A stretch of DNA of 19,381 nucleotides, taken from the IMG/VR virus record IMGVR_UViG_2861069343_000003, positions 1 through 19,381 of that record, one strand, 5' to 3'. This document shows positions 1-19,381 of the stretch, one piece after another. The stretch is from a virus. Lineage: Duplodnaviria > Heunggongvirae > Uroviricota > Caudoviricetes. The position numbers were made by a program, and so were the translations under genes. How positions within the stretch are numbered: the first letter of the stretch is position 1; each line of letters opens with the position of its first letter. The notes under the pieces are model-generated. The model did no database searches, was not told the DNA's origin, and saw nothing but the letters and a program-made list of their open reading frames with translations.

Positions 1-552
1 ATGCATGACAATATTTGGTTTACATATAAAGCACGTATCCAAGCGCACCATCGACTAGAATGGCTTGAAAAACACTCTCAATTTATCCTCGTTTGGTATG
101 CTATATTGAGTGCGGTACTTTCAATTGTAACGTTGCGATTTCCAAAGGTTCTAGGAGATAATACAGATATCGTTGCGGCGATACTTTCAGTGGCTCTACT
201 GGGTATTTCTCTGATCGTATCTAACCTAGATTTTCGTGGTCGAGCAATAGCTATGAGAAGGAATTATATTGCACTACAGCGACTCTATTTTGACATTACC
301 ACCAGTCAACAGTTATCTCTTGAACAGAAAGAAAAATATTTTAATTTGCTCAATGAGGTTGAGAATCACCGTGACATAGATGATAAAATTTCAAGGGTAA
401 CTCAAGTTGGACTTAAGACGAGGATCCCCACACAAAAAGAAAAAATAATTGTTATTTTATGGATATTACTTCGAATATTTATTACTGCCGCACTTTATAT
501 ACTCCCATTAATATATCTTTGGATTGACTATGACTGCAAGCAGAATTTTTAA
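1..552 (+). CDS. Small multi-pass membrane protein (183 aa), possibly SLATT-like; candidate effector partner of the downstream reverse transcriptase
   Basis: ORF starts at the first base of the window, so the true start may lie upstream. Three hydrophobic helices by eye (FILVWYAILSAVLSIVTL, IVAAILSVALLGISLIVSNL, IIVILWILLRIFITAALYILPLIYLWI) flank a charged helical segment. The 3' end overlaps the RT start by about 25 nt in another frame, suggesting translational coupling. AT-rich. Confidence 0.6.
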   Translation: MHDNIWFTYKARIQAHHRLEWLEKHSQFILVWYAILSAVLSIVTLRFPKVLGDNTDIVAAILSVALLGISLIVSNLDFRGRAIAMRRNYIALQRLYFDITTSQQLSLEQKEKYFNLLNEVENHRDIDDKISRVTQVGLKTRIPTQKEKIIVILWILLRIFITAALYILPLIYLWIDYDCKQNF

Positions 553-1900
553 AAAGTCATTCTCGAAAAAAAACCTTCTAAAAGTATACTCTGAAAAAAT
601 CAAAGAATCAGGAGCGATTGGCATAGATCGGATTCGCCCATCAAAACTTGATTTGACAATAAAAAATGAGATCACTTTCATTTTTGAAAAGGTTAATTCT
701 GGCAATTACAAATTTACAGCATATAAAGAAAAATTAATATCTAAAGGCGCTAACTCTACACCCAGACAGATTTCCATACCAACTGCTAGGGACAGAATTA
801 CTCTTAGAGCTCTCTGTGAATGCCTTACGGAAATATATCCTAAGTCCAGATTAAAACTACCACATACAGTAATTGACTCATTGAAAGAAGCATTAAACAA
901 CAGTCTATATGCTGAATATGCAAAAATAGATCTTAAAAGTTTCTATCCTTCAATTGAACATAAATTGATAATTAATGCAATAAAAAATAAAATTAGAAAA
1001 AAAGAAATTAGACAGTTAATAACATCATCATTAATCGTGCCTACTGTAAGTGGAACCACAGGAAGCAAAGGTATCCCTAATAATACCAGAGGAGTACCTC
1101 AGGGATTAGCGATATCAAACATTTTAGCTGAAATATCACTATCTAATTTCGATGATGAAATCAATAAAATGCATGACATATGGTACATGCGATACGTTGA
1201 TGACATTCTTATTTTAACACCAAAATATCAAGCAACAAAAATAGCTTCTCATATCATTGATAAGCTTCAATCATTAAATTTAAACCCACATCCATTAAAT
1301 GAAGAGAACTCAAAATCCAAAGTAGGCAGTTTGGATGAAAGTTTTAACTTTTTGGGATACCACATAGAAAATCGAGAATTATTGATAAAACATGAGAGCA
1401 TTCTTAGATTTGAGTCATCCTTAGCAAAAATTTTTACTGCATATAGGCACGCTCTACTACAAGCTAAAAGTAAGCGTGATAAAGAACGAGCTGTTGCATA
1501 TTGTCAGTGGAAACTAAATCTCAGAATTACGGGATGTGTGTTTGAAGGTAAACGATTGGGATGGGTATCGTACTTCTCACAAATAACCTCAACAGCTCAA
1601 CTTCGCTCTGTTAATCATACTATCAATAATCTTATCCGCCGATTCGGCCTTTCATCAGAAATAAAACCAAAATCTTTGATTAAAACTTTCTATGAACTCC
1701 GCAGAGGTAGAGCGGAGACTTTTAAATACATACCTAACTTTGACAATCTACATATATCTCAGAAACGAGAACTTGTTTCTATGTGGATAGGTAAAGAGAA
1801 GGAAAAAAAACTTAGCAATAGTGAAATAGAGAGGAAGTTTAAATTTAAAATTGCGAAATCAGTAAAAGAGCTTGAAGAGGATATTTCAGGAATATCATAG
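524..1900 (+). CDS. Reverse transcriptase, 458 aa (defence-type RT: retron, UG/Abi or DRT-like; subfamily not assignable by eye)
   Basis: RT motifs are visible in the translation: IPTARDRITLRAL (motif 1/2), KIDLKSFYPSIEHKLI (motif A), GVPQGLAISNILAEISL (motif B'), YMRYVDDILIL (YxDD catalytic motif C), FLGYHIEN (motif E). A helical C-terminal extension of about 160 aa follows. Position 524 is a TTG; ATG at 530 is the more likely start. Confidence 0.88.
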   Translation: MTMTASRIFKKSFSKKNLLKVYSEKIKESGAIGIDRIRPSKLDLTIKNEITFIFEKVNSGNYKFTAYKEKLISKGANSTPRQISIPTARDRITLRALCECLTEIYPKSRLKLPHTVIDSLKEALNNSLYAEYAKIDLKSFYPSIEHKLIINAIKNKIRKKEIRQLITSSLIVPTVSGTTGSKGIPNNTRGVPQGLAISNILAEISLSNFDDEINKMHDIWYMRYVDDILILTPKYQATKIASHIIDKLQSLNLNPHPLNEENSKSKVGSLDESFNFLGYHIENRELLIKHESILRFESSLAKIFTAYRHALLQAKSKRDKERAVAYCQWKLNLRITGCVFEGKRLGWVSYFSQITSTAQLRSVNHTINNLIRRFGLSSEIKPKSLIKTFYELRRGRAETFKYIPNFDNLHISQKRELVSMWIGKEKEKKLSNSEIERKFKFKIAKSVKELEEDISGIS

Positions 1901-1963
1901 ATATGTAATCCATTAAGTCATTAAAATATATCGCAATAAACACACTATTTAAACTCACAAACC

Positions 1964-2005
1964 AGCCGCAGTATCCTGCCATGGCAAGTTGCTGCGGCTT
2001 TTTAT
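1964..2005 (+). terminator. Rho-independent terminator downstream of the RT (possibly bidirectional)
   Basis: Perfect 8-bp GC-rich stem AGCCGCAG (1964-1971) pairs with CTGCGGCT (1992-1999). The loop contains the palindrome TGCCATGGCA. The stem is followed by TTTTTAT on the plus strand. This coincides with the composition change from AT-rich cassette to about 50% GC. Confidence 0.55.
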
Positions 2006-2007
2006 GT

Positions 2008-2295
2008 TCAACGGATCAACAGCCAGATCAGAAGACACGCTACCATCGGCACAGCAAAATCCATCAGGCTTGCCACATCCCATGCGCGTGGATCAAAACC
2101 GCCCCACCACGGCATGTTAATCCGCTTGCCATGCCCGAACATTTCAATCCAGCGATATTATGCTTGGGTGTGTTCGCCCGCAATGAAGAACGTACAACTG
2201 GCTATCGCTCCGTAAACCCAGTTTCCGGTAAAAAGCCCCACCAGTATCTGCGCAGCCACAGCACAAAGTGCATGAAGGAAAGGTGTTATACCCAT
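2008..2295 (-). pseudogene. Small hydrophobic ORF interrupted by an in-frame TAA (45 codons, stop, 5 codons, 44 codons); possible disrupted small membrane-protein gene or two micro-ORFs
   Basis: Hand translation of the minus strand gives MGITPFLHALCAVAAQILVGLFTGNWVYGAIASCTFFIAGEHTQA, a stop at 2158-2160, then in the same frame YRWIE-MFGHGKRINMPWWGGFDPRAWDVASLMDFAVPMVACLLIWLLIR. An AGGA Shine-Dalgarno lies 6-8 nt upstream of the ATG at 2293-2295. Below the 60-aa threshold of the ORF track. Confidence 0.25.
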
Positions 2296-2308
2296 TTTCA
2301 TCCTACCC

Positions 2309-2331
2309 AATAAAACGGGGCGCACAGCCCC
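2309..2331 (-). terminator. Putative intrinsic terminator immediately after stf
   Basis: On the minus strand, 6 nt after the stf stop codon: GGGGC, loop UGUGC, GCCCC, followed by GUUUUAUU. Confidence 0.4.
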
Positions 2332-2337
2332 TTAATA

Positions 2338-5300
2338 TTATTTAGAGGCAAGCGCCGCCTCAATTGCAGATAATCTTTGTTTTAATTCTGCGTTTTCTTC
2401 TTCCAGCGAGGTAACGCGATCATCTGTTTCACGGGCGACCTGAACAAGTAAACCCGTCACGGCGGCGTAGTCAACATTAAGATAGCGCGTTTCTTCGCGT
2501 AGCTCGTTGCCGTCAACGGTCGGGCCTTGCAACTCTTCACCGTAATGGATGAATGAACCAACGGCCTCCGGGATGGCCTCTTCAACTTCCTGGGCTATAA
2601 CCCCGGCGCAATGTGCCCCATTCTCCTTGAGCGTGTACGTGTATCCATTAATTTTGCGGATTGCGTCAGTCGCGTTATCGATAATCTCGATATTTTCTTT
2701 CAGTCTGCGGTCTGATGACTGATTCAGTGTGGTGCAGTTAACACTTCCGTTTACAGTAAGGTTTTGCCCGTCTGTTGTTTTTTGCGCATAAAACAGATAC
2801 GCAGCAGACGTGCCAACCTCAAAAACGTTTTGTCGAGTACTGGAACCCCACACCCTGATACTAACTGGTAGTTCTGAATTACCTGAATTAAGTAAAGCAA
2901 AACGATTGCCAGTCCCTGTTTGTTTTCTAATTACTAAATCGGCAGTTGAGTTAACCTCATCTTTGTTGATGGTTAGCGCCTGTGCTGTAGCACCGTTGAC
3001 AGTACCGCTTAGTAGTTGCACCGCGCCATCATCGCCATTTAACAGCACTTGAGCGCTGCTTCTGTGGTTTTTAAGGCACAACATTTTTCCCGTGTTTTTC
3101 GATGTACCTACTGACCACGCCGAATTGGTTCCAGTGCTATCAACACCGCGCACAGCACAATTCATACTACTGTAATCTGACGTACTCCCCAGCACATCAA
3201 CACGCCCGCCGCCTAATTTTGATGGAGTCGTCGAGGTTAACGACCTGACGGTTACATCCTGATTCCATCCTGAAACAACTACCTGACTCCACTCCGTCCA
3301 ACTTCCATTGACAACAAAGCGAACGTATATGCGTTTTGTGTCGCTGCCAATCAGCGTTTGCATGATCGCATAATCTGAACCCGTAGTTTTACGAGTAGAT
3401 TCTACACGTAGCAAAAAGTTACCGCTTACGCCGTCAGGCTTATTGGTAATATATGCACCACCTGCGACAGTTTTGCATTGATAGTATTTAACAGATCCAG
3501 CCACTGTATTAGCAATGATCAAGTCGTTTAAATCAATAGTCTTGTTGTCAATGGTTTCCGGCTCGATAGATCCCGCCATACCTGCGTTAAATGTGGCAAG
3601 GTCAGAAAAGGTTGTTTTACCGCCTACCGTCACCCCGCTATCGAGTTTTGCTTGTGTGATTACTTTGCTGTTTTTTGTGTGGTCAGAATAACTACCAAAA
3701 TACAAATCACCGTCACCAGCTATACCCAGGTATTTTTGATCAACATCATCAACCTTAAACCCAATGGACAAGTTTTTAATTGTGTTGTTGCTCGTTAAAA
3801 CCAAAGGCGTATGCTGAGATCCTTTGATGCTTACCGTAGTGTTATCGGAACTGGTGCTTGTGTTTGCAAATTCTGCGGTGGCTGCGCTGATTTTGTAAGT
3901 TATTTTTAGATTGCGGGCCTCAACCCTCCCGTCGTGGCGAACAATAAAATCACCACTTGATTCACCTTTTGTGTTTTTCGCCCTGATGTGGATTTCGCCA
4001 AGTGATTCGTTGTTTTCAGGCGACCAAACAACGCCGCGCTCGCTTCCGTCGTTGTTCATGAACCACAGATGAGCGGTTCCTTTTGCTGATTTTAGCCTGA
4101 TAGATGGCGTTTCTTTCAATATATCAAGATCACCAGACATAACATCGCCGGATTTTTTCACCTGCGCATCGTTCGTTACGTTGCCAAGTCCAACATCCGA
4201 TTTCGACGGCTTGTTTGCCGAGCCGTATAGCTCATTGACGCTAAAAGTCCCGTTGTTAAGCCGGGCATCGTTGCCGGCATAGATCTTAATCTTCGCGGTT
4301 GAGTAGTCGATATTGATCGCTGACCACGTATCGCCGCACCGCGAGAATATACCAGAACCGTGGCTATAAATGGTCGCCGTGCTTCCGGTCGGCCTATCAC
4401 CGCGCCAGAAATGACCACCTTTGTCACGCAGAGCTTTTAAGATCTCTACATCGCTCATCTTGCCGTTTGTTGATATCCCGCTACCGCCAAGACCGAAAGC
4501 GCCTGTAAGCATAGCATTAGAAAGACCCAAATCTGCTTTAGTCGGCTTGTTTAACTGGTCGTAAATCCTTACAACGGGGCTTTCAACATATCCAGAAGGC
4601 GCGGCGGTTTGCTTAACAAATCCGTCTGGAATGTATAATTCCGGGCGTGCCGTCTGCGCCAGTACCGCAACCTTTGCGCCGTTGATAAATGCGCGCTGGA
4701 AGGCCCAAACCTCAATAAAGCCGTCACCTTTAACCAGGCCGTAACGCATCTGGTTGTTATCGGTCAGCCCGGTTGACCCTAAGCGGCGTATACTCAGATG
4801 ACGAGAAACATTATCCGCACTAAGCAAAGAAGGCAGACCGCGCGCCGAGATCTCGATAAAGTCAATGTTTCCGTAAGGGGAGCCGTAGTTACCAGCGTTA
4901 GTAACCATTAGCGTTACATGGCAATTGCCGCTTCCGGGATCGGAAAGTTTCGCGATCTTTATGTAAAAAGACTCATTACCAGTAACAACGGGCCAATCGT
5001 ATTGCGTCATCGGGCTGACGAGTCCCCCGACCTTGTCGAGATATTCTTTCGCCTTGTTCTCTGACGCTTTAGCGTTGGTTTCGCTGACCTTTGCTGCTGC
5101 CTCACTATTTTTCGCGTTGGTTTCTGATTTTTTGGCTGCTGTCGCGGAGTTTGCCGATGCAGTTTGTGAGTCTGCTGCCGCCTGTGCGCTGTTATCCGCA
5201 TTCGTCTCAGACGTTTTTGCGGCCTTCGCGGAATTTCCTGCTGCCGTTGCCGAGGAAGCTGCACTGCCGGCGCTCGAGGCAGCGCTCGTTTCTGATGATT

Positions 5301-6039
5301 TTGCCGCCACTTTTGAAGCCGACGCATCCCGGGCTGAGGTGGCAGCTTCTGACGCTTTCGTGGTCGCGGTGGATGCAGAAGTGGCCGCAGATTTTTGTGA
5401 TGCTGCGGCATTCGTTTCTGACGTTTTCGCTGCACCGGCACTGGTGGCTGCCGCGCTTTTTGAAGACTCTGCAGCGGCAGCACTTTTTGATGCTTCAGTA
5501 GCCTTTGTTGATGCCGTTCCTGCGCTGGAAGACGCTGACTGAGCCGACGACGCGGCCTGTCCGGCTGACGTGCTGGCTGCGCGTGCGGAGTCCGCAGCAT
5601 CAGTCGCATGGGTTGCCGCCTCACGGGCTGATGTGCGGGCATCACTGGCTGACTTCTTCGCGGCTGCCGTGTTCTGTGCTACTGCGGACGCGTTACGCGC
5701 CACCTCTTCCACCATCAGTTCAAAGCGGCGCAGTGCCTCCGGACGGACATCATCCTCCGTCATGGCACCGAGAAAATCATTCAGCGTACCCGGTTGTGAG
5801 TCTTCATACACGGTGATGGTCCCGGCATGCGATGGCGGGAAGCCTTCCACCAACAGAATAACGCTGTACTGACCGTACTCAACGTCCATGCTGTAACGCC
5901 CGGCTTCATCCGGGTTTTCTGAGGCCACTGTGTTCACCACCACCGTGGTGCTGTTGCGCCTGGCCTTTAGCTGAATGGTGCAGTTTTGTATCGGCTTACC
6001 TGCGCCATCTTTCAGTACACCTGAAATCCGTACTGCCAT
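2338..6039 (-). CDS. stf: Side tail fibre protein (lambda Stf-like, 1233 aa) with Ala/Ser-rich repeat shaft and C-terminal intramolecular chaperone domain
   Basis: N-terminus MAVRISGVLKDGAGKPIQNCTIQLKARRNSTTVVVNTV...YSMDVEYGQYSVIL matches remembered lambda Stf almost residue for residue. The C-terminus carries SDRRLKENIE...NVDYAAVTGLLVQVARE...LEEENAELKQRL, typical of the self-cleaving tail-fibre/endosialidase chaperone domain. Confidence 0.9.
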   Translation of the reverse strand: MAVRISGVLKDGAGKPIQNCTIQLKARRNSTTVVVNTVASENPDEAGRYSMDVEYGQYSVILLVEGFPPSHAGTITVYEDSQPGTLNDFLGAMTEDDVRPEALRRFELMVEEVARNASAVAQNTAAAKKSASDARTSAREAATHATDAADSARAASTSAGQAASSAQSASSSAGTASTKATEASKSAAAAESSKSAAATSAGAAKTSETNAAASQKSAATSASTATTKASEAATSARDASASKVAAKSSETSAASSAGSAASSATAAGNSAKAAKTSETNADNSAQAAADSQTASANSATAAKKSETNAKNSEAAAKVSETNAKASENKAKEYLDKVGGLVSPMTQYDWPVVTGNESFYIKIAKLSDPGSGNCHVTLMVTNAGNYGSPYGNIDFIEISARGLPSLLSADNVSRHLSIRRLGSTGLTDNNQMRYGLVKGDGFIEVWAFQRAFINGAKVAVLAQTARPELYIPDGFVKQTAAPSGYVESPVVRIYDQLNKPTKADLGLSNAMLTGAFGLGGSGISTNGKMSDVEILKALRDKGGHFWRGDRPTGSTATIYSHGSGIFSRCGDTWSAINIDYSTAKIKIYAGNDARLNNGTFSVNELYGSANKPSKSDVGLGNVTNDAQVKKSGDVMSGDLDILKETPSIRLKSAKGTAHLWFMNNDGSERGVVWSPENNESLGEIHIRAKNTKGESSGDFIVRHDGRVEARNLKITYKISAATAEFANTSTSSDNTTVSIKGSQHTPLVLTSNNTIKNLSIGFKVDDVDQKYLGIAGDGDLYFGSYSDHTKNSKVITQAKLDSGVTVGGKTTFSDLATFNAGMAGSIEPETIDNKTIDLNDLIIANTVAGSVKYYQCKTVAGGAYITNKPDGVSGNFLLRVESTRKTTGSDYAIMQTLIGSDTKRIYVRFVVNGSWTEWSQVVVSGWNQDVTVRSLTSTTPSKLGGGRVDVLGSTSDYSSMNCAVRGVDSTGTNSAWSVGTSKNTGKMLCLKNHRSSAQVLLNGDDGAVQLLSGTVNGATAQALTINKDEVNSTADLVIRKQTGTGNRFALLNSGNSELPVSIRVWGSSTRQNVFEVGTSAAYLFYAQKTTDGQNLTVNGSVNCTTLNQSSDRRLKENIEIIDNATDAIRKINGYTYTLKENGAHCAGVIAQEVEEAIPEAVGSFIHYGEELQGPTVDGNELREETRYLNVDYAAVTGLLVQVARETDDRVTSLEEENAELKQRLSAIEAALASK
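5035..5700 (-). repeat. Low-complexity Ala/Ser/Thr-rich repeat region inside stf (iterated KTSETNA / SAAxSA units)
   Basis: Stf residues about 115-335 are runs of A, S, T, K and E with reiterated KTSETNA(x)NS motifs. The region is GC-rich and repetitive and generates five spurious overlapping ORFs on both strands in the track (5007-5872). Confidence 0.6.
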
Positions 6040-6050
6040 ATTCCCCCCAC

Positions 6051-6075
6051 AAAAAAACCCGCCTGAACCGGCGGG
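6051..6075 (-). terminator. Rho-independent terminator between lom and stf
   Basis: Minus strand: CCCGCC (6070-6075) pairs with GGCGGG (6058-6063) with a 6-nt loop, followed by a run of seven U (plus-strand AAAAAAA at 6051-6057), directly upstream of the stf ribosome-binding site. Confidence 0.5.
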
Positions 6076-6103
6076 CTGTCATAACACTGTGTTACCTGGC
6101 TAA

Positions 6104-6703
6104 TCAGAATTTATAACCGACACCCACGATGAAACCGTCAGTGCGCCAGTCACCACTGCCGGAACCTTCATAAGCAATATCAATGGCCACGGATTCGGTC
6201 GGGTTAAACTGCACGCCAGCCCCCCACGCCAGAGACGTGTTGCTGTGGCGACCGTCATCACTTCCGGTCAGCACATCGTGCGTTTTCCCCTTGTTGTCAG
6301 TTACGCGGAGATAATCCCCGGAGAAAGTCGACACACGGCTGTAAGCCACACCCGCCATCGCATACGCGCTGAACCATTCATTCACGCGCACAGACGGCCC
6401 CGCCATCACGCTGAACCAGCGGTTACGCACGGAATCCTCATGCCAGCGGGTATCGCTGTAATGCGTTTTTTGCTCATCTTCAGCGTTGGCATAACTGAAT
6501 GACGTAATCAGCCCCAGCGTGTCCGTAAACTCATAACGGTATTTCACGTTAATCCCGTTCAGATTATCGCTGCCGGGAGCGTTCGTACGGGCATGAAGAT
6601 ACCCTGCGCTCAGTGTGGCCTGCTGCTCAGACGCCCATGCAGGCGCACCGGATACGGCCAGACAGATGGCTGCGGACAAAATGGCTGCACAAACTTTACG
6701 CAT
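6104..6703 (-). CDS. lom: Lom outer-membrane protein (Ail/Lom/PagC family beta-barrel), 199 aa
   Basis: Signal peptide MRKVCAAILSAAICLAVSGAPAWA, then GINVKYRYEFTD...SVMAGP...AYAMAGVAYSR and a C-terminus DIAYEGSGSGDWRTDGFIVGVGYKF that matches remembered lambda Lom. Sits in the lambda position between J and stf. Confidence 0.9.
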   Translation of the reverse strand: MRKVCAAILSAAICLAVSGAPAWASEQQATLSAGYLHARTNAPGSDNLNGINVKYRYEFTDTLGLITSFSYANAEDEQKTHYSDTRWHEDSVRNRWFSVMAGPSVRVNEWFSAYAMAGVAYSRVSTFSGDYLRVTDNKGKTHDVLTGSDDGRHSNTSLAWGAGVQFNPTESVAIDIAYEGSGSGDWRTDGFIVGVGYKF

Positions 6704-6726
6704 AATTACCTCTCGCTTTTCTGCAA

Positions 6727-6751
6727 TAAAAAAGGCGCCAGAAATGGCGCC
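6727..6751 (-). terminator. Rho-independent terminator between J and lom
   Basis: Stem GGCGCCA (6734-6740) pairs with TGGCGCC (6745-6751) around a GAAA loop; on the minus strand it is followed by UUUUUUAUU (plus-strand TAAAAAA at 6727-6733). Confidence 0.5.
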
Positions 6752-6771
6752 CGCATATGGGTTATGAAAAT

Positions 6772-9700
6772 TCAGCTAATCGTGATACCTGCTGTGGATT
6801 TCTTCATCACCACAACCAGCAAATCACTGATACTGGCTGTGGGATACCAGTCATTTACCAGCCACGCTGATACCGAAAACTCCAGCGTCATGTGACCGCG
6901 ACCAGCAGGCATATCAATAACACCTGTATAAACCAGCGTATTATCCAGCGCGGTACGGTTATAAATTTCAGCACCGTTTTTCTTCACTATCAGGCGGCAT
7001 GACGAATAAATATCGTTATTCTCCCGCTCATGTTTAGCGCCACGAAACGCCACCGCGGGAATAACAATCTGCCGGTCAAACGGCTGATCGTCATAAACCC
7101 TGACGGTAATGGTCCCTGATGGCCACCGCTCCGGTGCACGGGAGTCCCGGGGGAAAGCTTTGCCCACTGTTTTAACGAGATCGCCTTCAATCTGGTTCGC
7201 AGACAGTTTTCCCAGAACCCGACAGTTTTCATTTATCGTGACATTGTTGAGCGTCCCGGCGTTCGCATTCACACTGCCACTGATATCCGCATTTTTCGCC
7301 GTCAGTCGCCCGTCCGGTGTAAGGGAAAATACCGGAGGATTACCGCCGCTGGTAATGGTGGGAGCCGTCAGATATTTCAGGAACACTTCGTTCATGAATA
7401 TCTGATCGCCCTGACCAACAAACATCGGCTTTGTGTTGCCATTCGCAGGATTAATCATCGCAATCCTGTCTGCCGCCAGCAGCACCTGACTCTGCATGCC
7501 GTCAGGGGTGTTCTCAATACCGGCACCAATACCCGCGATATAAAGGCGTCCGTCCTGCATCTGCTGCAGCTTCACAGCCCACATGCTGTTCAGGTTATTA
7601 TTTGTATCAACCTGAACCTTCTGTATCTGCTGAATTGCCGCACTCTGGTCTTCCAGTTTCTTATTGACGGTCTGTGTGATTTCATTGCTGACATCCGTAA
7701 TGGATGTCCTGATTTCAGCCAGGTCAGGCGCAAGCTGACCGTTATCAATCTGCGTCCACAGCTCCTGAGCCAGATGGGTTTTCCCTATCTCGCCTTTGAA
7801 AAAATCCAGATAGCCGGATGCGTCATCACTCGGCTGACCAACAGCCTCCACGAATGCCGATTTGCCAACGGTGTTCACACTGCGAACGTAAAAATAATAA
7901 TTATGGCCCGGTTTGATATTGATACTGGCGGCTATCCAGTACAACGCCGTACCAAGATAGCGTGCTGTGGTTTCAACCTGCCTGATATCCGCAATCCGCT
8001 TTTCCGAGAACCAGAACTCAAACTGTACCGTCGGATCATAAACCGCAAGATGCGGCGTGGCGGTTATCTGAAAATAGCCCGGCGTCAGCTCAATCCGCGA
8101 CGGCGCTGCCGGTGCGGCAATCCGGAACGATACCGACGCCGGATCGCCCTGCTGCCCCCACGCATTTACTGCCCGGACTGTCAGCCTGTAGTTCCCCAGA
8201 GCCAGTTGTGTGAAGCGGTAAGTGGTTTCCGTCGTCCGGGCCGTGCTGACCAGCCGCTCACTGCCGTCATCCGCTGCCACGGTCAGGCGAAGCAGGAAGC
8301 TCACGCCCTTCACCACCTTCGGCGTGTCCCAGCGGGCCAGCACCTGGTATTCCCCGCTGTCTGCGGTGACTTCTGCGGTCAGATGCTGCACTGCTGGCGG
8401 CGTGACACCATTCACCGTGCCGCTCTGGTCGCCGTCAAAGTGCGCCCCGTTATCCACGATGGCCTCTTTTTCCGGTACATGCTGCACGGCAGTGATGGCA
8501 TACGTGCCGTCATCGTTCTCACGGATACTCACGCAGCGGAACAGGCGCTGGCGCAGCGTCGGCAGCTTCAGCCCCCACACGCTGTACTCGGCAACGCCGT
8601 CAGGAAGCCGGCTCACTTTCACCTTCACGCCGTCGGTGATGGACTGGACCTCCACGCTGACCGGATTGCCACTTCCGTCAACCAGGCTTATCAGCGTGGT
8701 ACCGGAGGATGGCAGCGTGATTTCACGGTCGAGCGTCAGCGTCCGGGTCTGGCTGTTCACCGCCAGCACGCGCCCGCCGGTGCTGATACCGGCATAGTCA
8801 TCATCGCAGATTTCAATGACATCGCCCGGTACATGGCGAAGCCCTTCAGCACCCACGCTGAAGTCCACGGTCTGCGTTTCCAGCAGCTCCGTTTTAATCA
8901 GCCACAGCCCGGCGCGGTGCGCCTGCCCCCGACTGGTACAGCCAAACGCATCCATCTTCGTGACGTTACGACCATAACGGGCAATGGCCTGCGAGTCCTC
9001 CACAAGCTCTGTTGCCGTCTCCCAGCCGTTATCCGGGTCAATCCAGTTCACTTCAACGGCATTATGGCGGTCTTTCAGGGCGCTGAAGCTGTAGCGGAAT
9101 GGTGCGCCATCATCCGGCATCACCACATTACTGCGGTTATAGGTCCACACCTTATCCGATGGTCGGTCCTGCACGAACGTCAGCGTCTGCCCGTTCCATA
9201 CCGGCATACAGCGCATCGCCGAGCAGAAATCACTGAGCACATCCCACGCCTTACGTTGTGTGGTCAGGTAAGCGTTACAGGTGATGCGCGGCTCCGTACC
9301 GCCAAAGCCGTCCGGCACCGACTGGTCGCAATTCTGGCCGATGACATACAGCGCCCATTTGTCCACATCCGCCGCACCGAGACGTTTCCCCATGCCGTAG
9401 CGCGGGTGGGTCAGCATATCCCACAGACACCAGGCCATGTTGTTGCTGTATGACGGTTTAAACGTCCCGTCCCAGATACCGCTGTATTGCCGCGTCTGCG
9501 GGTTATAATTCGACGGCACCTGCAGAATACGCCCGCGAAGATGATAATTACGGCTCACCTGCTGGCTGCCGAACTGCTCCGAATCCACCTGTACGCCGAC
9601 CAGTGCCGTGTTCGGGTAGCACTGTTTCACATCGATGATTTCGGTGTATGACGACCAGAGCGTTTTGTTCTGCAGCTGGTCTGTGGTGCTGTCCGGCGTC

Positions 9701-10251
9701 ATCCTGCGCATCCGGATGTTGAACGGGCGCGGCGGCAGATTATCCACCACTACCGAGGCCAGATACTGCGAGGTGGTTTTGCCCTTAATGGTGATGTCTT
9801 TTTCCGTCACCCAGCCACCGTTACGCTGTATCTGAACCAGCAGGCGGACTTCCGACGGATTCCGGTCCCCCTTTGAAGTGGTTTCCACCAGTGCCTGCAC
9901 ACCGAAGGTAAAGCGCAGACGGTCAATGTTTGCCGACGTGATGGTCCGGGTGATCGGCGTGTCGTATTTCACTTCCGTGCCCAGTACCGTCTCGGAACCT
10001 GATGATTCAAATCCCTCCGGCGGTGTCTGTTCCTGCTCACCTGCCCGGAACACCACCGTGACACCGGAGATGTTAGTATTCCCCTCACTGTCCAGCACCG
10101 GTGTACTGTTCAGCAGCACGCTTTTTAATCCATCCACCGGACCTTCAACCGGCCCTTCGCTGATGGCATCGATCACACTCAGCAACTGCGTGGACTTCAG
10201 GTTGTCCTTTGCTTCGCGCGGGGTATGCCCCTTACTGCTGCCTTTACCCAT
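6772..10251 (-). CDS. J: Tail tip attachment / host-specificity protein J (1159 aa)
   Basis: N-terminus [34 protein letters not shown] and long stretches throughout match remembered lambda J. The last 150-250 aa diverge from lambda J. Confidence 0.92.
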
Positions 10252-10311
10252 TCCTCACGCCCCATAAACGATAAAACCGCCCGGAGGCGGTTTCACATAA
10301 AACGTTTTTCA

Positions 10312-10953
10312 TCAGCGACCAATCACCACAACCTGACCACCGTCCCCTTCGTCTGCCGTGCTGATCTCCTGAGAAACCACGCGTGATCCCACGCGCATTT
10401 CACCGTACAGAACGGGCAGAACATTGCCCTGGGCAACCATATTATCCAGTGAAGAAAAATAGGTGTTCTGTTTGCCGTTATCCGTTGTCTGTGTGCGGGG
10501 GGTTTTGGGTTTAGGGGCCAGCATCTGTGCAACACCGCCAAGCGTCATACTGGCACCGAGAGAAAACAGCAGATTACTCGCCATAATTCCTACCCCCGGC
10601 ATCCATATAGCAACCGCCATAACAGCCGCCCCCAGCACAGCCTGAAACACACCGCCACTTTTGGCTCCTGCCAGACGCGGCACGATATGGATCACAGCAC
10701 CATTTGCCAGCGGTTCATTAAGACGGGCTGATAATTCCGTTTCACCTGTATCACGCCCGGCAATGCGTACCTGATACCAGCCGTCGCTCAGCTTCTGACG
10801 AAACGCCGGGAGCTGTGTGGCCAGTGCCCGGATGGCTTCAGCCCCCGTTTTCACACGCAGATCGATGCGGCGGCCAAATCGTTGTAAATCCCCGTAAAGG
10901 CAGATGCGCGCCATGCCCGGTGACGCCAGAGGGAGTGTGTGCGTCGCTGCCAT
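10312..10953 (-). CDS. I: Tail tip assembly protein I (213 aa)
   Basis: MAATHTLPLASPGMARICLYGDLQRFGRRIDLRVKTGAEAIRALATQLPAFRQKLSDGWYQVRIAGRD... and C-terminus ...YGEMRVGSRVVSQEISTADEGDGGQVVVIGR match lambda gpI. There is a hydrophobic central segment. Confidence 0.85.
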   Translation of the reverse strand: MAATHTLPLASPGMARICLYGDLQRFGRRIDLRVKTGAEAIRALATQLPAFRQKLSDGWYQVRIAGRDTGETELSARLNEPLANGAVIHIVPRLAGAKSGGVFQAVLGAAVMAVAIWMPGVGIMASNLLFSLGASMTLGGVAQMLAPKPKTPRTQTTDNGKQNTYFSSLDNMVAQGNVLPVLYGEMRVGSRVVSQEISTADEGDGGQVVVIGR

Positions 10954-11594
10954 TTGTCGGTATACCTCTCTCGTTTGCTCAGTTGTTCAGGAATATGGTG
11001 CAGCAGCTCGCCGTCGCCGCAGTAAATTGCGGCGTGATTCGGCACCGATGAACCAAAACAGCACAGCAGCACATCGCCCGGCTGTGCCGCTGACAACGGC
11101 ACCTGATACAGCCCCGTCGCCTCCAGATTATCCAGATAGAGATTCTGGCCGTTACGCCACCAGTCATCCTCACGATGAAAGTCCGGCATCTCAATCCCCG
11201 CCAGATGATAAGCATCCCGGAACAGTGTGTAACAGTCCGTCACACCGTGCTCAAAGCGCCGCCCGGTGAGATGCGGCACACAGCGGAACTTATGAATCGT
11301 CCCCCGGCAGACCAGCCACCACGGCAAATCACTCTGCACCTGCAGCCGCCGGTCGGCCTCACTCAGCCAGGGCAGACCACCGGGGTGGCTGTGGACCAGC
11401 GCCACAATCTCACCCTGCATTTCTGCCTGCAGCCAGTCTTCCGGCGACATACGGAAATACGCCTCCGGCTCACCGGAGATATTCACGCAGGGGAAATATC
11501 TTTCCCCCTCCGGCGTGCTTACCACGAAGCCGCACGACTCCGCTGGCGCACATCGCCGGGCGTGCGCCAGAATCGCTGATTCTGTCTGTGTCAT
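10851..11594 (-). CDS. K: Tail tip assembly protein K (MPN/JAMM plus NlpC/P60 domains); ORF is 247 aa and runs 103 nt into I
   Basis: MTQTESAILAHARRCAPAESCGFVV...ALVHSHPGG (JAMM-type HxH) ...GVTDCYTLFRDAYH...NHAAIY (NlpC/P60 Cys and His) match lambda gpK. The last 48 residues are Arg-rich (RERYTDKWQRRTHSLWRHRAWRASA) and overlap I in another frame. Confidence 0.85.
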   Translation of the reverse strand: MTQTESAILAHARRCAPAESCGFVVSTPEGERYFPCVNISGEPEAYFRMSPEDWLQAEMQGEIVALVHSHPGGLPWLSEADRRLQVQSDLPWWLVCRGTIHKFRCVPHLTGRRFEHGVTDCYTLFRDAYHLAGIEMPDFHREDDWWRNGQNLYLDNLEATGLYQVPLSAAQPGDVLLCCFGSSVPNHAAIYCGDGELLHHIPEQLSKRERYTDKWQRRTHSLWRHRAWRASAFTGIYNDLAAASICV

Positions 11595-11599
11595 GGGAT

Positions 11600-12088
11600 T
11601 TACTGCGAAAGTTTGTTAATGGAAAGGAAGCCGCCAAAGTTGCCGACGTTATTGCGGAACTTACAACCGCTCAGGCATTTGCTGCATTTATCCTTCGTGA
11701 TATCGGACGTTGGCTGGTCATATTCATCCGCGACAGCCGGACCGCTATAACCGCACTCGTCACCGCGATAGGTCCAGGTGCAGGTGTTGGCCAGCATGAT
11801 ACGTCCCGGAAAAACAGCGCCATCCGTTTCCGTCGGCGTGGACAGTACAAAGGAGGCACTCACCGCGCTCAGTTCGCTGCACTGCTCAATGCGCCAGCGG
11901 CTGATCACCTCCTGCTCCGGATCGGCATAACTGTTTCCGTTGACGAAGTTCACCGCATCCAGAAAACGGGCGTAAACATTACGCCGGACCACCGTTCCGC
12001 CGACCAGACTCTGCATATCTTCCGCCATCCCGGTGACCATACCGTACAGGTTAGAAACCGTCAGCGTGGGGCGCGTACCGCTCTTTTT
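11600..12088 (-). pseudogene. L: 5'-truncated tail tip protein L (C-terminal 146-160 aa only; N-terminal 70-85 aa missing)
   Basis: The ORF translation MVTGMAEDMQSLVGGTVVRR...CSKCLSGCKFRNNVGNFGGFLSINKLSQ matches the C-terminal two-thirds of lambda gpL. Reading the same frame upstream gives KKSGTRPTLTVSNLYG (lambda: GKGTSTRPTLTVSNLYG), then unrelated sequence and a stop at 12107-12109. Confidence 0.75.
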
Positions 12089-12207
12089 ACAAAACAGAGA
12101 AGAGCATCACCGGACGACGGGCTCATAACCCAATCCATCCGGGCGGCAGTCACCGCAGGTGTTCTTCTCTGTTTTGTGGAGAAACCAACCGACCTTGCAG
12201 GGTCGAT

Positions 12208-12588
12208 ATGATGGGGAGCAGCAAAATGGCTAGCGAACGCAGTACTGATGTGCAGGCATTTATCGGGGAGCTGGACGGCGGCGTATTTGAAACCAAAATC
12301 GGCGCAGTTCTCAGTGAAGTCGCTTCCGGTGTGATGAACACGAAAACCAAAGGTAAGGTCTCGCTCAACCTGGAAATCGAACCGTTTGATGAGAACCGTG
12401 TGAAAATCAAACACAAACTCTCATATGTTCGCCCGACTAACCGCGGGAAAATTTCCGAAGAAGACACCACCGAAACGCCGATGTATGTCAATCGCGGTGG
12501 TCGCCTGACTATTCTGCAGGAAGACCAGGGACAATTACTGACTCTTGCCGGTGAACCTGACGGAAAACTCCGCGCAGCAGGTCATTAA
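12208..12588 (+). CDS. yfdP: YfdP-like hypothetical protein (CPS-53/KplE1-type prophage gene)
   Basis: ORF of 126 aa (MMGSSKMASERSTDVQAFIGELDGG...). Starting at the third Met (12226) gives 120 aa, the length I recall for K-12 YfdP. It lies immediately upstream of the yfdQ/R/S/T-like genes in the same order as in K-12. Assignment is from memory. Confidence 0.55.
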   Translation: MMGSSKMASERSTDVQAFIGELDGGVFETKIGAVLSEVASGVMNTKTKGKVSLNLEIEPFDENRVKIKHKLSYVRPTNRGKISEEDTTETPMYVNRGGRLTILQEDQGQLLTLAGEPDGKLRAAGH

Positions 12589-12653
12589 TATCGTTCTTAA
12601 TTAACTGATTATTTATCTCATCACTGAATATCTTTATATAGTGAGGACTTATT

Positions 12654-13478
12654 ATGTCTCAGAACTTAGACGCAACCGCAATTAATCAAATCCATGCCCT
12701 TATTTCTGCTCAGGGTGTTAATGAAATTATCAGTAAAATTGGTGCCGATGCTGTGGCATTGCCTGAGAATTTCCGCATTCATGATCTGGAAAAATTTAAT
12801 TTAAATCGCTTCCGTTTCCGTGGTGCGCTTTCCACTGCCAGCATCGATGACTTTACCCGTTATTCTAAAGATCTTGCAGATGAAGGCACCCGCTGCTTTA
12901 TCGATGCTGATAATATGCGAGCCGTCAGTGTGCTTAACCTGGGTACTATTGATGAACCAGGTCACGCAGATAACACCGCCACTCTCAAACTGAAAAAGAC
13001 AGCACCGTTCTCTGCCCTGTTGTCTGTTAACGGCGAGCGTAACTCCCAGAAGTCACTGGCAGAATGGATTGAAGACTGGGCCGACTACCTTGTGGGCTTT
13101 GATGCTAATGGTGACGCCATTCAGGCAACAAAAGCGGCTGCGGCGGTCCGTAAAATCACGATTGAAGCAAACCAGACCGCTGATTTTGAAGACAATGACT
13201 TCAGCGGCAAACGCTCTCTGATGGAGTCTGTCGAAGCGAAAACCAAAGACATTATGCCAGTAGCATTTGAGTTTAAATGCGTTCCATTTGAAGGCCTGAA
13301 AGAACGTCCGTTTAAATTACGCCTCAGCATTATCACTGGTGATCGCCCTGTACTGGTTCTGCGCATTATTCAGCTGGAAGCAGTACAGGAAGAAATGGCT
13401 AACGAATTTCGTGATCTGCTTGTTGAAAAATTCAAAGACAGCAAAGTAGAAACCTTTATTGGTACTTTCACCGCCTGA
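12654..13478 (+). CDS. yfdQ: YfdQ-like protein (DUF2303-type prophage protein), 274 aa
   Basis: ORF of 274 aa with an AGGA ribosome-binding site 7 nt upstream of the ATG. Length and position match K-12 YfdQ as I recall it. Confidence 0.7.
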
Positions 13479-13490
13479 TTTCATTACTGC

Positions 13491-13512
13491 AAATGCCCCT
13501 GCGGGGGCATTT
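13491..13512 (+). terminator. Hairpin downstream of yfdQ (putative terminator or attenuator)
   Basis: AAATGCCCC, loop TGCG, GGGGCATTT: a perfect 9-bp stem beginning 13 nt after the yfdQ stop codon. Confidence 0.4.
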
Positions 13513-13536
13513 ATGGAAACGTAATTAACTCAATAA

Positions 13537-13561
13537 TCGCCTGATGGCGAGGGTTTTCTTT
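13537..13561 (+). terminator. Second hairpin with U-rich tail downstream of yfdQ
   Basis: TCGCC, loop TGAT, GGCGA, followed by GGGTTTTCTTT. Confidence 0.4.
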
Positions 13562-13605
13562 AACCAAAATTCAGCGCGGTGCAGCGCATATACGTGGAGA
13601 ACAAA

Positions 13606-14142
13606 ATGTCATTTATTAAAACTTTTTCCGGGAAGCATTTTTATTATGACAGGATAAATAAAGACGACATCGATATTAACGATATCGCGGTTTCCCTTTC
13701 AAATATCTGTCGCTTTGCCGGTCATCTTTCGCACTTCTACAGCGTCGCCCAACATGCGGTTCTTTGCAGCCAGCTGGTGCCGCAGGAATTTGCTTTTGAA
13801 GCGTTAATGCATGATGCAACAGAAGCGTATTGCCAGGACATTCCCGCACCACTGAAACGCCTTCTTCCTGACTATAAACGGATGGAAGAAAAAATAGACG
13901 CCGTAATCCGTGAGAAATACGGGTTACCCCCGGTTATGAGCACGCCAGTGAAATATGCCGATCTCATCATGCTGGCAACCGAACGCCGCGATCTCGGACT
14001 TGATGATGGCTCTTTCTGGCCTGTACTGGAAGGTATCCCGGCAACAGAGATGTTCAAAGTGATTCCACTGGCTCCAGGCCATGCCTACGGGATGTTTATG
14101 GAACGTTTTAACGAGTTATCGGAGTTACGCAAATGCGCATGA
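13606..14142 (+). CDS. yfdR: HD-domain phosphohydrolase, YfdR-like (178 aa from the ATG)
   Basis: HD-domain signature: H in SVAQHAVLCSQL and HD in EALMHDATEAYCQD. The track ORF starts at a GTG at 13579, but the ATG at 13606 has a GGAGAA ribosome-binding site 7 nt upstream and gives 178 aa, the K-12 YfdR length as recalled. Confidence 0.75.
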   Translation: MSFIKTFSGKHFYYDRINKDDIDINDIAVSLSNICRFAGHLSHFYSVAQHAVLCSQLVPQEFAFEALMHDATEAYCQDIPAPLKRLLPDYKRMEEKIDAVIREKYGLPPVMSTPVKYADLIMLATERRDLGLDDGSFWPVLEGIPATEMFKVIPLAPGHAYGMFMERFNELSELRKCA

Positions 14143-14495
14143 ATGTTTTCGAAATGGAAGGGTTTCTTCGCGGGAAATGTGTACCGCGAGATCTGAAAGT
14201 GAACGAAACAAATGCTGAGTACCTGGTACGTAAATTCGATGCGCTTGAAGCTAAATGTGCGGCACTGGAAAACAAAATAATACCAGTGTCAGCTGAACTA
14301 CCACCAGCAAATGAAAGTGTTCTGTTATTTGATGCTAACGGAGAAGGCTGGCTGATTGGCTGGCGTTCTCTCTGGTACACCTGGGGACAAAAAGAAACCG
14401 GAGAATGGCAGTGGACATTTCAGGTCGGGGACATTGAAAGCGTCAATATCACTCACTGGGCAGTAATGCCAAAAGCACCGGAGGCTGGAGCATAA
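14133..14495 (+). CDS. yfdS: YfdS-like prophage protein (120 aa)
   Basis: ORF of 120 aa overlapping the yfdR stop by 10 nt. Its stop overlaps the next start as TAATG. Length and order match K-12 YfdS. Confidence 0.65.
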   Translation: MRMNVFEMEGFLRGKCVPRDLKVNETNAEYLVRKFDALEAKCAALENKIIPVSAELPPANESVLLFDANGEGWLIGWRSLWYTWGQKETGEWQWTFQVGDIESVNITHWAVMPKAPEAGA

Positions 14496-15115
14496 TGACC
14501 ACATTTACCGATAAAGAACTGATTAAAGAAATCAAAGAGCGTATCAGCAGCCTGGAGGTTCGAGACGATATTGAGCGCCGTGCTTATGAAATTGCTCTGG
14601 CATCGCTGGAAGAGGAGCCGGTGGCATGGCTACATTCAGACAATGGCTTAGGTATTCCAGCAATAACCAGGAGTAAAAACATTGCTGACAGTTGGTTATC
14701 AAAGGGCTGGTATGTTCAGCCGCTATATATAGCCAAGCCAGTGCCGGTGGTGCCAGATGCTCGTCCGACTTTAAATAATGGCATAGTCGGTTTTGATGAA
14801 GGCTGGAACGCCTGCCGCACCACCATGCTTCACGGTGTCAAACCTGTAAGCCAGACTTACAAGTTGAACAAGCTGTCTGACAACTCTCCGGTAACTCCGG
14901 ATGGTTGGATAAGCTGTAGTGAGCGAATGCCGAACGATAAACAATATGTTTGGTGTTGGGGTAAGTCTTACGGCTGGACTGAGTGCGATACCTTCGAAGG
15001 GTATTACGATTGTTCGAGAAACAAATGGTGGGCAGTTACTGACGATGGGGAAGAACCGGCATTGAAAGTAACCCACTGGATGCCGCTACCGGAGCCACCG
15101 CAGGAGGTGAAGTAA
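14495..15115 (+). CDS. yfdT: YfdT-like protein with C-terminal DUF551-type domain (206 aa)
   Basis: C-terminus WISCSERMPNDKQYVWCWGKSYGWTECDTFEGYYD...KVTHWMPLPEPP resembles DUF551. Start and stop are both coupled to neighbours through TAATG overlaps. The K-12 copy is shorter as I recall. Confidence 0.6.
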   Translation: MTTFTDKELIKEIKERISSLEVRDDIERRAYEIALASLEEEPVAWLHSDNGLGIPAITRSKNIADSWLSKGWYVQPLYIAKPVPVVPDARPTLNNGIVGFDEGWNACRTTMLHGVKPVSQTYKLNKLSDNSPVTPDGWISCSERMPNDKQYVWCWGKSYGWTECDTFEGYYDCSRNKWWAVTDDGEEPALKVTHWMPLPEPPQEVK

Positions 15116-15309
15116 TGAACAACTTAATGACAACTAAACAAGTCGCCGACTTCTGTGGCGTTTCAGTATCGACAGTTCTTCGCTGGAACAGCGTAAACAG
15201 GAGAACTGGCCAGAAATATAGGCCTGACTTTCCAGATCCTGATATTAAATCCTGCCCCAATAAATGGGCATCACACAAGATATACAGGTTTGCGGGAGTT
15301 ATTGAGTAA
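15115..15309 (+). CDS. AlpA/Xis-family helix-turn-helix protein (putative excisionase or regulator), 64 aa
   Basis: HTH segment TTKQVADFCGVSVSTVLRW is typical of AlpA/phage-excisionase HTH proteins. It is the last gene of the plus-strand operon and converges on the integrase-side cargo gene. Confidence 0.65.
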   Translation: MNNLMTTKQVADFCGVSVSTVLRWNSVNRRTGQKYRPDFPDPDIKSCPNKWASHKIYRFAGVIE

Positions 15310-15322
15310 TACGTATTAGTTC

Positions 15323-15387
15323 AGATGTGAGCTAACACATCTATGGCACAGAGCTAAACCTAATCTGACTGTCTACTCTGTGCCATA
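15323..15387. repeat. Two adjacent inverted repeats (hairpins) in the convergent intergenic region between the AlpA-like gene and the 870-aa cargo gene
   Basis: AGATGTG (15323-15329) pairs with CACATCT (15336-15342) around a 6-nt loop. TATGGCACAGAG (15342-15353) pairs with CTCTGTGCCATA (15376-15387), a perfect 12-bp stem with a 22-nt loop. Neither has a clean U-tract. They lie exactly at the composition change into the AT-rich cassette. Confidence 0.4.
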
Positions 15388-15442
15388 AGTGGATGTTAAT
15401 TACTTCTTGGTATTTTAATGGTTGGATAGCTTATCAAGATTA

Positions 15443-18055
15443 CTAATCACCCTGTGATGTAAAATAAAACCAATGGTATTCTAGAGCTTGCATAGACAAC
15501 CCAACCTTGTCCCTCAATAGGACACCATTCAGCTCCTGATAGTACCTATCGCGCACCATATCACTTACGTGAATCCTTAAAGTCGCTGGGTCAATAGATA
15601 TTAGATAGTTATCAAAGAGACGATGTATATCAGTACGCAATAACAAGCCATTTTTTATATGATTATCCTTATCTCCTCTGTAAGGATAAATATGAGCTGC
15701 ATCAAGTACTGCTATTGTTTTGCACCCAGTAAAGGCACATTGCCCCCAAACGTTTATCAGTTTATTTCTGAAGTCGCTTTGACCTATACGTATCGTGACG
15801 TTTCTATTTATAACCTTTCGTTCATCAGAGTTATTTATTTTAAAACTCCCTGCTGTTGAAAAATCAAATTTTTCAGTCGCACTAAATATTTTTTTAGATT
15901 GTTTTTTTACTTTTGCAAGCTGTAAATCTGACTTTATTTGTAAGGGTTTTGAGTTTTCTTCATCAAACGATGGAAGTTGAAGTTCTTTAATCATGCTGGT
16001 AGATAGAAAATTTTTGTAACTCATTAACTTAAAATCTAATCCTCGCTCATAACGAATTTTAGAGAGCACTATTGCAGCTTCTTCAATGTATTTAAAACTA
16101 CTTTTCCTTTTATCCCATAATTGAGATAAACAATCTGCATTTAACCTATCATATCTTGATAAAATCTCACCCAAACTGCTGGCTTTAGCGGCGCTATCAT
16201 AGTTTATATACTGTTTTTCTTGGGAATCTTCAATGGAATCCAGAATAAAATTTATATTTACATGATTATCTGCATCTGCATCTGCAGATGCAGATGAATC
16301 ATTAAAATTATCGTAGTCAAGAGAATTTTGATCACTCCAAATAGGTAGCGATAGATAGCAAATATTATCAATGCTGTCGTCCACCAACATTAATTTTTGG
16401 TGGAGTAAAAATAATATAACTGAAGCTTCAAGGTAATTCATTTCTTGTGACAAGAATTTTTCTTTAAGCATATCAAAGTCATATTGTACGTATTCATTTT
16501 TTTTCTTTGATATTACGGAGAGTTGCTCTTCACTTAAGACCACTGGCCTGTCTTCTGATATATTACGAAGTAAGTATGAAATCAATTTTTTTTGATTTTT
16601 TTTAGAATCTTCAGACCTAGGAGGTTCGAGAAACACACCTTCAAGTCTATCCAATGCTTTAAGGCAACTTCCCGCAAGCCTAGTCATCGCATCTTTTCTT
16701 GTTTGAATTAGAGGATCTGCATAGATAACAAAATTATCCCCATTACGAATATGAGCTATTTCAAGCTGATATACATCTAGATTTTTTATAAGTTTAAATA
16801 CAAATCCGTATTTTTGCATTCTATGCAAAGTCAGTGTCGGTATAATATCTTTATTAGATTCTTCATCCAAATTATAGTTTTTTATTCTTTTGTACAACCA
16901 ATTTGTTGCAGAGGAAGAGCAAATTAACTCATTATATTGAATTTTACTATTTTTAGTTATCAGATTTAGAAGAGACATTCCAAACAATGCCTGAATACAA
17001 TCTACATAATAAGATATAGTTGTATAATCTGGATGTCCTTTATAGGGGAGAGAATCTATTGAAATAAAACCTGAGTTATAGAATCTCATAAAGTTTTTTT
17101 CAGATAACACCATGATCCCTAACGTAGTTCTGTCAATAACATTCTGTCCATTTTTTATTATCTCAAGTAGGCTTACTGAAGCTAGTAAGGAAATATAATG
17201 CGAACCTAAAGTAGCGAGATCTCTGTGCGAACTTATAGATCTATTTTTACCCTTTATTCTAGGGGGTATAAAAGCCTGGATTGAATTAAAGTTATTTGAA
17301 AAACCAAAAGCCATGTTCAATTCATTGTTGATGTAACACTCTTTAACATTCGGTTTCTGTACGCCACCCCATGCTGAAATAATACTATTAGATTTTAATA
17401 TTTGTTTTTTATTGTTTTTCAAATTCAAATGATTGCAAACTAAACTGGCAACATTATTCTCTGCTTTTTTTTTACTCTCACCACTTCCGATAAATATCTG
17501 TCCATTAGGAAGTGCTATTTCAGACTCATATATTGGTGCATGCTCGGTCCCACCAGCCAAGGTGGTTTTGTATGTAGGGATTATGTGTTGATGTCTTTGG
17601 AAATATTCATGTAAAAGAGTTTTTGGGGGTTTGCCAACAAATGACTCCGTAATAGAAAGGCTTTCAACAAAAAATTTGAGATGTAATATGATATCACAAT
17701 TAGATATCGCCCCTAGGTAAAATTGAAATATTTGAATTATCATAGAAGATGAGTTGATTTCTTCTTGTTTTACTCCAGGACCAAATTCTGTTTGTTGGTA
17801 GACTTTTGTTAAGGGAAAATTTGTAACAACAAGCTCTCTTAGTTTTTTCTTCAGGCTGCTAGTCATAATGCTTAAATTGTTACCATCCGCACCTTCTATA
17901 CTCAGAGACCGACAAGCGCAGATTAAATCCTCAAGCGACTTACCAACTGATACAGTTGCGTTAAACAATTCAGTATTGCAATTAAAAGATGAACGATGAC
18001 TTATCTGAATATAATTTTCGTTGATATGATTTATGAATAACTTATTCATTTTCAC
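15443..18055 (-). CDS. 870-aa multidomain protein: N-terminal catalytically degenerate RNase III-like domain plus dsRBD, central region with a possible second RNase III-like repeat, C-terminal HNH nuclease domain; candidate defence effector
   Basis: By-eye alignment to E. coli RNase III across residues 15-210: ISHRSS / LTHRSA, FGPGVKQ / [22 protein letters not shown] / [37 protein letters not shown] / [29 protein letters not shown] / [23 protein letters not shown] / GTGSSRRKAEQAAA. The ERLEFLGD box is replaced by TELFNATV and the D/E of ADTVEA by Q/Q. C-terminus (residues 750-845): [11 protein letters not shown]...GQCAFTGC...LDAAHIYP...[15 protein letters not shown], an HNH-type motif. Strongly AT-rich. 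The track start at 18055 is a GTG; ATG at 18049 is the alternative. Confidence 0.85.
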   Translation of the reverse strand: [870 protein letters not shown]

Positions 18056-18081
18056 CTCGTGTATTATTCGATAAAGATCAC

Positions 18082-18110
18082 ATTGTACGTGATATCAACT
18101 ACTTGCTCAA
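18082..18110 (-). promoter_or_regulatory. Putative sigma70 promoter for the 870-aa gene
   Basis: On the minus strand: -35 TTGAGC (plus-strand 18105-18110), a 17-nt spacer, and -10 TACAAT (plus-strand 18082-18087). This is in the 102-bp gap between the integrase stop and the cargo gene start. Confidence 0.4.
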
Positions 18111-18157
18111 AGCAGATCGTCATATCCTATTGCGTTCTAGCTACGTAAACTATCCTA

Positions 18158-19381
18158 TCAGTTAGAGTCTGAGTTAGTACAAGTAACAATCGATTCAACT
18201 CTCTCCCACCATGCCTGGTAGGCTTTACGCTGTTCTTCTAGATAATCGCTCTTGTCATAAACTTGCCATACCCCTGGCAGTTTATGACCTAGCATTATTT
18301 CTGCAATATGAGGCGCAGTAAGATCAGAAAAGTTTGTTCGTGCTGTTCGTCTCAAATCATGAAGAGACCAATGAGGAAATTGATACCCCAAACGCCGCCA
18401 TGCGTACTGCATTAAATTGTAAGGCAGCGACTGCAATGATGTCCGACCAACTGGTTCCCTGCTTCCTTCCTTAGTAAAAAGCATATCGGAACCGTTGTTC
18501 ATAGAGATAACGTATTTTATAATCTCTTCAACCGGTTCAATAATGGGCCGCTTTAGCGGTTCGCCTGTTATATCCCCTGTCTTATGTCGTTCTGGTGGTA
18601 CAGTCCATATCTTATTAATGAAATCAAAATCGTCCACCTTGGCAGTAATTAGCTCTGAACTACGGCAACCAAAATGAAGCAATAGTTTAATGAAGGCCCG
18701 GTATTTAGGAACCATTCGAGAACCATCGATCGCAGCATAAAGGATTTTAATTTCATCATGTGTCAGAAACCGTTTCTTCTGACCTTTACGGATATCCATA
18801 TCTTTACCCGTGATATCCGACAGCGGGCGAGTTTCAATGAGCTTTCTCTTATACGCCCAGACATGGGCCTGCTTTGCGTTAATTAGCAATCGGTCTGCTA
18901 TTGCTGGAGTCTTAGTGCTAAGAGGCTCCAGGACTTCTAACCAATCATGCAATGTAGCTGCATCGTTAGGGATATTCCCGATTTTAGAGAACAGGTGCAG
19001 CTCAAACGAGCGGAGTATCTGTTCAGAACCTTTTTTATTTTTTACACAATATGCTTCATACCAGGCACGGATCACAGACTCTACCGTCATGGCTTCAGTA
19101 GCTTTTCGTTTTTCAGCCTGCTTGACCAATCGTGGATTACGGTTTGACTCGAGTTCACCACGGAGACGGATAACTTCTTCTCTGGCCTCTTTTAATCCAG
19201 TTGCCGGGTAAGTTCCGATATCAAGACGCTCACCTTTCCCTGCCCATTGATAACGATATTGGAACACTACGCGACCTTTCGGTGATACTCTGACAGACAA
19301 ACCATCACGATCGGATTTAACCAAAACCTTATCACGTTCCTTTCCAACGACTGAACGCAACCACGCATCAGACAGCGCCAT
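18158..19381 (-). CDS. int: Tyrosine integrase (P4-type phage integrase family), 407 aa
   Basis: N-terminal DUF4102-like arm (LSVRVSPKGRVVFQYRYQWAGKGERLDIGTYP) and catalytic-domain boxes: HFGCRSSEL (Arg box), HDLRRTARTNF (H-x-x-R), MLGHK, and a candidate catalytic Tyr in VYDKSDYLEEQ. The start codon is the last three bases of the window. Confidence 0.9.
   Translation of the reverse strand: MALSDAWLRSVVGKERDKVLVKSDRDGLSVRVSPKGRVVFQYRYQWAGKGERLDIGTYPATGLKEAREEVIRLRGELESNRNPRLVKQAEKRKATEAMTVESVIRAWYEAYCVKNKKGSEQILRSFELHLFSKIGNIPNDAATLHDWLEVLEPLSTKTPAIADRLLINAKQAHVWAYKRKLIETRPLSDITGKDMDIRKGQKKRFLTHDEIKILYAAIDGSRMVPKYRAFIKLLLHFGCRSSELITAKVDDFDFINKIWTVPPERHKTGDITGEPLKRPIIEPVEEIIKYVISMNNGSDMLFTKEGSREPVGRTSLQSLPYNLMQYAWRRLGYQFPHWSLHDLRRTARTNFSDLTAPHIAEIMLGHKLPGVWQVYDKSDYLEEQRKAYQAWWERVESIVTCTNSDSN

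Follow-up and report, generated by a model that had tools for sequence, protein, structure and literature searches.

The stretch of DNA analysed here (19,381 nucleotides, hereafter the window) opens with a pair of overlapping genes for a small membrane protein and a reverse transcriptase (RT), which raises the question of what system these genes form and whether part of it lies beyond the window. The source of the window is Escherichia coli AR437 (NZ_CP029108.1), in which it corresponds to positions 20001–39381 of the genomic locus L001. Our analysis indicates that the cassette is very probably a DRT10 (UG17) system, a natural allele of Eco3DRT10 that forms an accessory module in a decayed lambdoid prophage. 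The combination of UG17 and SLATT proteins has been described as DRT10 in two preprints (Tang et al., 2025, PMC12632851; Sanchez-Nieto et al., 2026, 10.64898/2026.04.29.721553); DRT10 is a notable system, yet an already known one, and the AR437 copy brings no new principle.

The RT gene (530–1900, plus strand) encodes a polypeptide of 456 amino acids. A search with PADLOC profiles assigned it to RT_UG17, with a match over profile positions 1–429 of 429 (E 1.2e-158, 526 bits); the next best model was Drt3a (E 2.6e-37, 127 bits), and Drt9 matched with E 7e-20. The comparison with retron, UG/Abi and DRT models called for in the original prediction therefore gave a full-length UG17 assignment. The catalytic motif YVDD was read from the sequence at amino acids 222–225 (1193–1204), and Pfam RVT_1 spans amino acids 74–281, followed by a C-terminal extension of about 175 amino acids, in agreement with the RT architecture originally predicted. 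The last residue, S456 (codon at 1895–1897), is the predicted protein-priming residue, as it is the priming residue of Eco3DRT10. No endonuclease domain was found in the RT. An alternative TTG codon at 524 would give a polypeptide of 458 amino acids and is probably not the true start; the same misannotation in Eco3DRT10 was corrected by Tang et al. (PMC12632851).

Upstream and on the same strand, positions 1–552 encode a SLATT_5 membrane effector of 183 amino acids. The protein matched PADLOC RTasSLATT (E 1.3e-56), Pfam SLATT_5 (E 1.8e-28) and NCBIfam SLATT_5 (136 bits, cut-off 60). Both SLATT_5 models exceeded their cut-offs, and the NCBIfam alignment starts at residue 1. Kyte-Doolittle analysis identified three hydrophobic segments at approximately amino acids 25–52, 54–79 and 146–177, so that the small membrane protein with three hydrophobic helices, and the SLATT-like nature suggested for it, were both recovered. 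Position 1 of the window is the SLATT ATG, as had been noted, and an in-frame TAA precedes it by 15 nt in the source genome; the open reading frame is complete and is not part of a larger upstream gene. The SLATT and RT genes overlap by 23 nt, with the RT ATG at 530 and the SLATT TAA at 550–552; the overlap of the two coupled genes that had been proposed was thus confirmed, although the stop and start codons themselves do not overlap. Together, the UG17, SLATT_5 and RTasSLATT profiles substantiate the proposal of a defence-type cassette consisting of a UG/Abi or DRT-type RT with a SLATT-like partner.

It had also been suspected that a structured RNA was cut off at the window edge, and inspection of the upstream sequence revealed one within 155 nt of position 1. 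Folding and a covariance model delimited a non-coding RNA (ncRNA) of 137 nt, 155 to 19 nt 5′ of position 1 (L001 19846–19982, plus strand), preceded by a promoter-like site, TTGACT-N18-AATAAT (L001 19810–19839), its own candidate promoter. The minimum free energy (MFE) of the ncRNA was −57.2 kcal/mol (z = −4.6), and the fold comprises a basal stem and four small stem-loops, among them SL5 (nt 87–103). Weak MFE pairs between nt 38–44 and 110–116, which reach into the template loop, were not retained in the model, since this loop is open in the published structure. With the covariance model, the ncRNA was detected 5′ of SLATT in all 26 loci (25 distinct sequences) from Escherichia, Xenorhabdus, Photorhabdus, Buttiauxella, Pseudomonas and Stutzerimonas; the search was rerun at a stricter threshold, and weak reverse-strand self-matches were left out. 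Compensatory changes were present at 19 of the 37 base pairs, and 96.8% of cells in the helices were paired, compared with 47–56% in slid controls; judged by this sequence covariation across 25 distinct sequences and several genera, the five helices of the ncRNA are upheld. The published numbering of the Eco3DRT10 ncRNA was in exact register, with U110, C116, A117 and U119 fitting the copy in strain CE10. Rfam 15 holds no family for the DRT10 ncRNA.

The cassette lies between prfC and yjjG of E. coli AR437 in a lambdoid prophage that is a decayed, deleted remnant with most of its genes gone, and several genes neighbouring the cassette are pseudogenes. A tail fibre gene, lom and J come after the cassette on the opposite strand, which bears out its placement as an accessory cassette just beyond the tail-fibre gene (stf) of a lambdoid phage. 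Folding revealed a terminator-like hairpin on the plus strand at 1964–1999 (stem AGCCGCAG.../...CUGCGGCU), followed by TTTTT to position 2004, which a simple terminator scanner had missed in the cassette because the loop is long. The GC content is 33.8% at 1–1998 and 53.8% at 1999–12000, and the strong terminator after the RT gene and the change of composition coinciding with it, both read originally from the window, were accordingly found again. The hairpin is the right-hand boundary of the cassette: homology among prophages at different integration sites stops exactly at its 3′ end, at about position 1998. In lambdoid prophages occupying at least two integration sites, the cassette sits at the tail-fibre end; it is a discrete, sharply bounded module of about 2.5 kb that lambdoid prophages share even when they are integrated at different sites. 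The segment L001 19780–22010, which takes in the ncRNA, both genes and the terminator, corresponds to 839126–841356 of NZ_CP029108.1. Searches of an isolated-phage collection by DNA and protein found the cassette in no sequenced phage, the sole match being an RT with 25% identity in a faecal contig, so the link to phages rests on prophages and on prophage-derived contigs in IMG/VR. Several IMG/VR contigs likewise begin with this SLATT start codon or with that of the RT. Prophage or 'island' windows that are cut at gene starts drop the essential ncRNA, and automated DRT10 calls from such contigs are therefore incomplete.

The closest characterised relative is Eco3DRT10 of E. coli 703491 (RT OKX54664; Tang et al., 2025, bioRxiv 10.1101/2025.10.16.682844). 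Both have an ncRNA-SLATT-RT operon with overlapping genes, an ncRNA of 137 nt with identical helices and an A′ segment CAAU, and an RT of 456 amino acids with YVDD and a C-terminal S456. The RTs are 98.7% identical, with 5 differences in 397 compared residues (at least five residues over the whole RT), and the SLATT proteins 97.8% identical, with four substitutions. In Eco3DRT10, which has been shown to synthesise tandem-repeat cDNA, changing YVDD to YVAA kills defence, and DNA synthesis is primed from S456, the S456A exchange ending both cDNA synthesis and defence (PMC12632851). Phage defence requiring RT, SLATT and ncRNA was shown for Eco1–3DRT10 (PMC12632851) and for the system of Escherichia sp. 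E3659 (10.64898/2026.04.29.721553).

The two alleles differ in the template. The Eco3 template was recovered from the published 9-nt motif and then located in the RefSeq copy of CE10, which has it exactly. In AR437 the loop 3′ of the stable stem-loop SL5 reads CAAC-GGUUC-CAAU (nt 107–119), its Eco3 counterpart being CAAU-GAUUC-CAAU; both show the A-B-A′ template pattern, with two substitutions in the 9-nt template (CAACGGUUC in AR437, CAAUGAUUC in Eco3). From this loop, the tandem cDNA repeat of the AR437 allele is predicted to be 5′-GAACCGTTG-3′, compared with GAATCATTG for Eco3DRT10. The fourth base of A no longer fits A′ (C against U), leaving an A-A′ identity of 3 nt plus a wobble where Eco3DRT10 has 4 nt, and realignment would involve three Watson-Crick pairs and a dG:rU wobble; the matching single change in Eco3, U110A, was tolerated (PMC12632851). 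Of the 188 carriers among complete E. coli genomes, 154 had the CAACGGUUC template and 34 the Eco3 template, the former persisting in prophages that occupy different integration sites. Laboratory work has thus used the minority template variant in E. coli; the majority variant predicts a different repeat, and the published A-B-A′ rule could readily be tested on this natural difference.

The two natural substitutions also create a perfect 4-nt GUUC...GUUC repeat (GUUC-AACG-GUUC) that is absent from the Eco3 allele. The AR437 allele could thus be a DRT10 that uses an 8-nt register, with GUUCAACG as template, realignment on GUUC and CGTTGAAC as repeat, or that mixes 8- and 9-nt registers, and its product would then differ in kind from that of Eco3DRT10. 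Imprecision of this sort has a precedent in Eco1DRT10, where it is due to a cryptic realignment site (Tang et al., PMC12632851). However, the 5′ template boundary in Eco3 is C107, three nt 3′ of SL5, and GUU104–106 is uncopied (PMC12632851); moreover, the CAA...CAA realignment pattern, with a spacing of 9–10 nt and a variable segment between, was kept in 25 of 25 sequences, while GUUC...GUUC occurred only where the middle segment is CGGUUC. We consider an 8-nt or mixed register unlikely.

Other readings concern the nature of the cassette or its activity. The locus combines a small RT with a transmembrane partner and has a structured RNA next to them, which gives it a superficial likeness to a retron that makes msDNA from an msr/msd RNA and has a membrane effector, and the RT matched NCBIfam retron_St85_RT weakly. 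This match (58.7 bits) is far below the cut-off of 235 and compares with 526 bits for the UG17 model; a permissive search of 3.1 kb around the genes (L001 19300–22400) with Rfam 15 (E ≤ 1) returned no msr/msd or other family apart from a chance miRNA match (E 0.3), and the close homolog Eco3DRT10 primes from a protein serine, not from the 2′-OH of a branching guanosine (PMC12632851). The retron alternative raised originally was thus not borne out, and we give it almost no credence. That the RT belongs to a group II intron or to another kind of mobile retroelement is similarly next to impossible: with a cut-off of 300 bits, the partial similarity to the RT/maturase model TIGR04416 reached 144 bits, and the faint GIIM match had 14.5 bits where 23 are required, the same Rfam search detected no intron RNA, the protein has no endonuclease domain as stated above, and in the loci examined the RT was always accompanied by SLATT and the ncRNA. 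The original prediction had named an intron-type RT with its intron RNA as the finding that would speak against a defence cassette; neither was present. It is more conceivable, but still very unlikely, that the cassette in AR437 is an intact-looking yet inactive passenger, either unexpressed or disabled by allele-specific substitutions. The loss of most prophage genes and the neighbouring pseudogenes fit such a view, but both open reading frames are full length, the promoter and ncRNA are intact, and both genes are under purifying selection (dN/dS 0.08–0.29; 0.11–0.16 for the RT against other alleles). The ncRNA, at 97.8% identity, is more conserved than synonymous sites (dS 0.15), and the same template allele occurs in the 154 complete genomes, in prophages at different integration sites. 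Expression of the cassette in AR437 is assumed in what follows.

As a DRT10 system, the full unit would consist of the 137-nt ncRNA with its own promoter, SLATT (1–552) and the RT (530–1900), working in a way that was demonstrated for the 98.7%-identical Eco3DRT10 and is proposed for the AR437 copy by analogy. The RT would bind the ncRNA, use the hydroxyl of S456, at its own C terminus, to prime DNA synthesis and copy the 9-nt template just 3′ of stem-loop 5. The nascent DNA would then leave and realign on the short repeat of the template start (A-B-A′), and recurrence of this telomerase-like cycle would yield kilobase-long single-stranded tandem repeats joined to the RT. The cDNA is probably made constitutively and restrained by the host exonuclease I (SbcB), and phage infection may alter its amount or form, in one homolog via a phage SSB-like protein. 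The demonstration of SbcB control and of the SSB-like phage trigger comes from the E3659 system and not from the Eco3 lineage (10.64898/2026.04.29.721553). On infection, cDNA falls according to one preprint (PMC12632851) and rises according to the other (10.64898/2026.04.29.721553); an earlier report found that UG17 together with SLATT makes some E. coli strains dependent on sbcB for viability (PMC9226505). SLATT is thought to permeabilise the membrane and abort infection, and we infer that the cDNA may control it.

The UG17-A system of E3659 (10.64898/2026.04.29.721553) belongs to the same family as the AR437 cassette and likewise has SLATT followed by RT, with an ncRNA upstream that is transcribed on its own; its cDNA consists of tandem repeats, and defence requires ncRNA, SLATT and RT alike. 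Unlike the AR437 copy, it represents another lineage, with an RT of about 445 amino acids, an ncRNA of 143 nt with six stem-loops and a 7-nt repeat. DRT9 (UG28) and DRT3 (UG3 and UG8) are, as DRT10, class 2 UG/Abi RTs that make repetitive ncRNA-templated cDNA, and SLATT proteins occur with them as accessories. DRT9 uses protein priming and has an ncRNA similar in architecture to the DRT10 one; the products are poly-dA in DRT9 and poly(dTdG) in DRT3, unlike that of DRT10. Assignment of the AR437 RT to DRT3 was rejected, as the Drt3a equivalog scored 112.6 against a cut-off of 200 and the cassette has only one RT gene, whereas UG8 would be needed, and so was assignment to DRT2 (UG2), for which the Drt2 equivalog scored 76 against 390. 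In DRT10 as in telomerase (TERT and telomerase RNA), a short template inside the RNA is copied again and again, one segment serves for realignment, and a structured element bounds the template on its 5′ side; DRT10, in contrast, primes from its own serine instead of a chromosome end, has a much smaller RT of 456 amino acids and, together with a membrane effector, serves immunity. Retrons that have a transmembrane effector are also defence units of RT, ncRNA and effector that are often prophage-borne, but they differ from DRT10 in RT clade, RNA and priming chemistry.

A broader idea is that natural DRT10 alleles make different or mixed 'telomere-like' repeats that affect the control of SLATT, and that the ncRNA or the operon is coupled to the SOS response or to prophage induction by read-through from the promoter of a DinI-like gene; we regard this combination as speculative and rather improbable. 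In the lambdoid prophages of E. coli, the cassette always followed directly on a DinI-like gene, and no terminator was seen to separate the two. Two sites at the DinI-like gene fit CTGT-N8-ACAG, the LexA-box consensus.

Analysis of the first 2 kb of the window confirmed the predicted two-gene cassette, a membrane protein with three hydrophobic segments followed by a YVDD reverse transcriptase (RT). The SLATT gene (1–552, plus strand) encodes 183 amino acids with hydrophobic segments at residues 25–52, 54–79 and 146–177. The RT gene lies on the same strand, at 530–1900 from an ATG (456 amino acids) or 524–1900 from a TTG (458 amino acids); its product contains the YVDD motif at residues 222–225 (1193–1204) within a Pfam RVT_1 domain (residues 74–281), and about 175 residues lie beyond the polymerase core. 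[quoted passage not shown] Both genes, with dN/dS values of 0.08–0.29, are under purifying selection.

Profile searches bore out the expectation of a UG/Abi/DRT-type RT with a SLATT-like partner. The RT matched the PADLOC model RT_UG17 over the entire profile (E = 1.2e-158, 526 bits), with Drt3a (127 bits) and UG4 (98 bits) as runner-up PADLOC models. The small protein hit the PADLOC profile for RT-associated SLATT at E = 1.3e-56 and passed the cut-offs of both SLATT_5 models, that of Pfam with 99.7 bits (cut-off 29.5) and that of NCBIfam with 136 bits (cut-off 60, alignment starting at residue 1). A group II intron RT, which the original prediction had listed as a refuting outcome, was rejected, since the group II RT/maturase model scored 144 against a cut-off of 300 and Rfam yielded neither a retron or intron RNA nor any other family across the 3.1 kb surrounding the genes. 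Scores were likewise below cut-off for retron RT (58.7 bits, cut-off 235), Drt3a (112.6, cut-off 200) and Drt2 (76, cut-off 390).

Mestre et al. (2022; PMC9226505) assigned UG17 to the class 2 UG/Abi RTs, reported its strong association with SLATT proteins, predicted a defence role, and cited work in which a UG17 and SLATT locus makes some E. coli strains dependent on sbcB. The name DRT10 was introduced by Tang et al. [quoted passage not shown] Sanchez-Nieto et al. (bioRxiv, April 2026; 10.64898/2026.04.29.721553) studied a different Escherichia homolog, defined three UG17 subtypes, and reported an independently transcribed ncRNA, 7-nt repeats, suppression of toxicity by SbcB and activation that needs a phage SSB-like protein.

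The window matches positions 839347–858727 of E. coli AR437 (NZ_CP029108.1) without a single difference. Of the 397 RT residues given for Eco3DRT10 (OKX54664) in Table S1 of Tang et al., 5 differed in the window (98.7% identity), and the SLATT proteins differed at 4 of 183 residues (97.8% identity). OKX54664 is annotated two N-terminal residues too long, such that S458 of the record is the real S456 (Tang et al., PMC12632851); by the same reasoning the ATG at 530 would be the true RT start here and the TTG at 524 a misannotated one, and the last residue of the window RT is S456. The system is of an already known kind, almost the very locus characterised, and what it adds is a natural template variant and a warning on window boundaries.

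The original reading of the cassette was correct, including the suspicion that an upstream RNA had been cut off at the window edge. In AR437 the 222 nt 5' of the SLATT ATG contain a promoter-like site (TTGACT-N18-AATAAT) and the ncRNA (19846–19982 of the AR437 locus L001, spanning 155 to 19 nt upstream of window position 1), together with a run of U and the ribosome-binding site of SLATT. The ncRNA register was fixed by alignment with CE10, a copy in which CAAUGAUUC, the template reported for Eco3, precedes CAAU, and the published positions U110, C116, A117 and U119 were all in register. In the fold of the RNA, a basal stem (GGGGCAGG/CCUGCCCC) bears four small stem-loops along with an open loop (−57.2 kcal/mol, z = −4.6; none of 200 shuffles folded as well). 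Its identity between alleles was 97.8%, at a synonymous divergence of 0.15 for the same alleles. A covariance model built from three E. coli copies and only five robust helices was searched against prophage-derived IMG/VR contigs and genomes of Escherichia, Xenorhabdus, Photorhabdus, Buttiauxella, Pseudomonas and Stutzerimonas encoding RT relatives of 58–100% identity, and matched directly 5' of SLATT on the correct strand at all 26 loci (E = 1e-15 to 1e-37). Among 25 distinct sequences, standard pairs occupied 96.8% of cells, compared with 47–56% when partners were slid by 1–3 columns, both-sided changes occurred in 19 of 37 pairs and compensatory pairs in all five helices; fitting of the alignment to the model biases these counts in its favour, but the contrast with slid partners and the tally of compensatory pairs remain clear. 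The loop after stem-loop 5 always started with GUUCAA and carried a second (U)CAA 9–10 nt downstream, with variable intervening bases; this conserved CAA spacing with a variable middle is the A-B-A' rule.

The window template loop, CAAC-GGUUC-CAAU, carries two substitutions relative to Eco3. Copying from nt 115 to 107 is predicted to yield the repeat 5'-GAACCGTTG-3', whose 3' end GTTG could realign on CAAU through three Watson–Crick pairs and a dG:rU wobble. The allele also creates a second repeat, GUUC...GUUC, 8 nt apart, which could in principle serve as the template register; its use is unlikely because the Eco3 template boundary falls 3' of GUU and conservation was seen for the CAA register only. 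The cassette was present in 188 of 5,426 complete E. coli genomes (190 places), and exact-word searches assigned the window template to 154 genomes (156 places) and the Eco3 template to 34, together covering all copies found.

As shown for close relatives, the RT–ncRNA complex of the window system would constitutively make tandem-repeat single-stranded DNA by serine-primed, telomerase-like synthesis, and SLATT would be required. Regarding its control, Tang et al. found that cDNA drops on infection and proposed that cDNA restrains SLATT (PMC12632851); Sanchez-Nieto et al. found that first-strand cDNA rises and proposed that its accumulation activates SLATT, the threshold being set by SbcB and the phage SSB-like protein (10.64898/2026.04.29.721553).

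In AR437 a lambdoid prophage reduced by deletion occupies the prfC–yjjG interval, and the cassette sits at one of its ends. The order is DinI-like gene, ncRNA, SLATT and RT, followed on the opposite strand by the tail fibre (1,233 amino acids, phage_tail_N and Peptidase_S74), lom, J, I, K and a truncated L, and then by unrelated early genes, an 869-amino-acid HNH protein and the integrase. The predicted location just beyond stf held for other prophages, the cassette being at the tail-fibre end at the prfC site in CE10 and 01G17CRGN001 and adjoining yecD in ST131 strain 4993. A long terminator-like hairpin (1964–1999) followed by TTTTT closes the cassette at the composition change, as predicted: GC content was 31–37% over the first 2 kb and about 50% beyond, and exact values were 33.8% for 1–1998 versus 53.8% for 1999–12000. 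Homology shared between prophage contexts ran from the DinI-like promoter to the exact 3' end of this hairpin. In the ST131 copy homology stopped at the hairpin (L002 11215–11230, window 1990–2005), and the T-run of AR437 and CE10 is replaced by ATATCAC, leaving a stem that lacks a canonical U-tract. A small minus-strand ORF (2008–2295) separates the terminator from the tail-fibre gene and has no Pfam match; it is a pseudogene in the window (internal stop, RefSeq annotation) and intact in CE10 (94 amino acids). At about 11600–12210 the truncated minor tail protein L gene abuts opposite-strand yfdP/yfdQ/yfdR-like early genes, indicating a large internal deletion or a two-prophage mosaic.

The DinI-like gene (82 amino acids; L001 19466–19778, NZ_CP029108.1 838812–839124), just upstream of the window, scored 72.5 bits with the NCBIfam DinI model, under the cut-off of 111. 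Two sites in its promoter region fit CTGT-N8-ACAG, the LexA-box consensus, and no terminator was seen between the gene and the ncRNA promoter; read-through driven by the SOS response could possibly reach the defence operon. Among the copies examined, the gene accompanies the cassette in lambdoid prophages of E. coli and not in more distant relatives, the unit conserved across genera being ncRNA–SLATT–RT. In the IMG/VR copy L028 about 1.4 kb (2906–4312) separates the DinI-like gene from the ncRNA, versus about 70 nt in other copies, which suggests an insertion.

Several prophage-derived viral contigs of IMG/VR start at the SLATT ATG (L013, L019, L033) or the RT ATG (L012, L017, L018) and therefore lack the essential ncRNA, some also SLATT; DRT10 is systematically truncated by prophage-boundary calling. 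Towards the other end of the window, a GC-poor island (30–35%, about 15400–18200) adjoining the integrase gene (18158–19381) contains the 869-amino-acid ORF (15443–18055, minus strand). It encodes a double-stranded-RNA-binding motif (Pfam dsrm, residues 143–209, E = 2.6e-10; RNase III-like by NCBIfam) and a C-terminal HNH_2 nuclease domain (residues 772–821, E = 2e-13), matched only generic HNH models in PADLOC, and was rare (18 of 5,426 complete E. coli genomes); it may be an uncharacterised single-gene defence or accessory gene.

What the first reader, a model, noticed from the sequence alone, without database searches (positions are those of the whole stretch)
2341..2742. Side tail fibre ends in a self-cleaving chaperone domain and there is no separate tfa gene
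The last 130 residues of Stf (from SDRRLKENIE to the end) look like the intramolecular chaperone domain that is auto-cleaved after fibre trimerisation. Lambda instead uses a separate tfa gene downstream of stf. Here the space downstream of stf holds only a terminator and a disrupted small ORF. The fibre is therefore a different type from lambda's at its distal receptor-binding end.
Basis: partly seen in the sequence, partly recalled or inferred. Interest (0 to 1): 0.4.

Follow-up and report, generated by a model that had tools for sequence, protein, structure and literature searches.

The report
Self-chaperoning side tail fibre, no tfa
The side tail fibre gene of this decayed lambda-like prophage of E. 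coli ends in a well-known built-in, self-cleaving folding domain (peptidase S74) instead of relying on a separate helper gene as lambda does; this is correct but ordinary, being common and already named this way in public annotation.

Summary
It is not new.

- **The gene.** stf lies at window 2338-6039 on the minus strand and is an intact ORF of 1233 aa. Its N-terminal 284 residues are 86% identical to lambda Stf. The rest is unrelated to lambda's distal Stf.
- **The chaperone domain.** Residues 1109-1233 match Pfam Peptidase_S74 (E 2.4e-16, 60 bits against a cut-off of 22). They carry the family's Ser and Lys five residues on (S1109, K1114), each conserved in 42 of 44 homologues. An AlphaFold model (pLDDT 81) has solved intramolecular-chaperone domains as its nine best PDB matches.
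- **No tfa.** No tfa homologue exists anywhere in the window (best tblastn E 0.67). Downstream of stf lie a small terminator hairpin, a nonsense-disrupted 95-aa ORF of unknown function (phrog_1443) and a strong bidirectional hairpin.
- **How common it is.** Among 64 complete lambda-type Stf loci from IMG/VR, 16 end in S74 and none of them has a full tfa. The 14 with downstream DNA keep only a start-less relic of the tfa 3' end. Thirty-eight lack S74 and are followed at once by tfa.
- **Already annotated.** RefSeq names this protein "S74 family peptidase". The segment occurs in at least 806 of 5426 complete E. coli genomes. Viable phages such as Ayreon carry the same fibre.
- **Not shown.** Cleavage itself is inferred, and the host prophage is a defective remnant.

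The parts
2338..6039 (-). stf, side tail fibre gene; intact ORF of 1233 aa (129 kDa)
   Evidence: ORF list and translation. Full-length match to phrog_6578 'tail fiber protein'. 86% identical over its whole length to the Stf of viable phage Ayreon.
5638..6039 (-). N-terminal tail-attachment domain, residues 1-134 (PF08400 phage_tail_N)
   Evidence: Pfam E 2e-72. Residues 1-94 match PDB chain 9e7m_Ta 'Tail fiber protein' at E 1e-51.
5188..6039 (-). Part shared with lambda Stf, residues 1-284 (86% identity). It includes the start of the Ala/Ser-rich low-complexity shaft.
   Evidence: BLASTP against lambda orf-401. No similarity to lambda beyond this point.
2716..2883 (-). Last domain of the predicted mature fibre, residues 1053-1108. 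It is similar to a domain in the C-terminal region of T4 proximal long tail fibre gp34.
   Evidence: phmmer hit to 4uxe at E 0.003. Profile hit at E 8.8e-7. Foldseek hit to 4uxg/4uxe at E 1.6e-4.
2713..2715 (-). Codon of Ser1109, the predicted nucleophile. Cleavage is predicted between S1108 and S1109.
   Evidence: First position of the Pfam S74 match. Ser in 42 of 44 homologues, with position 1108 variable. Equivalent to Ser1264 of T5 pb1, where the T1263-S1264 bond is cut (PMC4690869).
2698..2700 (-). Codon of Lys1114, the predicted general base five residues after the Ser
   Evidence: Lys in 42 of 44 homologues. Equivalent to Lys1269 of T5 pb1 (PMC4690869).
2341..2715 (-). C-terminal intramolecular chaperone domain (peptidase S74), residues 1109-1233, 125 aa, 13.8 kDa. 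Predicted to be released after trimerisation.
   Evidence: Pfam. Match to the phage S16 gp37 chain 6f45_A: E 3.8e-8 for residues 1093-1160 with the single sequence, and 2.7e-11 with the profile, whose match runs on into the C-terminal helix. AlphaFold model pLDDT 81. The nine best Foldseek PDB hits are all intramolecular chaperone domains. Masses.
2344..2469 (-). C-terminal long helix, residues 1191-1232, predicted to form the trimeric coiled coil of the chaperone
   Evidence: DSSP of the model, helix 97-138 of the 139-aa fragment, pLDDT 91-96. T5 pb1 and K1F chaperones end in such a helix (PMC4690869).
2389..2475 (-). Mosaic junction zone inside the chaperone-coding region. To the gene's 5' side the sequence is Ayreon-like. 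To its 3' side it is like the strain N44 locus.
   Evidence: blastn: window 2389-6100 is 87.6% identical to Ayreon stf, and window 1-2475 is 96.5% identical to E. coli N44 (L005). Both alignments share 2389-2475.
2317..2331 (-). Terminator-like hairpin (GGGGC-loop-GCCCC) followed by GUUUUAUU, six bases after the stf stop codon
   Evidence: Pattern scan. Fold -12.2 kcal/mol, z -1.2.
2008..2295 (-). Disrupted small ORF, a phrog_1443 family member of unknown function with a hydrophobic 95-aa product. In-frame TAG at 2158-2160. Not a Tfa.
   Evidence: Translation. RefSeq pseudogene with 'internal stop'. The intact homologue in strain N44 matches phrog_1443 at E 3.4e-58 and no Pfam family.
1964..1999 (.). 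Strong bidirectional hairpin between the small ORF and the convergent reverse-transcriptase gene
   Evidence: Folds of -25.2 and -21.3 kcal/mol, z -4.0 and -3.6, with no shuffle folding as well.

Best explanation
The gene at 2338-6039 (minus strand) encodes a lambda-family side tail fibre. Its N-terminal 284 residues are lambda-like and include the tail-attachment domain. Its distal 950 residues belong to a different fibre module that carries its own folding device.

The last 125 residues (S1109-K1233) form an intramolecular chaperone of the peptidase S74 family. By analogy with K1F endosialidase and T5 pb1, three chains associate through the C-terminal helices and beta-hairpin 'tentacles' of this domain. 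That association nucleates folding of the trimeric fibre tip. Once the tip is correctly folded, Ser1109, activated by Lys1114, cuts the S1108-S1109 bond. This would release a 13.8-kDa chaperone fragment and leave a mature fibre of 1108 residues.

Because folding help is built in, no separate tail fibre assembly gene (tfa) is needed, and none is present.

Shown here: family membership, the catalytic motif, the fold, the absence of tfa, and the mutual exclusion of S74 and tfa among relatives. Inferred: trimerisation-dependent self-cleavage, and that the fibre is still made at all, since the prophage is a remnant.
For: - **Family match.** Pfam PF13884 at E 2.4e-16, 60 bits against a cut-off of 22, placed at the extreme C-terminus.
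- **Catalytic motif.** S1109, D1110 and K1114 are each conserved in 42 of 44 homologues, while position 1108 varies. All 16 S74-type Stf from IMG/VR carry S-D-R-x-L-K.
- **Solved relatives by sequence.** Phage S16 gp37 chaperone 6f45_A at E 3.8e-8 with the single sequence and 2.7e-11 with the profile. The MyRF auto-processing domain 7dc3 at 1.7e-4.
- **Fold.** The AlphaFold model of residues 1095-1233 has pLDDT 81. Its order of elements is helix, helix, two short strands, helix, long beta hairpin, long C-terminal helix. This is the topology described for T5 pb1 (PMC4690869).
- **Fold search.** The nine best Foldseek PDB hits are all intramolecular chaperones: 7dc3 at 8e-5, 3gw6 at 2e-3, 3gud at 0.057. 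The next hit has E > 0.5.
- **No tfa.** tblastn best E 0.67. The intact homologue of the downstream ORF (strain N44) hits no Pfam family.
- **Survey of 64 complete lambda-type Stf loci.** 16 end in S74 and none has a full tfa. 14 of the 14 with downstream DNA keep only a start-less relic matching Tfa residues 147-194. 38 lack S74 and are followed directly by tfa.
- **A viable phage without tfa.** Ayreon, isolated on K-12, has an 86% identical Stf, only the tfa relic and no annotated tfa.
Against: - Self-cleavage was not and cannot be tested here.
- The first, longer monomer model (residues 1001-1233) was poor in the chaperone region (pLDDT 42-71) and matched K1F 3gw6 only at E 0.047.
- T5 pb1 itself was not recovered by sequence or fold search.
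- The upstream Arg/Asp 'folding sensor' residues described for T5 could not be mapped.
- The prophage is defective. Gene L is truncated and there are no head, lysis or immunity genes, so the fibre probably cannot be mounted on a virion from this locus.
- Stf is dispensable for lambda-type plaque formation (known from lambda PaPa). Ayreon's viability therefore does not prove that its fibre folds without Tfa.
Confidence: 0.85

Rival explanations
1. The gene is a dead relic. The S74 domain is real, but in this decayed prophage stf is no longer expressed or assembled, so the described mechanism is ancestral only.
For: - The element is a remnant of about 19 kb with truncated gene L and no head, tail-tube, lysis, immunity or late-regulator genes (compare the full Ayreon map).
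- The neighbouring small ORF has a nonsense mutation.
Against: - The 3.7-kb ORF is intact, and J, lom, I and K are intact too.
- Catalytic residues are preserved.
- The locus is 99.7-100% identical in at least 13 complete genomes. That says little, because these may be one lineage.
Confidence: 0.45
2. The fibre still needs a separate helper encoded elsewhere. Candidates are the downstream phrog_1443 product, or a Tfa supplied by another prophage in the cell. The S74 domain alone would not be sufficient.
For: - phrog_1443 homologues follow fibre genes in many E. coli prophages, with DNA matches in 1910 of 5426 genomes.
- E. coli genomes usually hold several prophages with tfa genes. This rests on general knowledge and was not counted here.
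Against: - phrog_1443 is a short hydrophobic protein with no similarity to Tfa.
- It is also found after a fibre gene for which no S74 domain is annotated, in Nissle 1917. It was not detected downstream of the S74-type Stf loci in the IMG/VR sample, and it is broken here.
- S74 and full tfa are mutually exclusive in the survey: 0 of 16 against 38 of the 48 that lack S74.
- For T5 pb1, the cleaved fibre fragment is obtained by expressing the fragment with its chaperone domain in E. coli (PMC4690869).
Confidence: 0.07
3. The S74-like domain is retained in the mature fibre. It would be uncleaved and serve as a structural cap or as part of the receptor-binding tip.
For: Cleavage has not been shown for any lambdoid Stf in the papers searched.
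Against: - The Ser/Lys pair is strictly conserved, with a variable residue before the Ser. This is the signature of active members (PMC4690869).
- Replacing the Ser with Ala is what blocks cleavage in T5 pb1.
Confidence: 0.06

Closest known systems
Side tail fibre of Escherichia phage Ayreon (MF807953). Phages mEp460 and vB_EcoS-640R1 carry stf genes that match at the DNA level.
   Same: - Same gene order, J-lom-stf.
- Ayreon Stf is 86% identical in protein over all 1232 aligned residues, including the S74 end. 640R1 is 97.8% identical in DNA over the part held; mEp460 matches only 40% of the query at 88%.
- No functional tfa in Ayreon.
   Different: - Ayreon ends in a longer C-terminal helix (1252 aa) and keeps a start-less tfa 3' relic right after the stop codon.
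- The window's last 46 or so codons and everything downstream come from another lineage, the strain N44 type, and there is no relic.
- Ayreon is a viable phage, whereas this is a remnant prophage.
Phage lambda Stf plus Tfa (Ur-lambda; NC_001416 orf-401/orf-314 and orf-194)
   Same: - N-terminal 284 residues are 86% identical.
- Same position after J and lom.
   Different: - Lambda's distal part (orf-314) has no counterpart here.
- Lambda has no S74 domain and relies on the separate 194-aa Tfa encoded directly downstream.
- This fibre has the built-in chaperone and no tfa.
T5 L-shaped tail fibre pb1, K1F endosialidase and GA-1 neck appendage C-terminal intramolecular chaperone domains (peptidase S74; PDB 3GW6, 3GUD; PMC4690869)
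   Same: - C-terminal domain of 120-135 aa, with a Ser at its first residue and a Lys five residues on.
- Helices, then a long beta-hairpin tentacle, then a C-terminal coiled-coil helix.
- Fold match to 3gw6 (E 2e-3, probability 0.99) and 3gud (probability 0.99).
   Different: - Sequence identity is only 12-18%.
- The mature tip before the cleavage site is not a bullet-shaped domain or a triple beta-helix sialidase stalk. It is a T4 gp34-like domain.
- T5 pb1 was not retrieved by any search here.
Phage S16 long tail fibre distal subunit gp37 (PDB 6F45)
   Same: Closest solved relative by sequence. SSDRRIKKDI aligns with SSDRRLKENI, and the profile match runs on into the C-terminal helix (E 2.7e-11).
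   Different: It belongs to a T-even myovirus long tail fibre and has a different N-terminal body.

Membership tests
Peptidase S74 / C-terminal intramolecular chaperone domain (PF13884) | Significant match to the family profile above its curated threshold | tested here: met
   E 2.4e-16, 60.2 bits against a cut-off of 22, residues 1109-1160. Thirty-seven PHROG families, nearly all annotated as tail fibre or other tail proteins, match the last 150 aa.
Peptidase S74 / C-terminal intramolecular chaperone domain (PF13884) | Position at the extreme C-terminus of a fibre or spike protein | tested here: met
   The domain spans residues 1109-1233 of 1233 in a protein with a lambda Stf N-terminal domain.
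Peptidase S74 / C-terminal intramolecular chaperone domain (PF13884) | Conserved Ser at the cleavage site with Lys five residues downstream (Ser1264/Lys1269 in T5 pb1) | tested here: met
   S1109 and K1114 in SDRRLK. Each is conserved in 42 of 44 homologues and in 16 of 16 IMG/VR S74-type Stf. Reference residues are from PMC4690869.
Peptidase S74 / C-terminal intramolecular chaperone domain (PF13884) | Characteristic fold: helices and short strands, a long beta-hairpin tentacle, and a C-terminal helix for a trimeric coiled coil | tested here: met
   AlphaFold monomer model with pLDDT 81 and pTM 0.60 has this order of elements. The nine best PDB hits are all chaperone domains: 7dc3, 3gw6, 3gud. 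The trimer itself was not modelled.
Peptidase S74 / C-terminal intramolecular chaperone domain (PF13884) | Self-cleavage and release of the domain after trimer folding | not testable with these tools
   Needs protein expression with S1109A and K1114A controls, or virion mass spectrometry.
Peptidase S74 / C-terminal intramolecular chaperone domain (PF13884) | Upstream Arg (from a neighbouring chain) and Asp that sense correct folding (Arg1250 and Asp1239 in T5 pb1) | not tested
   The pre-cleavage domain is of a different type (gp34-like), so the T5 residues could not be aligned. R1069 and E1074 are nearly invariant, but their role is unknown.
Lambda-type side tail fibre (Stf, PF08400 N-terminal domain) | N-terminal tail-attachment domain, encoded after J and lom | tested here: met
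   PF08400 at E 2e-72. 86% identity to lambda over residues 1-284. J at 6772-10251 and lom at 6104-6703 lie directly upstream.
Lambda-type side tail fibre (Stf, PF08400 N-terminal domain) | Lambda-type distal receptor-binding part (orf-314) with a separate tfa gene directly downstream | tested here: not met
   tblastn of lambda orf-314 and Tfa against the window gives best E values of 0.81 and 0.67. The fibre is therefore lambda-like only in its proximal quarter.

The most novel reading that the evidence does not exclude
The conserved chaperone-coding segment may do more than fold the fibre. It may serve as a portable homology 'handle' for recombination. The stf in this window is a mosaic whose crossover lies inside the S74 region (2389-2475). 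That crossover joined an Ayreon-type fibre body to a different downstream context, made of phrog_1443 and an RT-UG17/SLATT defence pair, and removed the tfa relic that all sampled relatives keep. On this reading, intact J-lom-stf blocks in decayed prophages persist as reservoirs of fibre modules for incoming lambdoid phages, and S74 ends ease the exchange of both fibre tips and adjacent cargo genes.
Probability: 0.25. Interest if true: 0.35.

Novelty: already known. Interest (0 to 1): 0.12.

Why it matters
- **Annotation and host range.** A lambdoid fibre that ends in S74 needs no tfa. This is useful when designing chimeric lambda particles. Its distal two-thirds is unrelated to lambda's OmpC-binding end, so its receptor is likely to differ.
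- **A small addition.** The survey gives a clean either/or rule among lambda-type Stf genes: an S74 end, or tfa directly downstream. It also shows a tfa 3' scar left behind by module replacement.
- **No change to understanding.** The domain family, its mechanism and this exact architecture are already described and named in public databases.

Tried and rejected
- **NCBIfam scan of Stf.** No family found, so the RefSeq 'pyocin knob' label could not be reproduced.
- **First structure model (residues 1001-1233).** Mean pLDDT was 69 and the chaperone part was poor. It gave only a weak K1F match at E 0.047. I replaced it with a model of residues 1095-1233.
- **Sequence and profile searches of the PDB.** Neither recovered T5 pb1 or K1F. 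Only the fold search reached K1F and GA-1.
- **Tandem repeat search in the Ala/Ser-rich shaft.** Nothing found.
- **phrog_1443 as a hidden Tfa.** Rejected. It has no Pfam or Tfa similarity, is short and hydrophobic, also follows a Nissle 1917 fibre gene with no annotated S74 domain, and is broken here.
- **Literature searches for lambdoid Stf with S74.** No dedicated paper found. There is general support that a built-in chaperone and a separate Tfa are alternative solutions (PMC11990801).
- **Long alternative-frame ORFs at 5007-5872.** I treat these as artefacts of the low-complexity coding region.
Full report
**What is at the coordinates**

The finding's interval 2341-2742 lies on the minus strand. 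It encodes residues 1100-1233 of a single intact ORF (2338-6039, 1233 aa). The motif SDRRLKENIE begins at residue 1109 (codon 2713-2715).

Upstream on the same strand are lom (6104-6703) and J (6772-10251). The gene is thus the side tail fibre gene of a lambda-like tail module.

**Is it the chaperone domain?**

- **Pfam.** Peptidase_S74 (PF13884, 'chaperone of endosialidase') matches residues 1109-1160 at E 2.4e-16, 60 bits against a curated cut-off of 22. On the isolated last 150 aa it gives E 1.2e-17.
- **Solved structures, single sequence.** A search against all PDB chains finds the long tail fibre distal subunit of phage S16 (6f45_A, E 3.8e-8). SSDRRIKKDI there aligns to SSDRRLKENI here.
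- **Solved structures, profile of 44 homologues.** The S16 hit improves to 2.7e-11 and runs on into the C-terminal helix of the domain. The profile also finds the MyRF auto-processing domain (7dc3, 1.7e-4), a known eukaryotic relative of this family.
- **Conservation.** In the 44-sequence alignment, S1109, D1110 and K1114 are each conserved in 42 of 44 sequences. Position 1108 is variable (S, G, T, H, V or L).
- **Match to the T5 pb1 pattern.** In pb1 the T1263-S1264 bond is cut, Ser1264 is activated by Lys1269, a Ser-to-Ala change blocks cleavage, and the 133-aa chaperone ends in a trimeric coiled coil (PMC4690869).

**Fold**

A first monomer model of residues 1001-1233 was mediocre, with pLDDT 69 overall and 42-71 in the chaperone part. 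It gave only a weak K1F match.

A model of residues 1095-1233 reached pLDDT 81 and pTM 0.60. Its elements run in the order helix, helix, two short strands, helix, long beta hairpin (1160-1189), long C-terminal helix (1191-1232). That is the order described for pb1.

Its nine best Foldseek matches in the PDB are all intramolecular chaperone domains:
- MyRF 7dc3, E 8e-5.
- K1F endosialidase 3gw6, E 2e-3, probability 0.99.
- GA-1 appendage 3gud, E 0.057, probability 0.99.

Every other hit has E > 0.5.

The domain just before the cleavage site (about residues 1053-1108) resembles a domain in the C-terminal region of T4 gp34. It does not resemble the K1F stalk or the pb1 bullet.

**Is there a tfa?**

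Lambda's record shows tfa (orf-194) directly after stf. tblastn of lambda Tfa against all six frames of the window gives nothing better than E 0.67. Lambda's distal Stf (orf-314) likewise gives nothing better than E 0.81. Identity to lambda Stf is 86% over residues 1-284 and then stops.

Downstream of the stf stop codon lie, in order:
- A small G+C hairpin with a U run (2317-2331). Its energy is unremarkable (z -1.2).
- A 95-codon ORF (2008-2295) with an in-frame TAG at 2158-2160. RefSeq also flags it as a pseudogene.
- A strong bidirectional hairpin (1964-1999, z about -4).
- The convergent reverse-transcriptase gene.

The intact version of the small ORF, from strain N44, belongs to phrog_1443 (unknown function). 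It has no Pfam match and its sequence is hydrophobic. It also follows a fibre gene in Nissle 1917 for which no S74 domain is annotated. It is not a Tfa.

**Context**

The window is 100% identical to the chromosome of E. coli AR437 and a dozen other complete genomes. It lies there between prfC/dinI-like and yjjG. It is a remnant of about 19 kb containing int, a large HNH protein, yfdP/Q/R-like early genes, a truncated L, then K, I, J, lom and stf. Head, tail-tube, lysis and immunity genes are gone; compare the full map of Ayreon. Whether the fibre is still made is unknown.

**How common is this?**

- RefSeq already names the product 'pyocin knob domain-containing S74 family peptidase'. It names relatives 'prophage tail fiber N-terminal domain and S74 family ...'.
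- The 402-base segment has a match covering at least 80% of its length in 806 of 5426 complete E. coli genomes.
- Ayreon carries an Stf 86% identical in protein over its full length, and vB_EcoS-640R1 matches at 97.8% in DNA; mEp460 matches 40% of the query at 88%.
- The whole protein matches phrog_6578.

I fetched the 80 IMG/VR loci closest in the Stf N-terminal domain and classified them. Of 64 complete Stf genes:

| Class | Loci | What follows stf |
|---|---|---|
| Ends in S74 | 16 | None has a full tfa. All 14 with downstream DNA have a start-less fragment matching lambda Tfa residues 147-194, beginning right after the stop codon. The other 2 end at the contig edge. |
| No S74 | 38 | A lambda-type tfa follows at once. 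|
| Ambiguous | 10 | Too little downstream DNA, or a divergent helper. |

All 16 S74-type proteins carry S-D-R-x-L-K. Ayreon has the same unannotated tfa relic.

This either/or pattern, together with the scar, indicates two things. The S74 module replaced the lambda-type distal end along with most of tfa. The built-in chaperone also makes tfa dispensable.

**A local twist**

The window has no tfa relic.

- blastn shows window 2389-6100 is Ayreon-like (87.6% identity).
- Window 1-2475 is 96.5% identical to the prfC locus of strain N44. There the same SLATT gene, RT gene, small ORF and last 46 codons belong to a separate 346-aa S74 fibre protein.

The crossover therefore lies inside the conserved chaperone-coding region.

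**Verdict**

Self-cleavage after trimerisation is the only inferred step. The feature is a routine member of a well-described family in an architecture that public annotation already names. Interest is low.

Noticed in passing
window 1-552 (+) and 524-1900 (+): A SLATT_5 two-transmembrane effector gene overlaps a reverse transcriptase of the PADLOC class RT_UG17 (E 1.2e-158), and the SLATT gene matches PADLOC 'RTasSLATT' (E 1.3e-56). This looks like an RT-plus-SLATT candidate anti-phage defence pair. It sits at the prophage end, between stf and a dinI-like gene next to prfC. The same pair is present at the same site in strain N44.
   Followed up: partly
window 15443-18055 (-): An 870-aa protein with a double-stranded RNA binding motif (residues 144-210) and an HNH_2 nuclease domain (773-822), encoded between the integrase and the early genes. 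Phage Ayreon has a 729-aa hypothetical ORF at the same position, which was not compared with this protein, so this may be a variable cargo or defence slot.
   Followed up: partly
window 11600-12600: The prophage is a remnant. Tail gene L lacks its N-terminus (11600-12088) and abuts yfdP/yfdQ/yfdR-like early genes on the other strand. One deletion has apparently removed the region from the early genes through lysis, head and tail-shaft genes.
   Followed up: partly
window 5010-6039 (-); L001 17338-21039: In several assemblies RefSeq splits the intact 1233-aa stf ORF into a 'pseudo' N-terminal fragment and an 890-aa 'S74 family peptidase'. In others it annotates one protein. The ORF is uninterrupted in the sequence, so this is an annotation artefact, probably caused by the Ala/Ser-rich stretch.
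   Followed up: yes
L007 (Ayreon) 22972-23115; L008 12662-12835 and 13 other IMG/VR loci: A start-less, unannotated relic of the tfa 3' end (lambda Tfa residues 147-194, about 80% identical) begins directly after the stop codon of every S74-type stf sampled. It looks like the scar of the module replacement. The relic is absent from the window.
   Followed up: yes
window 2008-2295 (-); L005 6108-6395; L006 5986-6279: A 95-aa hydrophobic ORF of unknown function (phrog_1443) follows fibre genes of different types in many E. coli prophages, with DNA matches in 1910 of 5426 genomes. Here it is inactivated by a nonsense codon at 2158-2160.
   Followed up: partly
window 5007-5872, both strands: Long ORFs of 100-212 aa lie in alternative frames and on the opposite strand across the Ala/Ser-rich part of stf. 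Their products are of low complexity (Arg/Pro/Gln-rich or Ala/Phe-rich). They are most likely artefacts of the biased coding sequence. Lambda's record annotates a comparable 'orf206b' inside its stf.
   Followed up: no
window 2389-2475: A recombination junction lies inside the chaperone-coding region. The fibre body is Ayreon-like. The last 46 or so codons and all downstream DNA match the strain N44 locus, where they belong to a separate 346-aa S74 fibre protein.
   Followed up: yes

What the first reader, a model, noticed from the sequence alone, without database searches (positions are those of the whole stretch)
12041..12207. Recombination breakpoint: lambda-type tail module truncated inside gene L and joined to a CPS-53-like yfd block
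Homology to lambda gpL runs from the C-terminus back to about TRPTLTVSNLYG and then stops. The N-terminal 70-85 aa of L and all upstream tail and head genes (M, H, T, G, V and so on) are absent. The yfdP-like gene begins about 120 bp away on the opposite strand. J, stf and lom remain intact-looking ORFs although no complete tail could be built, which suggests a relatively recent deletion or recombination, or retention of these genes for another reason.
Basis: seen in the sequence. Interest (0 to 1): 0.45.

Follow-up and report, generated by a model that had tools for sequence, protein, structure and literature searches.

The report
Prophage deletion scar at a recurrent breakpoint
This is the scar of a roughly 27 kb internal deletion that crippled one lambda-like prophage of E. 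coli, which is ordinary prophage decay, except that one end of the scar lies at exactly the same base pair as at least four other independent deletions in related prophages.

Summary
Tail gene L (minus strand) is homologous to full-length L only up to window 12078, so codons 1-73 are missing. The yfdP side begins at 12075, giving a 4-bp overlap, GTAC.

The interpretation needs correcting. This is not a lambda-type element fused to a CPS-53-like element. It is one lambdoid prophage, inserted between prfC and yjjG, that lost about 26.8 kb. The lost segment runs from its own early-left leader through immunity, replication, lysis, head and tail genes into L. E. coli strain 200088 carries an intact sibling at the same site.

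The scar is found in 12 of 5,426 complete genomes, with 99.8-100% identity across the junction region. A thirteenth genome of the same clone has a further deletion that truncates J. Recent origin therefore explains the intact-looking J, lom and stf, and no selection need be invoked.

Unexpectedly, the yfd-side endpoint (CTGG|TACC) is reused to the base. It lies in the 3' arm of a conserved hairpin followed by a T-run. Four other deletion types, one deletion running the opposite way, and an 11-nt duplication all share this bond. Control bonds nearby show none. The site looks like a fragile point, but the mechanism is only inferred.

The parts
11600..12078 (-). Remnant of tail gene L (from within codon 74 to the stop codon); pseudogene lacking codons 1-73
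   Evidence: RefSeq pseudogene in AR437
12075..12078 (.). Deletion junction: 4-bp microhomology GTAC shared by both parental sequences (7 of 9 matches if written GGCNNGTAC)
   Evidence: three-way alignment of window, intact L and intact leader
12076..12207 (+). Retained distal part of the early-left leader. It holds the 3' half of the 3' arm of hairpin I (12076-12081), a T-run (12084-12088), and hairpin II, a stem of about 25 bp (12085-12109 pairing with 12158-12182). It is absent from K-12 CPS-53.
12226..12588 (+). yfdP (RefSeq start; the first in-frame ATG is at 12208)
12654..13478 (+). yfdQ (DUF2303)
13606..14142 (+). yfdR (5'-deoxynucleotidase, HD domain)
   Evidence: PMC4776307
14133..15115 (+). 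yfdS-like gene and a second DUF551 gene
10851..11594 (-). Tail gene K (C40 peptidase), intact ORF
10312..10914 (-). Tail assembly gene I, intact ORF
6772..10251 (-). Tail tip gene J, intact 1159-aa ORF
6104..6703 (-). lom (Ail/Lom outer-membrane protein)
2338..6039 (-). Side tail fibre (stf) ORF, 1233 aa
15443..19381 (-). HNH/dsRBD protein gene and integrase gene at the att-proximal end of the same prophage (integrase 18158-19381)

Best explanation
The window is the remnant of a single lambdoid prophage integrated between prfC and yjjG. One illegitimate, microhomology-mediated deletion of about 26.8 kb joined base ~220 of tail gene L to a point about 130-150 nt upstream of yfdP, in the phage's own early-left (pL-type) leader. 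The deletion removed the repressor and cro region, the replication, nin and Q genes, the lysis cassette, the terminase and head genes, and tail genes Z through M plus the first 73 codons of L. What remains is a non-inducible, harmless remnant that kept its cargo at both ends.

Shown: both arms, the junction, the 4-bp GTAC overlap, the intact sibling, and the clonal, recent distribution.

Inferred: the event began as a DNA break or stalled 3' end at the bond CTGG|TACC (window 12075|12076). In intact phages this bond lies in the 3' arm of a conserved 10-12 bp hairpin that is followed by a T-run and a second, roughly 25-bp hairpin. The freed end ...GGTA-3' (minus strand) then paired through its terminal 0-4 nt with a distant sequence, here GTAC in L. 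The joint was then extended or ligated, as in microhomology-mediated end joining or template switching. What makes this bond fragile is unknown. Candidates are a polymerase stalling in the hairpin, a collision with RNA polymerase paused at a terminator-like hairpin during abortive induction, and a structure- or sequence-directed nick.
For: An intact sibling prophage sits at the same chromosomal site and shares the integrase, DUF551, YfdP, YfdQ, YfdR, YfdS, DinI, SLATT and RT proteins. The right arm, 12075-19381, is 99.9% identical to it. BLAST and the three-way alignment place the two endpoints in L (L005 27300) and in the leader (L005 509), 26,790 bp apart in the sibling, with GTAC shared. 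There is no IS element and no long repeat at the joint. The scar occurs in 12 complete genomes at 99.8-100% identity, and the adjacent K-L segment is identical or nearly so in all 12. EC01440 shows a second-step deletion.

Evidence for the recurrent endpoint: four further junction types begin at the same T of TACCG. Their partners are L nt ~10 (L003), mid-L (L006), a holin gene (L067/L133) and a KilA-N gene (L132, also in complete genomes E4 and TUM10008). Their microhomologies are TA, 0-1 nt, TAC and TACC, and each starts at that T. A deletion in the opposite direction into yfdR (L144) and an 11-nt tandem duplication (L136, L145) use the same bond. In IMG/VR, all 3 hits at the bond are true junctions of 3 different types. 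Three control bonds (-1, -11, +13) gave 0 junctions. In an unbiased set of about 120 metagenome loci, 3 junction types fall on this bond, whereas each other unique boundary in about 450 nt is a single type. The hairpin is conserved, and DNA folding gives z = -2.9. The whole leader folds as RNA with z = -5.1.
Against: No exact intact parent is in the collection. The closest intact K-L segment is 98.1% identical, and the 200088 sibling is only 95.6-97.1% identical over the tail arm. The ancestor therefore carried a different tail-module variant, and a deletion across two tandem prophages cannot be formally excluded.

For the fragile-site inference: L003 and L006 lie at one locus and could be nested events in one lineage. 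L144 is a single assembly. The duplication could have spread by recombination rather than arising twice. The hairpin loop (17-19 nt) is too long for a textbook intrinsic terminator, and the terminator scan did not call it. Other unique junctions exist elsewhere in the leader. No tool here can show a nick, a stall or a pause.
Confidence: 0.85

Rival explanations
1. The deletion is a random illegitimate recombination event. The identical yfd-side endpoint in other junction types is coincidence, shared ancestry or ascertainment, so there is no fragile site.
For: Microhomology of 0-4 nt is typical of random illegitimate deletions. TAC and GTAC are common words. L003 and L006 share a locus and an I-J deletion, so they are not fully independent. 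Other unique junctions occur at other leader positions.
Against: At least four prophage lineages use the same phosphodiester bond. They differ in late modules or chromosomal sites: the lambda-like tail prophage at prfC-yjjG; the lambda-like tail prophage at thrW; the prophage with baseplate-type tail genes in E4; and the holin junction L067. A deletion running the other way and a duplication use the bond too. Control bonds gave no junctions. The microhomology always starts at the same T rather than straddling it.
Confidence: 0.12
2. The junction arose by recombination between two different resident elements, a lambda-type prophage and a CPS-53-like element, or by unequal exchange between two tandem prophages.
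For: The tail arm is 95.6-97.1% identical to the 200088 sibling, while the yfd arm is 99.9% identical. The yfd genes are 97.4% identical to K-12 CPS-53 from window 12207 onward.
Against: Both outer ends of the remnant carry the same proteins as the single intact prophage at the same site. Bases 12076-12206 are phage leader absent from CPS-53. The element is not at argW and lacks intS and the gtr genes. yfdPQR is a normal early-left module of lambdoid phages. Mosaic replacement of tail modules is the usual reason for unequal identity between arms (own knowledge).
Confidence: 0.06
3. The deletion was made by a dedicated recombinase or transposase. Examples are integrase acting on a secondary att site, IS-mediated adjacent deletion, or an IS200/IS605- or IS110-like element that recognises the hairpin.
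For: A fixed end paired with a variable partner is the classical signature of Int-promoted lambda deletions and of IS-mediated adjacent deletions (own knowledge). A hairpin lies next to the fixed end.
Against: There is no IS or transposase at any of the junctions. The endpoint is about 7 kb from int and att. Lineages with two different integrases (prfC-yjjG type and thrW type) share the endpoint. One junction has no microhomology at all. No inserted element was seen at this bond among more than 240 leader copies that include this bond.
Confidence: 0.05
4. The remnant is maintained because L'-K-I-J-lom-stf still does something useful, such as a tail-tip-derived particle or a surface protein, and the short L is functional.
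For: K, I, J, lom and stf are intact ORFs. Lom-family proteins and tail-fibre genes are often retained in cryptic prophages (own knowledge; reviews found but not read).
Against: L lacks 73 residues and has no plausible start signal at the junction. No tube, tape-measure or head genes remain. The clone shows almost no divergence, so intactness carries no information on selection. EC01440 has deleted L, K, I and most of J.
Confidence: 0.03

Closest known systems
Cryptic lambdoid prophages of E. coli formed by internal deletions (Rac, Qin, DLP12, e14 in K-12; the defective prophage pool of O157)
   Same: A lambdoid prophage that lost its immunity, replication, lysis and morphogenesis genes through a large internal deletion. 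It keeps the integrase end, the tail-fibre/lom end and accessory cargo.
   Different: This remnant is much younger. An almost identical intact sibling still exists at the same site, and the remnant is confined to one clone (13 of 5,426 complete genomes).
CPS-53 (KpLE1) cryptic prophage of E. coli K-12
   Same: yfdP, yfdQ, yfdR and yfdS homologues, about 97% identical in DNA from window 12207 rightwards.
   Different: The window element has a different attachment site (prfC-yjjG rather than argW) and a different integrase. It has no gtr genes and no torI. Bases 12076-12206 of the leader are absent from CPS-53.
Phage lambda gpL (Phage_tail_L, PF05100), tail-tip complex protein
   Same: The remnant is 95.7% identical in protein to residues 71-233 of a full-length prophage L protein (233 codons including the stop).
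   Different: The N-terminal 73 residues are absent and there is no start codon context, so it is a pseudogene.
LLS / ST64B / phiNP-type lambdoid phages with a yfdP-yfdQ-yfbR(yfdR) early-left module (PMC12315714)
   Same: The same early-left gene cluster combined with lambdoid late genes, which shows that the two 'modules' belong together.
   Different: Those are complete phages. Their early-left leader and its hairpins were not compared here.
Deletions with one fixed and one variable endpoint: Int-promoted lambda b-region deletions, IS-mediated adjacent deletions (own knowledge)
   Same: One endpoint is reused to the base and the partner varies.
   Different: The fixed end here is not an att core or an IS end. 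No recombinase can be assigned, and the same bond also bounds a deletion in the other direction and a small duplication.
Microhomology-mediated end joining, fork stalling and template switching, and MMBIR (Hastings et al. 2009, PMC2621351, listed but not read); breaks at paused or backtracked RNA polymerase (own knowledge)
   Same: Terminal microhomology of 0-4 nt, with imperfect extra matches only on the primer side (for example TACNGTCC, 7 of 8, in the holin junction).
   Different: These models usually give non-recurrent endpoints. Here one end recurs at a hairpin, and none of the mechanistic steps was observed.

Membership tests
Phage minor tail protein L (PF05100), functional member | Full-length domain (profile positions 1-206) in an ORF of about 232 aa with its own start | tested here: not met
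   Only profile positions 46-206 match. DNA homology stops at L nt ~220. No N-terminus is present elsewhere in the window.
CPS-53 / KpLE1 prophage | Integration at argW with intS, and the gtr (yfdG-H-I) genes | tested here: not met
   The element lies between prfC and yjjG, has a different integrase and has no gtr genes.
CPS-53 / KpLE1 prophage | yfdP-yfdQ-yfdR-yfdS gene block | tested here: met
   97.4% DNA identity to K-12 over 1368 nt, starting at window 12207. The block is also a general lambdoid early-left module, so it is not diagnostic.
Single-prophage internal deletion | Both arms are contiguous with the two ends of one prophage at one att site, and an intact relative has the missing segment between the two breakpoints | tested here: met
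   The 200088 prophage at prfC-yjjG has 26,790 bp between the two breakpoints.
Microhomology-mediated illegitimate recombination | A few bp shared by both parents at the joint; no long repeat, IS or att core | tested here: met
   GTAC is shared, and no other element is present at the joint.
IS-mediated adjacent deletion | An IS element retained at the fixed endpoint | tested here: not met
   No IS is present at the junction in the window or in the other junction types.
Integrase-promoted secondary-site deletion | Fixed endpoint inside the att core next to int, with dependence on one integrase | tested here: not met
   The endpoint is about 7 kb from the integrase end, and prophages with two different integrases share it.
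Intrinsic (Rho-independent) terminator, for hairpin I plus the T-run in intact phages | GC-rich stem, short loop (3-8 nt), U-tract directly after the stem, RNA 3' ends there | tested here: inconclusive
   The 10-12 bp stem and TCTTTTT tail are present. The loop is 17-19 nt, and the pattern scan did not call it. RNA 3' ends are not testable here.
Known RNA families (Rfam 15), for the early-left leader | Match at or above the family's gathering score | tested here: not met
   Only one chance-level hit, a miRNA family at E = 0.58.

The most novel reading that the evidence does not exclude
The bond CTGG|TACC in the 3' arm of the conserved early-left leader hairpin of yfdP-type lambdoid prophages is a genuine fragile site with base-pair precision, meaning a recurrent nick, break or polymerase stall. 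It repeatedly seeds the large deletions that turn these prophages into harmless remnants. If so, prophage 'domestication' in E. coli would be partly channelled by a specific DNA or RNA structure rather than by random deletion followed by selection.
Probability: 0.55. Interest if true: 0.6.

Novelty: new member of a known kind. Interest (0 to 1): 0.35.

Why it matters
Taken alone, the junction is one more example of how lambdoid prophages decay. It matters mainly for correct annotation: the L pseudogene, the leader remnant, and one defective prophage rather than two elements.

The recurrent endpoint is the part worth following. It offers a natural, sequence-defined hotspot at which the mechanism of large illegitimate deletions in bacteria could be dissected. 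Such work could separate the contributions of hairpin structure, transcription and replication. It also suggests that the inactivation of a widespread prophage family follows a preferred path.

The remnant keeps defence-type cargo at both ends: a SLATT plus UG17 reverse transcriptase pair, and an HNH/dsRBD protein. This fits the view that hosts keep prophage ends after the lethal middle is lost.

Tried and rejected
- **K-12 CPS-53 as the source of the yfd side.** Homology starts only at window 12207, and the K-12 boundary (yfdO|yfdP) is at a different position, so it is neither the parent nor another user of the hotspot.
- **Known RNA in the leader.** Rfam found nothing.
- **Coding versus structural constraint in 12077-12211.** Ungapped column counts were confounded by indels and by my exact-match selection. 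The result was not informative.
- **Att-core repeats flanking the prophage in AR437.** No direct repeat of 12 nt or more was found in the ranges I searched. I did not pursue this.
- **Restriction-type cut at GGTACC (KpnI or Acc65I pattern).** I rejected this as the main explanation. The neighbouring GGTACC in the 5' arm is not used, and the retained ends (|TACC and CTGG|) do not fit a 4-nt staggered cut.
- **RusA cleavage (5' of CC) and Chi-like GCTGGTAC.** The positions do not fit the observed bond (reasoning).
- **L144-type junction in complete genomes.** The 403 apparent hits were two-piece matches to a different variant that lacks yfdPQ, not the same junction.
- **Sequence type of the clone.** A literature search on one strain name gave nothing useful.
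- **Promoter for yfdP in the remnant.** The consensus scan found none. This is not evidence of absence.

Full report
**What is in the window.** The window is an exact substring of the chromosome of E. coli AR437 (NZ_CP029108; L001 positions 9002-28382). RefSeq places it between prfC and yjjG. It is a defective prophage of about 20 kb.

From left to right it contains:
- a DinI-like gene, just outside the window;
- a SLATT protein and a reverse transcriptase;
- side tail fibre, lom, J, I and K, and a truncated L, all on the minus strand;
- yfdP, yfdQ, yfdR and two DUF551 genes on the plus strand;
- an 870-aa HNH protein and a tyrosine integrase on the minus strand, next to yjjG.

**Check of the observation.** The minus-strand translation across the finding reads ...SGTRPTLTVSNLYGMVTG... 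and continues to the L stop codon at 11600.
- Pfam Phage_tail_L matches only profile positions 46-206 of 206.
- A full-length L from a related prophage aligns from residue 71 to the end. Nothing resembling the first 70 residues is found anywhere else in the window.
- The segment missing relative to the intact relative has no blastn match in the window.
- RefSeq independently annotates this L as 'incomplete, missing N-terminus'.
- The same 2.5 kb around the junction is present at 99.8-100% identity in 12 complete genomes from different laboratories, so it is not an assembly artefact.

**What the junction is.** E. coli strain 200088 (NZ_CM128592) carries an apparently complete lambdoid prophage at the same prfC-yjjG site.
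- It shares the same integrase, DUF551 protein, YfdP, YfdQ, YfdR, YfdS, and DinI-like, SLATT and RT proteins, by protein accession.
- Between the yfd genes and the tail-tip genes it has the usual lambdoid set. These are a cI-like repressor and a cro-like gene, replication genes, RusA, KilA-N, DUF968, Q, holin, endolysin and spanin. Then come terminase, portal, protease, decoration and capsid proteins, and tail genes up to a 232-aa L.

Aligning the window to this prophage gives two colinear blocks.
- The tail arm matches up to window 12078. This corresponds to L005 27300, which is 220 nt into L.
- The yfd arm matches from window 12075, corresponding to L005 509.
- The two points are 26,790 bp apart in the sibling.
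- The parental sequences share GTAC at the crossover, or GGCNNGTAC with 7 of 9 matches.
- There is no IS element, no att-like sequence and no longer repeat at the joint.

This is a single internal deletion by illegitimate, microhomology-mediated joining.

The right arm (12075-19381) differs from the sibling by three substitutions and one 36-nt indel. The tail arm is 95.6-97.1% identical. The exact K-L variant is found only in the 12 remnant genomes, and the nearest intact copy is 98.1% identical. The direct ancestor therefore carried a different mosaic variant of the tail module and is not in the collection. This is the main caveat on the single-prophage reading.

**Why it is not 'lambda tail joined to CPS-53'.**
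- K-12 CPS-53 homology (97.4%) begins only at window 12207, immediately before the first ATG of yfdP.
- Bases 12076-12206 are the distal part of this phage's own early-left leader. That leader is an untranslated stretch of about 600-700 nt between the repressor-gene terminator and yfdP.
- The element is not at argW and has neither intS nor the gtr genes.
- YfdR binds DnaA, and the yfdQRST cluster inhibits replication initiation when overexpressed (PMC4776307). This fits an early phage function.

The two 'modules' therefore belong to one phage type.

**Age and selection.**
- The scar occurs in 12 of 5,426 complete genomes, with 99.8-100% identity across the junction region and identity or near-identity in the adjacent K-L segment.
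- A thirteenth genome, EC01440, has both arms identical or nearly so. It has lost window 7535-12124 (the L remnant, K, I and about two thirds of J) through a second deletion. That deletion used an imperfect microhomology of about 6-7 nt, and its right end lies inside hairpin II rather than at the first junction.

The intact appearance of J, lom and stf is therefore explained by recent origin. There is no evidence that they are maintained, and there is direct evidence that J is dispensable in this clone.

**The unexpected part: a reused endpoint.** Other genomes join L to the yfd block at other positions in L but at exactly the same base on the yfd side. A scan of public metagenome contigs used a 31-mer just right of the site. 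It returned about 120 loci. Scans of IMG/VR added more. In total, five different junctions begin with the same T of TACCG (window 12076):

| Junction type | Partner sequence | Microhomology |
|---|---|---|
| The window | L nt ~220 | GTAC |
| L003/L040 | L nt ~10 | TA |
| L006/L038/L134 | mid-L | 0-1 nt |
| L067/L133 | inside a holin gene | TAC, then 7 of 8 as TACNGTCC |
| L132, plus complete genomes E4 and TUM10008 | inside a KilA-N gene; about 5.5 kb deleted | TACC |

These junctions lie in prophages that differ in attachment sites or late modules. The set includes a lambda-like tail prophage at prfC-yjjG and a lambda-like tail prophage at thrW. It also includes the E4 prophage, which has baseplate-type tail genes and the thrW-type integrase. 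At least three or four of the events are therefore independent.

The microhomology always starts at that T and extends rightwards. This is what one expects if a fixed minus-strand 3' end (...GGTA-3') primed on, or was joined to, the partner sequence.

The same bond is also used in two other ways:
- It is the left-retaining end of a 1,764-bp deletion into yfdR (L144, no microhomology).
- It is the right boundary of an 11-nt tandem duplication, CTTCCGGCTGG (L136 and L145, which have different upstream leader classes).

Controls in IMG/VR:
- All 3 sequences that deviate immediately left of TACCG are true junctions, of 3 different types.
- A pattern deviating one base further left gave no hits.
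- A pattern at -11 gave 11 hits, all point variants.
- A pattern at +13 gave none.

In the metagenome set, other unique boundaries exist at roughly ten other leader positions, each with a single type (see also cM2a). The bond is therefore a hotspot, not the only place where deletions end.

**Anatomy of the site in intact phages.** The sequence is GCGGTACCAG-N19-CTGG|TACCGC followed by TCTTTTT.
- Hairpin I has a stem of 10 bp perfect, or 12 bp with G-U pairs. The break falls in its 3' arm.
- After the T-run comes hairpin II, a stem of about 25 bp (window 12085-12109 pairing with 12158-12182) that encloses a structured interior. It ends about 25 nt before yfdP.
- As single-stranded DNA the hairpin I region folds better than shuffles (z = -2.9). 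As RNA the 196-nt leader segment folds at -76 kcal/mol (z = -5.1).
- Rfam has no match.
- Hairpin I plus the T-run resembles an intrinsic terminator or pause site, but its loop is long and the pattern scan did not call it.
- All three upstream leader classes share the hairpin.

**Mechanism: shown and inferred.**

Shown: the deletion, its endpoints, the microhomology, the recurrence of one endpoint, and the conserved hairpin.

Inferred: a break, nick or stalled nascent 3' end forms at CTGG|TACC. The freed end then joins elsewhere with 0-4 nt of terminal pairing.

Both chromosomal loci are oriented so that the chromosomal fork copies the plus strand from right to left. This rests on K-12 gene order and the positions of oriC and the terminus, which is my own knowledge. 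In that orientation a nascent minus strand would enter hairpin I from its 3' arm. However, the opposite-direction deletion (L144) and the duplication fit a nick or double-strand break at the bond better than a one-sided stall.

One attractive but untested scenario runs as follows. The events happen during abortive induction, when pL is active and phage forks run into RNA polymerase paused at the hairpin and T-run. Cells that delete the lethal middle of the prophage survive.

I considered and set aside restriction-type cleavage of GGTACC, RusA, a Chi-like sequence, integrase secondary sites and IS-mediated deletion. The reasons are given under 'tried and rejected'.

**Verdict.** The finding is real, and its core reading (N-terminal truncation of L by a recent deletion) is right. 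The 'two elements' framing and the hint of selective retention are not supported. As a junction it is an ordinary new instance of prophage decay. The base-precise reuse of its yfd-side endpoint is the only feature that would interest a specialist, and it needs a full census and experiments before it can be called a fragile site.

Noticed in passing
window 1-1900 (+): A SLATT_5 protein and a reverse transcriptase lie at the far end of the prophage next to a DinI-like gene. Their best PADLOC matches are RTasSLATT (E = 1e-56) and RT_UG17 (E = 1e-158). This is a candidate DRT-type anti-phage pair carried as prophage cargo. The same two proteins (by accession) are encoded by the intact sibling prophage.
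   Followed up: partly
window 15443-18055 (-): An 870-aa protein with a double-stranded RNA-binding motif (residues 144-210) and a C-terminal HNH_2 nuclease domain (773-822), encoded next to the integrase. The sibling in strain 200088 has a 36-nt indel in this gene. In other prophages with related integrases this slot holds different genes (a dGTPase-family protein, an ATP-binding protein), so it looks like a variable cargo or defence slot.
   Followed up: partly
window 12085-12182 (+); L004 11930-12125: The early-left leader upstream of yfdP forms a very stable stem of about 25 bp with a structured interior (RNA fold z = -5.1). It has no Rfam match. Its position just before the first gene of the operon recalls the RNase III site in the lambda N leader (own knowledge). 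It is conserved across three otherwise different upstream leader classes.
   Followed up: partly
L268 (EC01440) 41322-41328; window 7535-12124: One member of the same clone has a second-step 4.6 kb deletion that removes the L remnant, K, I and most of J. The deletion was mediated by an imperfect ATA(A)CCC microhomology, and its right end lies inside hairpin II.
   Followed up: yes
L136 and L145 (IMG/VR), at the site equivalent to window 12075|12076: An 11-nt tandem duplication, CTTCCGGCTGG, ends exactly at the hotspot bond. It is seen in two contigs with different upstream leader classes.
   Followed up: partly
L269 (strain 1506) 5976-6913; about 403 complete genomes: A common variant of the early-left region has the leader followed directly by yfdR, so yfdP and yfdQ are missing. 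The prophage with the KilA-N junction (E4) is of this type.
   Followed up: no
window 2338-6039 (-): The side tail fibre is one uninterrupted 1233-aa ORF in the sequence. RefSeq nevertheless splits it into a 'pyocin knob domain-containing S74 family peptidase' CDS and a partial N-terminal pseudogene. This looks like an annotation inconsistency rather than a real disruption.
   Followed up: no
L004 11852-11947 (left part of the leader); K-12-derived strain BZKR3G40 (NZ_CP064681.1) 1643519-1643614: The first ~100 nt of the queried leader segment are about 95% identical to a short segment in other prophages. One such match is at about 1.64 Mb in a K-12-derived strain, which is probably in the Qin prophage region (from memory, not checked). 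This indicates a shared leader module among otherwise different lambdoid prophages.
   Followed up: no
L002 (ETEC6333) 12010-12428; L130 (cM2a) 10705-11292: Two further independent deletion junctions in related thrW-site prophages end elsewhere. One joins L (truncated at both ends) to the cro-like gene. The other joins Q to a point about 270 nt upstream of yfdP. Together they show repeated loss of the same central region by different routes.
   Followed up: partly

Follow-up and report, generated by a model that had tools for sequence, protein, structure and literature searches.

The question that this locus raises is what a prophage carries when a single AT-rich gene beside its integrase encodes a protein that starts like an RNase III and ends like an HNH nuclease. 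The window (the whole stretch of viral DNA that was analysed, 19,381 nucleotides) contains the open reading frame that an earlier note on this DNA had described on the minus strand at 15443..18055. The GC content of the gene is 0.328 compared with 0.492 for the remainder of the window, in line with the AT-rich insert that had been claimed. The 5' limit given in the note lies upstream of the likelier start: the 868-aa protein is likely to begin at the ATG at 18049, which is preceded by GAGGTG and matches the RefSeq start. The architecture proposed in the note, an inactive RNase III with a double-stranded RNA-binding domain (dsRBD) at the N-terminus and an HNH nuclease at the C-terminus, was confirmed in a stronger form than first stated, and every part of its interpretation that could be tested computationally held. 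The features of the gene are listed here.

15443..18049, minus strand: complete coding sequence, 868 aa plus stop (RefSeq WP_086625076.1, labelled 'HNH endonuclease')
17645..18049, minus strand: residues 1-135, pseudo-RNase III domain 'a' (HRS motif kept, carboxylates replaced)
17420..17632, minus strand: residues 140-210, canonical dsRBD-1 (Pfam dsrm and PDB profile matches)
16856..17329, minus strand: residues 241-398, pseudo-RNase III domain 'b' (two motifs, of 10 and 11 residues)
16634..16846, minus strand: residues 402-472, degenerate dsRBD-2 (AF2 secondary structure; hhalign to the RNase III dsRBD)
16340..16618, minus strand: residues 478-570, helical connector (AF2 helices, pLDDT 76-91)
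16181..16333, minus strand: residues 573-623, acidic disordered linker (pLDDT below 50)
15974..16177, minus strand: residues 625-692, conserved helical domain (family conservation; a motif that opens with LW..R.. and runs on for 19 letters)
15836..15964, minus strand: residues 696-738, second disordered linker, basic (pLDDT below 50)
15446..15832, minus strand: residues 740-868, HNH_2 nuclease (Pfam HNH_2, E=2e-13)

The N-terminus of the protein was collinear with bacterial RNase III from end to end (hhalign against an RNase III profile, E=4e-39), and the best PDB match in a Foldseek search was E. coli RNase III, both of which bear out the assignment of the first ~210 residues to an RNase III-like region. 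In a Pfam search, no RNase III model matched the 868-aa protein directly at significance. The catalytic carboxylates of module a are replaced: in E. coli numbering, E41 becomes V33, D45 becomes K37, D114 becomes Q106 and E117 becomes Q109 of this protein, and alignments place E38 at either E27 or N30, a site at which the family shows no conservation. The two glutamines are those that the earlier note had placed at the D and E of the second box. For the first box, the loss of carboxylates stood but the register did not, since the note had read TELFNATV where the profile alignment gives E...ATVSVGK. The dsRBD that follows is as well preserved as had been claimed; Pfam dsrm spans residues 142-208 (E=2.6e-10), the three canonical dsRNA-contact motifs (KTxLxEYxQ, GGTEH and SKKKAE) are intact, profile matches in the PDB include RNase III and TRBP, and the AF2 pLDDT is about 80. 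In canonical dsRBDs, residues of the E148 and H170 type contact 2'-OH groups on both strands.

The RNase III region described in the note is real, but where one module had been described we found two in tandem. The second module aligned end to end with the RNase III profile (hhalign, E=6.9e-6), and its RNase III domain taken alone gave a weaker sequence link (E=5e-4). In module b, E38 is replaced by R276, E41 by A279, D45 by S283 and E117 by Q353, with D114 retained as D350; A279, G282 and Q353 are invariant in the family. The dsRBD-2 that follows gave no Pfam match and lacks the KKxAE motif, and in the AF2 model it adopts the alpha-beta-beta-beta-alpha fold. This model was built from an alignment of 20 sequences (mean pLDDT 74.6, pTM 0.47) and was used in place of one from 4 sequences, which was unusable (pLDDT 36). 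In the Foldseek search of the PDB, below the top match to E. coli RNase III, Dicer, Drosha and DCL aligned over ~500 columns, and chains of mL44 were also among the matches. The two modules were modelled as a Dicer/Drosha-like intramolecular pseudo-dimer, a geometry that comes from one AF2 model with a pTM of 0.47. Both modules thus have the RNase III fold, and neither has the ERLEFLGD signature with its catalytic carboxylates; cleavage of dsRNA by either is predicted to be absent, from the loss of metal ligands.

Residues 15-210 match bacterial class 1 RNase III (Rnc; E. coli 7r97, Aquifex 2ez6) collinearly over the full length of that enzyme, and they share with it the HRS motif and, in dsRBD-1, a C-terminal dsRBD with dsRNA-contact motifs. 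Unlike in Rnc, the catalytic carboxylates that could be placed in module a are replaced, ERLEFLGD is absent, the module is doubled within one chain, and an HNH DNase is attached.

About 20 distant homologues (19-49% identity) were found in Gammaproteobacteria and metagenomes, all of which keep both dead modules. The catalytic carboxylate pattern is lost in both modules in every aligned member that has the region, with D114 kept here as D350. The family is very rare: its clusters hold 1-3 sequences, and the gene is present in 18/5426 complete E. coli genomes. A scan of 185,579 species-representative genomes with one pattern, Yx[VI]DC[IV]Q[AS]LF, returned no relative, and a word-indexed search with the 20-sequence profile returned no further homologue. 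The phage genomes of INPHARED gave matches to the HNH domain only, and PHROGs gave HNH and dsRBD pieces only.

The a/b cassette was also found in other architectures. It is fused to PLD nucleases in P0046, P0041 and P0079, is joined to an unassigned N-terminal domain in P0032, and occurs in P0071 with HATPase_c (a histidine-kinase-type ATPase), whose gene is followed by a receiver-Schlafen/AlbA gene. Among these sister cassettes, four of the five alignable 'a' modules have K/R at the D45 site and 4/5 'b' modules have A-S-Q, and profile matches between cassettes run specifically a-to-a and b-to-b. P0044, considered as a free-standing dead module, was dropped on finding that its cluster includes an 884-aa member.

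Between the second dsRBD and the HNH domain, the connector at residues 478-570 had no relatives by Pfam or PDB sequence search. The acidic linker varies in length from 44 to 106 aa across the family, with a median net charge of -6. The helical domain at residues 625-692 ranks second in conservation among the regions of the protein (mean pairwise identity 0.39) and is common to the HNH_2-bearing relatives P0030 and P0031; the PLD fusions stop at the second dsRBD and so leave no room for it.

The C-terminal HNH nuclease was recovered as claimed, and the His of AAHIYP in the note is H786, which corresponds to the catalytic H224 of VcaM4I. The triad H786/N800/H809 aligns to H224/N241/D250 of this type IV enzyme (6yex, E=2.5e-4), the closest match and the sole solved relative found for the domain, whose residue roles have been described (PMC7897488). 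All but two of the 20 aligned members (18) retain the full triad, the exceptions being P0019, in which the HNH region is disrupted, and P0024, from which it is missing. In VcaM4I the HNH forms dimers, is toxic by itself and is auto-inhibited through a linker helix (PMC7897488). AlwI, BbrI and HphI, all restriction enzymes, are listed under HNH_2 (PMC5714182). A nucleic-acid reader at the N-terminus and an HNH at the C-terminus of one chain is the reader-HNH_2 design (PMC7897488, PMC6765204), and our protein shares the GQxxFR...AAHIxP...NGLLL...HRLFD motifs and the catalytic positions with VcaM4I (EVE-HNH), TagI and ScoMcrA (SRA/SBD-HNH). It differs from these enzymes in that a tandem dead RNase III/dsRBD replaces the PUA-superfamily pocket for modified bases, and in its length, which is ~3x theirs and takes in disordered linkers and a further helical domain that is conserved. 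Measured against type IV reader-HNH_2 enzymes, it therefore has the HNH_2 triad and lacks the modified-base reader.

In PADLOC-DB v2.0.0, generic HNH models alone matched, over residues 713-834, and no system-specific model covered most of the length, in line with the note, in which the architecture had not been recognised as any named defence system. We found no description of an RNase III/dsRBD-HNH architecture in a literature search in which subscription journals were thinly covered, and an earlier report is possible. The protein is most likely an undescribed anti-phage sensor-nuclease, with dsRNA as its trigger.

The position of the gene is defined by the following features.

18158..19381, minus strand: prophage tyrosine integrase (int), one edge of the cargo slot (Pfam)
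18082..18110, minus strand: promoter-like site TTGAGC-17-TACAAT (9/12 match, weak evidence)
15341..15388, minus strand: long hairpin (stem of ~17 bp) within the 133 nt that separate the gene from xis (fold z=-4.5)
15115..15309, plus strand: excisionase (xis), other edge of the cargo slot (PHROG 1553, E=4e-36)

The gene is co-oriented with int, lies immediately downstream of it, and converges with xis, the neighbour that had been called AlpA-like and proved to be a prophage excisionase. As to the promoter-like sequence of its own that the note had assigned to the gene, the 9/12 site is present but the region is no richer in such sites than shuffles. The hairpin is probably a bidirectional terminator; it was read as a terminator and not as an RNA partner because it is not conserved downstream of the homologues, and a search of the window for a cis-encoded RNA partner gave no Rfam match.

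An integrase 96-98% identical to this one was present in 700/5426 complete E. coli genomes, and the dead RNase III-HNH gene in only 18 of the 5426. In the five genomes inspected, the slot next to int held a different cargo each time, one being an Mrr_cat nuclease with a HEPN/RES-NTD protein; most other cargos of the int-xis slot have no recognisable defence domain. A DRT (UG17 RT plus SLATT) lies at the opposite end of the same prophage. One distant homologue is immediately preceded by a pair of GmrSD type IV genes, another is in a 6.5-kb integrase island, and temperate-phage contigs carry homologues at a genome position different from the int-xis slot, with no int or xis similarity across the homologue loci. 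The sister architectures adjoin type I R-M, NERD, AIPR, DUF499 and AAA_15/21 genes, and in 9/9 loci the gene lies 4-17 GC points under its flanks. The claim of a defence-cargo location is thus supported by the variable slot and by the defence islands around distant homologues and sister architectures: defence neighbours or cargo slots of mobile elements recur around the family, in a qualitative sense, and no enrichment statistic is given because the family is so rare. The immediate neighbours differ between homologues (a 62-aa ORF, P0008; a 239-aa gene, L012; a separate HNH_2 gene, L002), two 239-aa neighbour proteins are mutually unrelated, and none of the neighbours is a conserved antitoxin or immunity partner, so the gene was treated as stand-alone.

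We tentatively favour, at somewhat less than even confidence, a stand-alone immune nuclease carried by the prophage, in which binding of an A-form duplex (dsRNA) licenses the HNH DNase. Its layout would be a sensor (residues 1-475), a connector and an effector (residues 625-868). With basic or neutral residues at lost carboxylate sites, such as K37 (D45 of module a) and R276 (E38 of module b), the cleft of the pseudo-dimer may grip an A-form duplex, most likely dsRNA from phage infection, without cutting it. The effector would consist of the helical domain followed by an HNH_2 DNase of the reader-HNH type IV kind. In a resting lysogen the HNH would be kept inactive, possibly through the acidic linker together with the connector. 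Binding of duplex RNA to the sensor would lift this inhibition, or align at least two molecules and let their HNH domains pair as dimers, or both, and the resulting cuts in DNA could stop the infecting phage directly or through abortive infection. We infer dsRNA as the ligand, the mode of activation, DNA as the target and the defence phenotype from the anatomy of the protein and from its neighbourhood. E. coli always holds some dsRNA, and a plain 'any dsRNA' trigger would for this reason risk autoimmunity. A broader proposal, that the a/b cassette is a hitherto unrecognised prokaryotic innate-immune dsRNA receptor which gave up cleavage for sensing and works with interchangeable effectors (HNH, PLD, or an ATPase acting on receiver-Schlafen), is possible although rather doubtful.

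Another reading, which we consider unlikely, is that the protein is a restriction-like enzyme acting in cis, in which the platform reads an RNA:DNA hybrid or R-loop, or A-form-like or modified phage DNA, and the HNH cuts nearby; replication primers and transcription bubbles would be candidate sources of hybrids. Known reader-HNH_2 enzymes cut in cis, on the DNA bound by their reader (PMC7897488), and a hybrid or DNA ligand agrees better with this behaviour than free dsRNA does. That the sole solved HNH relative is the type IV VcaM4I, that there is a weak NCBIfam match to a phosphorothioate-dependent restriction enzyme and one PADLOC HNH match to a restriction-enzyme model, and that one homologue lies right behind the GmrSD pair all point the same way. 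However, dsRBD-1 keeps E148 and H170, the residues of the 2'-OH-contacting type, and searches by Pfam, NCBIfam and fold turned up no PUA, SRA, EVE, SBD, wH or other modified-base reader. We also know of no RNase III fold that reads modified DNA. Less probable again is a dsRNA-directed ribonuclease, in which the HNH stands in for the lost RNase III site and cuts phage or host duplex RNA in the cleft. The whole substrate-binding scaffold of RNase III is kept with the catalytic residues alone lost, and the sister proteins join the cassette to another type of nuclease, PLD, as this reading would have it; yet the characterised HNH_2 relatives that we found are DNases (VcaM4I; AlwI, BbrI and HphI, PMC5714182), and between the cleft and the HNH lie ~270 residues, among them two disordered linkers. 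An active RNase III is, moreover, already present in the host.

A benefit to the phage itself appears slightly more improbable still. The protein would sequester dsRNA, or mark it, and so conceal infection or induction from host sensors or RNase III, or would attack competitor or host DNA in the course of the phage's own cycle. Eukaryotic viral dsRBD proteins sequester dsRNA, the gene is found in temperate phages at two genome positions, and its orientation is convergent with the early-left operon, where induction could yield overlapping transcripts. Relatives are nevertheless also found in non-phage chromosomal islands with R-M, GmrSD, AIPR and NERD, and sequestration needs no intact, conserved DNase. 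Least probable of all, and very much so, is a selfish free-standing HNH homing endonuclease spreading among phage genomes, although a single low-GC gene with an HNH at varied intergenic positions in different phages is what such an element would look like. The HNH homing enzymes are small proteins with homing-type DNA-binding modules, inserted into a conserved target gene or next to one, whereas this protein is 868 aa long and its front, a tandem RNase III/dsRBD, is unlike known homing enzymes. Pfam gave no match in it to NUMOD, AP2 or any further DNA-binding domain of the homing type. Its HNH is of the restriction-type HNH_2 family, its relatives lie in chromosomal defence islands, and in other proteins the sensor cassette carries PLD or ATPase domains.

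For the favoured reading of a duplex-licensed DNase, several of the closest comparisons are with eukaryotic proteins. Tandem RNase III domains that pair within one chain are textbook features of Drosha and Dicer. Our protein has two RNase III domains in one chain, and in the model these pair like RIIIDa and RIIIDb. Unlike Drosha and Dicer, both of its centres are dead, its RNase III domains are separated by a dsRBD, its effector is a DNase, and Pfam found no helicase, PAZ or platform; we obtained no sequence evidence of specific shared ancestry with the eukaryotic enzymes. Mitoribosomal mL44 and trypanosome editosome partners of the KREPB4 type resemble it in using the RNase III plus dsRBD fold as a non-catalytic module for RNA binding or scaffolding, and differ in being eukaryotic parts of stable ribonucleoprotein machines with no fused nuclease effector. 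In PKR, recognition of duplex RNA by dsRBDs is coupled to an effector that needs dimerisation on the RNA. The logic proposed here would be alike by functional analogy only, as the effectors are not homologous.

The presence of tandem, intramolecularly paired RNase III domains in phage and bacterial proteins would bear on the origin of the Drosha/Dicer architecture. If the dsRNA-receptor reading is true, the tandem arrangement was not invented by eukaryotes, and bacteria and their phages would possess a form of immunity set off by dsRNA, analogous to the PKR, OAS and Dicer pathways. A dsRNA-licensed DNase would then be a new class of trigger for prokaryotic immunity, one that mirrors the sensing of viral dsRNA in eukaryotes; known single-chain bacterial sensor-nucleases read DNA modifications or work with guides or proteins, and we found none with an RNase III/dsRBD scaffold. 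As a one-gene system in E. coli it is directly testable, and a DNase gated by duplex RNA could serve as a tool if this reading is right.

In a separate observation, a giant protein of a conjugative element was seen to carry tandem RNase III domains that are apparently active and are joined to a helicase.

The listed reading frame of the gene begins at GTG 18055, and an alternative ATG at 18049 sits behind GAGGTG. This ATG is most likely the translation start, and it is the one used by RefSeq WP_086625076.1, which is annotated there as an 'HNH endonuclease'. The gene, with a GC content of 0.328, is poorer in GC than the remainder of the window (0.492), in agreement with the earlier description of a single AT-rich gene; the promoter-like sequence ascribed to it is present, but weak. 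Pfam placed a dsRNA-binding domain (dsRBD; dsrm, E=2.6e-10) at residues 142-208 and an HNH_2 domain (E=2e-13) at residues 771-820 and matched no RNase III model in the protein, and the match to the NCBIfam RNase III equivalog was confined to the dsRBD part. The protein continues after its RNase III-like region with the following parts.

Residues 478-570: helical connector
Residues 573-623: acidic disordered linker of variable length (44 to 106 aa across the family)
Residues 625-692: conserved helical domain
Between the conserved helical domain and the HNH domain: basic disordered linker
C-terminal, after the basic disordered linker: HNH domain

In a homologue on a phage contig (L009, 7994-10750), the acidic linker is expanded by a long (Asp-Val)n repeat.

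When residues 1-740 were used in an exhaustive profile search, about 20 full-length relatives (19-49% identity) were returned, together with ordinary RNase III proteins of 220-230 aa, which align to positions 16-210. We built an RNase III profile from the RNase III matches and compared it with the family profile. Residues 15-210 matched E. coli RNase III residues 26-225 with a probability of 99.96% (E=4e-39), and the catalytic part (residues 1-140) by itself matched with E=3e-10, so that the collinearity with RNase III noticed by eye in the earlier note is borne out. The catalytic acids are substituted, as had been claimed: the positions of E41, D45, D114 and E117 (E. coli numbering) are occupied by V33, K37, Q106 and Q109, and the E38 column is ambiguous (E27 or N30) and unconserved in the family. 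The register read by eye for the first catalytic motif was slightly off relative to the profile alignment. The dsRBD of this first module (module a), already described as well preserved, retains all three canonical RNA-contact motifs. The protein has the RNase III fold without the catalytic motif.

The earlier note had recognized one RNase III module and overlooked another: a second unit of RNase III plus dsRBD (module b) spans residues 225-475. It matched the RNase III profile over the whole length with E=6.9e-6 (probability 84.5%), and its RNase III part by itself with E=5e-4. Its signature, SHRxLAxLG[AS] and [10 protein letters not shown], is among the best-conserved parts of the N-terminal half. 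A279 (E41 site), G282 and Q353 (E117 site) are invariant across the family, with R276 at the E38 site and S or A at the D45 site. The second modules of two sister proteins reached Pfam Ribonucleas_3_3 (E=2e-9 and 8e-11), which ties module b to RNase III by transitivity. An AF2 model was computed from the 20-sequence alignment, with pLDDT mostly 70-94 over residues 1-570 and short dips at domain junctions. In a Foldseek search of the PDB, E. coli and Aquifex RNase III ranked first, followed by Dicer, Drosha and DCL chains aligned over about 500 columns; the best BFVD match was a giant-virus tandem RNase III. This single model (mean pLDDT 74.6, pTM 0.47) is predicted to pair the two dead domains within one chain as a pseudo-dimer, because it matches tandem RIIIDa/RIIIDb enzymes rigidly over about 260-295 residues.

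The C-terminal HNH nuclease reported earlier was recovered as well. The sole solved structure related to it is VcaM4I, an EVE-HNH type IV enzyme (E=2.5e-4), whose catalytic residues are H224, N241 and D250 (PMC7897488). These correspond to H786, N800 and H809, which are kept in 18 of 20 aligned family members; the HNH region is disrupted in one of the others (P0019) and absent from the second (P0024). The VcaM4I HNH domain is auto-inhibited by its linker, toxic once freed and dimeric when active (PMC7897488).

The family is small: E. coli, Acinetobacter albensis, Pseudomonas laurentiana and metagenomes contribute clusters that each contain one to three sequences, and their annotation goes no further than 'HNH endonuclease' or 'putative dsRNA-binding protein'. 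Sister proteins, recovered with the same profile, combine the two modules with other domains.

P0046, P0041, P0079: N-terminal PLD nuclease, then two RNase III-plus-dsRBD modules
P0071, P0092: two modules, then a C-terminal HATPase_c domain
P0032: about 520 unassigned residues, then two modules

The catalytic columns of the sisters are altered in much the same way as in the window protein. Four of five alignable sister first modules have K or R at the D45 site, and four of five second modules have A, S and Q at the E41, D45 and E117 sites, from which those of P0079 and P0032 depart. In profile comparisons, the first RNase III domain of the window protein pairs with the sisters' first modules and its second with their second modules, not crosswise. 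We conclude from these alignments that the dead a/b cassette would have arisen once and has since been combined with at least three effector types. Such a range of effectors usually marks out the sensor modules of conflict systems, and we infer that the cassette is one.

The window is a decayed lambdoid, CPS-53-like E. coli prophage inserted between prfC and yjjG.

1-1900, + strand: DRT pair, SLATT_5 protein and UG17 reverse transcriptase (PADLOC RT_UG17 E=1e-158, RTasSLATT E=1e-56)
After the DRT pair: tail genes (fibre, Lom, J, I, K)
About 11588-12075, after the tail genes and before the early genes: deletion junction
Between the deletion junction and the excisionase: early genes yfdP/Q/R and two DUF551 genes
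15115-15309, + strand: excisionase (PHROG 1553, E=4e-36)
15341-15388, between the converging gene under study and xis: hairpin, stem about 17 bp (fold z=-4.5)
15443-18049, - strand: gene under study, between excisionase and integrase
18158-19381, - strand: integrase, last gene of the window

At the junction, a truncated tail gene L is joined to yfdP/yfdQ, and IMG/VR contig L007, followed leftwards from 19381, agrees with the window as far as 12075, where it diverges. The AT-rich DRT-type defence pair (GC 0.31-0.36) lies at the opposite end of the prophage from the gene under study. Of the two neighbours proposed earlier, the integrase stands and the 'AlpA-like' gene is really the excisionase. 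The gene has the same orientation as int, lies directly 3' of it and is convergent with the early-left operon, in which xis comes last (interval 15115-18049); prophage induction could therefore give overlapping antisense transcripts across this interval. The hairpin has no U-tract and is not conserved 3' of homologues; it probably acts as a terminator in both directions. The gene has neither an accompanying RNA family nor a conserved hairpin.

The gene occurs in 18 of 5426 complete E. coli genomes, and the integrase of the same prophage (96-98% identity) in 700. Five genomes inspected at the slot beside the integrase (window 15310-18157 and equivalents in L016-L019) carry five distinct cargos. 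One is an Mrr_cat nuclease with a HEPN/RES-NTD protein; three (150+160 aa, 417 aa and 515 aa) were matched by neither Pfam nor PADLOC, and these may be additional accessory genes, as yet uncharacterised. On temperate-phage contigs, homologues of 49-60% identity occupy a different site, between ParB-like/replication and DUF968/Q-like genes. At one locus two GmrSD genes directly precede the homologue, and a 6.5-kb integrase island that lies between dnaX and ligA carries another homologue as its principal cargo. The family gene is 4-17 GC points under its flanks in 9/9 loci, and no partner gene is conserved across the homologue loci compared. A 62-aa ORF lies immediately 5' of the homologue P0008 on two independent contigs (L004 5528-5716, L005 422-610); it has no PADLOC match, no recorded Pfam match and no counterpart in the window. 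Sister architectures adjoin type I R-M, NERD, AIPR, DUF499 and AAA_15/21 genes. At L013 8001-11959, in an island that also carries type I R-M and NERD genes, the P0071 gene overlaps the start of a gene for a receiver domain fused to Schlafen/AlbA_2, which points to a variant of the sensor that signals in the manner of two-component systems.

The tentative, best-supported reading is that of a one-protein immune nuclease in which duplex binding licenses the HNH DNase. The dead Dicer-like cleft and the canonical dsRBD would bind A-form duplex, most likely dsRNA produced during infection, and binding would free or assemble the HNH DNase. Against this count the rarity of the family and the risk that resident dsRNA could provoke autoimmunity. 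Known reader-HNH enzymes, moreover, cut in cis, which also speaks for a type IV-like enzyme that would act in cis and recognise RNA:DNA hybrids or unusual DNA, a reading we hold to be unlikely. An RNA-cutting enzyme, in which HNH stands in for the lost RNase III centre, has little probability, a phage-benefit or counter-defence factor slightly less, and a homing endonuclease is the most improbable of all.

The protein would resemble reader-HNH restriction enzymes in its working plan, but it falls outside that family because it has no modified-base reader, their defining feature. With RNase III it shares the fold, but not the catalytic motif, and with Drosha and Dicer the tandem arrangement, but neither their activity nor their accessory domains. 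As the earlier note had supposed, no named defence system has this architecture among the PADLOC v2 system models, and it is undescribed in the literature searched, which includes few of the subscription journals. We classify the protein as belonging to a known kind, the single-chain sensor-nuclease; less probably, though with a real chance, it stands for a new class of prokaryotic immunity that senses dsRNA.

A protein of 2391 aa, P0051 (L020 6001-13176, L021 2831-10006), has a ResIII helicase and two RNase III-plus-dsRBD modules, with E38, E41, D45, D114 and E117 intact in both. Its gene lies on a conjugative element, adjoins relaxase, NikA-like and DUF736 genes and is followed by a gene for a 2557-aa sigma70-plus-DEAD protein. 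Judged by its domains, a helicase with tandem intact-site RNase III, this protein of a bacterial mobile element is ordered like Dicer.

What the first reader, a model, noticed from the sequence alone, without database searches (positions are those of the whole stretch)
16946..17263. Possible second degenerate RNase III-like repeat in the same protein (intramolecular pseudo-dimer?)
Residues about 265-370 again show the RNase III pattern: [17 protein letters not shown] (compare ERLEFLGDSILSYVIA, with LG kept and D replaced by S) and [18 protein letters not shown] (compare [16 protein letters not shown], with D kept and E replaced by Q). RNase III normally acts as a dimer. Two tandem RNase III-like domains in one chain would resemble Dicer/Drosha-type intramolecular dimers, here apparently inactive. 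This is weaker than the N-terminal match and rests on short motifs.
Basis: inference. Interest (0 to 1): 0.55.

Follow-up and report, generated by a model that had tools for sequence, protein, structure and literature searches.

The report
Dead double RNase III fused to HNH
The flagged segment is a real but catalytically dead second RNase III-like domain in a rare prophage-borne E. coli protein that copies the two-domain layout of Dicer/Drosha and carries an intact HNH DNA-cutting domain, so it may be a bacterial sensor of double-stranded RNA.

Summary
Residues 265-370 of the 870-aa ORF (window 15443-18055, minus strand) contain both motifs as quoted.

Residues ~241-399 are a degenerate RNase III catalytic-type domain (RIIID), followed by a degenerate dsRBD (405-472). 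A whole bacterial RNase III unit is therefore duplicated in one chain.

- **Sequence.** Module 2 aligns end to end with authentic RNase III (hhalign P=0.005, 203 columns). None of 150 column shuffles reached that score.
- **Active site.** Three of the four metal ligands are lost in module 2, and their replacements are fixed across 22 relatives. Module 1 is also dead.
- **Other domains.** dsRBD1 and the C-terminal HNH_2 motif are fully conserved.
- **Context.** The family is very rare: 20 clusters in 1.84 billion proteins. Members lie by integrases or GmrSD genes, with no conserved partner gene.

My inference is a non-cleaving duplex-RNA sensing platform that controls an HNH DNase in anti-phage defence. 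The architecture is undescribed and the function is untested.

The parts
15443..18055 (-). Whole ORF, 870 aa from the GTG start (RefSeq annotates 868 aa from M3 as 'HNH endonuclease', WP_086625076.1). Architecture: [RIIID-like + dsRBD] x2, a ~290-aa middle region, then HNH_2.
18082..18110 (-). Sigma-70-like promoter match in the 100-nt gap between the integrase gene and the ORF start. Consensus match only.
   Evidence: TTGAGC-17-TACAAT, 9 of 12; such matches are not enriched over shuffles
17636..18055 (-). Module 1, RNase III catalytic-type domain (residues ~1-140), degenerate. The five catalytic-site positions are N32, V35, K39, Q108 and Q111, and they vary among relatives.
   Evidence: hhalign vs RNase III P=2.6e-4 over 118 columns, 0 of 200 shuffles reach it. 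Module 1 with its dsRBD: E=1.6e-29 over 197 columns. Site composition.
17426..17626 (-). dsRBD1 (residues 144-210), canonical. All three dsRNA-contact regions are conserved: K145/T146/L148/Q149/E150/Q153, G169-x-x-H172, and S194/K195/K196/A198/E199.
   Evidence: Pfam dsrm E=2.6e-10; TIGR02191 RNaseIII C-terminal part; PDB hits; composition
16859..17335 (-). Module 2, RNase III catalytic-type domain (residues ~241-399). This is the finding (16946-17263) extended to the full domain. It is all-helical and is predicted to pair with module 1 as an intramolecular pseudo-dimer.
17201..17230 (-). Counterpart of the RNase III signature motif, [10 protein letters not shown] (residues 276-285). E. coli E38 becomes R278 (20 R, 2 K), E41 becomes A281 (22/22), G44 is kept as G284 (22/22), and D45 becomes S/A285.
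16979..17011 (-). Counterpart of the second catalytic helix, [11 protein letters not shown] (residues 349-359). D114 is kept as D352 (21/22) and E117 becomes Q355 (22/22). C353 is conserved in 21/22.
16640..16843 (-). dsRBD2-like domain (residues 405-472). It has alpha-beta-beta-beta-alpha topology, is degenerate (no GPxH loop, partial KK motif), and gives no Pfam hit.
   Evidence: Model secondary structure H405-414, E418-425, E428-435, E441-445, H453-472. hhalign places it colinearly on the RNase III dsRBD; 0 of 200 shuffles reach the score.
15776..16639 (-). Middle region (residues 473-760) of unknown function. It contains helices, an acidic or Pro/Ala-rich variable linker, and a conserved block [30 protein letters not shown] (residues ~645-677).
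   Evidence: no Pfam hit; the structure was not modelled with confidence
15590..15739 (-). HNH_2 nuclease core (residues 773-822). H788, N802 and H811 are present in every member that has the domain, as are C773, D797, R807, D809 and D815. Predicted to be active.
   Evidence: Pfam PF13391 E=1.5e-13; PADLOC generic HNH models; composition

Best explanation
The flagged segment is the core of a second, catalytically dead RNase III-type domain (residues ~241-399). It is followed by a second, degenerate dsRBD (405-472).

Together with the N-terminal dead RNase III domain and canonical dsRBD (1-210), the protein carries two complete bacterial-RNase-III-like units in one chain. In the model these pack against each other like the RIIIDa/RIIIDb intramolecular dimer of Drosha and Dicer. 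These structural points are shown by profile comparison and by the model.

The platform cannot cleave RNA. Module 2 lacks three of the four Mg-binding carboxylates, and module 1 keeps none of them.

The mechanism is inferred. The pseudo-dimer plus dsRBD1 would form a non-cleaving clamp for A-form duplex, most likely phage-derived dsRNA or possibly RNA-DNA hybrid. Occupancy of that clamp would license or position the conserved C-terminal HNH_2 DNase to cut DNA. The protein would then be a stand-alone anti-phage (restriction or abortive-infection type) protein carried in prophage and integrative-island cargo slots.

Confidence by part: about 0.85 for 'dead RNase III domain in a Dicer-like pseudo-dimer', about 0.4 for 'dsRNA-sensing switch for an HNH DNase in defence'. 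The 0.7 given as overall confidence rests mainly on the structural part.
For: **Sequence**
- hhalign of segment 2 vs 34 authentic RNase III sequences: P=0.013, 110 colinear columns, motifs in register. 3 of 200 shuffles reach the score.
- Module 2 (240-482) vs full-length RNase III: 203-223 colinear columns covering the catalytic domain and the dsRBD, P=0.0047 local and 0.0018 global. 0 of 150 shuffles reach it.
- The only PDB hit of the segment profile is Dicer-2 RIIIDb.
- Pfam Ribonuclease_3 and Ribonucleas_3_3 appear as weak hits in single members.

**Structure**
- AF2 on the 19-sequence alignment: pLDDT 84.5, pTM 0.80.
- Foldseek vs PDB: top hit is E. coli RNase III (E=2e-6), with Dicer/Drosha/DCL hits spanning 487-563 columns.
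- BFVD: best hit is a 539-aa giant-virus 'putative ribonuclease 3' aligned over 554 alignment columns (gaps included), i.e. essentially full length, E=8.6e-11.
- The module matches RNA-bound closed RNase III complexes (7r97, 2ez6, 2nug; TMt 0.54-0.57) better than open ones (TMt 0.33-0.43).

**Dead sites**
- The ligand roles of Aa E40, D44, D107 and E110, and the essential E110/E117, are taken from PMC3867540.

**Intact parts**
- dsRBD1 RNA-contact residues and the HNH H-N-H motif are conserved in all members that have them.

**Defence context**
- Here the gene lies directly beside the integrase at the end of a lambdoid prophage remnant, whose other end carries a SLATT+RT_UG17 DRT pair.
- A homologue lies next to two GmrSD genes.
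- Another lies in a 6-kb integrase/resolvase islet in Pseudomonas laurentiana.
- No partner gene is conserved.
- The gene is present in 17 of 5426 E. coli genomes.
- Its GC content is 0.31-0.34, against about 0.5 for neighbouring sequence.
Against: - No Pfam, NCBIfam or PDB sequence hit reaches significance for segment 2 on its own.
- hhalign probabilities are low (3-7%), and P-values of 0.005-0.013 are only moderate.
- Module 1 and module 2 do not detectably match each other.
- The pseudo-dimer rests on one AF2 model built from 19 sequences. AF2 may impose a learned RNase III dimer geometry.
- I could not inspect coordinates or PAE, and could not search the second domain separately.
- A 4-sequence alignment gave an unusable model (pLDDT 34).
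- Nothing here shows RNA binding, DNA cleavage or phage defence.
- The only PADLOC matches are generic HNH models.
- dsRBD-type folds and dead RNase III domains can serve purely protein-protein roles.
Confidence: 0.7

Rival explanations
1. The pseudo-RNase III platform does not sense RNA. It recognises DNA, for example modified, A-form-like or R-loop DNA. The protein would then be a modification- or structure-dependent restriction enzyme of the type IV kind, in which variable N-terminal reader domains direct an HNH_2 nuclease.
For: - The HNH_2 core resembles restriction-type HNH models. PADLOC 'Type II restriction enzyme' HNH gives 1.2e-7. NCBIfam PT-DNA_restrict gives 2e-4, far below its cut-off.
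- HNH_2 groups include restriction endonucleases (PMC5714182).
- One homologue sits beside GmrSD type IV genes.
- The protein is a stand-alone gene with no methylase or partner.
Against: - dsRBD1 keeps every canonical dsRNA-contact residue. From general knowledge of the fold, dsRBDs discriminate strongly for A-form RNA duplexes.
- No known modified-DNA reader domain (SRA, SBD, YTH, PUA) is detected.
Confidence: 0.17
2. The two dead RNase III domains are only a structural or dimerisation scaffold, like the pseudo-RNase III proteins of mitochondrial ribosomes. They would have no ligand-sensing role, and the protein would be a constitutive or otherwise regulated HNH nuclease, toxin or mobile-element nuclease.
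For: - Mitoribosomal RNase III-like proteins (mL44, mL57) appear among the structural matches.
- The catalytic-site positions of module 1 drift freely.
Against: - The dead site of module 2 is under strong constraint: R278, A281, D352, C353 and Q355 are invariant or nearly so.
- dsRBD1 is fully canonical. Neither would be expected for a mere scaffold.
Confidence: 0.08
3. Segment 2 is an active, non-canonical RNase III domain, and the protein is a genuine dsRNA-cleaving enzyme as well as a DNase.
For: - D352, the counterpart of D114, is retained in 21 of 22 members.
- JGI auto-annotation calls one homologue 'dsRNA-specific ribonuclease'.
Against: - The counterparts of E41, D45 and E117 are A, A/S and Q in all 22 members.
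- E117/E110 bridges both Mg ions and is functionally essential (PMC3867540).
- Module 1 has none of the ligands, so no composite two-site processing centre can form.
Confidence: 0.03
4. The resemblance is a chance match of short motifs in an unrelated helical domain.
For: - There is no significant Pfam or PDB sequence hit for the segment.
- 3 of 200 shuffles reach the segment-only hhalign score.
Against: - The alignment is colinear over 110-220 columns, including the flanking N-terminal helices and the following dsRBD. 0 of 150 shuffles reach the module score.
Confidence: 0.02

Closest known systems
Class 2/3 RNase III enzymes (Drosha; Dicer, including the minimal Giardia Dicer)
   Different: - This protein is bacterial and prophage-borne.
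- Both sites are catalytically dead.
- No PAZ, platform, helicase or connector domains are detected.
- Each RIIID is followed by its own dsRBD, so the protein looks like a direct duplication of a bacterial class 1 gene.
- It has a C-terminal HNH_2 DNase, which no Dicer or Drosha has.
Bacterial class 1 RNase III (Rnc; E. coli 7r97, A. aeolicus 2ez6/2nug)
   Same: Each module has the RIIID+dsRBD layout of Rnc and aligns with it end to end. These are the top Foldseek hits. dsRBD1 matches TIGR02191.
   Different: - Rnc is a 220-aa homodimer with E38, E41, D45, D114 and E117 intact. Here two diverged copies are fused and those residues are lost.
- The Pfam Ribonuclease_3 cut-off is not met.
Pseudo-RNase III proteins (mitoribosomal mL44/mL57, plant RTL4/NFD2, fungal R3B2)
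   Same: These are RNase III folds that have lost or altered catalysis and serve as binding or structural modules. They appear among the structural matches.
   Different: They are eukaryotic, separate chains or single domains, are not fused to a DNase, and have no role in mobile-element cargo.
HNH_2 (PF13391) restriction-type nucleases with N-terminal reader domains (the ScoMcrA / phosphorothioate-dependent type and type IIS enzymes such as HphI)
   Same: The C-terminal HNH_2 core has a conserved H-N-H. The logic of a single polypeptide combining reader and nuclease is shared, as is the defence-island context.
   Different: The NCBIfam PT-DNA_restrict score is 20.5 against a cut-off of 180.

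Membership tests
RNase III catalytic domain (Pfam PF00636 / PF14622) | Sequence match above the family's curated threshold | tested here: not met
   There is no Ribonuclease_3 hit on the whole protein even at E<=10. Among 22 segment-2 sequences, one reaches E=0.027 (PF00636) and one reaches E=0.27 (PF14622). Only profile-profile comparison detects the match, at P=0.013 to 0.005.
RNase III catalytic domain (Pfam PF00636 / PF14622) | All-alpha RIIID fold | tested here: met
RNase III catalytic domain (Pfam PF00636 / PF14622) | Signature motif ERLEFLGD and the acidic metal ligands (Ec E41, D45, D114, E117; plus E38) | tested here: not met
   In module 2 these positions are R/K, A (22/22), A/S, D (21/22) and Q (22/22). 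In module 1 they are N, V, K, Q and Q, and they vary among relatives. Ligand roles come from PMC3867540.
RNase III catalytic domain (Pfam PF00636 / PF14622) | Mg-dependent cleavage of dsRNA | not testable with these tools
   This needs biochemistry. The residue pattern predicts that it is absent.
Class 2/3 RNase III (Drosha/Dicer type) | Two RIIIDs in one chain forming an intramolecular dimer | tested here: met
Class 2/3 RNase III (Drosha/Dicer type) | Accessory PAZ/platform/helicase (Dicer) or P-rich/RS/CED regions (Drosha), and a two-site processing centre | tested here: not met
   There are no such Pfam hits, and both sites lack the catalytic residues. The protein works like a Dicer scaffold but is not a member of that class.
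dsRBD (Pfam PF00035 dsrm) | Profile match and the three RNA-contact regions (first dsRBD, residues 144-210) | tested here: met
   E=2.6e-10, 41.2 bits against a cut-off of 23. The contact residues are conserved in 16-20 of the 20 members that have this domain.
dsRBD (Pfam PF00035 dsrm) | Profile match and fold for the second candidate (residues 405-472) | tested here: inconclusive
   There is no Pfam or PDB sequence hit; the weak PDB hits are MarR proteins, E=0.12. The model does show alpha-beta-beta-beta-alpha topology. hhalign places it colinearly on the RNase III dsRBD (P=0.011 alone). The GPxH loop is absent.
HNH_2 (PF13391) nucleases | Profile match with the catalytic His, the Asn, and the second His | tested here: met
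   E=1.5e-13, 50.8 bits against a cut-off of 21. H788, N802 and H811 are present in 18 of the 18 members that have the domain.
Named anti-phage defence systems (PADLOC-DB v2.0.0) | Match to a model of a named system over more than the generic nuclease core | tested here: not met
   Only two generic HNH models match, both confined to residues 715-837. Nothing matches residues 1-700.
Anti-phage defence gene (functional class) | Protects against phage when expressed | not testable with these tools
   The evidence is context only: an integrase-adjacent prophage cargo slot, a DRT pair at the other prophage end, GmrSD neighbours in a homologue, and patchy distribution.

The most novel reading that the evidence does not exclude
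This family would be a bacterial, single-chain 'dead Dicer': an innate immune receptor that recognises viral double-stranded RNA through a non-cleaving RNase III pseudo-dimer plus dsRBD. It would answer by switching on a fused HNH DNase (restriction or abortive infection). That would be a prokaryotic counterpart of eukaryotic dsRNA sensing (Dicer, PKR, RIG-I-like logic), built from a duplicated bacterial rnc gene.
Probability: 0.3. Interest if true: 0.85.

Novelty: new variant of a known kind. Interest (0 to 1): 0.66.

Why it matters
By the standard classification, which I state from general knowledge, two RNase III domains in one chain forming an intramolecular dimer define the eukaryotic Drosha/Dicer classes. 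Bacterial RNase III is a homodimer of single-domain chains.

A bacterial family that has independently fused two complete RNase III units, killed both active sites, fixed the replacement residues in one of them, and attached a DNase would be useful in three ways:
- It would be a natural example of how Dicer-like architecture arises by duplication of rnc.
- It is a candidate dsRNA (or hybrid) sensor in bacterial immunity. Direct nucleic-acid-structure sensing is still poorly documented there.
- It could serve as a compact duplex-RNA-responsive DNase for tool building.

I found no paper describing this architecture in seven of the eight full-text searches run. Public annotation is only 'HNH endonuclease' or 'putative dsRNA-binding protein'.

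Tried and rejected
1. **Pfam, NCBIfam and PADLOC on the whole protein.** Only dsrm and HNH_2 matched. There was no RNase III catalytic hit.
2. **PDB profile searches.**
   - The 4-sequence (A2) and 22-sequence (A6) profiles of the second region gave nothing significant.
   - The N-terminal domain profile alone (A7) also gave nothing.
   - The region 400-482 profile (A8) gave weak MarR winged-helix hits. I rejected the winged-helix reading because the model topology is alpha-beta-beta-beta-alpha and hhalign places the region on the RNase III dsRBD.
3. **Direct test of tandem duplication.** hhalign of module 2 against module 1 was not significant. The duplication is therefore inferred only through each module's match to RNase III.
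4. **AF2 on the full-length protein with a 4-sequence alignment.** The model was unusable, with pLDDT 34.
5. **The search for homologous proteins with alignment A2.** It returned nothing, which looks like a tool quirk.
6. **The search for related loci on genome contigs.** With A10, 23 pattern matches were found but none was confirmed.
7. **The afdb50 fold library** was unavailable.
8. **A conserved 239-aa upstream partner.** Both L002 and L008 have a 239-aa gene upstream, so I tested for homology. The two proteins are unrelated.
9. **Literature.** Searches for this architecture or the RefSeq accession found nothing relevant.
Full report
**1. The observation**

The finding lies in one long ORF on the minus strand, window 15443-18055. 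It encodes 870 aa from a GTG start. RefSeq annotates 868 aa from M3 as 'HNH endonuclease'.

Translating 16946-17263(-) gives residues 265-370, with [17 protein letters not shown] and [18 protein letters not shown] exactly as quoted.

**2. What standard annotation sees**

Pfam finds only two domains: a dsRBD (dsrm, residues 144-210, E=2.6e-10) and a C-terminal HNH_2 (773-822, E=1.5e-13). NCBIfam matches only the C-terminal dsRBD part of the RNase III model TIGR02191. PADLOC matches only generic HNH models over residues 715-837. The flagged segment is therefore invisible to routine tools.

**3. The family**

- The word-indexed search of 5.8 billion proteins found just four clusters.
- An exhaustive HMMER search of 1.84 billion representatives with a profile of residues 225-485 found 20 proteins at E<=1e-3. 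Nearly all are 840-940 aa, with the segment at the same position.
- In the 22-sequence alignment the architecture is constant. Within the finding, A281, G284 and Q355 are invariant. S276, R278, Y349, D352 and C353 are at least 90% conserved.
- Named members come from E. coli, Acinetobacter albensis, Pseudomonas laurentiana and marine metagenomes. They are annotated 'HNH endonuclease', 'putative dsRNA-binding protein' or, automatically, 'dsRNA-specific ribonuclease'.
- The gene occurs in 17 of 5426 complete E. coli genomes.
- A pattern scan of 185,579 species-representative genomes confirmed no relative.

**4. Sequence test of the RNase III hypothesis**

I built a 34-sequence profile of authentic RNase III from Aquificota to E. 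coli.

| Query | Result vs RNase III profile | Shuffle control |
|---|---|---|
| Segment 2 alone | 110 colinear columns, P=0.013 | 3 of 200 reach the score |
| Module 2 (240-482) | 203 columns local, P=0.0047; 223 global, P=0.0018 | 0 of 150 |
| N-terminal domain alone | P=2.6e-4 | 0 of 200 |
| Module 1 (1-214) | E=1.6e-29 | not run |

In the segment-2 alignment, SHRxLAxLGa lies on hnExLEFLGDa and [10 protein letters not shown] lies on SILaDaFEAl.

The module 2 alignment also covers three further elements:
- the N-terminal 'LekkLGYxF..LL..ALTHxS' helices, matched by 'LnxaFGfp...nlipaFIPPR';
- the whole catalytic domain;
- the dsRBD that follows.

The only PDB sequence matched by the segment profile at E<=10 is the Dicer-2 RNase IIIb domain, in the same register. 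At E=0.75 it is not significant alone.

Module 1 and module 2 do not detectably match each other. The duplication is old, and is inferred through each module's match to RNase III.

**5. Structure**

AF2 with four sequences failed, giving pLDDT 34. With the 19-sequence alignment of residues 1-490 it gave mean pLDDT 84.5 and pTM 0.80.

Segment 2 is all-helical. The long helices 278-301 and 347-367 carry the two motifs. After the domain comes H405-414, E418-425, E428-435, E441-445, H453-472, which is the alpha-beta-beta-beta-alpha topology of a dsRBD.

*Foldseek against the PDB*
- The top hit is E. coli RNase III (E=2e-6).
- Dicer, DCL and Drosha chains align over 487-563 columns.
- TMq is 0.40 for Drosha 6lxd, against 0.30 for the single-module E. 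coli RNase III hit.

| Target type | Example | Aligned residues |
|---|---|---|
| Two RIIIDs in one chain | DCL1 | 243 |
| Two RIIIDs in one chain | DCL3 | 275 |
| Two RIIIDs in one chain | Dcr-1 | 266 |
| Two RIIIDs in one chain | Giardia Dicer | 258 at 4.0 A |
| Isolated single RIIID | 3o2r, 1jfz, 9h4a, 2eb1 | 118-142 |
| RIIID + dsRBD | 7r97 | 186 |

*Viral predicted structures.* The best match is a 539-aa giant-virus 'putative ribonuclease 3' aligned over essentially its full length (554 alignment columns, gaps included), E=8.6e-11.

I could not extract coordinates, so the second domain was not searched in isolation. That is the main gap.

**6. Active sites**

In A. aeolicus RNase III the two Mg ions are held by E40, D44, D107 and E110. 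E110 (E117 in E. coli) is essential (PMC3867540).

Mapping through the hhalign alignment gives, for module 2 across 22 members:

| E. coli residue | Module 2 position | Composition |
|---|---|---|
| E38 | R278 | 20 R, 2 K |
| E41 | A281 | 22/22 |
| D45 | 285 | 12 A, 10 S |
| D114 | D352 | 21/22 |
| E117 | Q355 | 22/22 |

Module 1 has N32, V35, K39, Q108 and Q111, and these vary among relatives. Neither domain can be a canonical RNase.

The dead site of module 2 is nevertheless under strong purifying selection, which argues for a retained non-catalytic job.

Two other parts are intact in every member that has them:
- dsRBD1 keeps all three RNA-contact regions: KT.LQE..Q, G..H and SKK.AE.
- The HNH keeps H788, N802 and H811.

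**7. Context**

The gene sits 100 nt from a P4-type tyrosine integrase, at the end of a defective lambdoid prophage inserted between prfC and yjjG. The other end of that prophage carries a SLATT + RT_UG17 (DRT) pair. The gene's GC content is 0.31-0.34, against about 0.5 for neighbouring sequence.

Contexts of homologues:
- one lies next to two GmrSD genes;
- one lies in a 6-kb integrase/resolvase islet between dnaX-ybaB and ligA;
- one lies beside an unrelated small HNH_2 gene and an IS element.

No neighbouring gene is conserved. The two 239-aa upstream genes are unrelated. This is the pattern of a single-gene defence or conflict cargo.

**8. Mechanism**

*Shown, by prediction and comparison:* two RNase III-like units in one chain, packed like a Dicer/Drosha processing centre; both sites dead; a canonical dsRBD; an intact HNH.

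*Inferred:* the pseudo-dimer and dsRBD1 clamp an A-form duplex without cutting it. The RIIID-dsRBD arrangement in the model resembles RNA-bound closed RNase III complexes (7r97, 2ez6, 2nug; TMt 0.54-0.57) more than open ones (TMt 0.33-0.43). This binding event would control or position the HNH DNase. The likely ligand is phage dsRNA. RNA-DNA hybrid or unusual DNA cannot be excluded.

Rivals are listed separately with their odds:
- a DNA-reading enzyme of the type IV restriction kind;
- a purely structural scaffold;
- a non-canonical active RNase;
- a chance resemblance.

**9. Comparison and novelty**

The protein works like a Dicer/Drosha scaffold but fails membership of that class. It has no PAZ, helicase or platform domains and no catalysis.

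It has the RNase III fold but fails the family's sequence threshold and lacks its catalytic residues.

Seven full-text literature searches on this question found no description of a bacterial tandem or dead RNase III fused to HNH. The closest is a HEPN-RNase III-dsRBD fusion in cyanobacteria, noted in PMC3710099.

I rate it a new variant of a known kind. It is of clear interest, but its function is untested.

Noticed in passing
window 1-552 (+) and 530-1900 (+): A SLATT protein (PADLOC RTasSLATT, 1.3e-56) and an overlapping reverse transcriptase of class UG17 (RT_UG17, 1.2e-158). This is a DRT-type defence pair at the opposite end of the same prophage remnant, in a low-GC (0.33) stretch.
   Followed up: partly
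window 16640-16843 (-), residues 405-472: A second, degenerate dsRBD-like domain follows the flagged segment.
   Followed up: yes
window 15956-16174 (-), residues ~628-700: A strongly conserved block ([30 protein letters not shown]) lies between dsRBD2 and the HNH domain. It has no Pfam match and no confident model. It is preceded by an acidic or Pro/Ala-rich linker that varies by about 60 residues among homologues.
   Followed up: no
window 16979-17230 (-), residues R278, A281, D352, C353, Q355: The residues that replace the lost RNase III metal ligands in module 2 are themselves invariant or nearly so across 22 relatives. The equivalent positions in module 1 drift freely. The reason for this asymmetric constraint is unexplained.
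   Followed up: partly
window 15001-18000: The gene has GC 0.31-0.39, against about 0.46-0.62 in the phage tail genes upstream. This is consistent with recent horizontal acquisition as prophage cargo.
   Followed up: no
window 15115-15309 (+): A 64-aa ORF with an N-terminal HTH (HTH_17 / AlpA-like, weak) lies just downstream of two DUF551 genes and converges on the HNH gene. It is possibly an excisionase or regulator of the element.
   Followed up: partly
L006 4511-7925; L008 5323-11647; L002 2153-2872: Homologues lie beside two GmrSD-type genes (L006), inside a 6-kb integrase/resolvase islet between dnaX-ybaB and ligA in Pseudomonas laurentiana (L008), and next to a small unrelated HNH_2 protein plus an IS element (L002). 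No neighbour is conserved.
   Followed up: partly
tool behaviour: the search for homologous proteins queried with alignment A2 returned no hit at E<=1, although all four aligned proteins are in that database. This is probably a word-index artefact, so absence of hits from that call should not be read as biology.
   Followed up: no
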